43,310 bases of DNA, from contig JBPCPX010000157.1 in the NCBI GenBank assembly GCA_050998695.1, positions 1 through 43,310 on the forward strand. Reading direction: 5' to 3'. Origin of the DNA: Actinomycetota bacterium. Its GTDB lineage: Bacteria; Actinomycetota; UBA4738; HRBIN12. The position numbers and the translations under genes were made by a program. Positions 1 to 43,310 of this stretch are shown one piece after another. Position 1 is the first letter of the stretch. Each line of letters starts with the position of its first letter. The notes below the pieces were generated by a model. That model saw only the letters and a list, made by a program, of their open reading frames with translations. It made no database searches and was not told the origin of the DNA.

Positions 1-3000
1 CGGAAGACGTCGAGGAGCGCTTCGGCTTTCGAGAGATCCCCCAGCAGCAACGCCGCCTCCACGGCCGTCACGACCGACTCCTTCACACGATGGTCTCCGA
101 GCGACAGGGATCGTTGGCCTTCCATCGCTTCCTCGGCACTGCGAAGGGCCCCCGATGCGTCCCCCTGCGCGAGGAGGAGATCCGCCCTCGCGATCATGTA
201 CTCGGTCCTCTCCTGGAGATCGGCGGACGTCTCCAGCACGGTGAACCGCTCGAGATGGATGGCCGCGCCCTCCAGGTCGCCGCGATGAACCTTCAGCATC
301 ACGCCGGTCGCGACGTACCCCTGGCAGAAGGCCGCGCGCAGATGAGAGAACCAATCGGCTGGGAGCTCGCCCATCATCGCGACGGCTTCGTCCCACCGAC
401 CCATCGCGAATCGCGGATAGGCGAACCCGAGCAGGATCGATTCCCAGTAGCGGTTCCCGACCCGCCTCGCCAGATCGAGACCCTCGTCGACGAACCGGGT
501 CGCCTCCGCATACCGGTCGGCGTTCTGGGTGAGATCGGCCAGGTTGTTGTAGGCACGGAGCGCCGCCGACGGCTTGTCGTGCTCGAGGGCGATGTCGAGG
601 GCGGTCATGAGCAGCGACATGCCCTCCTTCGGTCGATCGCGGGAGTAGAGGATCAGCCCCTTCGTCGTCATCGCCTGTGAGAGGACCTCCGGGAGATCGA
701 GGGCTTCCGCGATCTGCAGCGCCTTCTCGATCCGCTCGTCCGCGTGCTCGGGATCGCCGGCGAAGAACGTGAAGCGGCCGAGTTGGGCCGCGAGCGCCGC
801 GAGATCCTTGTCCTGCGCCTCCGCCGCGAGGACCTCGAACGCGCGATCCATCACCTCGAGCGCCTCCTGGAGTCGCCCTCCGTCCCACATCCGCTCGGCC
901 AGCCGCGCCGACACGCGAGCCGCGGGATGCGTCGCACCCTGGGATTCGAATATCTCGATCGAGCGCTTGAAGTGTTCGGCGGCGATCGTGTCCACTCGCT
1001 CCGCCGCGAGTGCCCCGGCGCGCTCGTGAAGCTCCGCGGTCGTGGTCGGGTCGTCGCTCAGTTCGATCGCGCGCTCGGCGTACCGCTGTGCCTCCTCGTT
1101 GGCCCCGAGCGACGCCGCTCGCTCGCTCGCCTTCTCGAGGGTCTCGAGCGCATCGGCCTTGATCGCTCCCGCATCGTCGTCATCGGGAGCGGCGAGGTAC
1201 GCATCGAGGTAATGAGAAGCGACGACCTCGACGATCTCGTCTTCGTCGGCGACGGATCGGAGGTAGGAGGCAGCCGCCAGGTGCCGTGACTTGCGTTCCC
1301 GCTTCGACATCGTGTCGTAGGCGACCTTCTTCACGAGGTCCTGGAGGAACCCGTACTGGCCGCGATCCGACATCAGCGGGTCGATCGAGATCGAGAGCAC
1401 TTCCTTGCGGACCAGCGAGCCGAGGAGCGTCGCGACCTCGTCCTCCATGAGCCCCGTGATCGCCGCCAGACCCTGCCGGGTGAACGTCCGTCCCAGGACG
1501 GCGGCGTCCTGGAGCACTCGCCGCTCAGGTGGGTCGAGACCGTCCAGCCGAGCGGCGATCAGCGCCTGGAGCGACTCGGGCACCTCGATGGTGTCCACGG
1601 AGCCCTCGAGCCGGAACGCGCCGTTCTCCCGGACGAGGATCCCTCGGTCGATCAGCATCCGGACCGTCTCCACGGCGTAGAAGGGGATCCCCTCGGCGCG
1701 CTCGAGGATCCGCGCCCGGACGTCCTCGGGGAGCCCGGGGATGGGATCGCGGAGCAGGGAGTCCATCTGCTCGGTCGGCAGTGGCTCGAGGAAGATCGAG
1801 GTGAAGTTCCGCGTCCCGCTGCCCCATCCGGGCCTGCGTTCGGAGAGCTCGGGTCGTGCGAGCGTCACCACGAAGATGGGACGGTCGCGCGACCAGTCGA
1901 CCAGATACTCGATGAAGTCCAGGAGCGCGCTGTCGGCCCAGTGGATGTCCTCGAACACCATCACGGACGGCCCCTGGTCGGCGATCCGCTCGAAGAAGAT
2001 CCGGCATGCGGCGAACAGGTTCTCCTGGTCCCCGGCGCCCGCTTCCTCGAGACCGAGGAGGTGCGCGAGGCGCGGCCCGACGAATCGCCGCTCCGCCTCG
2101 TCCGGGATGTGTTTCCTGATCGACCCGGTGAGCTTCGCGAGCGCCGACGCGGACTCCTCGTCCTCCAGGATGCCGGCGCGGCCGCGCACCATCTCCGCGA
2201 GCGCCCAGAACGCGACGCCCTCCCCGTACGCGAGACAACGGCCCTGATGCCACCACACGTCTTCCGCGAGCCCGTCGATGTACTTGTTGAACTCCCAGGT
2301 GAGTCGCGACTTCCCGATCCCCGCGACCCCCAGTACGGAGACCAGGTGCACCTTCCCGTGATCGGCGGAGTCGTGGAACAGTTCCTTGATCATCCGGAGC
2401 TCGCGGTCGCGGCCGGTGAAGGTCGGCTCCAGGGCGGTGGACCTGGTCGCAGCCCTCCGGAGCCCGACGACGCGGGACGCCCGGTACAACTCCACCGGGG
2501 CTTCCTTCCCCTTGAGCTCGAAGGAGCCGGCCGGTTCGTAGGCGATCGTCTCCTCGGTCGTCCGCATCGTCGACTCGCCGACGAGAACCGAGCCGGGCGT
2601 CGCGACGGACTGGATCCTCGAAGCGGTGTTCACGAGGTCGCCGGCCACCATGCCCTCGTGTTCGGCCCCGAGCGAAACGGCGGCCTCGCCGGTCAGGACC
2701 CCGGCCCGCGCGCGGAGGTCGGGCGCGCCTTGTTCTTCGCCCAGGTTCTTCACCAGCGCGGTGAGCTCGAGCGCCGCGCGAACCGCGCGCTCCGCGTCGT
2801 CCTCGTGCGCGATCGGCGAGCCCCAGAGCGCCATCACGGCGTCGCCGATGAACTTCTCGACCACGCCGCCGTATCGCTCCACCACCCGACGGCTCTCGTC
2901 GAAGTAGCGGGACAGAAGCTCGCGGACCTCCTCGGGATCCCGCGACTCGGAGAGCGTCGTGAAGCCCACCAGGTCGGCGAACAGGACCGAGACGAGGCGG

Positions 3001-3209
3001 CGCTCGGTGGTGGGCGCGTCTCGCCGATCTGCGTCCGGGGCGCCGGTGTCCGCGGTCGACGTGAGCGGCGTCCCGCACTGTCCACAGAACCGCTGGCCAG
3101 GGGAGTTGGAGGCACCGCACGACACGCAGAGCGAGGCAAGGGCGTTGCCACACTCACCGCAGAACCGCTGTCCGGCCGCGTTCTCGTTGCCGCACCGCGG
3201 GCAGTGCAT
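1..3209 (-). CDS. Adenylate/guanylate cyclase with double zinc ribbon, AAA (STAND-like) ATPase and TPR-like C-terminus; runs off the left edge
   Basis: Absent from the ORF track because it has no stop in the window. Hand translation from ATG 3209 gives MHCPRCGNEN..RFCGECG..CVSCG..RFCGQCG (double zinc ribbon), VLFADLVGFT, EKFIGDAVMA, GDLVNTASRIQ (class III cyclase), GVAGIGKS (Walker A), VFEDIHWAD (Walker B), GIPFYAVE. Both ends checked by hand are in the same frame. Confidence 0.93.
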   Translation of the reverse strand, partial: MHCPRCGNENAAGQRFCGECGNALASLCVSCGASNSPGQRFCGQCGTPLTSTADTGAPDADRRDAPTTERRLVSVLFADLVGFTTLSESRDPEEVRELLSRYFDESRRVVERYGGVVEKFIGDAVMALWGSPIAHEDDAERAVRAALELTALVKNLGEEQGAPDLRARAGVLTGEAAVSLGAEHEGMVAGDLVNTASRIQSVATPGSVLVGESTMRTTEETIAYEPAGSFELKGKEAPVELYRASRVVGLRRAATRSTALEPTFTGRDRELRMIKELFHDSADHGKVHLVSVLGVAGIGKSRLTWEFNKYIDGLAEDVWWHQGRCLAYGEGVAFWALAEMVRGRAGILEDEESASALAKLTGSIRKHIPDEAERRFVGPRLAHLLGLEEAGAGDQENLFAACRIFFERIADQGPSVMVFEDIHWADSALLDFIEYLVDWSRDRPIFVVTLARPELSERRPGWGSGTRNFTSIFLEPLPTEQMDSLLRDPIPGLPEDVRARILERAEGIPFYAVETVRMLIDRGILVRENGAFRLEGSVDTIEVPESLQALIAARLDGLDPPERRVLQDAAVLGRTFTRQGLAAITGLMEDEVATLLGSLVRKEVLSISIDPLMSDRGQYGFLQDLVKKVAYDTMSKRERKSRHLAAASYLRSVADEDEIVEVVASHYLDAYLAAPDDDDAGAIKADALETLEKASERAASLGANEEAQRYAERAIELSDDPTTTAELHERAGALAAERVDTIAAEHFKRSIEIFESQGATHPAARVSARLAERMWDGGRLQEALEVMDRAFEVLAAEAQDKDLAALAAQLGRFTFFAGDPEHADERIEKALQIAEALDLPEVLSQAMTTKGLILYSRDRPKEGMSLLMTALDIALEHDKPSAALRAYNNLADLTQNADRYAEATRFVDEGLDLARRVGNRYWESILLGFAYPRFAMGRWDEAVAMMGELPADWFSHLRAAFCQGYVATGVMLKVHRGDLEGAAIHLERFTVLETSADLQERTEYMIARADLLLAQGDASGALRSAEEAMEGQRSLSLGDHRVKESVVTAVEAALLLGDLSKAEALLDVF

Positions 3210-3310
3210 GCCGTCCCCTTGAGCGGTCATCGAGGGTCAGGGTAACCCGGGCATGATGCGCGCGGCCGCGAAACGGCTTCGCTGGTCCCGGCCTTTCAGT
3301 CAGGGCCGGT

Positions 3311-6300
3311 TCAGGCGCACCCGTCCTGGAGGCGCAGGTATTGGCGACACTCGTCGTCGGTGAGCCCCCTCGTCAGTTCCGACCGCGCGATATCGATCAG
3401 CTCGTCGAGGTTCAGCGTCCACACGCGGGCGACGCCGTCCGGAGCCGTCGACACCAACCGCTTCCCGTCGGGGCTGAAGTCGACTCCCGTCACGAGGAGC
3501 CCGTGGCCGCGAAGTACCAGCTCGCGCCGTCCGGTCCGTGCATCGAAGATCGCGACGGTTGCGTCCTCCCCGGCGGTCGCGATCCGCTTGCCGTCCGAGC
3601 TGAACGCGATGTCCTGCACCCTGCCGGCATGGGCCCCGAACCGGCGGAGGCGCTCACCGGTCGCCACGTCGCGGATCTCGACGCTGCCGTCGAAGAGCCC
3701 GGCGACGATCGTCGACCCCGTCGGATCGAAGGCGAGCGCCGACGCACCGACGACGTCGAGGGTGTCGACGATCTCGCCCCGCTCCCAATCCCAGATCGAC
3801 ACGCGGCTCGTGTCCGGGTTCTTCTGGTTCAACGTCCCGGTGGCGACCATGCGACCGTCCGGGGAGAACGCGAGCCACTCGACGGTGTGGGGCTCCGGTT
3901 CGTAGACGACCTGAGCCCTCTTCCCGCGGCTGTCGAGGATCGTCAGGCTGCCGTCGAAGCTGCCTACGGCCAGGTGCTGCCCGTCGGGGCTCCAGTCGAT
4001 CGAGGAGATCGCGTCGTGCGGCACGACGACGGTCTCGAACACGCGATCCCCGCTGTCCGGGTCCCACGCCGAGACGGTGCCGCCGAAGTTCCGGACCGTC
4101 GCCACTCGCGTGCCGTCACGATCGACGGCGATCCTCCAGACCGGCTCCTCGGGTCCGCCGCCGGGCCCGAGGCTCGTCGCCCCCGTGCCGTCAACCTCCC
4201 AGATCGACGCGGCACCGTCCTCATGCGAAGCGACGACGCGGCCGTCGGGGAGGAACGCGACGTCGACCGGCGCGAGGTAGTCGGTGGGGAGGTTCACGAC
4301 CTCCTCGTCACCGTGCACCGACAGATCCCAGATCTGGATCGCGCTGATCTCGACGTCACCGGTGAGGACCCGCTGCCCGTCGGGCGAGAAGACCGCGAAC
4401 AGCGCCGATTGCGTCTCCTGCGCGGCCAGTGTGAACATCGCCCTCCCCTCGACCTCGATGCCCTGACCCGTCCGGTGCTCCTCGAACTCCCACACGCGCG
4501 CGGTGCCGTCGCTGCCGCCGGAGACGAGCCTGCGCGAGTCCGGTGCCCAGTCGACGGTGTTCACGATGCCGGTGTGTCCGACGAGCCGCTCCTCGAGTTC
4601 CCCGGTCGCCGCGTTCCACACCCGGATCGACGAGTCGCCGGCGCCCGTCGCGATCCATCGCCCGTCGGGGCTCCACGACACGGTGTTGACCGAATACCGA
4701 TGCTTCGGGAGCACGTAGACGAGGTCGCCCGTGCCGACGTCGAAGATGCGGGCCTCGTCCCAGCCGATCATCCCGACCAGGACCCGCCGCCCGTCGGGAC
4801 TGAGCGCCGTGTCCCACGGTCCTCGGTCCAGGCCGTCGACGGTGCGGACCAACGTGCCGCTGGTGGGATCCGCGATCCGGACCACGCCCTCGTCGGGCCA
4901 CGACGCCGCGACGAGCGCTCCGTCGGCGTCGAACGACTGTCCGACCACACCGCCCTCGCCGCGGACGGTCGAGATCGGCTCGCCGCTCCCCGGGTCCCAG
5001 ATGCGCAACCGACCGTCGTCGCCGGCTGTCGCAAGCAGCGAGCCGTCCTCGGAGAAGCGGACGTCGTTCACGTCGATCTCGTGCCCGTGCCACGTCCGCA
5101 CACGCTCGCCCGTCGACGCGTCCCGGAGGTCGATCGTGCCGGTGTTCTCGAGTCCCTCCGTGACGAACACCCCGCCCGCGCTCCAGTCCACGGTCCCGCC
5201 GACGTCCGGCACGGTCAGCGCGACGCGCGAGGCGACCACCGCGCGGTGCAGCGCCTCCTCGGCCTCCGGAAGCACGCTGCCGTCGGCGTTCCGCGTCAGA
5301 TCGATCGCCTCCAGGGCGAGGAGGATGCTGCGCTGGGGATCGACGTCGAGGTTCGCGACGGAGGCCGCTGCGAGCTCGCGCGAGGTGGCGTTCCGTCGCT
5401 CCTGTTCCGCGCGTCCACGTTCGCTCGTGGCGAACACGGTGAGGCCGATGGCGACGAGCGCGGCGATCCCGAGCACCGCGACGAGGGCGCGGAGCCGCCG
5501 GAACGATCGGCGTTCGAGCTCCTCTTCATGGGCGCGGCGAGCCTCCTCGTCGGCCGTCCTTCGGTCCCGCTCCGCGCGCGACGCGTCGAGGTACTCCCGT
5601 TCCTCGGGCGTGGCGGCGATCCCCGATCCCTCCTGCCACGCCTCCGCCTGCTCCAGCCGCGAGCCGCCCAACAGGAACGAGGGATCGCGGTCGGCCTCGA
5701 TCCAGTCGCGCGCGGCCGCGGCCACCCGCCGCTCCGACCGAAGATCCTCACGCGCATCGTCGATCCAGCGGTGCAAGCGTGGCCAGGCCGTGAGCATGGC
5801 CTCGTGCGCGAGCTCGATCATCGGGGCGCCGGTGCGGGCGTCTCGGTCGAACGACAGCTGCCGCGACGCCCCGAACGTGTCGAGGACGGTCGCCATCGCC
5901 TGCTGGTCGACGTCTAACGAGGCGACCTCCGAGCGCGGCACCCGCCGCCTCGTGTCCTCGGTCCCCTCCCCGAGGGCGACCAGGCGGAGGAACAGCTGCC
6001 GGGCTGCTTCCTGGCCGTCGTCGTCGTGCTCGGCATAGAGCTCCTCGGCTCTTCGCCCGAGCGCTCCGGACACGCCGCCGATCTCCCGGTACGCCTCGAG
6101 GAACAGGACCCGGCCGTCGCGTCTTTCGAAGAGCTCCGTGAGGGCGTACTCCATCAACGGGAGCGCTCCGGGCTCCTCGGCGACGTCGGCCAGCATCGCG
6201 GCCACGAGCCCCGGCTCCAGCGAGACGTCCACGCGCTTCGCCGGACCGGAGATCGCCCGCTCGAGCTCCTCGGCCGAGAGCGGGATCACCGCCTCGACCC

Positions 6301-7516
6301 GGGACTTGAACAGCTCGGCGAACCCCCGGTAGAGCAGCGGTCGGTCGTAGAAGTCGGCCCGCAGGGTGACGACCACGCGCAGGCGACTCCGTGGGTCGGT
6401 GGCGGCGGCCTCGAGGCTCCCGAGGAAGTGGGTCCGCGCTGCCTCGTCCTCCACGAGCGTGAACACCTCTTCGAACTGATCGATCACGAGGACGAGTTCG
6501 CTCCCGTCGGACGGGAGGAGCCGAAGGACGGCGCGGTGCAGTCCGTGCTCATCGCGCTCGAGCTGCTCCATGAGGCTCGCCGGTGGATCCGGCGCGGCGC
6601 GAAGGAGCGCCGCCTCGAGCCCGTCCAACGGGTGGCCGCCCGGGAACATGTCCGCGATGTGCCAGCCCTCCGAGCCGGCGATCGCGCCGCGCCGGATCGC
6701 GGGGATCAGCCCGGCTCGCACGACCGAGGACTTCCCGCTCCCGCTCGGGCCTACGACGGCGAGGAACCGGGTGTGGCCCAGCCGTTTGATGAGCTCCTCG
6801 ACGAGCTCTTCCCGGCCGAAGAAGTCCTGCGCATCGCCCTCCTCGAACGCGCGGAGGCCTTTGTAGGGATTCGCGGTCATGGCACCGGGAACCGCTGGGG
6901 TAAGCCGGGCGGCGGACGAGCCGAGCGCCCGGCGGAACGCCATGTCCTCCGCCGCGTCGTCAGCCTCCGCCCGCAGCCTGATCACCTGCACGGGATCGGC
7001 GAGGCCCTTGAGACTGACCGACCCTCGATCCACGTAAGCGACGCCGTCGACCTTCCTCGCGAGGTGCGTGACGGCCGGGCTGGCGAGGATCTCAGCGGGA
7101 GCGGCGATGCCGCAGAGCCGGGCCGCGAGGTTGAGCGCGCCGCCCCGGTAGCCGCCCTGGACGGCCACGGCCTCGCCGGCGTCAAGGCCGATCCCAACGG
7201 CGAGCGGGAGTGTCGGGTTCGCCACGGTCTCGTCTACGAACCTCCGCTGCAGCTCGACCGCCGCTCGGATCGCTTGCCGAGCCGAGTCGAACACCGCAAG
7301 GGCCTCGTCGCCGCGCAGCTCGACGACGGTGCCGCCGCGGGCCTCGACGCCTTCGCGCGCAACGGTTGCGAACTTGCCTGCGAGCTCCGCGGCCGCCTCG
7401 TCCCCGCGCTCCTGAGTGAAGACCGTGTATCCGCGAACGTCCGCGATCAGGAACGTCCGGATGTGAGCGCCATCGGTGCCGACGCTACCCCCGGCCGGCA
7501 GGTCCTCCTCGACCAT
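3311..7516 (-). CDS. Class III nucleotide cyclase - nSTAND1 NTPase - TM helix - WD40 repeat protein
   Basis: FLIADVRGYT, ELRGDE, ALNLAARL (cyclase); NPYKGLRAF..FFGRE, GPSGSGKSS, VIDQFEEVF, LRADF, GALPL, ELAHEA (nSTAND1); hydrophobic LRALVAVLGIAALVAIGLTVFA; many GH..WD/FSPDG repeats. Start placed at MVEED, 6 nt after a CATAAT -10. Confidence 0.93.
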   Translation of the reverse strand: MVEEDLPAGGSVGTDGAHIRTFLIADVRGYTVFTQERGDEAAAELAGKFATVAREGVEARGGTVVELRGDEALAVFDSARQAIRAAVELQRRFVDETVANPTLPLAVGIGLDAGEAVAVQGGYRGGALNLAARLCGIAAPAEILASPAVTHLARKVDGVAYVDRGSVSLKGLADPVQVIRLRAEADDAAEDMAFRRALGSSAARLTPAVPGAMTANPYKGLRAFEEGDAQDFFGREELVEELIKRLGHTRFLAVVGPSGSGKSSVVRAGLIPAIRRGAIAGSEGWHIADMFPGGHPLDGLEAALLRAAPDPPASLMEQLERDEHGLHRAVLRLLPSDGSELVLVIDQFEEVFTLVEDEAARTHFLGSLEAAATDPRSRLRVVVTLRADFYDRPLLYRGFAELFKSRVEAVIPLSAEELERAISGPAKRVDVSLEPGLVAAMLADVAEEPGALPLMEYALTELFERRDGRVLFLEAYREIGGVSGALGRRAEELYAEHDDDGQEAARQLFLRLVALGEGTEDTRRRVPRSEVASLDVDQQAMATVLDTFGASRQLSFDRDARTGAPMIELAHEAMLTAWPRLHRWIDDAREDLRSERRVAAAARDWIEADRDPSFLLGGSRLEQAEAWQEGSGIAATPEEREYLDASRAERDRRTADEEARRAHEEELERRSFRRLRALVAVLGIAALVAIGLTVFATSERGRAEQERRNATSRELAAASVANLDVDPQRSILLALEAIDLTRNADGSVLPEAEEALHRAVVASRVALTVPDVGGTVDWSAGGVFVTEGLENTGTIDLRDASTGERVRTWHGHEIDVNDVRFSEDGSLLATAGDDGRLRIWDPGSGEPISTVRGEGGVVGQSFDADGALVAASWPDEGVVRIADPTSGTLVRTVDGLDRGPWDTALSPDGRRVLVGMIGWDEARIFDVGTGDLVYVLPKHRYSVNTVSWSPDGRWIATGAGDSSIRVWNAATGELEERLVGHTGIVNTVDWAPDSRRLVSGGSDGTARVWEFEEHRTGQGIEVEGRAMFTLAAQETQSALFAVFSPDGQRVLTGDVEISAIQIWDLSVHGDEEVVNLPTDYLAPVDVAFLPDGRVVASHEDGAASIWEVDGTGATSLGPGGGPEEPVWRIAVDRDGTRVATVRNFGGTVSAWDPDSGDRVFETVVVPHDAISSIDWSPDGQHLAVGSFDGSLTILDSRGKRAQVVYEPEPHTVEWLAFSPDGRMVATGTLNQKNPDTSRVSIWDWERGEIVDTLDVVGASALAFDPTGSTIVAGLFDGSVEIRDVATGERLRRFGAHAGRVQDIAFSSDGKRIATAGEDATVAIFDARTGRRELVLRGHGLLVTGVDFSPDGKRLVSTAPDGVARVWTLNLDELIDIARSELTRGLTDDECRQYLRLQDGCA

Positions 7517-7522
7517 GGGCGG

Positions 7523-7528
7523 ATTATG
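7523..7528 (-). promoter_or_regulatory. -10 element (CATAAT) of a probable leaderless transcript
   Basis: CATAAT lies 6 nt upstream of ATG 7516 and no SD is visible. Confidence 0.55.
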
Positions 7529-7721
7529 CCCTGGGGGCGGCAGCGGTTCATAGGGGACTCGAGGCAACGCCGTTTGCCGGTGCCAAGAGGGGGGATCCAT
7601 CGGTCACCACCGGAGGGAGGGTGACATGCAGGCGAGCCGGAGCAGGGCGGCGGCCAGCAAGAGGAACAGCCGAAGAAGATGTACTCACGCCACTCCGAGG
7701 AGGTCCCGGTACCGTGTCGCG

Positions 7722-8629
7722 ATGAGTGAGACGTCGGCGGGCCGCAGGGCGCCCTCGCGCGCGGTCACGATCTCCCGGCCCGACAAGGAGCTGTGGCCGG
7801 ACATCCCGGTGACCAAGCAGGCATACGCGGAGTACCTGCGATCGGTCTCGCCGAACATGCTCCCCTGGTTGCGCGATCGGCCGCTCACGATGGTTCGAGC
7901 TCCCGACGGCGTGACCGGGGAGCGGTACTTCCAGAAGGCCGCTCCCACGTACGCGCCCGCGTGGGTCATGACGACCCGCATCCCGGCGCCGAGCGCCAAA
8001 CGAGATGTCGACTACGTGGTGTGCCAGGACCTTCCCACGCTCACGTGGCTCGGGAACCAGGCCGTGTTGGAGTTCCACTCCGCGCCGGTGCGGCGAGATC
8101 GCCTCGATCGTCCCGACCTCATGGTGATGGACATCGATCCTCCGGAGGACCAGTTCGAGATGGCGGTGGAGGTCGCGTTCCTGGTCCTGGAGGTTCTCCA
8201 CGACCTGGGCCTGCCGAGCGGCATCAAGACGACCGGAGGGAAGGGTCTGCATATCGTTGCGCCGATCGAACGGCGGGTGGACCAGTCGGCGCTCCGTGGC
8301 GCGTCGCGAGCCTTACCGCGATCGTCGTCGGGCGCAGGCCCGACCTCGTAACCGATGCGTTCCGGAAGGTTCGCCGTGAAGGACGGGTGATGCTGGATCC
8401 CTCCCGGAACGGCACGGGCGCGACGATCGTGGCGCCGTATTCACCTCGAGCCCGAGACGACGCCACCGTGTCGTTCCCCGTCACCGCCGACGAGCTCCGG
8501 TCGATCTCGCCGGAAGACTTCACGCTCCGAACGGTGCCTGCGTCCCTCGCTCGACCCGGGCCGAAGCGGTGGAGCGCCCTCGTCGGCGAGCGCGGCCGGC
8601 TGCCGAGCCGACTCCTCCGTTCTGAGTAG
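7722..8629 (+). CDS. ligD: LigD-type primase-polymerase domain protein (NHEJ), frameshifted near 8302
   Basis: ISRPDKELWP, RAPDGV..YFQK, WLGNQAVLEFH, DIDPP, KTTGGKGLH in one frame. RKVRREGRVMLD..NGTGATIVAPYSPRAR..VSFPV continues in another frame after an apparent 1-nt deletion. Confidence 0.85.
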
Positions 8630-8635
8630 ACAGCC

Positions 8636-9766
8636 TCAACCGGTGGACCAGCGGAGGAGAGCGCCGACACCGTCGTGGAGCGCGGGAGCACCCTCGAGCA
8701 CGCGGATCCCGGCACCCGTGCCAAGCGCCGCGCGGACCAGCACGTCGCGCGCGGGCTCCTCCTCGGGCGAGTCCACGCCGAGGTCCTTCAGCTCCTGCTC
8801 GGAGGTCGCCAGCAGCGCCGGATCCGGACCGAACCAGAGCTGAGCCTCCTCGTCGCCCTCGTCCGCGACCAGCAGGACCGCGACCTGCGCACGCGCGAGG
8901 GCTCGGGCCGTCCCCGCCGCTCCTTCGACCGCCTTGTCCTTTTGGCCCCGCTCCTCCTCGAACCGCGCGAGCAGTCCCTCGCCCGTCTCGCGCACGTGCT
9001 GCTGGACCAGCGCCCACACATCCTCCGGGACGGGATCGTCCTCCTCGAGCTTCCTCGGGATCTCCTTCTCGATCACGTGGACGAGCGCGTCGACCTCCTT
9101 CGGTAGCGACTCCCGCAGGAGCCCGACAGCGCGGACGTCGCCAACCACCGCGACGAACACCGGCTGTACCTGGAGGACGAGCCGTTCCACCGCCGCGGCC
9201 ACCTGCTCGGCGTTCTGTTCCCAGCTGTCCTCCGCGCGCTGCTGGTAGCGCCGCTGCGACCAGCCACCGGCCTGGACCTTGCGGATCTCGTTGTGGTCGC
9301 CCTCGATCTCCGCGTGGAGCTCGGGCGAGCCGCGGCGGACGCCGAAGAGGTCCGCGCCCCTCCTGTCGATCTGTACCACCACGTACGGAGGCTCGGACTG
9401 ACGCCATCGGATGATCGGAAGCAGTCGAGGAAGCGGACCCCAGGTCGCTTCGTCGTTCGGGCTTTCGGCTGGACCGTGTTCGGTGTGGACGATCTGCTCG
9501 ACGCCCCCGATCACGGCGAGGCTGTTCCCCTCGAGGTGAGCCTCGGGGACGAGCCCCTCGATCTCATCGAGGAGAGCAACCGGGACGTCCTGCGTCTCGA
9601 GCTCCGAGCGCTTCGTCTTCCAGCGCGCCTGCGACCGCTGCGACGCGTTCTCCACGTCTGGTTCGGTGTTGAGGTAGAGCGAGAGGAACGGGCCCGACGA
9701 TCGCGCGAGCTCTGCCAAGTCGGACGCTTCGACGGCGCCGTGCGGAAGCTTCTCGGAGGTCTCCAT
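8636..9766 (-). CDS. baeRF2-family (bacterial archaeo-eukaryotic release factor-like) protein
   Basis: SLYLNT, DRRGAD, IRKVQAGGWSQRRYQQRAE loop, C-terminal ARDVLVRAALGTGA..GVGALLRW typical of eRF1-like domain 3. Confidence 0.85.
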   Translation of the reverse strand: METSEKLPHGAVEASDLAELARSSGPFLSLYLNTEPDVENASQRSQARWKTKRSELETQDVPVALLDEIEGLVPEAHLEGNSLAVIGGVEQIVHTEHGPAESPNDEATWGPLPRLLPIIRWRQSEPPYVVVQIDRRGADLFGVRRGSPELHAEIEGDHNEIRKVQAGGWSQRRYQQRAEDSWEQNAEQVAAAVERLVLQVQPVFVAVVGDVRAVGLLRESLPKEVDALVHVIEKEIPRKLEEDDPVPEDVWALVQQHVRETGEGLLARFEEERGQKDKAVEGAAGTARALARAQVAVLLVADEGDEEAQLWFGPDPALLATSEQELKDLGVDSPEEEPARDVLVRAALGTGAGIRVLEGAPALHDGVGALLRWSTG

Positions 9767-9878
9767 ATCGGACTCCTTCCCGTAGCGAGCTCAGCGTAAC
9801 CGCTTGAGCTGCAGCGTCGTTGCCGTTCTTCGTGAGCCGAACCTAGACTCGGGCCACGGCGATAGCAGGGGATCGCGC

Positions 9879-10804
9879 ATGGATCAGGGACTCGAACACG
9901 ACGCGCTGATCTACGGTTCCGACGAGGAGTTGATGACCGCCCTCGTGCCGTGGTTGCGCGAAGGGCTCGAGAACGAGGACGGAACGGTCGTTGCGACGAC
10001 GTCCCCGCACATCACCCAGTTGCGCGATGCGCTCGGGACCTACGAGCGTTCGATCTCCTTCCTCTCCGCCGACGAGATGTACGTCCATCCCGTGCAGACG
10101 ATCGCGGCGTGGCAGCGCGTGCTCGCCGAGGCCGTCGACACCGGTATCACCTTCACCCGGATCGTCGGTGAGGTCCGGTTCGGCGCGACGGAGGATCTGC
10201 AGACGTCGTGGACGCGCTACGAGTCGGCCCTCAACGCGATCTTCGAGAGCTCACCCGCCTGGATCGTGTGTCCGTACGACGTGCGTGCCCTCCCTCCCGC
10301 GGTGATCGACCAGGCCTGGCGAACGCATCCGACGGTGTGGGACTCGACGCGCCGCGCGAGCGACCGCTACGAGATCCCCGCCCGGCTGCTCCGCGAGATC
10401 GTCGAGCCGGGCCGCGCGGTGACGGGACCGCCGTCGCTCGAGCTCGAGATCGAGGAGAGCCTGGGCGACTTGCGCCAGGCCGTGCGGGCTCTCGGGATGG
10501 AGGCCGCGCTGCCTCACGCGAGGGTGGAGGAGCTCGTTCTCGCCGTGAGCGAGCTCGCCGGCAACACGGTTCGCCACGCCGGCGGGGCGGCGGGAAGGTG
10601 GCGGTGTGGGTCACCCCGGATGGTGTCGTCTGCGAGGTGACGGATCAGGGCGGAGGCCTGGACGACCCGCTCGCCGGTCTGGTGCCGCCCAAGCAGTACG
10701 CGTCCGCGGGCATGGGCTTATGGATCGCTCGGCAGCTCTCCGATTCGTTCGCGATCGGTGCGAACGGCGAAGGGACGACCGTGAGGATCGCCGTCGACCG
10801 CTGA
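9879..10804 (+). CDS. MEDS sensor + HATPase_c anti-sigma-factor (RsbA/PrsR-like) protein, frameshifted near 10585
   Basis: HDALIY, RIVGE, W.RYES..N, CPYD, THP (MEDS); LAVSELAGNTVRHA then, in a shifted frame, GGGKV..VCEVTDQGGG..GMGLWIARQLSD. The shift lies at a G-run. Confidence 0.85.
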
Positions 10805-10807
10805 GTC

Positions 10808-11257
10808 CTACGCCTGGCCGGGCGGGTGGTCGGACATGTTCGAGCGGCCCGCGAAGAACGCGCCTTCCTCGATCGCGAGCGTTCGGCAGGTCACGTCTCC
10901 CTGCACGCGAGCCTCCCTCCCGAGCTTGATGCCTTGCTCGGCGACGACATCTCCCTGGACCGTGCCGTGAACGGTCACGCTCTGGGCACGGACGTCCCCC
11001 TCGACCCGACTCTGAGAGGGGAGCACGACCTCACCCGGCGCCGTGAGGTTCCCCTTGACCCGCCCTGCGAGGCTGATGCTGCGGGCGCTGATGTCGGCTC
11101 GAACGTCGCTTCCCGCGGCGACCGAGACGTCGCCGTCGACCGCGATCTCACCGGTGAGATGACCGTGGATGCGAAGCGAACCGCTCGAGTGGAGCGTGCC
11201 CTCGATACGTGCGCCCTGCCCCACGACCGATAGATCTTCGCCTCGTTGATCGGCCAC
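10808..11257 (-). CDS. Bactofilin (polymer-forming cytoskeletal protein)
   Basis: SVVGQGARIEGTL..LRIHG..GEI, V.GDV repeats, LAIEEGAFFAG. Confidence 0.9.
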   Translation of the reverse strand: MADQRGEDLSVVGQGARIEGTLHSSGSLRIHGHLTGEIAVDGDVSVAAGSDVRADISARSISLAGRVKGNLTAPGEVVLPSQSRVEGDVRAQSVTVHGTVQGDVVAEQGIKLGREARVQGDVTCRTLAIEEGAFFAGRSNMSDHPPGQA

Positions 11258-11284
11258 GATCCTCCTCTCCTTCGGGATGGGAGG

Positions 11285-11710
11285 CTACTCCTCGTCGACG
11301 CGGCGGAGCATCTTCGTACGGCCGCGTCGCTTCTTCGTGGCGATCCTCCTGTCCACCGCTCGTTTGCTCGGCTCGGTGGGGCGGCGCTTCCTGGGAGGCG
11401 GCGCGATCGCCTCCGCGAGGATCTCTTGGAGCCTCTCGAGGGCGAGCTCACGGTTGCGGATCTGCGACCGTTCCTCCTGCGCCGTGACGGTCAGCACCCC
11501 GTCGACGAGCCGGTCGCCGAGACGTTGGAGCGCCCTCTTCCTCTGAGCCGGCCCGAGGGCGGTCGTCGAGGTGAGGTCGAGACCCAGTTGTACCCGGGAG
11601 TCGGCGGTGTTCACGGACTGACCGCCGGGACCCGAGGAGCGGCTGAATCGCCAGCGCAGCTCCTTCGCAGGGATCTCCACCGCCCGAGGGATTCGGAGAG
11701 GACCTGCCAT
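11285..11710 (-). CDS. arfB: Alternative ribosome-rescue peptidyl-tRNA hydrolase ArfB
   Basis: FSRSSGPGGQSVN, ERSQIRNRELALERL, basic tail RRPTEPSK..RRIATKKRRGRTK. Confidence 0.93.
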   Translation of the reverse strand: MAGPLRIPRAVEIPAKELRWRFSRSSGPGGQSVNTADSRVQLGLDLTSTTALGPAQRKRALQRLGDRLVDGVLTVTAQEERSQIRNRELALERLQEILAEAIAPPPRKRRPTEPSKRAVDRRIATKKRRGRTKMLRRVDEE

Positions 11711-11724
11711 CGGCCGAGCGAACG

Positions 11725-12990
11725 CTAGGGGCTCTCTTCGGTGGATGTCTCTTCGGTCGCGGGGGTGTCTTCGCTCGCGGGGGTCTCTTCGCTCGCGGGG
11801 GATGTCGTTGTGTTCTCGATCGATGCGGAACCATTCCCGGACCCAGGAGACTCGCCGGTAGATGGCGACGCTGGGCCATTGATCTTCACCGAGACGACGT
11901 TCGATGGAGCCGATTCGCCGCTGGCGTTCGTCGTCACGATCCGATACTCGTAATTCACCCCCGGGGAAAGGGCATCGTCCACATACACCGTCACGTCCTG
12001 CCCCGTCGTCCCGATCGAGATCCATTCACCGGTCCCATGGAGCGACCGCTCGATCCGGTACCCCGTCTCGTCGGCGACGTCCAACCACGTGAGCTCGATC
12101 GTGGTCCCCGTCTCGTTCACGGTCAAGCTCGTCGCGGTCGGTGGCGCGATCGAGGTGGTCGCCGACACGACATCGGAGGGCAGCGCGAGAACTTCCTCGA
12201 TCTCCGCGGCGACGCGATAGTAATAGGTCGTATCAGCTTCGAGACCGGTGTCGATGTAGGTCGTGCCCTGCTCGACCGTCGCGATCGATTGCCAGATATC
12301 CTGGGGTTGCTCAGCCCGGCGCTCGACCTGATAAGCCGTCGCGCCGCGTACCGTCGCCCAAACGAGGGTGATCGCGGTCGCAGAACGAGAGTTCGCCACG
12401 ACGCGGCCGGGAACCGTTCGACCTTCGAAATCTGTGTCGGTGGTCGTGTATGGAACCATCGAGGGGGGGTGGGTGGTCGACGGAACGTCCTGCGAGCGGC
12501 TTTCCCTTGGAAGAGCGACCTCACGAGGATCGGGGGCGTCGGAAGAAGGTCGCGCTCCCCGATGCGACGGCCCCTCCTCCGCCGGCGGGAATACAACGCT
12601 CGACGGGCCATCCGCCGACGTGACGCCCTGTCGGCCACCAAGATCGGGGACGGCGATCGCCACGCAAAGGGTTAGTGCAGCCAGGCCGAGGCTGACCCCT
12701 GCCCTGCTGACCAGCCGCGGGAGTCCGGGGGACCCACGGCCGACGATCGCGCGGTGTGGGCTCCGGATCCGATCGCGGACGGCAGTCGAGCGGCGACCAC
12801 CACCGAGCCGACGAGTGGCCAGGACATCCGATCCCTCCGACGCCAAGGCGAACGAGCGCTCGAGGTCCTCGATCTCCCTGGCGGCCTCCCGCTGGTGGTA
12901 TCGGTCGAGAAGCGCAAGGATGACCAGCCAGACCGCAACCAGCAGGTTGAGGAGGAAGATGCCAATGAGAACCAGGGCCAGACCTTTCAC
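11725..12990 (-). CDS. Membrane-anchored protein with two fibronectin type III domains and an acidic repeat tail
   Basis: Hydrophobic N-terminus LALVLIGIFLLNLLVAVWLVILALL; ITLVW..YQVER..YIDTGLEADTTYYYRVAA and IELTW..YRIER..YVDDALSPGVNYEYRI..GESAPSN. Start uncertain (GTG 12990 or ATG 13041). Confidence 0.75.
   Translation of the reverse strand: MKGLALVLIGIFLLNLLVAVWLVILALLDRYHQREAAREIEDLERSFALASEGSDVLATRRLGGGRRSTAVRDRIRSPHRAIVGRGSPGLPRLVSRAGVSLGLAALTLCVAIAVPDLGGRQGVTSADGPSSVVFPPAEEGPSHRGARPSSDAPDPREVALPRESRSQDVPSTTHPPSMVPYTTTDTDFEGRTVPGRVVANSRSATAITLVWATVRGATAYQVERRAEQPQDIWQSIATVEQGTTYIDTGLEADTTYYYRVAAEIEEVLALPSDVVSATTSIAPPTATSLTVNETGTTIELTWLDVADETGYRIERSLHGTGEWISIGTTGQDVTVYVDDALSPGVNYEYRIVTTNASGESAPSNVVSVKINGPASPSTGESPGSGNGSASIENTTTSPASEETPASEDTPATEETSTEESP
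11734..11802 (-). repeat. Imperfect 18-bp tandem repeat (about 4 units) encoding SPASEE/TPASED/TPATEE
   Basis: Repeated (c/g)tcttcg(c/g)tcgcggggg units on the + strand. Confidence 0.7.
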
Positions 12991-13105
12991 GGCTTTACCG
13001 TACGCCGCAAGGCGCCGAGGGTCCACTCGCCGTCGGTCCATCTGTTCGGCTGCCCCTCTGGCCCCTCTTCGGGACCGGTCTTCGTCAGCCCGTGACCGTC
13101 GGTCA

Positions 13106-13410
13106 TCACCTGGTGAGCATCTCGAAGCCGGCCATGCCTTATGACCGAATACTCGCCGGCGGCGCCCTCGAGAAGCTCCCGTATCCGAGCCGTTTCGCCC
13201 GACTCCTTCCGGTCGATCAGCATGCCCGCGCAGAGGCGCTGCACGTCCGCGCGCTCGAGCCGCAGGGACAGATCCTCGGCGGCTCGGAGCGCCGCCCGGA
13301 AGTGCATCTCGGCGTCCTCGTACCGACTTCCGGCGGTCGCGGCGATCGCGCGTGCGCGTGAGACGACAGTCGAACGTGATCCACTCGCCGCGGTGCTCGA
13401 GCGCGTCCAT
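13106..13410 (-). pseudogene. Remnant of the C-terminal helical region of an AAA/TPR regulator
   Basis: Joined across two frameshifts: MDALEHRGEWITFDCRLTRT / AIAATAGSRYEDAEMHFRAALRAAEDL..RELLEGAAGEYSVI / GMAGFEMLTR*. This resembles the tail of cyclase-ATPase-TPR proteins. Confidence 0.5.
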
Positions 13411-14531
13411 CACGAGGCGCTCACGCGCTCCGCGTCGCGCATCACGCGGAGCACGTTCTGGCCGGCGATCTTGCTGAGGTCCTCGTCCGCGTAGCCCCGG
13501 TCGGCGAGCTCGGCGAACAGCGTGGGATACTTCGACACGTCCTCGAGCCCGTCGGGCATCGCCGGCAGCCCGTCGAAGTCACTCCCGACCCCGATGTGAT
13601 CGATCCCCGCGACGTCGCGGATGTGGTCGATGTGATCCGCCACGTCGGTCACCGAGCTCGGCGGCGTCGGCAGTGTTTTCTCCAACTCCTCCACGGCGGC
13701 CCGCAGCGCGTCGGGATCGTCGGCGTACTGCTCCTTCAACCGGCGGATCTCCTTCCATTCGGCGGCGTTCGCCTTCGCGCCCTCGGCGTTGAGGAACCAC
13801 GGCACGAACGTCGCCATCATCACGCCGCCCGTGCGGCCGAGGACCCCGATCACGTCGTCGGGCACGTTGCGCGGGACGTCGCAGAGCGCGCGCGCGTTGG
13901 AGTGCGAGAAGATCACCGGCGCCGAAGAGACCTCGATCGCCCGGCGCATGGTGTCGGCGGACACGTGGGAGAGATCGACCAGCACCCCGAGCCGGTTCAG
14001 CTCGCGGACCACCTCCTCACCGAACTCGGCCAACCCTCCGTTGCTGCCGAGCCCCGTCCCGGAATCCGCCCACGCGGTGTCGTCGTTGTGCGTCAGCGTC
14101 AGGTAACGGGCGCCCAGCTCCGCGAGGACCCGTAAGGTGCCGAGCGAGCCGCCGATCGAGTGTCCGCCCTCGACCCCGATCATCGAGGCCACCTTCCCGT
14201 CCGCCGCGATCCGCTCGACGTCGTCGGCCGTGCGCGCCAGCTCGAGCCGGTCCGGATGCGCCCGGAGCAGCTGCAGGAACGCATCGACCTGCTCGAGGGT
14301 CTGGACGACGGCCTGGTCCGTCGGCAGATCCGAGGGGACGTACACGGACCAGAACTGACCTCGGAGCCCGCCCGCCTCCAGGCGCGGGAGATCCGTGTGG
14401 AACTGGGGGGCGGAGGTCGTCAGGTCCGCCTCGTCCTGCCCGTCCTCCCGCGCCTTCCGCAACGCCCAGAGCAGATCGTTGTGACCGTCGATCAGCGGCG
14501 CGGCCCGGAGCAGCTCCACGATGTCGGTCAT
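13410..14531 (-). CDS. Membrane (renal-type, M19) dipeptidase
   Basis: IDGHNDL, GVEGGH, YLTLTHN, VDLSH, FSHS, DHIDH, GSDFDG. Confidence 0.95.
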   Translation of the reverse strand: MTDIVELLRAAPLIDGHNDLLWALRKAREDGQDEADLTTSAPQFHTDLPRLEAGGLRGQFWSVYVPSDLPTDQAVVQTLEQVDAFLQLLRAHPDRLELARTADDVERIAADGKVASMIGVEGGHSIGGSLGTLRVLAELGARYLTLTHNDDTAWADSGTGLGSNGGLAEFGEEVVRELNRLGVLVDLSHVSADTMRRAIEVSSAPVIFSHSNARALCDVPRNVPDDVIGVLGRTGGVMMATFVPWFLNAEGAKANAAEWKEIRRLKEQYADDPDALRAAVEELEKTLPTPPSSVTDVADHIDHIRDVAGIDHIGVGSDFDGLPAMPDGLEDVSKYPTLFAELADRGYADEDLSKIAGQNVLRVMRDAERVSAS

Positions 14532-14537
14532 GGACCG

Positions 14538-14563
14538 ACGGTACCCAGGTTGGACGGTATGCT
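14538..14563. promoter_or_regulatory. Back-to-back leaderless promoters of the dipeptidase and the TA operon
   Basis: TACCGT (minus strand, 14538-14543) is 6 nt before ATG 14531; TATGCT (plus strand, 14558-14563) is 6 nt before ATG 14570. Confidence 0.6.
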
Positions 14564-14569
14564 ATCTAT

Positions 14570-14821
14570 ATGTCGATACAGATTGCGATTCGTATACCAG
14601 ACGTCCTCGCCGGCGAGCTCGAGTCCCTCGTGGCGACGGGTCGATTCGAGACCAAGGCCGAAGCGGTCCGGTCGGCCCTGGAAGCCCTCATCGACGCCGA
14701 ACGCCGCGCCGAGGTGGGCCGTCGGATCGTGGAGGGCTATCGACGCATGCCGCAAGAGGACGCAGATGTGGCCGCGGCGCACGAAGTGGCCATCCGCTCC
14801 ATCGACGAGGAGCCATGGTGA
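14570..14821 (+). CDS. Ribbon-helix-helix antitoxin (MazE-like)
   Basis: QIAIRIPD..LESLVATGRFETKAEAVRSAL (RHH), IVEGYRRMPQ, acidic tail EEPW; immediately upstream of a MazF gene. Confidence 0.85.
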   Translation: MSIQIAIRIPDVLAGELESLVATGRFETKAEAVRSALEALIDAERRAEVGRRIVEGYRRMPQEDADVAAAHEVAIRSIDEEPW

Positions 14822-14822
14822 C

Positions 14823-15134
14823 ATGAGCATCGGCCGAGGAGAGATCTGGTGGGGCGAAGCCGATCCCAAGGGCCGACCCTTCCTGATCCTCACGAGGGAC
14901 GAGGCCATCCCGGTGCTTCGAACGGTGTTGGTCGCGCCCATCAGCCGTACGATCCGCCACATCCCTTCGGAGGTCCCGCTCGGCATCGCCGAGGGGCTGC
15001 CGGTCGCGTCGGTAGCCTCGATGGATGCCGTGCACACGTTCCCGAAGGCGATGCTCGTCCGCCGCATGGGCGCCCTCGCCCCGGATCGCCATCGCGAGCT
15101 CTGCCGGGCGATCGCCGCTGCGGTCGACTGCTAG
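14823..15134 (+). CDS. mazF: PemK/MazF family endoribonuclease toxin
   Basis: RGEIWW..KGRPFLILTRD..VLVAPISRTIR.IPSEV, 103 aa. Confidence 0.88.
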   Translation: MSIGRGEIWWGEADPKGRPFLILTRDEAIPVLRTVLVAPISRTIRHIPSEVPLGIAEGLPVASVASMDAVHTFPKAMLVRRMGALAPDRHRELCRAIAAAVDC

Positions 15135-15153
15135 GGCGGGAGGGTTCGCCTCC

Positions 15154-15576
15154 ATGGCCAACCGGAACGCGAACATCATCGAGGAATTCCGGAGTCACGA
15201 GGGCAAGGTCGGCGGCGGGTTCGAGGGTGCCACGATGCTGCTCCTGCACACGAAGGGACGCAGGACGGGCAAGGAGCACGTCACGCCCCTGGTGTACCTA
15301 CCGGACGGTGACCGATGGGCAGTCTTCGGCTCGATGGGGGGCGCGTCGGCCGATCCCGACTGGGTGCGCAATCTCGCGGCCGACCCGGATGCCACGATCG
15401 AGGTGGGCACGGAGACGATCCCCGTGCGCGCGATCAAGATCCTGCGACAAGAGCCCGAGCGCGACCACCTCTACTCTCGCCAGGTCGCTCGCAGGCCGGC
15501 CTTCGCCGAGTACGAGGTGAAGACGAACGGCATCCGGAAGATCCCGGTCGTGGTGCTCGAGCGTCGCGAGGAGTAG
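15154..15576 (+). CDS. F420H2-dependent (deazaflavin) nitroreductase family protein
   Basis: IIEEFR..GKVGG.F, LLLHTKGRRTG..TPL, SMGG..PDWVRNLAADP, EY..KT..RKIPVVVL. Confidence 0.9.
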   Translation: MANRNANIIEEFRSHEGKVGGGFEGATMLLLHTKGRRTGKEHVTPLVYLPDGDRWAVFGSMGGASADPDWVRNLAADPDATIEVGTETIPVRAIKILRQEPERDHLYSRQVARRPAFAEYEVKTNGIRKIPVVVLERREE

Positions 15577-15598
15577 CCCGACCTACACGGCAGGCGGC

Positions 15599-16063
15599 CT
15601 ACGCAGCCGCGGCGGCCAACGCGTTCGGGACCGTGTCCTCGGGCTTCACCGGGGACCACACCTGCTCGATCCGTCCCTCTTCGTCCACGAGGAACGAGGA
15701 TCGCACGATCCCCATGAACGCGTGGGCGCCGCGATGGCGTTCCGCCCACGCTCCCCATGCCGTCGAGACCGCGTGATCCTGGTCGGCGAGCAGAGGGAAG
15801 CCCAGCCCGTACTTCTCGTCGAACGCGAGCTGCTTCGCCGGCGCGTCCGGTGAGATGCCGACCACGTCGAGACCGATCCCCTCGAGATCTTGTCGATGGT
15901 CGCGCAGGTCGCACGACTGGACGGTGCACCCGGAGGTGTCCGCCTCCGGGTAGAAGTACAGGAGAAGCTTCCGGCCACGGTAGTCCTCGAGGCGCACCGT
16001 TCCACCGTGCTGATCGAGGAGCGCGAAGTCGGGCGCCGGGTCGCCGATCGAAGGGGTCACCAT
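15599..16063 (-). CDS. bcp: Peroxiredoxin Bcp/PrxQ
   Basis: APDFAL.DQ, YFYPEADTSGCTVQSC, GISPD, F.LLAD, RSSFLVDEEG. TAGAGT -10 lies 6 nt before ATG 16063. Confidence 0.92.
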   Translation of the reverse strand: MVTPSIGDPAPDFALLDQHGGTVRLEDYRGRKLLLYFYPEADTSGCTVQSCDLRDHRQDLEGIGLDVVGISPDAPAKQLAFDEKYGLGFPLLADQDHAVSTAWGAWAERHRGAHAFMGIVRSSFLVDEEGRIEQVWSPVKPEDTVPNALAAAAA

Positions 16064-16176
16064 CACTCAACTCTACGGGCCGGGGCGGATAGGACTTCCG
16101 ACGGATGGCCGGCGGGGTTGCTCCCTCGGTACGCTCGCCGTCCTGCTTCGGACACCCCTGGAGGGTGGACCCCCCG

Positions 16177-17094
16177 ATGAGCTTCAAACGCATCTTGCTG
16201 GCGGCTGCGGCCGCGAGCGTGCTCATCGTCGGCTTCGTGCCTATGGCCCAAGCGGCCAAGGTCGACGCCGGCGTCTGTATCGAACGGCACGATCATCCCG
16301 GCCCCGAGGGTCGCCTGCGCGACCTCGTGGAGGCGCCGAAGGTGGACCGGCTGTCAGGCTGGATCGCGAAGCACCCGAAGCTGGCCGCGCGAGCGGAAGC
16401 GGCGGCTGCGGCAGGCGACACCATCACCATCCAGACATACGTCCACGTGATCCGTGAGGACACGACGGTTGCCGGCGGGAACATCCCCGACCGGTGGATC
16501 CGCGACCAGATAAGCGTCCTCAACCGCTCGTTCAGCGGCGCGACCGGCGGCGCGGCGACCGGATTCCAGTTCGCGCTCGCCGGCACCACCCGAACGACCA
16601 ACGCGAAATGGTTCGAGGTGTTCGCCACCGGAACGGACAAGGCGATGAAGTCCGCCCTGAAGGTCGGAGGTCTCCAGACCCTGAACATCTACACAGCGAA
16701 CCTCGGACACAACCTGCTCGGTTGGGCCTACCTGGCGCAGGACGCGGCGAAGGTCGGCGCGCTGGACGGCGTTGTCGTCCACTATCAGTCATTGCCCGGC
16801 GGGGGCTTCGAGATCTACAGCGAGGGCGACACGGCGACGCACGAGGTGGGACATTGGCTCGACCTGTTCCACACGTTCGACGGCGGCTGCAGGCGAGGGG
16901 ACTTCATCGATGACACGGCGCCCGAGGCCTCGCCGGCATTCAACTGCCCTGAGGGACGAGACACTTGTGTTGCTGCCGGACTCGACCCGATCACGAACTT
17001 CATGGACTACACACAGGACAGCTGCATGTTCGAGTTCACCGCGGGCCAGGCGGTCCGGATGCAGCAGGCGTGGACGGCGTTCCGGGCTCCGTAG
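16177..17094 (+). CDS. Secreted M43 (pappalysin/ulilysin-like) zinc metalloprotease
   Basis: Signal peptide, LNIY, HEVGHWLDLFHTF zinc motif, DTAPE, NFMDYT Met-turn. Confidence 0.93.
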   Translation: MSFKRILLAAAAASVLIVGFVPMAQAAKVDAGVCIERHDHPGPEGRLRDLVEAPKVDRLSGWIAKHPKLAARAEAAAAAGDTITIQTYVHVIREDTTVAGGNIPDRWIRDQISVLNRSFSGATGGAATGFQFALAGTTRTTNAKWFEVFATGTDKAMKSALKVGGLQTLNIYTANLGHNLLGWAYLAQDAAKVGALDGVVVHYQSLPGGGFEIYSEGDTATHEVGHWLDLFHTFDGGCRRGDFIDDTAPEASPAFNCPEGRDTCVAAGLDPITNFMDYTQDSCMFEFTAGQAVRMQQAWTAFRAP

Positions 17095-17120
17095 GAGACC
17101 GGAACCGCGTTCGGTCGCGA

Positions 17121-17145
17121 GGGGGATCCCGTTCCGGGATCCCCC
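17121..17145. terminator. Perfect 11-bp hairpin between convergent genes
   Basis: GGGGGATCCCG-ttc-CGGGATCCCCC; no U-tract. Confidence 0.65.
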
Positions 17146-17151
17146 CCGCCG

Positions 17152-17787
17152 CTACCGCAGGTCGGGATGCAGTGAGTACAGCGGCACGATCTGCCCCTCG
17201 TCGAGGATGTGCCCGTGCATCGCCGTGCGCATCTCCTCGAGGGTGAAGCCCGGCTCGAGACCGAGTGTCTCGACGTCCAGCGCGTAGACCGTCGTGAAGT
17301 ATCGGTGGACCTGCTCGTCGTTCCACGGCGGGTACGGTCCATCCCACCCGGCGTAGGTGCCCTCGAGATCCGGGTTGCCCTCGAACAGGCTTCGATAGCC
17401 GTTCTGGCCGGTGACGCCGCCCTGCGCCGGTGGGTCCGGGGGCTTCCCGTGCGCGACGAAACCGTCCCCGCCCGCCCCTTCCGGAAGCTCGTGGACGGCG
17501 GTGGGGATGTCCACGACGAGCCAGTGCGCGAACTCGACCCGTACCTCGTCGTCGCCAAGCGGCAGATCCTCGACACCCATCCGGTCGCGGTCGGCCGGCA
17601 CATCGGGATCGACCACCGAGATCGCGAAGGACCGGGTCCCTTCCGGCTCGCCCGTCCATCGCAGGTGGGGGCTCTGGTCTCGTCCTGCCATCTCGGCCTT
17701 GCCGTCGGCCGTGGGCGTGGCGACCGCATACGTTTCGGGGATCGGCTGTCCATCGGCCATGCTGGTGCTCTCGACCGTCATCACCAT
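17152..17787 (-). CDS. YbhB/YbcL (PEBP/Raf kinase inhibitor-like) protein
   Basis: SPHLRW..P.GTRSFA..VDPDVP, FAHW, WDGPYPP, HRYFTTVYALD. Confidence 0.9.
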   Translation of the reverse strand: MVMTVESTSMADGQPIPETYAVATPTADGKAEMAGRDQSPHLRWTGEPEGTRSFAISVVDPDVPADRDRMGVEDLPLGDDEVRVEFAHWLVVDIPTAVHELPEGAGGDGFVAHGKPPDPPAQGGVTGQNGYRSLFEGNPDLEGTYAGWDGPYPPWNDEQVHRYFTTVYALDVETLGLEPGFTLEEMRTAMHGHILDEGQIVPLYSLHPDLR

Positions 17788-17830
17788 CGTGTGCTCTCCT
17801 CCGGCCTGTGAGCGCACATCATGGCACTCC

Positions 17831-18892
17831 CTACGTGTACAGCTCGCGCATGTGCTCGCCCTCGACGTCGAGGGCGCGACGCGTCCCCCTGGACAGGCGC
17901 TCGAACGGCTCGAGCACGATCCTGCTCTTCCCCTCGTCGTGTCGCCAGATGCCCGCTACGTGGCCGTCGACGAGGAACGTGTGGAACGAGTGCGGGCTCT
18001 TCGTGTTGAAGATGCGCGGCCGGTAGCGCTCGGGAAGGATCTGCGTGCGGCGAGCCTGTACCAGCAGCGTCGCATCCCACACGGGGAGGAAACGGACGGG
18101 AGCCGGCGTCTCGCCGTCGGGGAGCGGCATGCGGGGCAGGTCCAGGAGCTCCTTGCCGCGCTCGTCGAGGAACCGACGGAGCGTCATGGGTTCGATCACG
18201 GGGGCGAGCGCGCCTGAGGTGAGGCCCGTGAAGCTCGCCACGTCGGTGGGCGAGGCCGGGCCGAAGGCGCCCAGGTAACGCTTGACCAGATGCTCGATGC
18301 CTTCGGCCTCGGTGATCGCAGGCGGCTCGCCGAGCCAGTCCGACGCCAGGCCGAACAGGTCGGCACGCGGCTGCTCCCAGGTCCCGAACGGAGGCACGCG
18401 CACGAGGTCGAGCCACAGGTTCACGCCGTACCAGATCGGGTTGTCGAGGCCGAGCGCCTTCACGATCTCGGCCCGCCGTTTCGGTCCGTCGGCCAGGAGG
18501 CGCTCCGTCTTGCCGGCCGCCGAGACGACGTCGCTCGCCGACCCTTTGAACGAACGGAGCCACCATCGGCGGCGCTGCTCCCGGATCGCGGCCGTGAACA
18601 ACCAGAAGTCCCGTCTCGATGCCATGTGGATCGTGGAGCGCATCATCCATGCCTGCACCACGCTGCGGCGTTCGAGTGCTCGAGTCAGGTCATCGCGTTC
18701 GAACCCCTCGAGACGGGTTCGGAGGGCGACGTATGCCGCGGGGGCGTACTGCGTCTGAAGACCCCCCACGCGCTCGATCGCCTTCGGCACCGTGATGGTG
18801 GCCGGCTCCAGCAGATGCTGACGGGCGAGGAGGGCCCGATTCAGCTCTCGCTCCGACAGGGTCCGTGCAGGCTCCGTTCTCTTGAGGCTCAT
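17831..18892 (-). CDS. AlkZ/HTH_42 winged-helix DNA glycosylase family
   Basis: LNRALLARQHLL, GLQTQ (QxQ), MRSTIH, YL.AFGPA..D, VRFLP.WD, FLVDG.VAG.W. Confidence 0.88.
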   Translation of the reverse strand: MSLKRTEPARTLSERELNRALLARQHLLEPATITVPKAIERVGGLQTQYAPAAYVALRTRLEGFERDDLTRALERRSVVQAWMMRSTIHMASRRDFWLFTAAIREQRRRWWLRSFKGSASDVVSAAGKTERLLADGPKRRAEIVKALGLDNPIWYGVNLWLDLVRVPPFGTWEQPRADLFGLASDWLGEPPAITEAEGIEHLVKRYLGAFGPASPTDVASFTGLTSGALAPVIEPMTLRRFLDERGKELLDLPRMPLPDGETPAPVRFLPVWDATLLVQARRTQILPERYRPRIFNTKSPHSFHTFLVDGHVAGIWRHDEGKSRIVLEPFERLSRGTRRALDVEGEHMRELYT

Positions 18893-18923
18893 CGGCGGGA
18901 GCCTAGCCCTGCTCTCTCGCTCC

Positions 18924-18950
18924 GGTTTGCGCGTTTCGCCGAAGGGGCAT
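18924..18950 (+). promoter_or_regulatory. SigF/SigB-type promoter upstream of STAS-XRE
   Basis: GGTTT-N16-GGGCAT resembles the actinobacterial SigF consensus GGWWT-N16/17-GGGTAY. Confidence 0.5.
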
Positions 18951-18966
18951 ACGGTGCATCAGTGGT

Positions 18967-18982
18967 TGTCAGACGTCTGACA
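18967..18982. promoter_or_regulatory. Perfect 16-bp palindrome, candidate operator
   Basis: TGTCAGACGTCTGACA, between the promoter and the STAS start codon. Confidence 0.6.
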
Positions 18983-19029
18983 TCTGAACAGGCGAGCGCC
19001 CGTCCGAGGCCGAGGAGAGGGAATCCCCG

Positions 19030-19329
19030 ATGCAGCTCCAGATCACGCCGACGAACGAGGGGTTCCGCCTCGAGGGCGAGCTCGACATGGCGACCGCGGA
19101 CGATCTCAGTCAGCTGCTCAAGGTCGCGGTCCTCGAGTGCCGCCCCCTCGTGCTCGACTTCTCGGGAGTCTCGTTCATGGACAGCAGCGGTCTGCGTGCA
19201 CTCCTCGAGGCCGCGGGCCAGACCGAAGAGGGCGGCTCGGTGATCGTACTCAACCCGTCGTCGCAGGTACGCCGCGTGCTGGACATCAGCATCCCCGGCG
19301 GTACGCCGGGGCTCGAGGTCCGCGGATGA
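19030..19329 (+). CDS. STAS-domain anti-sigma-factor antagonist
   Basis: LEGELDMATA, LVLDFSGVSFMDSSGLRALL. Confidence 0.92.
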   Translation: MQLQITPTNEGFRLEGELDMATADDLSQLLKVAVLECRPLVLDFSGVSFMDSSGLRALLEAAGQTEEGGSVIVLNPSSQVRRVLDISIPGGTPGLEVRG

Positions 19330-19805
19330 CGCTGGGAACAGAGGCCCCTCCGGACACCGGACGCAAGCGTCGGAAACCGACCCTGGCCCAACGCCTCAAG
19401 GCGCATCGTGAGGAGCGAGGGATCAGTCAGTCACAGGCCGCTCGAGAGCTCGACGTCGCCAGGACCGCCTACCGCCTGTGGGAGCTGGAGGCGGCGCATC
19501 CCTCACCGGATCGCTGGCGCCTGGTCGCACGATGGCTGAACGTCTCGATGACGACACTGCTGCTCGCGGAGGGTCTGATCTCGGAAGAGGAAGGTCGTCA
19601 CTCAGACCTAGCGTCGGCCAGGTTCGAGGCCGCGACGGGCGAGCCGTCAGCGTTGGCGGCCGATCACGAAGCGCGTGACTTCTTCCGTCAAGCCCAATCT
19701 CTGATCGATCGGAGCCTCGAGCGGGGCATCATCAGCGCCGACGAAGCCGGCACCTTCCGGGACATGTTCGGGCGGATCCAGATCGGTCTGAGCAAGGACA
19801 GCTAG
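19326..19805 (+). CDS. XRE-family HTH transcriptional regulator
   Basis: RLKAHREERGISQSQAARELDVARTAYRLWE; ATGA overlap with the STAS gene. Confidence 0.85.
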   Translation: MTLGTEAPPDTGRKRRKPTLAQRLKAHREERGISQSQAARELDVARTAYRLWELEAAHPSPDRWRLVARWLNVSMTTLLLAEGLISEEEGRHSDLASARFEAATGEPSALAADHEARDFFRQAQSLIDRSLERGIISADEAGTFRDMFGRIQIGLSKDS

Positions 19806-20803
19806 TCCGGCCCGGCGTCTCCCGAGGACTCCACGACGTGCTCCGGCGTGTGGTGCACCGCCGGGACGCTCCCCAGTCGCCCAGCTTGGTAGTCCTCGAA
19901 CGCCTGCGCGAGCTCGTCGCGGCTGTTCATCACGAACGGTCCGTACCACTCGACGGGCTCCCGTATGGGCCGGCCGCCGAGCACCAACACCTCCAGGACG
20001 GGCGTCCGCGAGTCCTGAGAGGCGGCCGCGTCGAGCCGAACGACGTCCCCGGCGCCGAAGACGGCCAGCTGGCCCGTCGCGATCGGCCGACGATCGTCGC
20101 CGACGGACCCCGCGCCCGACAACACGTACGCGAGCGCGTTGAACTCGGGCCGCCACGGAAGATCGAGCCGCGAGCCCGGCGACACGGTCGCGTGCACCAT
20201 GGTCATCGGCGTGTAGGTCTGACCGGGGCCGGTCTGGCCCGCGAGGTCGCCGGCGATGACCCGGACCAGCGCCCCCGCGTCCGATGACGCCAGCAACGTG
20301 ACCTCGCTCCCCCGGAGATCCTGGTACCGCGGAGGGGTCCACTTCTCGGCCTTGGGCAGATTGACCCAGAGCTGGATCCCGTGGAACAGGCCTCCGCTGG
20401 CGACCAGGTGCTCCGGTGGTTTCTCGATATGGAGGATCCCGGCGCCCGCGGTCATCCATTGGGTGTCCCCGTTGGTGATCACGCCGCCTCCACCGTTCGA
20501 GTCCTGATGCTCGAAGATCCCGTCCAGCATGTACGTGACGGTCTCGAAGCCTCGGTGCGGGTGCCACGGCGTACCCTTGGGCTCGCCGGGGGCGTACTCC
20601 ACCTCGCCCATCTGATCCATGTGGATGAACGGGTCGAGGTCGGTGAGATCGACGCCGGCGAACGCCCTTCGGACCGGGAACCCTTCACCCTCGAAGCCAC
20701 CTGGCGCGGCGACGACGGCTCGAACAGGACGGATCGAGGCCGCCTCCCCGACCCGGGAGAGCCGCTTCAGCTCGGTGACGTCGTCGACCGTGATCGCAGG
20801 CAT
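19802..20803 (-). CDS. Pirin family protein
   Basis: DPFIHMDQ, HPHRGFETVTY, QWMTAGAGILH.E, QLWVNLP, GPFVMN. Confidence 0.95.
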   Translation of the reverse strand: MPAITVDDVTELKRLSRVGEAASIRPVRAVVAAPGGFEGEGFPVRRAFAGVDLTDLDPFIHMDQMGEVEYAPGEPKGTPWHPHRGFETVTYMLDGIFEHQDSNGGGGVITNGDTQWMTAGAGILHIEKPPEHLVASGGLFHGIQLWVNLPKAEKWTPPRYQDLRGSEVTLLASSDAGALVRVIAGDLAGQTGPGQTYTPMTMVHATVSPGSRLDLPWRPEFNALAYVLSGAGSVGDDRRPIATGQLAVFGAGDVVRLDAAASQDSRTPVLEVLVLGGRPIREPVEWYGPFVMNSRDELAQAFEDYQAGRLGSVPAVHHTPEHVVESSGDAGPD

Positions 20804-20887
20804 GTCTTCCTCTCGAACGCGTGGGTGAGACGAGCCTATTCCTCGGCGCGGGCGCGGAGGCGGCCCGAGGCGCTAGATTGGGCAGCC

Positions 20888-21082
20888 GTGCAGGGGTCGG
20901 GTGTCTACCGGACCGAGTCCGGGATGATCTTCCGAGTGAACGAGGACCCCGATGGGCACCTCACCGTCGGGATCTTGAAGGACTCCGGCTGGGTCGATGC
21001 GAGGGTGGGGGTCGCCGGGCTCCGCGTGGCTCCGACGACCGTGCGCCTCACGGCGAAGCAGATCCTGCGCCTCCCGCGCTAG
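20888..21082 (+). CDS. Small hypothetical protein (64 aa)
   Basis: GTG start with a TAGATT -10 nearby; plausible globular sequence GVYRTESGMIFRVNE; fills the intergenic gap. Confidence 0.6.
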   Translation: MQGSGVYRTESGMIFRVNEDPDGHLTVGILKDSGWVDARVGVAGLRVAPTTVRLTAKQILRLPR

Positions 21083-21083
21083 C

Positions 21084-21281
21084 TCAGTCCGTGAGCGCGG
21101 GCGGCACGATCCCCATCTGCGCCTCGATCTCCTCCGGCGTGGCCACGGGCGGGCCAGGCTCGATCAGACCGGCTTCCCGGTCCCGGCGGCGCTGGGTTCG
21201 GGCGAGACGCCGCTCCTCTGCCGCCTGTGCCTTCTTGGCCTTGACGTCTTTGCGCTGTCGTTTCCCGAACGTTTCCGGCAT
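21084..21281 (-). CDS. Small basic hypothetical protein (65 aa)
   Basis: MPETFGKRQRKDVKAKKAQAAEERRLAR; strong SD (AGGAG). Confidence 0.7.
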   Translation of the reverse strand: MPETFGKRQRKDVKAKKAQAAEERRLARTQRRRDREAGLIEPGPPVATPEEIEAQMGIVPPALTD

Positions 21282-21358
21282 GGTGTCGTCTCCTCTCACC
21301 TCAGCTTACCCGGCGGGGTGCGTTTGCCCCAGACGGCGTGCGGCTAAGGTCTCCACGC

Positions 21359-22000
21359 ATGATCGGATCGATCGAGTCACGCTTGCCTCAGCGATCGATC
21401 GTGGCTATCGACCTTCTCGTCGTGCTGTGGACGATCGCGTGGCTCGTTCTCGGGATCGCCGTCGGCACCTTCGTCGAACGACTGAGCGCCGTCGGCGAGG
21501 GGCTGGAGGACGCGGGGCAGGCGATCGGGCGCGCGGGTGATGCCGTCGACACGTTGTCGGACGTGCCACTCATGGGCGAGGGGTTCTCGACGGTCGCACA
21601 GGAGATCCGAGGGATCGGACGCGAGACCGCACAGAATGGGCGCTCTGTCGAAGACGACGTGGACAGCCTGGCGGTGCTGATCGGCGCCGGTCTCGCGCTC
21701 GGACCGACGCTGCCGATCCTCGCTCTGTGGGTGCCGCCGCGCGTGTCACGCGAGCGCGAGCGACGGGCTATCCGGAAGTCGCTCGAGAGCGACGACCGGG
21801 TCGCCCTCGCCTACCTCGCCAACCGTGCGGTTGCGACCCGGCTCTTCCGCGAGCTGCAGAAGGCGAGCGACGATCCCGTCGCCGACCTCACGGCCGGCCG
21901 GTACGAAGCCCTCGCGGCGCTCGAGATGGACCACTTGTCCCTGGGGTCGTTCCGTCGACGAGCGTTGCCCACGGACACGCCGGACTCATTCGCTCGCTGA
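21359..22000 (+). CDS. Conserved two-TM actinobacterial membrane protein
   Basis: DLLVVLW..W N-terminal TM, helical linker DVPLMG, second TM, LANRA..ALAALE. Confidence 0.75.
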   Translation: MIGSIESRLPQRSIVAIDLLVVLWTIAWLVLGIAVGTFVERLSAVGEGLEDAGQAIGRAGDAVDTLSDVPLMGEGFSTVAQEIRGIGRETAQNGRSVEDDVDSLAVLIGAGLALGPTLPILALWVPPRVSRERERRAIRKSLESDDRVALAYLANRAVATRLFRELQKASDDPVADLTAGRYEALAALEMDHLSLGSFRRRALPTDTPDSFAR

Positions 22001-22648
22001 GGAGCGATCCTCGATCTCCCACGCGTGATCGAGGACATGCCACGCTGCCCTGCGAACGAAGTAGGGGGCCGACCACCGCCTCCCGCCGCGAGGACCCGCG
22101 GGGATCCCCTCGGTGACGGCGCCTTCGAGGCTCGAGAGAACGAGTGCCCGCTCCTCGTCGCGGGTGGCGTCGTCGACGCCTTTCGTGTCGGCGCCGATCA
22201 TGCGCGCGTAGCTCGCCTCCGCCCCGACGACGTGCGCGACGATCGCAGCCACCTCCCGGCCGCCACCACGTGGCCCCTTCTCCAACGGTCCGGTGACGTT
22301 CTCCGCCGCGCGGTCGAACGCCTTCCAGCACGCCCGAAGGATCTTCTCCTGGCGAGCGGCCCATCGCCGGTCGATCGATCTGGCGTCGGCCTTCGGCGCG
22401 ATCGAGGGAGCGCCGAAGTCGGTGGTGGCGTCACCCTTCAGCCGTTCCACGATCTCGAACGTCGATGTCTTCGCGGGCGGCGTGAATCGGACCGAGCCCT
22501 TCAGGACACCGGTGTACCGGGGTCCATAGGCGAGGAGTGCCTCGAGCGCCTCCTCCTCGTGCCGCGCGCTGCGAGACCATCCCGGCCAGTCGAGAGCCCC
22601 CGCGAACACACGCTTGGCCCCGACCTCCAGATAGATCTCGACGGGCAT
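21986..22648 (-). CDS. Hypothetical protein with a DinB-like C-terminal His motif
   Basis: ALDWPGWSRS, ATTDFGAP, HVVGAE, RRAAWHVLDHAWEIED; leaderless TAACCT -10. Confidence 0.75.
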   Translation of the reverse strand: MPVEIYLEVGAKRVFAGALDWPGWSRSARHEEEALEALLAYGPRYTGVLKGSVRFTPPAKTSTFEIVERLKGDATTDFGAPSIAPKADARSIDRRWAARQEKILRACWKAFDRAAENVTGPLEKGPRGGGREVAAIVAHVVGAEASYARMIGADTKGVDDATRDEERALVLSSLEGAVTEGIPAGPRGGRRWSAPYFVRRAAWHVLDHAWEIEDRSSASE

Positions 22649-22657
22649 CCGCCGAGG

Positions 22658-22873
22658 TTACGACCCCTCGAGCTGCCCGCCGACGTACTTCGCCTGCCCG
22701 TTCCCCTCGTAGAGGTACTCCACGACCTCGTCGAGCCCAGGCTGATCGGGATCGGTGTCGTCTTCGATGTCGGGCCGTTCCGGCCAGTAGACCGGATGGT
22801 CCTCCTCGAGCTTGTCCTCCGAGATCTCTTCCTCGCGGCCGTCCAGCGGTCCGCCGACGAACTTCACCTTCAT
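22658..22873 (-). CDS. Small acidic hypothetical protein (71 aa)
   Basis: MKVKFVGGPLDG..YLYEG; SD GAGGAGG upstream. Confidence 0.75.
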   Translation of the reverse strand: MKVKFVGGPLDGREEEISEDKLEEDHPVYWPERPDIEDDTDPDQPGLDEVVEYLYEGNGQAKYVGGQLEGS

Positions 22874-22890
22874 CGGATCCACGACCTCCT

Positions 22891-23040
22891 CTACTCGGCC
22901 ATGCAGTCGGGGTGACCGCACAGGCAGGGCTGCGGTTCGGCCCGCGAGCCGGCCGCCGCGACGCTCCTGCAATGGTCCGAACAGTAGGCGCCCGACTCCG
23001 TCACCTGGCACCGGCAGGGATCGTGTGCGCATTTCTCCAT
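22891..23040 (-). CDS. Prokaryotic metallothionein (SmtA/BmtA-like), 49 aa
   Basis: Hand translation: MEKCAHDPCRCQVTESGAYCSDHCRSVAAAGSRAEPQPCLCGHPDCMAE*; 8 Cys and 3 His; SD GGAGGTGA; below the ORF-track size cutoff. Confidence 0.85.
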   Translation of the reverse strand: MEKCAHDPCRCQVTESGAYCSDHCRSVAAAGSRAEPQPCLCGHPDCMAE

Positions 23041-23084
23041 CTTCGATCACCTCCGGCAGCCCCATACCCGCCACGGCCCGAACC

Positions 23085-24395
23085 CTACCGCGGCAGTCCG
23101 AAAGAGATCGTCGTGCCCGCCTCGCTGCTCTCGGCACGGATGTCACCACCGTGTGCCTCGACGAGTGACTTCGCGATCGCGAGCCCGAGCCCGGCGCCGG
23201 GTGAGTCGGGAGCGCGCGAGAAGCGATCGAACACGTGCTGCAACTGCCCCTGCGCGATCCCCGACCCGGTGTCGGCGATCGAGAACTCGATGCCGTTGTC
23301 CGTCGCGGCAGCGGTTACGGTCACCTCGCCTCCGCGGGGCGTGTGACGGAGCGCGTTCGAAAGGAGATTGTTGAGCACCTCGTGGATACGCAGCCGATCT
23401 ACGTCGATGTCGGGAAGGGTGTCGGCGCGTCCCTCGAGTCGCACGCCCTTCTCGCTCGCCTGCGCCGAGAACGACCCGACGGCCGCGTCGATCAGGAGTT
23501 GCGGCGCGATCTGCTCGCGATGCAGCGTGAGCGCGCCGGCCTCCGCGGTCGACAACGTCTGCAGATCGTCCAGGAGGCGGGACATCACGGTCGCCTCCTC
23601 GAGGACCCGCTGGAGCTGGACCTCGTCCATCGGATACAGCCCGTCGAGGATGGCTTCGAGGTTCGCCCGGATCACCGACAACGGCGTCCGCAGCTCGTGC
23701 GCGACGTCGGCGAGGAGCTGTCGCCGCCGAGCCTCGTTCGTGCCGAGCCGTTCGGTCATCTCGTTGAAGGCTCGTCCAAGTCGCCGGGCTTCCCCCGATC
23801 CGCGCTCCTTGACGCGCGTCTCGTAGTCGCCGGCGGCGACGCGATCGGCGGCCTCCATCACGTCGTGCCCTCGGGTGAAGACTCGCCCCGGTTCGCGCGT
23901 GAGCGTCGCGAGAAGCTGGAACTCGGTCGGTGTGAGCTCGACCGGTCGTCCGCCCGCCGTGACCCGCATCCGTTGCGGATCGATCTCCACGTCGGCGACG
24001 CGGATCGGCTGCTCTCGCAGCATCTCGGCCGTCGAGCTCCTCCGCAGGACAGCGCGGACCCGTGCCACCAGCTCCTTGGGACTGAACGGCTTCACCACGT
24101 AGTCGTCGGCACCGAGCTCGAGCCCGACGATCCGGTCGGTCTCCTCCCCGCGGGCCGTGAGCATCACGATCGGGACCCGCGAGGAGCCCCGGAGCTCCCT
24201 CGCGACGTCGAGGCCGTCGACGCCGGGGAGCCCGAGGTCGAGCACGACGATGTCGGGCTTCGACCCTCGAGCGCTCGCCAGGGCGGCCTCGCCGTCGGAG
24301 GCCACGATCACGTCGAACCCAGCGTCGATCAGGTAGTCGCGGACGACCCGCGCGATCTTCATCTCGTCCTCGACGACGAGCACCTGCTTCATCAT
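23085..24395 (-). CDS. In-frame fusion of an OmpR-type response regulator (truncated wHTH) and a BaeS-like HAMP-HisKA-HATPase kinase lacking TM/sensor region
   Basis: VLVVEDE..DLGLP..KPF; LTPTEF.LL..PGRVFTRG then abruptly HDVMEAADRVAAGDY (HAMP), HELRTPL, NLLSNALRHT, DTGSGI, GLGLAI. Confidence 0.8.
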   Translation of the reverse strand: MMKQVLVVEDEMKIARVVRDYLIDAGFDVIVASDGEAALASARGSKPDIVVLDLGLPGVDGLDVARELRGSSRVPIVMLTARGEETDRIVGLELGADDYVVKPFSPKELVARVRAVLRRSSTAEMLREQPIRVADVEIDPQRMRVTAGGRPVELTPTEFQLLATLTREPGRVFTRGHDVMEAADRVAAGDYETRVKERGSGEARRLGRAFNEMTERLGTNEARRRQLLADVAHELRTPLSVIRANLEAILDGLYPMDEVQLQRVLEEATVMSRLLDDLQTLSTAEAGALTLHREQIAPQLLIDAAVGSFSAQASEKGVRLEGRADTLPDIDVDRLRIHEVLNNLLSNALRHTPRGGEVTVTAAATDNGIEFSIADTGSGIAQGQLQHVFDRFSRAPDSPGAGLGLAIAKSLVEAHGGDIRAESSEAGTTISFGLPR

Positions 24396-24402
24396 GAGCG
24401 CG

Positions 24403-24435
24403 ACTCTACGCCGGGCTCGTGAAGAGCCCGTGAAG
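24403..24435 (-). promoter_or_regulatory. OmpR-type tandem boxes and -10 upstream of the RR gene
   Basis: GTGAAG-N5-GTGAAG (24419-24435, 11-bp period, + strand) and TAGAGT -10 located 7 nt before ATG 24395. Confidence 0.6.
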
Positions 24436-24451
24436 GACGAACGAGGGCTCG

Positions 24452-26305
24452 TTAGAGCCGCCGAATCGTCGCAGCGACCGCGAGATGATCCGACACGTGG
24501 CTGGGGTCTACCCCCACATCGGTCGCGGTCAGTCCCGGCCCGACCAGGATGTGATCGAACGTCTTGCCCTCTTCGGGGAACGTGGGAGCCCGTTCCCCGG
24601 TCAGGTCCTGCACGGAGGCGAGCCCGAACTCCTGGAACAACTCGAGCTCGGGCGATCGGAGCGGGGCGTTCAGGTCGCCCGCCACGATTGTGTCGGTCGG
24701 ATCGTCGATCGCCTGCAGCAGGGCCTCGATCTCGGCGACCCGGAACCGAGGGTCCCTGTCCGCGTCGAGATGGGTCGCGATGACGCGCAGTGGGTCGCCG
24801 CCGAAGTCGGCGAAGGTCACGAAGAGGTAGCTCCGCTCATGCGGGCTGCTCCCCCGAGGCAACACCCCTTGACGCGACGCCTCGACTTCCAGCGAGGGTC
24901 GATACAGGATCGCATTCCCGAAGCGGTCGTCCAAGGAGGGGAGGAAGACAGAACGCATCCCCAGTCTCCACGAGAGCCACCCGACCACATCGGTCATGCC
25001 CCCCGTGGGCCAGCCTGGGCTGGCTTCCTGGAGAACGACGATCGATGCCTGCTGTCGTTCGATCGTCCGGGCGATGGTCTCGAGGACGACCTGGCCATCG
25101 TCGTTGACGGCCGAATGGATGTTGTAGTCGACGAGCCTCACGGCGCCGGGAAGGCGTCCCGGGGTCGCGGTCGCCGGTGTCGCCAGCCAAGACCCTATCG
25201 GCACCGCGAGAAGCCCGATCGCACCGAGTGCGAAGACTCCCCCGCGCGGTACCGGATCCCGCGACGTCCGGCGCGACCCCGCGAGCGCCAACACCACGAG
25301 GACGACCGCCGCGGCATCGAGCAGATACGCGGCGGAGAACGGCAGGGGCCGGTCCTTCTGGTAGCCGATCACGAGGAGCGCGAACAACGCAGCTCCGCCG
25401 GCGTCAGCGAGCATCTCCTGGAGCGCGCCGGGACGCGTCTCCGGCCTGAGGGCCAGTACAAGCGTCGCGGCGGAGCCGCACGCGGCGAGGGCGATGGGGA
25501 ACAAGATCCCAGGCCCGGGTTCGACTCGGAGCCCGATGACACCCAGCAAGCCCACGCCCACAAGGAGGATGCCTCGCCATCGGTCGAGGGCGCCAACGGC
25601 CGCGATCGTGACAGCGTCGACGATCATGATCACGGCCACGGCCGTGGCGAGCCCCGTCCCTGACCGGGAGGCCACCAGCGCAGGATTTTGTAGGTAGGTC
25701 GCGTGCAGGAAGAGGAACGGTCCGAGGGCGATCAGGCCGAGCGGTGACACGGGTGTGGTGTCCGTGGGGGGTGTGCGCCACGCCAGGATCGGCGCCGCCG
25801 CGCCGGACATGAAAGCGACGAGGAACGGGAGCGCTCCCTCCTGCCATACCGGGTCCCACGTGCGGAAGGCACCCTGAAGGGCAACGTCGAGCGCGAAACC
25901 GAGTAGGAGTCCTTGGACCACAGCGGGAGGTTGCCCGACAGCGAGCACGATGACGAGCATGGCCATCAGCGCGAAGACCGTCGTCAGTGCTGCGAGCCAG
26001 AGCGGGATCGTCCCCACGAGCTGAAGAGCGACGCGCCCCGTCGCCAACATCGCGACCGTGATGAAGACGGCGCGACGATCCCCCAGAGATCGGCGCAGGA
26101 TCGGAGCGAGGAGAGGTCCGAGGCTGATGATCGCCACCGTCAGGATCCCGATCCGAGCGTACCCCGTCTCCTCCAACAGCTCGAAGACGATCGGGAAGAG
26201 CACGCGGAGGACCTGGAGTCCGAGGGCGAACACCACCGCCAGGAGCGCCACTCCCACGTCCCAACTATGGGTGATGCGGGTACGACCCGTCACTCTGGGG
26301 AACAA
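24452..26305 (-). CDS. Multi-TM membrane protein with a C-terminal endonuclease/exonuclease/phosphatase domain (CWH43/PGAP2IP-like architecture)
   Basis: More than 10 hydrophobic segments, then YNIH, LQE, GNAIL, THL, GDLN, DHI, SDH. Start approximate. Confidence 0.85.
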   Translation of the reverse strand: MFPRVTGRTRITHSWDVGVALLAVVFALGLQVLRVLFPIVFELLEETGYARIGILTVAIISLGPLLAPILRRSLGDRRAVFITVAMLATGRVALQLVGTIPLWLAALTTVFALMAMLVIVLAVGQPPAVVQGLLLGFALDVALQGAFRTWDPVWQEGALPFLVAFMSGAAAPILAWRTPPTDTTPVSPLGLIALGPFLFLHATYLQNPALVASRSGTGLATAVAVIMIVDAVTIAAVGALDRWRGILLVGVGLLGVIGLRVEPGPGILFPIALAACGSAATLVLALRPETRPGALQEMLADAGGAALFALLVIGYQKDRPLPFSAAYLLDAAAVVLVVLALAGSRRTSRDPVPRGGVFALGAIGLLAVPIGSWLATPATATPGRLPGAVRLVDYNIHSAVNDDGQVVLETIARTIERQQASIVVLQEASPGWPTGGMTDVVGWLSWRLGMRSVFLPSLDDRFGNAILYRPSLEVEASRQGVLPRGSSPHERSYLFVTFADFGGDPLRVIATHLDADRDPRFRVAEIEALLQAIDDPTDTIVAGDLNAPLRSPELELFQEFGLASVQDLTGERAPTFPEEGKTFDHILVGPGLTATDVGVDPSHVSDHLAVAATIRRL

Positions 26306-26358
26306 TGCGTGAGCCAGGCCCGACCGATGGTCAAGCCTGGCTCACGCGCCGGAGCCGG

Positions 26359-26712
26359 TCAGGCCGGTTCGCCACCGGCGCTCTCCCCGCCGATCCTTCC
26401 CTCTTCCTTGGCCTCGTGCTGCTGGCGGTGCCAGTCCTCGAACCCATGCTCCCAGCGACCGTGGCCGGCGTGGCCGTGGTCGCCGTGGCGGCGCCACATC
26501 GCCCCCTTGAAGGCGAATAGCGCCAGGAAGATCAGCGGGAAGAACGGGAAGAACCCGAAACCGCCGTGGCCGCCCACATACCGAACGACCTCGACGGCCT
26601 TGCCGCTCTGGTCGATCCCGTCGCTCACGCCCCAGTTGTAGGCGCCGATCCCGACCCCCACCAGTAGCAGGACCACCAGGATCGCGGCGCCCAATCCGAA
26701 CCCGCGTCGCAT
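26359..26712 (-). CDS. Small two-TM His/Gly-rich membrane protein of the type seen upstream of actinobacterial two-component systems
   Basis: MRRGFGLGAAILVVLLLVGVGIGAYNWG..GFGFFPFFP..HGDHGHAGHG..FEDWHRQQH; SD GGAGG. Confidence 0.8.
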   Translation of the reverse strand: MRRGFGLGAAILVVLLLVGVGIGAYNWGVSDGIDQSGKAVEVVRYVGGHGGFGFFPFFPLIFLALFAFKGAMWRRHGDHGHAGHGRWEHGFEDWHRQQHEAKEEGRIGGESAGGEPA

Positions 26713-26771
26713 CTCGAACCTCCTTGCCGGATGGGTCCCTCCCATCCCTGGCATCAGACTCGCGCCGCGGT

Positions 26772-26788
26772 GTGAAGGAGTCATGAAT
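26772..26788 (-). promoter_or_regulatory. Second copy of the putative RR-binding tandem box
   Basis: GTGAAG-N5-ATGAAT (+ strand), same 11-bp period as at 24419. Confidence 0.5.
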
Positions 26789-26819
26789 GTCTCGCGGAGG
26801 GTTCGCGTAGGCTCCGCCC

Positions 26820-27356
26820 ATGCTCGAGGGCGATCGCGTCGTGCTGCGTCCGATCCAGGCGTGGGATCGCGAACGTCTCTACGAGCTCGTCCAGACGATC
26901 GAGGTCCGCGCGCTCTCCCACACCGATACTCCGCTCCCCGTCTCGCTTGAGGAGATCGAGGCACGCGACCGGCGATGGAACGAGGAACGCCACACCGATT
27001 CCGCGTGGTTCGCGATCGACGTGGAGGCCGAGACGATCGGCATGTGCGGCCTGCACGAGATCGACCACTACCACCAGCGGGCGGACGTCGGGATCAGGAT
27101 CGGCAAGCCTTACTGGGGGCGAGGCCACGGGCAAGACGCCGTCCGGACGTTGGTCGAGTACGGCTTCTCGCAGCTCAACCTCGCCAAGATCTCGCTGCAG
27201 GTCCTGGCCGATGACGAACGCGCGGTCGGCGCCTACCGGAAGGCCGGCTTCGTCGAAGAAGGCCGCCTGCGCGATCACACGTGGTACGACGGTGCCCGGC
27301 GCGACGAACTCGTGATGGCGGTGCGGCGGGAGGACTGGAAGCCCGCCTCGCTCTAG
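26820..27356 (+). CDS. GNAT acetyltransferase (RimJ/RimL type)
   Basis: RVVLRP, YWGRGHG, GF..LNL.KI.L, N/D.RA..AY.KAGF..EG.LR. Confidence 0.9.
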   Translation: MLEGDRVVLRPIQAWDRERLYELVQTIEVRALSHTDTPLPVSLEEIEARDRRWNEERHTDSAWFAIDVEAETIGMCGLHEIDHYHQRADVGIRIGKPYWGRGHGQDAVRTLVEYGFSQLNLAKISLQVLADDERAVGAYRKAGFVEEGRLRDHTWYDGARRDELVMAVRREDWKPASL

Positions 27357-27877
27357 ATGTCGATCGAGTAGCGGACCACCGGCTCGTTCGCGCAGTCGAA
27401 CATGTGCGTGCCGACCGAGCCGTCCCATCGCCAGCCGGCCTTCTCGTAGAAGCGGCGGGCGAGCACGTTCGCTTCGAGCACCCACAGGGTCGCCATGGCG
27501 AAACCCGCGTCCCGCAGAGCGAGCGTCGCGGCCTCGAAGAGCTCGCGGCCCACGCCGGTGGCGAGCACCGCCGGATGGACGTAGATCGCCGGGACCTCGC
27601 CCGTCCGCTCCGGGACGTCCTCGTCCCGGCTCGGGCCGAACGACGCGAACCCCACGATCCGGCCATCGACCTCGGCGACGAACGCGCCGCTCTTCGGCTC
27701 AGGATCGACGAACGCACCCAGCCACATCGCCTCGCCATCGTCGACCGACAGGCGCTCGAGGTAGTCGTCGGGCAACAGTCCTCGATAGGTGTGCCGCCAC
27801 GACGCCACGTGCACCTCTGCGACCGGCCGCGCGTCCTCCGGCCTTGCGGTGCGAACGAGGGCGGTCGCCGGCTTCAT
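27353..27877 (-). CDS. GNAT acetyltransferase
   Basis: HVASWRHTYRGLLP, IVGFA, AIYVHP..TGVG, LWVLEAN..ARRFYEKAGW. Confidence 0.9.
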   Translation of the reverse strand: MKPATALVRTARPEDARPVAEVHVASWRHTYRGLLPDDYLERLSVDDGEAMWLGAFVDPEPKSGAFVAEVDGRIVGFASFGPSRDEDVPERTGEVPAIYVHPAVLATGVGRELFEAATLALRDAGFAMATLWVLEANVLARRFYEKAGWRWDGSVGTHMFDCANEPVVRYSIDI

Positions 27878-28473
27878 CCCGTCGTCGGTTCGACCGGCTG
27901 GTACGTCGCGATCACCACACCGGTCGTCGTCGTCTTCGTATCGACGAGGCGGAGATCGGCAGAAGAACCCCCGTCGCTGAAGAGGCGTCGTCCCGTTCCC
28001 AGCACCAACGGATGGATCAGGAGCACGTACTCGTCGACGAGGTTGGCCCGCATCAAGGACTGGACCAGCTCCCCGCTGCCGAGCACCACGAGATCGTTGT
28101 CCGGCTGCTCCTTGAGCTCGGCTACGGCTTCCATCGCGTCACCCCGGAGGAGGGTGGAGTTGCTCCACGGGAGCGGCTCCTCGAGCGTCCTGGATGCCAC
28201 GTACTTCTGGCGGTTGTTCAGCACCGCGGCGAAGGGGTTGTCGTCCGGCTGCGTGGGCCAGAAGGAGACGAACTGCTCGTAGGTTCGGCGACCGAACAGC
28301 ATGGCCCCGTCCTTGGCCATCCCCTCGGCCGCCACGTCGCCCATGACCTGATCGAAGTAGGGCGCCGCCCATCCGCCACGCTCGAACTCGCCGCGGCGGT
28401 CCTCGTCGGGGGCGGCCGGTGACTGCATCACGCCGTCGAGCGTCAGGTTCGTGTTCACCACCAGCTCGCTCAT
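27874..28473 (-). CDS. Dihydrofolate-reductase-like (RibD C-terminal) protein
   Basis: TLDGVMQSP, LFGRRTYE, KYVASRTL, GSGELVQSL, LVDEY.L.IHP.VLG.G.RLF. Confidence 0.9.
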   Translation of the reverse strand: MSELVVNTNLTLDGVMQSPAAPDEDRRGEFERGGWAAPYFDQVMGDVAAEGMAKDGAMLFGRRTYEQFVSFWPTQPDDNPFAAVLNNRQKYVASRTLEEPLPWSNSTLLRGDAMEAVAELKEQPDNDLVVLGSGELVQSLMRANLVDEYVLLIHPLVLGTGRRLFSDGGSSADLRLVDTKTTTTGVVIATYQPVEPTTG

Positions 28474-29414
28474 CGACGAGACCCCTCATCGCTCAGCAGG
28501 TCATCGATCTCGGCGAACTCGTCGGCGCCGAGCCGCCAGGCCTCGACCGCCTCCGCGTTCTCACGGAGCTGGTCGGGGCTGGTCGCGCCGGCGATCACGG
28601 TCGCGATCTCCGGCTGCGACGCCAGCCAGGACATCGCGAGCTCGAGGATCGTGCGACCGTGCTCCTTCGCGAACGCGGTCAGCCGCTCGACGACGTCGAA
28701 ACGCTCGTCGGTCAGGAACTCAGCCCAACCGTCACGGCCCGCCATCCGGGTGCCCGGCGGCGGGGGTTGACCTCGCCGGTATTTCCCGGTCAGCAGACCC
28801 GACGCGAGCGGGAAGTACGGCATGAAGCTGAGGCCCAGGCGGCGACAGGCCGGAAGCACCTCCTCGCGCGCTTCGCGTGCGAGCATGCTGTACTCGTTCT
28901 GCACCGTGACGAGCCGGCGGACGCCCTTCTCCTTCGCCGCCTCCTCCGCTTCGTCGAGCTGCTCGGCGGAGAAGTTCGAACAGCCGATCTCGCGAACCTT
29001 CCCCTCGTCGACGAGGCGGGACATCGCCGCGAGCGTGTCGGCGACCGGCGTGGAGTCGTCGGGCGTGTGGATCAGGTAGACGTCGATCCGGTCGGTCCCG
29101 AGGCGGGTGAGGCTGTCCTCGCACGCCCGCACCACCCACACGGGGTCGCCACCGCTCAGGCCGTCCGGCGGCGTCCGCATCCCGAACTTCGAGACGATCA
29201 CCGCCTCGTCGCGACGCCGTCCCAGCGCCTTGCCGAGGAACTCCTCGGAGCGCCCGTCGCCGTAGAGGTCGGCGGTGTCGAAGAGCGTGGCGCCCACCTC
29301 GAAGGCCGCGTCCACGACCTTGCGGGTTCGATCCTCGTCGATCCGCCGACCGAAGTTGTTGCAGCCCACGCCGGCTAACGGCACGGGGATCGCACCGATC
29401 GAGCGTGTCTCCAT
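28470..29414 (-). CDS. Aldo/keto reductase
   Basis: GCNNFG, FDTADLYG, SKFG, DVYLIH, GKVREIGCSN, QNEYS, PYFPLASGLLTGKY. Confidence 0.95.
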   Translation of the reverse strand: METRSIGAIPVPLAGVGCNNFGRRIDEDRTRKVVDAAFEVGATLFDTADLYGDGRSEEFLGKALGRRRDEAVIVSKFGMRTPPDGLSGGDPVWVVRACEDSLTRLGTDRIDVYLIHTPDDSTPVADTLAAMSRLVDEGKVREIGCSNFSAEQLDEAEEAAKEKGVRRLVTVQNEYSMLAREAREEVLPACRRLGLSFMPYFPLASGLLTGKYRRGQPPPPGTRMAGRDGWAEFLTDERFDVVERLTAFAKEHGRTILELAMSWLASQPEIATVIAGATSPDQLRENAEAVEAWRLGADEFAEIDDLLSDEGSRR

Positions 29415-29423
29415 CGAGCCAGG

Positions 29424-31031
29424 CTACGACTCGACCGCGGCGCGGGGATGAAGCAAGCCGAACAGGTAGGCGTCGGTGAGCGCTTCCCACGACGCCTCGA
29501 TGATGTTCTCGCTCACGCCGACCGTGGTCCACGATCGTTCGCCGTTGGACGAATCGATCAGCACACGGACCACGGCGCCGGTTCCGTGCGTCTCGGCCAG
29601 GACGCGCACGCGGTAGTCCTCGAGCTCGATCTGCCGGAGCTCCGGGTAGTCGTTCGTGAGCGCCTTGCGCAACGCGTCGTCGAGGGCACCAACGGGGCCA
29701 TGGCCTTCGGCCGATTCGATGTGCCGCGAGCCCTTCGTGCGCACCTTGACGGTGGCCTCCGCGAGCGGCGACTCGCCGTCGCCGATCCGCTCCTCGACGT
29801 GCACTCGGTAGCTGTCGATCTCGAAGAACGGCTGCGTCCATCCCGACGCACGACGCATCAAGAGCTCGAGCGAGGCGTCCGCGAGCTCGAAGGTGTAGCC
29901 GCGCGCCTCGCGTTCCTTCAGCTCGTCGAGGATCGCCGGCACGGCGGTATCGGCGACGTCGAGCTCGAACTCGGTCGCCTTCATCTTCAGTGTCGCGGCG
30001 CCGCCGAGGTCGGAGGCGACCACGCCACGCCTGTTGCCGACGGCGGCCGGCGCGACGTGCTCGTACGCCTCGCTGAACCGGGCGACGCCGCTGGCGTGCA
30101 GCCCGGCCTTGTGGGTGAAGGCGAATCGACCGGCGTAGGGCTGGCGCGAGTCGGGGGCGACGTTGGCCACCTCGGCGACGTAGTGCGCCAGCTCCGTCAG
30201 ATGTTCGACGGCGCCCTCGGGGAGGCAATCGGCGTCCATCTTCAAGATGAGATTGGCCGCGATCGGCACGATGTCGGCATTGCCGGTCCGCTCGCCGTAG
30301 CCGTTCACCACGCCCTGGACCTGCAGGACGCCGGCTTCGACGGCCGCGAGCGCGGAGGCGACCGCGCACCCCGTGTCGTTGTGTGTGTGGATCCCGAGCG
30401 GGATGTTGTCCACGCGTTCCCGGACCTCGCCGACGATCCGCGCGACCTCCGAGGGAAGCGTGCCGCCGTTCGTATCGCAGAGCACCAGCCGCTCGGCTCC
30501 TTCCTCGGCGGCGGCCTCCAGCACCCGGAAGGCGAAGTCACTGTTCCCCAGGTAGCCGTCGAAGAAGTGCTCGGCGTCGAAGAACACCCGGCGCCCCTGG
30601 CCGCGGAGATGCCTGACCGTGTCGCGGACCATCGCGATGCCCTCGTCGAGATCGGCCCGAAGCGCCTTCTCGACGTGCACGTCCCAGCTCTTGCCGACGA
30701 AGCACACGGTCTCGGTGCCTGCGTCGAGGAGATCACGAAGGATGGCGCTCTCCTCCGCCTTCTCCCCCGCCCGCCGGGTCATCCCGAAGGCGACGAGCTC
30801 GGCGTGGGCGAGCTTCTCCTTGCTGGCCAGACGGAAGAACTCCGTGTCGCGAGGGTTGGCGCCGGGCCAGCCGCCCTCGACGTACGGCAGACCCATCTGG
30901 TCGAGCTTGTGGAGGATCCGCATGCGGTCCTCGACCGAGTACGACAGGCCCGGTGCCTGGGCGCCGTCGCGCAGGGTCGTGTCGTAGAGCTCGACCTTCG
31001 GGCCGCGGCCGGCGGTTGCGGAGCGGGTCAT
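29424..31031 (-). CDS. cimA: Citramalate synthase
   Basis: YDTTLRDGAQ, EGGWPGANP, GKSW..HV, FDAEHFFDG, LCDTNGG, HTHND, AFTHKAGLH, WTTVGVSENIIEASW. Confidence 0.93.
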   Translation of the reverse strand: MTRSATAGRGPKVELYDTTLRDGAQAPGLSYSVEDRMRILHKLDQMGLPYVEGGWPGANPRDTEFFRLASKEKLAHAELVAFGMTRRAGEKAEESAILRDLLDAGTETVCFVGKSWDVHVEKALRADLDEGIAMVRDTVRHLRGQGRRVFFDAEHFFDGYLGNSDFAFRVLEAAAEEGAERLVLCDTNGGTLPSEVARIVGEVRERVDNIPLGIHTHNDTGCAVASALAAVEAGVLQVQGVVNGYGERTGNADIVPIAANLILKMDADCLPEGAVEHLTELAHYVAEVANVAPDSRQPYAGRFAFTHKAGLHASGVARFSEAYEHVAPAAVGNRRGVVASDLGGAATLKMKATEFELDVADTAVPAILDELKEREARGYTFELADASLELLMRRASGWTQPFFEIDSYRVHVEERIGDGESPLAEATVKVRTKGSRHIESAEGHGPVGALDDALRKALTNDYPELRQIELEDYRVRVLAETHGTGAVVRVLIDSSNGERSWTTVGVSENIIEASWEALTDAYLFGLLHPRAAVES

Positions 31032-32131
31032 CCCGCGGCCGCCTCGAGGACGAGGTCGCCGACCTCGCCGGTCGAGTAGCCCATCTCGCCTGCTCGCATC
31101 GACGCGAGCTTGGTGCAGGCGGATCGGATCCCGGCGTCGACACGCGCCGCCGCGCCGCCCTCGCCGAGTTGCGACAGCAGCATCCCGGTGGCGCCGATCG
31201 CCGCGAGCGGGTTGATCGTGCCCTTGCCGGTCTCCGACGGGGCGGTCCCGCCGATCGGCTCGAACATCGACACGCCGATCGGGTTGATGTTCCCCCCCGC
31301 CGCGATGCCCATCCCGCCCTGGATCATCGCGCCGAGGTCCGTGATGATGTCGCCGAACATGTTGTCGGTGACGATCACGTCGAACCGCGACGGGTCGTCG
31401 AGGAAGTAGATGCAGGCCGCGTCGACGTGCACGTAGTCGGTCATGACGTCCGGATACTCGGCCGCGACCTCGTTGACCACCCGCTGGTACAGGTCGCCCG
31501 CGAACGTCAGCACGTTGGTCTTGTGGACGAGCGTCAGCTTCCGGCGCCTGCCCGGCTGCATCGCGAGGTCGAACGAGTACCGCACGATCCGCTCGACGCC
31601 GTGGCGCGTGTTGACGGAGGACTGGACCGCGACCTCGTGACGCGTGGCCTTGCGGTGGAACCCGCCGACCCCGCTGTAGAGCCCTTCGGAGTTCTCGCGG
31701 ACCACGACCATGTTCACGTCGTCCTCGGTATGAGACGGCACCAGCGTCTGCACACCCGGGTACCGGATCACTGGACGGAGGTTCACGAACTGGTCGAGCT
31801 CGAAACGGATCCGCAGCAGGAGGTCGCGCTCGAGGATGCCCGGCGGCACGCGGGGGTCGCCCACGGCCCCGAGCAGGATCGCGTGGGTCTCCCCGAGGGC
31901 CTCGAGGTCCGCATCCGGGAGGGTCTCCCCCGTTCGCAGGTACCGCTCGGCGCCGAGGTCGAAGTCGATCAGCTCCACCTCGAATCCCTCGCGGACAGAC
32001 TCGAGGACCTTCAGGGCCTCCGCGATCACCTCGGGTCCCGTTCCGTCGCCCCGGATCACGCCGATCCTGTACGGACGCGGACCTGCGTCGAGTCGCTCGG
32101 GCCGTGTCTGCGTGGCGACCGTGGCACTCAC
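31028..32131 (-). CDS. leuB: 3-isopropylmalate dehydrogenase
   Basis: GDGTGPEV, LLGAVGDP, NLRP, RENSEGLY, HKTNV, NMFGDIITD, EPIGGTAP. Confidence 0.92.
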   Translation of the reverse strand: MSATVATQTRPERLDAGPRPYRIGVIRGDGTGPEVIAEALKVLESVREGFEVELIDFDLGAERYLRTGETLPDADLEALGETHAILLGAVGDPRVPPGILERDLLLRIRFELDQFVNLRPVIRYPGVQTLVPSHTEDDVNMVVVRENSEGLYSGVGGFHRKATRHEVAVQSSVNTRHGVERIVRYSFDLAMQPGRRRKLTLVHKTNVLTFAGDLYQRVVNEVAAEYPDVMTDYVHVDAACIYFLDDPSRFDVIVTDNMFGDIITDLGAMIQGGMGIAAGGNINPIGVSMFEPIGGTAPSETGKGTINPLAAIGATGMLLSQLGEGGAAARVDAGIRSACTKLASMRAGEMGYSTGEVGDLVLEAAAG

Positions 32132-33699
32132 GGTGTGACCTCGTTCTCGCTTCTGGCGGTCTCCATCGTGTCGGTTCCGCCCGCCGCCGCCGCGAACGCC
32201 GCCGCCCGGTTGATCGCGGCCAGGTACGCCCGGGCGCTCGCCTCGACCACGTCGGTCGCGACACCCCGGCCGGTCACGTGCCGCCCGTCGATCTCGAGCT
32301 GCACCACGACGTCTCCTAAGGCATCGGAACCCCCGGTGACGCTCGAGACGTTGAACGTGATCAGCGTCGCCTCGACACCCGCCGCGCGCTGGATCGCGCC
32401 GCAGGCGGCGTCGATCATCCCGTCACCCATCGCGGACTCCTCGATCACCTCGTCGCCCTTGCGGAGCCGGACCGTCGCGGTCGGCGCGAGGTGGGTGCCG
32501 CCGCCCGAGGCCAGGGACTCGAGGACGAGAAGATCCTCCTTCCCGGAGCCGACCTCTTCCATCACGATCGCGGCGAGGTCCTGGTCCGTGATCTGGATCT
32601 TCCGGTCGGCGAGCTCCTTGAAGCGCGCGAACGCCCGGTTCATGTGATCGGGGTCGACCGAGATGCCGACCTTCTCGAGCGCGTCGGCGAACGCGTGCCG
32701 CCCCGAGTGCTTGCCGAGGACGATCTGGTTGCCCTCGAGGCCGATCTCGATCGGATCCATGATCTCGTAGGTCGCCCGGTTGGCCAGCACGCCGTGCTGG
32801 TGGATGCCGCTCTCGTGCGCGAACGCGCTCGCGCCGACGACCGCCTTGTTCGGCTGCACGGAGTAGCCGGTGAGCGAGGACACGAGCCGTGAGGTCCTCA
32901 CGATCTCCTTCAGATGCAGCCCGTGCTGCACACCGAGGGACTCTCCGCGCGTCCGCACGATCATCGCGATCTCCTCGAGCGAGCAGTTGCCGGCTCGCTC
33001 GCCGATCCCGTTGACCGCCACCTCGACCTGGCGCGCCCCGTTCTCGACCCCCGCGAGGGAGTTGGCGACCGCGAGGCCCAGGTCGTTGTGGCAGTGGGTG
33101 GAGATGATCACGTGATCCGGGGTGCGCTCTCGGACGATCCGGACGAGCTCGCCGAACTCCGCCGGCGTCGCGTACCCGACCGTGTCGGGCACGTTGATCG
33201 TCGTCGCGCCGGCCTTGACCGCCACGTCGAAGCACGCGAGCAGGTAGTCGAGCTCCGTCCGCGTCGCATCCTGCGCACTGAACTCGACGTCGTCCGTGTA
33301 TCCGGCGGCGAGACGCGTGCCCTCTTCGATCGCGTCCAGCACCTGCTGCCGCGACATCCGGAGCATGTCCTCCATGTGGATCTGCGAGGTCGAGATGAAC
33401 ACGTGGATCCGGAAACGGTCGGCGCCCTTCAGGGCCGCCGCCGCGCGCTCGATGTCGCCGGGGACCACGCGAGCGAGCGAGGCGATGACCGGTCCCTTCA
33501 CGCTGGTCGCGATCTCACGCACGGCGTCGAACTCGCCGTCCGAGGAGATCGCGAACCCCGCCTCCAGGATGTCCACGTGCAGGCGAGCGAGCTGCTCGGC
33601 GATCTCAACCTTCTCGTCCTTGGTGAGCGCGATGCCGGGAGCCTGCTCCCCGTCCCGCAGGGTGGTGTCGAAGAACCGGACTACATCGGGGTCGCTCAT
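32128..33699 (-). CDS. leuA: 2-isopropylmalate synthase
   Basis: [54 protein letters not shown], regulatory domain present. Confidence 0.95.
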
Positions 33700-34709
33700 G
33701 ACGGCGGCACCTTCTCTTCGCTCCGCAGCCACGGCATCATCTTGCGGAGCTCACGCCCCACGTCCTCGATCTGGGACGAGCGCGCCTCGCGCCGTTTCGC
33801 CAGGAACTCGTCGAAGCCACCGTCCGCCTCCGCGATCCAGCGCTTCGCGAACGTCCCGTCCTGGATCTCCGACAGCACACGGTGCATCGTCTCGCGCGTC
33901 CGCTCGTCGACGACGCGAGGACCGCTCGTGTAGTCGCCCCACTCCGCAGTGTCCGAGATCGAGTACCGCATCCAAGAGAGGCCACCCTCGTAGACCAGGT
34001 CGACGATCAGCTTCATCTCGTGCAGGCACTCGAAGTACGCGATCTCCGGCTGGTAGCCGGCCTCGACCAGGGTGTCGAACCCCGAGCGGATGAGCTCGGA
34101 GATGCCACCGCAGAGCACCATCTGCTCGCCGAAGAGATCGGTCTCGGTCTCCTCCTTGAAGCTGGTCTCGATGATGCCGGCGCGAGCCGCGCCGATGCCG
34201 GCACCGTAGGCGAGCGCCCGCTGCAAGGCCCTGCCGGTCGCGTCCTGCTGCACCGCGACGAGCGCCGGGGTCCCGTTGCCCTCCTCGTAGGTCCGGCGCA
34301 CCAGGTGCCCCGGCCCCTTGGGCGCGATCATCGTCACGTCGACCTCGGCCGGGGCCTTGACCGTGCCGAAATGGATCGAGAAGCCGTGCGCGAACATCAA
34401 CATGTCGCCGGCGTGCAGGTGGGGGGCGACCTCCTCGGCGTAGACCTTCCCGTGCGAGGTGTCCGGGAGCAGCACCATCACGACGTCCGCTTCAGCCACG
34501 GCGTCATCGATGTCGAGCACCCGGAGCCCGGCCTCCTCGGCCTTCGTGCGGCTCGACGAGCCGGGTCGCAGGCCCACGCGCACATCGTGTCCCGAGTCCT
34601 TCAGGTTCCGCGCGTGCGCGTGGCCCTGCGACCCGAACCCGAGGACCGCGATCTTCTGGCCCGCCAGCGCGGATACGTCGGTGTCCTGCTCGTGGTAGAT
34701 CGTCGCCAT
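33696..34709 (-). CDS. ilvC: Ketol-acid reductoisomerase
   Basis: [49 protein letters not shown]. Confidence 0.97.
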
Positions 34710-34763
34710 CTGCGTCCCTTTCGCGGTGTCCGAAGTCTCCTGTTGCGGGCCTTCGCGCGACCG

Positions 34764-35327
34764 CTACACGCCGCCGCCGTCCCAGTCCGACGCGTCCCCG
34801 GCCCCCGCTGCCTTCGCGACCCGGAGCCCGCCCTTCTCCCTGATCCCGCGGTCGCCACGGGCGAGTGCGATCCGGCCCGTCCGCGACAGCTCCACGATCC
34901 CGTACTCGGACAGCAGCTCGCGAAGCGCTTCGAGCTTCTCCGGCTTGCCGGATGCCTCGACGGTGAGCGTCGTCTTCGTCACGTCCACGATGCTCACCCG
35001 GAACACCTCCGCGATCTCCATGATCCGCGCCCTCGCGTCGCCCTTCGCGCGCACCTTCGCGAGCATCAGCTCCCGCTCCACGGCCGTCCCGGGCTCGTGC
35101 TCGAGGATCTTGATCACGTTGATCAGCTTGTTCAGCTGTTTCGTGACCTGCTCCAGGGACTTGGACTCGACGTTCACGACGACCGTCATCCGCGAGAGCC
35201 CCTCGGTCTCGGTCGGGCCGACCGCGAGGGAGTCGATGTTGAACCCACGTGCGGAGAACAGTCCCGCCACCCGTGTCAGGACCCCGGGCTTGTCCTCGAC
35301 CAGGACCGAGAGCGTGTGCAGACTCAT
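34764..35327 (-). CDS. ilvN: Acetolactate synthase small subunit
   Basis: [54 protein letters not shown]. Confidence 0.96.
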
Positions 35328-37069
35328 GCGATCGGTGCCTCCGCCGGGTCGGCCTGGGGCCGGAGACCCTCCGGGCCGGTGATGATGTCGTCGTTCGACG
35401 CGCCGGCCGGCACCATCGGGAAGCACATCTCCATGTCGTCGCAGCGGAAGTCGATCACCACGCTGCGGTCGTCCACCGAGAGCGCCTTCTCGATCACCGT
35501 GTCGACGTCCTCGGGACGCTCCGCGCGCAGGCCCACGGCGCCGTACGCCTCGGCGAGCTTCACGTAGTCGGGCACGTCGTAGCCGAGGTGCACCTGGGAG
35601 TACCGCTCCTCGTAGAAGAGCTCCTGCCACTGGCGGACCATGCCGAGGTTCGCGTTGTTGATGATCGCCGTGATGAACGGGATCTTCTCGGTGGTCGAGG
35701 TGGCGAGCTCTTGCGAGGTCATCTGGAAGCAGCCGTCGCCGTCGATCGCGATGACGCGCCGGTCGGGCTGTCCGGCCGCCGCCCCGAGCGCTGCCGGTAC
35801 CGCGAACCCCATGGTGCCGAGGCCACCCGAGTTGATCCATGTCCTGGGCTTCTCGAAGGACCAGAACTGCGACGCCCACATCTGGTGCTGGCCGACACCC
35901 GCCACGACGATCGTGTCGCCGTCCGAGTGAGCGCGCAGCCGCTCGATCGCGTACTGCGGCTTCAAGGGGCCGTCGTCCTGCTGGTCGTAACGAAGCGGAT
36001 GCTGGGCTTTCCACTCGGCGAGCTGGCCTAGCCAGGCGCTCCGGTCCGGGATGCCGGACTCATCCTGGCGGCGGGTGAGCTCCGCGACCAGCTTCGCGGT
36101 CACATCCTTGCAGTCGCCGACGATGGGCACGTCGGCGACGCGGTTCTTCCCGATCTCCGCCGGATCGATGTCGATGTGCACGATCTTCGCGTCGGGAGCG
36201 AACGCCGAGAGCTTGCCGGTCACGCGATCGTCGAACCGAGCGCCGACCGCGACAAGCAGGTCGGCCTTCTGCATCGCCGTCACCGCGGTATAGACGCCGT
36301 GCATCCCCGGCATCCCGAGGCAGAGCTCGTGGGCGTCGGGGAAGGCGCCGCGCGCCATCAGCGTCGTGACGACGGGGAGGTGCCCGGTCGTCGCGAGCTC
36401 GAAGAGCTCCTCGGTGGCGTTCGCCTTGATGACGCCGCCGCCGACGTAGAGGACGGGCCGCTTCGCCTCCATGATCAGCTTGGTGGCCTCGACGATCTGG
36501 CGCATGTTGCCCTTGGTCGTCGGCTTGTAGCCGGGGAGGTCGACGGCGTCCGGCCAGCGCCAGGTGGTCTCGTTCACGAGGACGTCCTTCGGCAGGTCCA
36601 CGAGGACGGGGCCGGGACGGCCGGTCCTCGCGATGTGGAACGCCTCGCGGATCGTCTCCGCGACCTCACCGGGGTCCGTCACGAGGAAGTTGTGCTTGGT
36701 GACCGGCATCGTGATCCCGGTGATGTCGGCCTCCTGGAAGGCGTCGTTGCCGACCACCGGGGTGGGGACCTGACCCGTGATCGCGACGAGCGGGACCGAG
36801 TCCATCTTCGCGTCGGCCAGGGCCGTCACGAGATTGCAGCCGCCGGGGCCGGAGGTTGCCATCGCGACGCCGACCTTGCCGGTCGCCCATGCGTAGCCTT
36901 CGGCCGCGTGTCCGGCTCCCTGCTCATGGCGACAGAGGACGTGGCGGACGGAAGAGTCGATCAGCGGGTCATAGGCCGGAAGGATCGCCCCACCGGGGAT
37001 CCCGAACATGATGTCGACGCCCTCGCCCTCGAGAGCCTTGAACAGCGCCTGAGCGCCGGTGACCTTCAT
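35324..37069 (-). CDS. ilvB: Acetolactate synthase large subunit
   Basis: [48 protein letters not shown] motif. Confidence 0.97.
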
Positions 37070-37368
37070 CCCGCGATCGCTTCCCGCTCGGGATCCTCGA
37101 CCGGTCCGGTCTGGACCCGCTTGACGGTGGCGCCGAGACGGCGAGCCAGGTTGCGACACGCACGCTCGAACTCCCACGGGGTCCAGTCGCGTCGGCGGCT
37201 CTGCAGGTCCTCCCCGCCGAAGCCCGACAGGTAGGTGACCTCCGAGGACAGGTAGCGGTCGACCGCTGCCTTGGTGGCCGGGTCGTTCGTCTCGACGCTC
37301 ACCTGGCCGGGGCCTTCCCACAGCACGCTGGCGATGGTGGCGCCGTCCTTCTCGAATTCGTAGCGCAT
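37066..37368 (-). CDS. Hypothetical protein (100 aa), first cistron of the ilv-leu operon
   Basis: Strong SD GGAGGAGG, clean ORF, ATGA overlap with ilvB. Confidence 0.8.
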
Positions 37369-37411
37369 CGCTCCTCCTCCTCCTCTTGCGTGATTACTCG
37401 GGCCGGGGCAG

Positions 37412-37436
37412 AAAAAAACCCCCGCGTAGCGGGGGT
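37412..37436 (-). terminator. Attenuator terminator of the ilv-leu leader
   Basis: ACCCCCGC-tac-GCGGGGG followed by a 7-nt U tract on the minus strand. Confidence 0.88.
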
Positions 37437-37474
37437 AGCGGCGCGGGGCGCGGGCCTCTGAGGCCCGGCCGCGC

Positions 37475-37525
37475 CTAGCGGATAAGTACGAGGACGGTGC
37501 TCGGGAAGCTCCTCGCGCTCTTCAT
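37475..37525 (-). CDS. ilv operon leader (attenuator) peptide MKSARSFPSTVLVLIR
   Basis: 16 codons ending V-L-V-L-I-R (GTC CTC GTA CTT ATC), upstream of GC hairpins and the U-tract terminator. Confidence 0.85.
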   Translation of the reverse strand: MKSARSFPSTVLVLIR

Positions 37526-37534
37526 GGTCGGGTC

Positions 37535-37563
37535 AGTCTCGGCGCTCGGCCTGGGAGTGTCAA
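37535..37563 (-). promoter_or_regulatory. Sigma70-type promoter of the ilv-leu operon
   Basis: TTGACA-N17-GAGACT on the minus strand. Confidence 0.65.
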
Positions 37564-37616
37564 CCCCCGTACGGGCGATGGCCCATGCGGTAAGGGGACC
37601 AGATACGATCACCCCA

Positions 37617-37847
37617 ATGGAGTCGTTCCCCGACGAGGGGTCGCCCGTCCCCCGCGTCCATCCCCTCGAATCCCGTTCGTGTGGTTCGCACTCCAGCTCC
37701 TCGAGTTCGGCATCCTGACAGCGCTGTTTCGGCTCTCCCTGCCCCGCGACTGGCCCTGGGCGTCTACTGGGGCGTCTGACCGGTGCTCCTGACCGGTCTC
37801 ACGATCGTCAACTACAGGATCCGGCGCCCGGTTCATCCCACGGTAGG
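37617..37847 (+). pseudogene. Degraded small two-TM membrane protein gene
   Basis: TACGAT -10 lies 7 nt before the ATG. Fragments PFVWFALQLLEFGILTALF / VYWGV* / VLLTGLTIVNYRIRR / RFIPR* sit in different frames. Confidence 0.45.
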
Positions 37848-38218
37848 CACCCGAGCCCGTCATCGGGCGGCACCCGACGTACGCGGACCCGTGGAGATCG
37901 GTTTCCTCGATGATCCGCTGGACGATCTCGGCGGGAGATCCTGCTTCTCCTCCTCGCGCCTCTCGGCCTCCTTGGCTTGTTCCACCTCCACGCGAGCGGC
38001 CTGCCAGGCGGACCAGTGACCCAGCCGTTCGGCTTGCGCATGAACATCGGATCGCCCTGGATGCTCGCCCAAAGGGGACTTGACCACGCTCGCGGGCAGA
38101 CGCATACCCTCCGCCAGGAACTCCCAAGTATCGGAGCGGCGATGTCGACACTTCTCCACACATCTCAACTTCCCGTGAACTCCTCCTTCGACGTTTCGCC
38201 GGAGGAGCCCCGGTGGGC

Positions 38219-39613
38219 TCACGCCAGATCCTGGTCAGCGGCGAACTGGTCCCCCACCACGAACCCATCCGCGGTGATCTCGAACTCTCGGATCTGCGGG
38301 TCGTGGGCGCTCGCCCTCGTCTTCATCACGGTGATCCCGCGCTTCACTCGAGACTCCCCTCGGAGGAACTGCAGCAGCACGACATTGTCGGAGATATGAG
38401 AGATCCCGACTTCGGACAGGCGCGTGACACCGAAGAGCTCACCGACCTCCTGCGTCATCATCACGCTGACCTTTTGACGGGAGCACCGCTGCAGGAGTGA
38501 GTACACGTACTCGCGGAAGCGGGTCTCATCGGTGGAGGCAGCCTTCAGATCGCCGAGACTGTCGATCACGATGCGGCGCGCTCCCGTCGCTTCTACGGTC
38601 TCCAGGAGCTCATGCACCCATTCATCCAAGTACAGATCGACAGGCGTGCGATACATGAGCTCGACGCCCTCCTCATCCAGCGACCAGCCGTATCCGCTGA
38701 CGATCCGTTCGAGTTGGGCCGAGTTCTCTTGAAGCGTCGCGATCACACCGGGTTCGCCTTGCCGAGCCCCACCGAAGATGAAGTGCAGCCCCATGAGGGT
38801 CTTGCCCGATCCCGACGGACCGGCCACGAGGGTCGAGGCGCCGGGCCAGTAGCCTCGCCCGAGCATCTCGTCGAGGATCGTGATGCCGGATGAGATCTTG
38901 ATGTCTTCCAGCTCATACGGTGCTTGATCGACCGGGTCGGCCAGGCGAGGGAAGAATTCCACCCCGTGGGCGGAGAGTCGGTAGGTGTGCTTGCCGGAGA
39001 GGAAGTCGCTCCCACGGAGCTTGAGCACCTGGAAGACGTGCATCTCGCGCTCCCCTTTCCGCTCGACCGAGAGCGAAAGGATCGAGTCGGCGACCGCGAA
39101 TTCGGCGGACCCGGCGAGCTCGTCGCGGCCGTACTCGCCGACCCAGAACGACGTCACGGGGAACGCGGACAGCCGACCGGCGAGCTCGTGGAGGAACCGT
39201 CGGAAGTCCTCGTCCCTCCGCGCGTACGGATGCAGCGCCTTGAAGCTGTCGATGATGATCATCCCGGGGCGTCGCTCCTTGAGGAACCCACTGATCTTCT
39301 GGAGCACCCCCGGAAGGCCTTCGTCGTTCACGGTCCCGCCCAGATCCTCGTAGAACACCGCCGTGCCGATCGCCCTTCGATCGAAGAAGCTCAACGTCTG
39401 GCCGTAGCGCAGGATCTTCTCGAGCGGCTCGGAGACCGTGGAGAGGTAGATCGCCGGCCGTTCCGGCGTGGCGTTCTGGAACGCGTACTGCTGCGCGAGG
39501 ATCGTCTTCCCGGCCCCGGGGAGTCCGATGATGAGGTTGATCCCGTCGCCGGGCAGGCCTCCGCCCAACATGTCGTTCAATCGTTCCGAGCCGCTGGACA
39601 CCCGGTCACTCAT
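38219..39613 (-). CDS. Double-domain KaiC-like (RecA/DnaB superfamily) ATPase
   Basis: Two RecA-like halves: GLPGAGKT/IIIDSF/KLRGS and GPSGSGKT/IVIDSL/ISHISD/KTRAS; FFPRL linker; 464 aa. Confidence 0.92.
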   Translation of the reverse strand: MSDRVSSGSERLNDMLGGGLPGDGINLIIGLPGAGKTILAQQYAFQNATPERPAIYLSTVSEPLEKILRYGQTLSFFDRRAIGTAVFYEDLGGTVNDEGLPGVLQKISGFLKERRPGMIIIDSFKALHPYARRDEDFRRFLHELAGRLSAFPVTSFWVGEYGRDELAGSAEFAVADSILSLSVERKGEREMHVFQVLKLRGSDFLSGKHTYRLSAHGVEFFPRLADPVDQAPYELEDIKISSGITILDEMLGRGYWPGASTLVAGPSGSGKTLMGLHFIFGGARQGEPGVIATLQENSAQLERIVSGYGWSLDEEGVELMYRTPVDLYLDEWVHELLETVEATGARRIVIDSLGDLKAASTDETRFREYVYSLLQRCSRQKVSVMMTQEVGELFGVTRLSEVGISHISDNVVLLQFLRGESRVKRGITVMKTRASAHDPQIREFEITADGFVVGDQFAADQDLA

Positions 39614-40263
39614 GGCGAGAGGACCTCGCTTCGGAGGAACGCGCTCTGTCCGAGCAGGTCCTTGACGGTCGACACCAGTTGCAGGGGATCGAGGGGTTTC
39701 TGGAGGAACGCGTCGGCCCCATATTCCAGGGCCTCGTCGCGGGACTCCAGCGGCGATATCGCGAGGACGAGCGCTCCCCGTTCCCGGAAGGTTCGGCAGA
39801 GACCCGGCCCCGCACCGTCCGAGATCAGGAGATCGACCACGGCGAGGTGAGGCGACCGCTTCTCGAAGATGGCCTCCGCTTCGCGCGCCTCGAGCGCCAT
39901 GAACGTCTCGTAGCCCTCGGTCCGCAGGAAGTACTCGGCGAGCTCAGCCGCGTGCGGGTCGCGCTCCGCCAGCATGATGACCAGCCGGGTTTCGGATCCG
40001 CTGATCGCGACGTTCCGATCGGGATCGTTGCGCAGACGGTCCGTCAGGAGCCGGTGTGCATCCGCTGGCTGCATGCCCCCCTCGATGCTCCTGAGGACGA
40101 AGCGCAGCTGCTCGACGTGGTCCCGCGTGTACAGGCGGTGGCCACCAGGGCTGCGATCGGGCATGACGACGCCGTATCGCTCCTCCCATGTGCGTAAGGT
40201 GGCGGTGGGCACACCACCGAGCATCCTTGCGACCGCCCCGATGCTGTAGATGGCAGCTGTCAC
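39610..40263 (-). CDS. MerR (CarH/MlrA-type) HTH fused to a receiver domain
   Basis: YSIGAVARML..ATLRTWEERYG..P.RSPGGHRLYT; REC with AERD, VVD, ISP, GADAFLQKP. Confidence 0.88.
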   Translation of the reverse strand: MTAAIYSIGAVARMLGGVPTATLRTWEERYGVVMPDRSPGGHRLYTRDHVEQLRFVLRSIEGGMQPADAHRLLTDRLRNDPDRNVAISGSETRLVIMLAERDPHAAELAEYFLRTEGYETFMALEAREAEAIFEKRSPHLAVVDLLISDGAGPGLCRTFRERGALVLAISPLESRDEALEYGADAFLQKPLDPLQLVSTVKDLLGQSAFLRSEVLSP

Positions 40264-40282
40264 AGGGCGTGAGCTTAGTCGA

Positions 40283-40307
40283 ATGCGAAGCAGTTTGCCA
40301 GTCGCAT
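40283..40307. promoter_or_regulatory. Inverted repeat over the predicted -35 of the MerR-REC promoter
   Basis: ATGCGA-N13-TCGCAT; TAAGCT -10 at 40272-40277 on the minus strand. Confidence 0.4.
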
Positions 40308-40388
40308 CTACTCAGAACACCTTCAACTCTTAAGCAGCCGCCCCTGCTTGAGCACGGGATCTTCCTCATCGTTACACCACCTTCGAGC

Positions 40389-40418
40389 TTGACCTCCGCA
40401 CCGATGAGGAGGTAGCCT
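40389..40418 (+). promoter_or_regulatory. Sigma70-like promoter of the phosphatase gene, with a dyad across the spacer
   Basis: TTGACC-N18-TAGCCT containing ACCTCC-N10-GGAGGT. Confidence 0.45.
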
Positions 40419-40448
40419 CTTCAACCCTGAGGCGGGGTCAGGAAGCTG

Positions 40449-42263
40449 ATGCAGGAAAGCCACGATCTCCAGCACGACCCAGCTCGGATCAAGTCTGAGC
40501 GACTCGCTGAAGACAACCACGGATACGTCCCTGGAAGGAGCAACGGGGGATCGAGCAACAACGGTACCTCCGCTGAGGCAAGGGACCGGGCTCTGTTCGA
40601 GAGCGCGGGTGACGCGATCCTCATAGTGGACCGAGAAGGCCTCTGCATCGATGCGAACCCGAGAGCGACCGAGCTCGTCGGGTACGAACGACAGGAGCTG
40701 CTCTCGATGCCCATCCTCGATCTGGTTGCGGCCGCACCGGGATGGGCGGATGAGGAGTTCCGACGCTTCATCGATCGGGAGCGCTGGACGGCAGAGATGG
40801 AGCTCCGGCACAAGGATGGATCCCTCGTCCAGGTCGACATGTCCGCAACCAGGGTGGACATCGGATCGGGTCCTCCCATCTATCTGGCGGCGATACGTGA
40901 CCTCAGCGATCGGAAGCGGCTGATCGAACAGGGCGCCGAGCTCGTCCGCGCGGAGGCGGAGGCCCAGGCGCAAGCGGAAGCCGCGAGGCAAAGGGTCCGT
41001 TTCGTCTCCGACGTCAGTGAACTCCTCGCCGTCTCGCTCGACTACCCGGCGACCCTCGTGCGCCTGGCCGAGCTGGTGGTACGGGAGATCGCTGATCTCT
41101 GCGTCATCGATCTGGTCCAAGAGTCGGGGACCCTCAAACGGGTCGCGGTGGTGCACGCCAGCTCGGCGAAGCAAACCTTGGCAGAGCAGCTCGGTGACTA
41201 CGCGCCGCGACCGGGGAACTCGGACCCGGTCGCCCGAGCCTTCGCGACCGGCGAGGCGCAGGTATTCTCGCATCAGTCAGCTGGATCCTTGCGGGCGATC
41301 ACCCAGGACGAGGGACACCTGCGGATCGCTCGAGAGATCGGCGTCCAGTCGTTCCTGTCCGTTCCGCTGATCGCTCGAGGTCGCACGCTCGGGGTCATCA
41401 GCCTGGTCTCCACGAACCCAGACATCCGGTACGGCGAGTCGGACGTGCGACTGGCCGAGGAGATCGCCCGGCGTGCGGCCGTCAGGATCGACAACGCGCG
41501 GCTCTACGAGGAACGGGATCACACGGCCAAGGTGTTGCAGAGGAGCCTGCTGCCTCCCAGCCTTCCCCCCATCCCGCATGTCGAGCTCGCAGCACGTTAC
41601 CTGCCGGTGGGCGAGGGGAACGAGGTCGGCGGAGACTTCTACGACGTCTTCGACTGCGGCGACGGGAACTGGGCAGCGGCGGTGGGCGACGTCTGCGGGA
41701 AGGGACCGGAGGCGGCCGCGGTCATGGGACTCGCTCGACACACGTTGCGTGCGGTGGCCCGTTTCGAACGTAAGCCGAGCGCGTTGCTCCGCGAGCTGAA
41801 CCGAGCGCTCCTCGAGCAGAGCGTCGAGGAGCGGTTCTGCACCGTCTGTCATCTTCGCCTACGCCCGAGCCGAGATCATCTGCGGATCACGCTGTGCACT
41901 GCGGGTCACCCTCTCCCCCTGCTCTTGCGGCGAGACAAGAGCCTGTCCTCGGTGGGGGAACCGGGGCAGCTCCTCGGGGTGTTCCCCGAGGTCTCGCTCG
42001 TGGACTGCGTCGTCGACCTGGATCCCGGCGATGCCTTGCTGATCTATACGGATGGCGCCACCGAACAGCGCCGCGAGGCTGTCGCCGGAGAGGGGAGACT
42101 GCGTAAGGCATTCGCTGCCTCGCTCGGCCGGGACGCCGAAGCGACGGCTGCGGGGGTGGAGGAGGCTCTCCGTGCCGCTCGCGGATCCTCACCGCAGCGC
42201 GACGACGTGGCCCTGTTGGTCATCCGGGCCGCGGAGCGGGATCCGCTTCGGTCGGGGTCGTAA
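40449..42263 (+). CDS. PAS-GAF-SpoIIE (RsbU-like PP2C) phosphatase
   Basis: LFESAGDAI..DAN..GY PAS; GAF with VPLIARGRTLG..IDNARLY; LQRSLLP, VGGDFYD, GDVCGKG, AGHP.P, YTDG, DDVA. Confidence 0.93.
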   Translation: MQESHDLQHDPARIKSERLAEDNHGYVPGRSNGGSSNNGTSAEARDRALFESAGDAILIVDREGLCIDANPRATELVGYERQELLSMPILDLVAAAPGWADEEFRRFIDRERWTAEMELRHKDGSLVQVDMSATRVDIGSGPPIYLAAIRDLSDRKRLIEQGAELVRAEAEAQAQAEAARQRVRFVSDVSELLAVSLDYPATLVRLAELVVREIADLCVIDLVQESGTLKRVAVVHASSAKQTLAEQLGDYAPRPGNSDPVARAFATGEAQVFSHQSAGSLRAITQDEGHLRIAREIGVQSFLSVPLIARGRTLGVISLVSTNPDIRYGESDVRLAEEIARRAAVRIDNARLYEERDHTAKVLQRSLLPPSLPPIPHVELAARYLPVGEGNEVGGDFYDVFDCGDGNWAAAVGDVCGKGPEAAAVMGLARHTLRAVARFERKPSALLRELNRALLEQSVEERFCTVCHLRLRPSRDHLRITLCTAGHPLPLLLRRDKSLSSVGEPGQLLGVFPEVSLVDCVVDLDPGDALLIYTDGATEQRREAVAGEGRLRKAFAASLGRDAEATAAGVEEALRAARGSSPQRDDVALLVIRAAERDPLRSGS

Positions 42264-42313
42264 CAACCTCCGGTTCGACCCTCGAACAGCACCGGTGCTA
42301 GCGTTCGGCCGCC

Positions 42314-43237
42314 ATGGACGCGGACCCATCCACCGATCCTTCGCTCGACGCCGCTATCCGCGCGATCCCGTCATGGGAGAGCGAGGAGCTCGAGGTCCTC
42401 CCGATCGCCGAGGGCCGCACGAACCGCAACTTCCGCGTGACGGCAGGCGATGAGGCCTTCTTCCTCCGGCTCTCCGAGAGGTCCACGGAGCTCCTCGGGA
42501 TCGATCGGAACGCCGAGCAGGACTCAGCCCGAGCAGCCGCCGAGGCGGGCGTCGGCCCCGAGGTCTTCGTCTATCTCCCCGAGCTCGGCTGCCTCGTCAC
42601 GCGATGGATCGAGGCCGAGCCGCTCTCCGAGGGTGACCTCGAGCGCGAAGAGGTCCTCGCTCCCGTGGTCGATGCGATCAAGGCGATCCATGCCGGACCA
42701 GCACTCTCGTGGTCCTTCGACCCGTTCCGGATCGTGGAGGATTACCGGCGCATCTCCGAGGATCGGGGCGTCGTGGTTCCCGACGCGTTCGACCCGGCCC
42801 ACGAGAAGGCGTCCCGGATCGAGGCCGCGTTCGCGAGCGACCCGATGCCGCTCCGGCCGTGCCACAACGATCTCCTCGAGGCGAACTTCCTCCTGCGCGA
42901 CGGCAACGTCTGGGTCGTGGACCACGAGTATGCGGGCATGGGAGACTCGTTCTTCGACCTCGGGAACCTCTCGATCAATAACGCGCTGTCGGATGAGGCG
43001 CAGGAGCGGCTGCTCGCCCTGTACTTCGGGGAGCCGACCGACGCGCACCGCGCGCGCCTGCAGCTGATGCGGATCATGTCCGACTTCCGCGAGGCGATGT
43101 GGGGCGTCGTGCAGCAGGGCTTGTCCACGCTCGACATCGACTACGTGGAGTACGCGGCGACGCACTTCGACCGGCTCTCCACGACGATGGCGGACCCGCG
43201 CTTCGAGGACTGGCTCGAGACGGCGCGGGGTTCCTGA
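42314..43237 (+). CDS. Choline/ethanolamine kinase-family phosphotransferase
   Basis: GRTNRNF, LGIDR..E, CHNDLLEANFL (Brenner motif), VDHEYAGMGD.FFDL. Confidence 0.88.
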   Translation: MDADPSTDPSLDAAIRAIPSWESEELEVLPIAEGRTNRNFRVTAGDEAFFLRLSERSTELLGIDRNAEQDSARAAAEAGVGPEVFVYLPELGCLVTRWIEAEPLSEGDLEREEVLAPVVDAIKAIHAGPALSWSFDPFRIVEDYRRISEDRGVVVPDAFDPAHEKASRIEAAFASDPMPLRPCHNDLLEANFLLRDGNVWVVDHEYAGMGDSFFDLGNLSINNALSDEAQERLLALYFGEPTDAHRARLQLMRIMSDFREAMWGVVQQGLSTLDIDYVEYAATHFDRLSTTMADPRFEDWLETARGS

Positions 43238-43241
43238 AGAA

Positions 43242-43310
43242 GTGGCCGACGATCGGGCTCGCGTCGTCATCATCGGCGGCGGCGTCGCCGGAACCAGCAT
43301 CGCCTACCAC
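43242..43310 (+). CDS. FAD-dependent oxidoreductase (GcvT/dimethylglycine dehydrogenase-like), 5' end only
   Basis: MADDRARVVIIGGGVAGTSIAYH Rossmann motif; truncated by the window edge. Confidence 0.75.
   Translation, partial: MADDRARVVIIGGGVAGTSIAYH

What the first reader, a model, noticed from the sequence alone, without database searches (positions are those of the whole stretch)
38219..42263. KaiA/KaiB-less KaiC signalling module: MerR-REC regulator + KaiC-like ATPase, divergent from a PAS-GAF-PP2C phosphatase
Seen: a MerR-HTH-REC gene overlaps (ATGA, 39610-39613) a double-domain KaiC-like ATPase. The two share a 185-bp intergenic region with a divergent RsbU-type phosphatase. No kaiA, kaiB or adjacent histidine kinase is present. 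Known: KaiC autophosphorylates on Ser/Thr, PP2C enzymes remove Ser/Thr phosphates, and non-clock KaiC ATPases have been proposed as signalling hubs. Inference: a compact switch or timer with PAS/GAF input, PP2C resetting of KaiC (or of a STAS protein), and output through a DNA-binding MerR-REC. I do not know of a characterised system with this trio.
Basis: partly seen in the sequence, partly recalled or inferred. Interest (0 to 1): 0.78.

Follow-up and report, generated by a model that had tools for sequence, protein, structure and literature searches.

The report
Mobile KaiC-like, MerR-receiver, PP2C signalling cassette
Three neighbouring genes (a clock-protein-like ATPase, a DNA-binding regulator with a crippled receiver domain, and a sensor phosphatase) are gained or lost together as one small unit, and appear to be an unstudied signalling switch tied to the bacterial partner-switching stress machinery.

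Summary
Window 38219-42263 encodes a double-domain KaiC-like ATPase. A MerR-HTH+REC gene overlaps it by ATGA. A PAS-GAF-PP2C gene lies divergent across 185 bp. No KaiA or KaiB was found in the 84.6%-complete genome.

- **Obligate pair:** full-length MerR-REC occurs only in the 8 of 401 phylum genomes that carry the KaiC ortholog, always directly upstream.
- **Receiver domain:** it lacks the second pocket Asp in 19 of 19 orthologs, and the acceptor is Glu in 4 of 19. It looks like a pseudo-receiver.
- **One unit:** same-genus genomes without it lack exactly PP2C+MerR-REC+KaiC. In another genus the unit is STAS+MerR-REC+KaiC.
- **Partner-switching link:** 24 of 25 loci carry a STAS, RsbW-like kinase or PP2C gene upstream, against 0 of 15 for REC-only KaiC relatives. 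Fusions such as RsbW-MerR-REC and PP2C-MerR-REC exist.

What the PP2C dephosphorylates, and any timing role, remain untested. This scan had already noted the MerR-REC/KaiC pair on other DNA (e1-1476677). The partner-switching link is what is added here. Verdict: a new variant of KaiC-like signalling modules, of moderate to high interest.

The parts
38219..39613 (-). Double-domain KaiC-like ATPase (464 aa)
   Evidence: PF06745 207.3 bits, two stretches. It falls below the NCBIfam circadian-KaiC cut-offs: 209.9 vs 408 and 165 vs 546. Best PDB hits are KaiC chains, E 1e-55. Across 19 orthologs these are invariant: Walker A K36/T37 and K271/T272, Walker B D122 and D351, single Glu E62 and E296, and Ser405.
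39610..40263 (-). MerR-HTH + pseudo-receiver (REC) regulator, 217 aa, translationally coupled to the KaiC gene (ATGA overlap 39610-39613)
   Evidence: Pfam MerR_1 and Response_reg. The HTH is closest to CarH/LitR. The pocket reads A99-E100-R101-D102 in place of the canonical DD. The acceptor is D143 here but Glu in 4 of 19 orthologs. S170 and K189 are invariant.
40264..40448 (.). 185-bp divergent intergenic region with conserved blocks (candidate operators and promoters)
   Evidence: The own-clade alignment shows two conserved blocks flanking a variable middle. The motif TGARGARG is enriched upstream of MerR-REC in other clades.
40405..40423 (.). 19-bp imperfect palindrome (minus strand TGAAGAGGCTACCTCCTCA), candidate operator next to the PP2C start
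   Evidence: Read. It is conserved in 5 of 6 own-clade loci. L005 instead has 8-bp arms changed on both sides (TGCAGAGG...CCTCTGCA) with a wider spacer. Function is inferred.
40308..40326 (.). Second conserved block (minus strand TTGAAGGTGTTCTGAGTAG), about 45-65 bp upstream of the MerR-REC start
   Evidence: Conserved in the own-clade alignment. Related TGAGGAAG copies lie at about -50 in L001, L002 and L005. Function is inferred.
40449..42263 (+). PAS-GAF-PP2C (SpoIIE-type) Ser/Thr phosphatase, 604 aa
   Evidence: Pfam. The closest solved relative is the Rv1364c phosphatase domain. The GGDFYD, GDVCGKG, YTDG and DDVALL motifs align.
38092..42293 (.). Approximate limits of the 3-gene insertion/deletion unit (island)
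   Evidence: Same-genus genomes without the cassette (L102-L105) align up to window 42294 and resume at 38091/38021 (G511) or about 37584 (the others). GC is 0.646-0.652 here against 0.68-0.70 in the flanks.

Best explanation
This is a small mobile signalling cassette. Its obligate core is a KaiC-like hexameric ATPase and a MerR-type transcription factor whose C-terminal receiver domain has lost normal Asp-phosphorylation chemistry.

Most likely mechanism, step by step:
1. The KaiC-like protein binds the pseudo-receiver. Its nucleotide state, or phosphorylation of the invariant Ser405, sets whether the MerR domain acts on conserved operator-like repeats in the divergent intergenic region. That would control its own operon and the divergent gene. 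All of this step is inferred.
2. The third slot of the cassette is always a partner-switching component. Here it is a PAS-GAF-PP2C phosphatase; in other lineages it is a STAS protein with or without an RsbW-like kinase. This component couples the core to Ser/Thr phospho-signalling.
3. In this window the PP2C is the sensory input. It removes a Ser phosphate from KaiC-Ser405, from a resident STAS protein or from MerR-REC. The substrate is not resolved.

Shown: the gene unit, co-occurrence, residue patterns and fusions. Inferred: binding, the DNA target and the phosphatase substrate.
For: (1) Obligate pair. Full-length matches to MerR-REC occur in 8 of 401 phylum genomes. These are the same 8 that hold the KaiC ortholog at 48% identity or more, and the two genes are adjacent in each. 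MerR-REC lies directly upstream of KaiC in 9 of 9, 7 of 7 and 12 of 12 loci with upstream DNA.

(2) One unit. In 4 of 4 compared same-genus genomes without the cassette, the flanks are contiguous and exactly PP2C+MerR-REC+KaiC is missing. A 62-bp direct repeat (97% identical) flanks the island in G463. In genus g7 the missing unit is STAS+MerR-REC+KaiC (L077 about 5730-8378). Distribution is patchy: 17 of 200 same-family genomes and 5 of 26 same-genus genomes.

(3) Partner-switching link. 24 of 25 MerR-REC/KaiC loci have STAS (17), PP2C (9) or an RsbW-like gene (6) within about 2 kb upstream. The 25th, L008, has no upstream DNA. The figure is 0 of 15 for REC-only KaiC relatives (Pfam checks). 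G000 has only 3 PP2C and 7 STAS matches.

(4) Fusions. HATPase_c_2-MerR-REC occurs in L051, P0015 and P0161. PAS-GAF-GAF-PP2C-MerR-REC is P0034. PAS-GAF-PP2C-HATPase_c_2-MerR-REC is P0038. MerR-GAF-PAS-PP2C is P0166.

(5) Pseudo-receiver. The second pocket Asp is absent in 19 of 19 orthologs (R in 16; Q, H and K in one each). The acceptor is Glu in 4 of 19. The REC proteins of the HK-linked KaiC group keep the canonical DDEP...D in 7 of 7.

(6) KaiC to REC binding. Co-fold of KaiC with REC residues 88-217 gave 'weak support': score 0.37 against a best control of 0.01. That mark was reached by 58 of 80 solved complexes and 2 of 110 mismatched pairs. At scores of 0.60 or under, it was reached by only 7 of those 80 and by both mismatches. 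The three runs agree in 100% of contacts and the partner's pLDDT is at least 84. As precedent, P. putida KaiC-like protein binds its neighbouring response regulator in two-hybrid assays (bioRxiv 10.1101/2022.01.26.477890, section 'KaiC interaction network', read).

(7) Cis element. TGARGARG gives 13 hits in 12 of 20 upstream regions of other clades. That is 2.48 per kb against 0.215 per kb in the rest of the same loci. Dinucleotide shuffles average 1.03 hits, and 0 of 1000 reach 13.
Against: - No experiment bears on this family.
- The co-fold result is only 'weak support', and no contacts were given.
- Many of the 20 loci in the motif count are close kin (L073-L083), so the enrichment is overstated. 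The motif is purine-rich, and upstream regions have lower GC (0.587 against 0.677).
- A 12-mer PWM scan of G000 gave 120 hits, with the window's own sites not at the top, so no regulon could be read.
- No sigma-70-like promoter was found.
- KaiC-linked PP2C domains are not monophyletic: 4 changes on the tree, and starred branches force at least 2. The PP2C is therefore a recruited partner, not a co-evolving one.
- In L071 the PP2C gene carries a 145-bp frameshifting deletion while MerR-REC and KaiC are intact.
- The STAS, RsbW and PP2C HMMs used for the 24-of-25 count were built from these same neighbours. The 0-of-15 outgroup result could therefore miss divergent members.
- The fusion proteins are singletons from metagenomes, apart from the RsbW-MerR-REC type (3 sequences). 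Some may be gene-calling merges.
Confidence: 0.5

Rival explanations
1. KaiC autophosphorylates on Ser405 and the PAS-GAF-PP2C is its dedicated reset phosphatase. The cassette is then a self-contained phospho-switch or hourglass read out by MerR-REC.
For: - The island carries PP2C but no STAS and no other kinase. KaiC is therefore the only island-encoded source of a phospho-Ser.
- The Ser aligned with KaiC's first phosphosite is invariant in 19 of 19 orthologs.
- Both ATPase sites are intact.
- Pseudomonas KaiC-like proteins are phosphorylated at one or two sites (abstract).
Against: - Ser405 is invariant whether or not a PP2C is present.
- The residue aligned with the second phosphosite is His, Pro or Gln.
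- The CII Glu pair is reduced to Gln-Glu in 18 of 19 orthologs.
- STAS, not PP2C, is the usual third gene.
- The linked PP2Cs are polyphyletic.
- The PP2C gene is broken in L071.
- Canonical KaiC dephosphorylates itself without a phosphatase (textbook knowledge, recalled).
- There is no evidence for any timing behaviour.
Confidence: 0.2
2. The PP2C is an ordinary RsbU-type phosphatase of the genome's sigma-factor partner-switching network and acts on a resident phospho-STAS. Its tie to the cassette is only transcriptional: MerR-REC/KaiC controls its divergent promoter.
For: - G000 has 7 STAS matches, several small RsbW-like kinases and a further PP2C+RsbW cluster on C115.
- The STAS that scores best against the cassette-STAS profile lies in the same contig at 19030-19329 (75.5 bits).
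- The window's PP2C groups (support 99) with non-linked PP2Cs of the same genomes.
- The shared intergenic region carries conserved operator-like blocks.
Against: - Domain fusions join PP2C and the RsbW-like kinase directly to MerR-REC. That argues for a protein-level link, not only a promoter-level one.
- The margin of the 19030-19329 STAS over the other STAS genes is small: 75.5 against 71.1 and 68.4 bits.
Confidence: 0.2
3. Chance or hitch-hiking. The PP2C merely lies beside an independent MerR-REC/KaiC pair.
For: - The PP2C is absent from most MerR-REC/KaiC loci: 16 of 25 lack it.
- It is a pseudogene in L071.
Against: - The 3-gene indel has exact limits.
- There are only 3 PP2C genes in the genome.
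- PP2C genes were recruited next to the pair at least twice independently.
- PP2C-MerR-REC fusions exist.
- A parallel STAS-containing indel unit exists in another genus.
Confidence: 0.05

Closest known systems
KaiC-like / histidine kinase / single-domain response regulator modules of Pseudomonas and other non-cyanobacteria (Terrettaz et al., bioRxiv 10.1101/2022.01.26.477890; De Luca et al. 2011, PMC3164672)
   Same: - A double-domain KaiC homolog without KaiA or KaiB, in an operon with a REC-domain protein.
- KaiC binds the REC protein in P. putida.
- De Luca et al. list a KaiC class with 'SH' at the phosphosite pair and REC or signalling neighbours.
- More distant relatives of this KaiC (35-45% identity) do have REC-only or HK-REC genes upstream and GAF-HK genes downstream.
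   Different: - Here the REC is fused to a MerR DNA-binding domain and has lost the second pocket Asp.
- No histidine kinase is in the cassette.
- The third component is a partner-switching part (PP2C, STAS or RsbW-like kinase), which neither paper mentions in the passages and sections I read.
Cyanobacterial KaiABC oscillator
   Same: Two RecA-like domains with intact Walker motifs. A Ser aligns with the first phosphosite. The sequence aligns end to end with solved KaiC chains.
   Different: - No KaiA or KaiB was found.
- It scores below both NCBIfam circadian-KaiC cut-offs.
- The second phosphosite position is His.
- Each domain has one Glu instead of the Glu pair.
- The protein ends about where KaiC's KaiA-binding tail would begin (KaiC numbering is recalled).
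RsbU-RsbV-RsbW partner switching, and the fused form Rv1364c (PAS-PP2C-RsbW-STAS; PDB 3ke6)
   Same: - The PP2C is SpoIIE/RsbU-type with sensor domains, and its closest solved relative is Rv1364c.
- STAS proteins with a DS[ST]G motif and RsbW-like kinases fill the same slot in other lineages.
- P0038 (PAS-GAF-PP2C-RsbW-like-MerR-REC) has Rv1364c's domain order with MerR-REC where STAS would be (the Rv1364c order is recalled).
   Different: No sigma factor or anti-sigma factor lies in the cassette. The output appears to be a MerR-type factor, and a KaiC-like ATPase is always present.
CarH/LitR class of MerR regulators (N-terminal MerR HTH plus a C-terminal flavodoxin-like sensory domain)
   Same: The HTH scores best against CarH (NCBIfam 9.4e-17; PDB 5c8d and 3whp). 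The layout is the same: HTH first, then an alpha/beta sensory domain.
   Different: The C-terminal domain is a REC fold, not a B12-binding domain. CarH scores 61 bits against a cut-off of 400.
KaiA3 and KaiA (receiver or pseudo-receiver domain proteins that regulate KaiC; Kobler et al. 2024, PMC11372060)
   Same: A receiver-like domain protein is encoded directly upstream of a kaiC homolog and is thought to act on it.
   Different: There is no KaiA-like helical domain and no KaiB. The domain order is reversed and a DNA-binding domain is attached.

Membership tests
KaiC family (Pfam PF06745, double-domain) | Two RecA-like domains, each matching the family model above the cut-off | tested here: met
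   207.3 bits against a cut-off of 26.6, two stretches. G000:C143 38249-38893 and 38945-39601 both score over the cut-off.
KaiC family (Pfam PF06745, double-domain) | Walker A and Walker B in both domains | tested here: met
   GxxGxGKT and hhhhDS are invariant in 19 of 19 orthologs: K36/T37, D122, K271/T272 and D351.
Circadian clock KaiC (NCBIfam TIGR02655 / PRK09302 equivalogs) | Score above the curated equivalog cut-off | tested here: not met
   209.9 against 408, and 165 against 546.25.
Circadian clock KaiC (NCBIfam TIGR02655 / PRK09302 equivalogs) | Ser-Thr phosphosite pair and the catalytic Glu-Glu pair in CII | tested here: not met
   The site aligns as Ser-His. CII has Gln-Glu and CI has Ser-Glu. 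Site numbering is recalled.
Circadian clock KaiC (NCBIfam TIGR02655 / PRK09302 equivalogs) | KaiB (and KaiA) partners in the genome | tested here: not met
   No PF07689 or PF07688 match in G000, which is 84.55% complete.
Response regulator receiver (PF00072) | Domain model above the cut-off | tested here: met
   44.2 bits against 30.2, residues 96-200.
Response regulator receiver (PF00072) | Acidic pocket (two Asp after beta1) plus a conserved phospho-acceptor Asp | tested here: not met
   The pocket reads E-R (R, Q, H or K at the second position in 19 of 19). The acceptor is Asp in 15 and Glu in 4 of 19.
Response regulator receiver (PF00072) | Conserved Thr/Ser (beta4) and Lys (beta5) | tested here: met
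   S170 and K189 are invariant.
Response regulator receiver (PF00072) | Cognate histidine kinase | tested here: not met
   None in the cassette or in 25 related loci. HKs appear only beside the REC-only KaiC relatives.
MerR family regulators (PF13411) | N-terminal winged HTH above the cut-off | tested here: met
   54.3 bits against 21.6, residues 6-74.
MerR family regulators (PF13411) | Palindromic operator inside a 19-20 bp spacer promoter | tested here: inconclusive
   A 19-bp palindrome is at 40405-40423 and there are conserved blocks. No -35/-10 pair was detected.
PP2C / SpoIIE phosphatases (PF07228) | Domain above the cut-off, with the metal-binding Asp motifs | tested here: met
   146.6 bits against 25. 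GGDFYD, GDVCGKG, YTDG and DDV align with Rv1364c.
Partner-switching system (RsbU/RsbV/RsbW type) | PP2C, STAS antagonist and RsbW-type kinase encoded together | tested here: not met
   The window's island has PP2C only. STAS and RsbW-like genes lie elsewhere in G000. Other lineages carry STAS with or without RsbW or PP2C in the cassette.
Partner-switching system (RsbU/RsbV/RsbW type) | Phosphorylation-dependent exchange of binding partners | not testable with these tools
   This needs biochemistry.

The most novel reading that the evidence does not exclude
The KaiC-like ATPase is itself the switch protein of a new kind of partner-switching circuit and takes the place of RsbW. It holds (or activates) the MerR-pseudo-receiver factor, as an anti-sigma factor holds sigma. 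A STAS protein competes for it and is phosphorylated by it. The PP2C re-arms the STAS, or KaiC itself.

The pseudo-receiver would then be the first REC domain used as a partner-switching client. KaiC would have a trans substrate.

This reading fits three observations:
- Self-contained 3-gene units made of STAS+MerR-REC+KaiC, with no other kinase.
- Units made of PP2C+MerR-REC+KaiC.
- Fusions that put MerR-REC where Rv1364c has STAS.
Probability: 0.2. Interest if true: 0.85.

Novelty: new variant of a known kind. Interest (0 to 1): 0.62.

Why it matters
KaiC homologs without KaiA or KaiB are widespread, and what they do is largely unknown. This cassette offers an unusually compact case: three genes, a direct DNA-binding output and no histidine kinase.

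It also connects two signalling systems that have been studied separately. One is KaiC-type ATPases. The other is STAS/RsbW/PP2C partner switching. If KaiC binds the pseudo-receiver, or acts on STAS, that would show how a clock-type ATPase was wired into ordinary stress signalling. It would also give a simple system for asking what the slow ATPase/autokinase cycle of KaiC is used for outside clocks.

The family is small. A search with MerR-REC found 73 clusters at 50% identity with E of 1e-30 or better among 1.84 billion representatives. In the genomes sampled here it occurs in uncultured Actinomycetota, so the impact depends on heterologous work.

Tried and rejected
- **Regulon from a motif scan.** A 12-mer PWM over G000 gave 120 hits of 12 bits or more. 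Most look like coding-sequence chance matches, and the window's own sites score only 14-15. No regulon can be claimed.
- **STAS remnant beside the window's KaiC.** A six-frame search of 37251-38300 with the cassette-STAS profile, filters off, gave a best E of 1.2, which is nothing. The ORF 37860-38222 and two small + strand ORFs have no Pfam match. Part of that DNA is also present in genomes without the cassette, so it is flank, not cassette.
- **Promoter and terminator scan of 37900-40560.** 0 promoter-like and 0 terminator-like sites. A 'TAAGCT' 8 nt before the GTG start, suggesting a leaderless mRNA, was read by eye only.
- **APH/choline-kinase-like gene 42314-43237 as a fourth member.** Rejected: it is present in the cassette-free genomes.
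- **One co-evolving PP2C partner.** Rejected by the PP2C tree.
- **Literature.** KaiC with MerR and response regulator gave 28 papers; none of the 15 listed is relevant by title or abstract. Other searches: KaiC-like+PP2C (1), KaiC+RsbU (3), KaiC+STAS (1, irrelevant), KaiC+partner-switching (1, a review), KaiC+anti-sigma factor antagonist (5, cyanobacterial gene lists), KaiC+Actinobacteria+receiver domain (0), KaiC+Streptomyces+MerR family (0). Supplements were not available, so KaiC neighbourhood tables in supplements of PMC3164672 and of the Pseudomonas preprint could hold related contexts.
- **MerR-REC-KaiC single-ORF forms.** P0156-P0165 are singletons. With an ATGA overlap they may be one-base errors, so I did not use them as evidence.

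Full report
**1. The observation**

ORF listing and translation confirm three genes:
- A 464-aa protein at 38219-39613 (-).
- A 217-aa protein at 39610-40263 (-, GTG start). Its stop overlaps the next gene's ATG as ATGA.
- A 604-aa protein at 40449-42263 (+), across a 185-bp gap (sequence).

Pfam gives KaiC (PF06745, 207 bits, two stretches), MerR_1 plus Response_reg, and PAS-GAF-SpoIIE/PP2C. NCBIfam places the ATPase well below both circadian-KaiC cut-offs, at 209.9/408 and 165/546.

The genome (G000) is a 2.2-Mb assembly in 178 contigs, 84.55% complete. It holds one double-domain KaiC gene and gave no KaiB or KaiA match.

**2. The core pair**

I collected related loci in three ways.
- The search for related loci gave 11 loci.
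- A 401-genome sample of the phylum gave 7 other genomes with an ortholog at 48% identity or more, plus more distant relatives.
- A 201-genome sample of the family gave 17 of 200 other genomes with the ortholog, and 5 of 26 in the same genus.

A MerR-REC homolog lies directly upstream of the KaiC gene in every locus with upstream DNA: 9 of 9, 7 of 7 and 12 of 12.

I then searched the same 401 genomes with MerR-REC itself. Full-length matches appeared in exactly the 8 genomes that carry the KaiC ortholog. All other matches covered one domain only. The fusion protein is therefore a dedicated partner of this KaiC clade. A search of 1.84 billion cluster representatives found 73 proteins at E of 1e-30 or better, so the family is small.

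**3. Residues**

In 19 aligned KaiC orthologs, several features are invariant:
- Both Walker A and both Walker B motifs.
- One Glu per domain (TVSEP; LQEN).
- The Ser that aligns with the first phosphosite of solved KaiC chains.

The neighbouring position is His in 17, Pro in 1 and Gln in 1. The S431/T432 numbering is recalled.

In MerR-REC the pocket after beta1 reads A-E-R-D-P. The second canonical Asp is R, Q, H or K in 19 of 19. The acceptor is Asp in 15 and Glu in 4. Ser170 and Lys189 are invariant.

By contrast, the REC proteins next to a more distant, HK-linked KaiC group keep DDEP...D...T/S...K in 7 of 7. So this is a receiver fold that probably does not take a phosphate in the usual way.

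The HTH is closest to CarH/LitR.

**4. The third gene**

The PP2C is adjacent in the window's own clade and in L009, L046, L052 and L082, but not elsewhere.

Reading the upstream DNA of the other loci showed small divergent STAS genes, often followed by an RsbW-like HATPase_c_2 kinase. Pfam confirmed 7 of 7 STAS and 2 of 2 kinases tested.

I built profiles from these neighbours and tallied 25 MerR-REC/KaiC loci. 24 have at least one of STAS (17), PP2C (9) or RsbW-like kinase (6) within about 2 kb upstream. The exception, L008, has no upstream DNA. None of 15 loci of REC-only KaiC relatives has any. Those loci carry histidine kinases instead.

On a KaiC tree the STAS neighbour is spread over all sub-branches. 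The window's clade sits beside L046, which has STAS followed by PP2C. Loss of STAS in this clade is therefore the simplest reading.

The PP2C domains linked to KaiC are not one clade. That means repeated recruitment.

**5. One unit**

Four same-genus genomes without the cassette have the flanking genes contiguous: the APH-like kinase on one side and the ilvB region on the other. What is missing is exactly PP2C+MerR-REC+KaiC, window about 38092-42293. In G463 a 62-bp direct repeat flanks the unit. GC dips over it.

In genus g7 the comparison of L077 with cassette-free G442 and G570 shows the missing unit to be STAS+MerR-REC+KaiC.

The third gene therefore belongs to the mobile unit in both genera.

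**6. Fusions**

- RsbW-like-MerR-REC: L051, P0015 and P0161.
- PAS-GAF-GAF-PP2C-MerR-REC: P0034.
- PAS-GAF-PP2C-RsbW-like-MerR-REC: P0038.
- MerR-GAF-PAS-PP2C: P0166.

These were found. All but the first type are singletons.

**7. Binding and DNA target**

The co-fold of KaiC with REC residues 88-217 gave weak support: 0.37 against a best control of 0.01. Counts and caveats are as given by the tool.

In P. putida the KaiC-like protein binds its neighbouring response regulator.

The intergenic regions share TGARGARG-type repeats:
- A 19-bp palindrome at 40405-40423.
- A second block at 40308-40326, conserved in the own clade.
- Enrichment in other clades: 13 hits in 12 of 20 regions, against a shuffle mean of 1.03. 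Kinship among those loci inflates this figure.

**8. Results against my reading**

- The complex score is weak.
- The motif scan gave no regulon.
- No promoter was found.
- The PP2C gene is broken by a 145-bp deletion in L071.
- Which protein the PP2C dephosphorylates is open.
- Nothing speaks for a timer.

**9. Comparison and verdict**

The KaiC-with-REC/HK theme is known (PMC3164672, passages read; bioRxiv 10.1101/2022.01.26.477890, abstract and two sections read). KaiA3 shows another receiver-like KaiC regulator (PMC11372060, passages read).

I found no paper that links KaiC homologs to STAS, RsbW or PP2C parts, or to a MerR-REC fusion (searches listed under Tried and rejected).

I file this as a new variant of KaiC-like signalling modules.

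Noticed in passing
L066 (G463:C5), reverse-complement coordinates about 4332-4393 and 8673-8734: A 62-bp direct repeat (97% identical) flanks the 3-gene island. It contains the first codons of the APH-like kinase gene, and the cassette-free genome G511 has a single copy. No integrase or transposase gene lies inside the island, so how it moves is unexplained.
   Followed up: partly
L071 (G496:C114) about 9204-10912: The PP2C gene of this close relative lacks 145 bp, corresponding to window gene positions 765-909 in the GAF region. It is split into two ORFs, while MerR-REC and KaiC are intact. This could be a real pseudogene or an assembly error.
   Followed up: partly
L054-L061 (phylum sample, KaiC 35-39% identical): A different KaiC group has a canonical REC, or a HisKA-HATPase-REC gene, upstream. 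A conserved protein of about 250 aa with no Pfam match lies downstream (cluster c3, for example L058:4991-5770).
   Followed up: no
window 42314-43237: An APH/choline-kinase-family protein scores 271.9 bits against the guanitoxin kinase GntI model, below its cut-off of 357. It is flank rather than cassette, and its substrate is unknown.
   Followed up: partly
window 19030-19329 and 23085-24395: A stand-alone STAS protein (with FMDSSG) is the best G000 match to the cassette-STAS profile. A REC-HAMP-HisKA-HATPase hybrid kinase also lies on the same contig, 15-19 kb from the cassette.
   Followed up: partly
window 37322-38091: About 770 bp between ilvB and the island has no convincing gene and no Pfam match. 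It is partly conserved in cassette-free genomes.
   Followed up: partly
MerR-REC orthologs, C-terminal tail (window protein residues about 200-212): A conserved tail, DLLGxSAFLR, follows the receiver fold. Cys156 is invariant within the REC domain. Both are candidate contact or sensing sites.
   Followed up: no
G000:C61:15374-16865: One open frame appears to combine PP2C, HATPase_c_2 and STAS, like the fused regulator Rv1364c.
   Followed up: no
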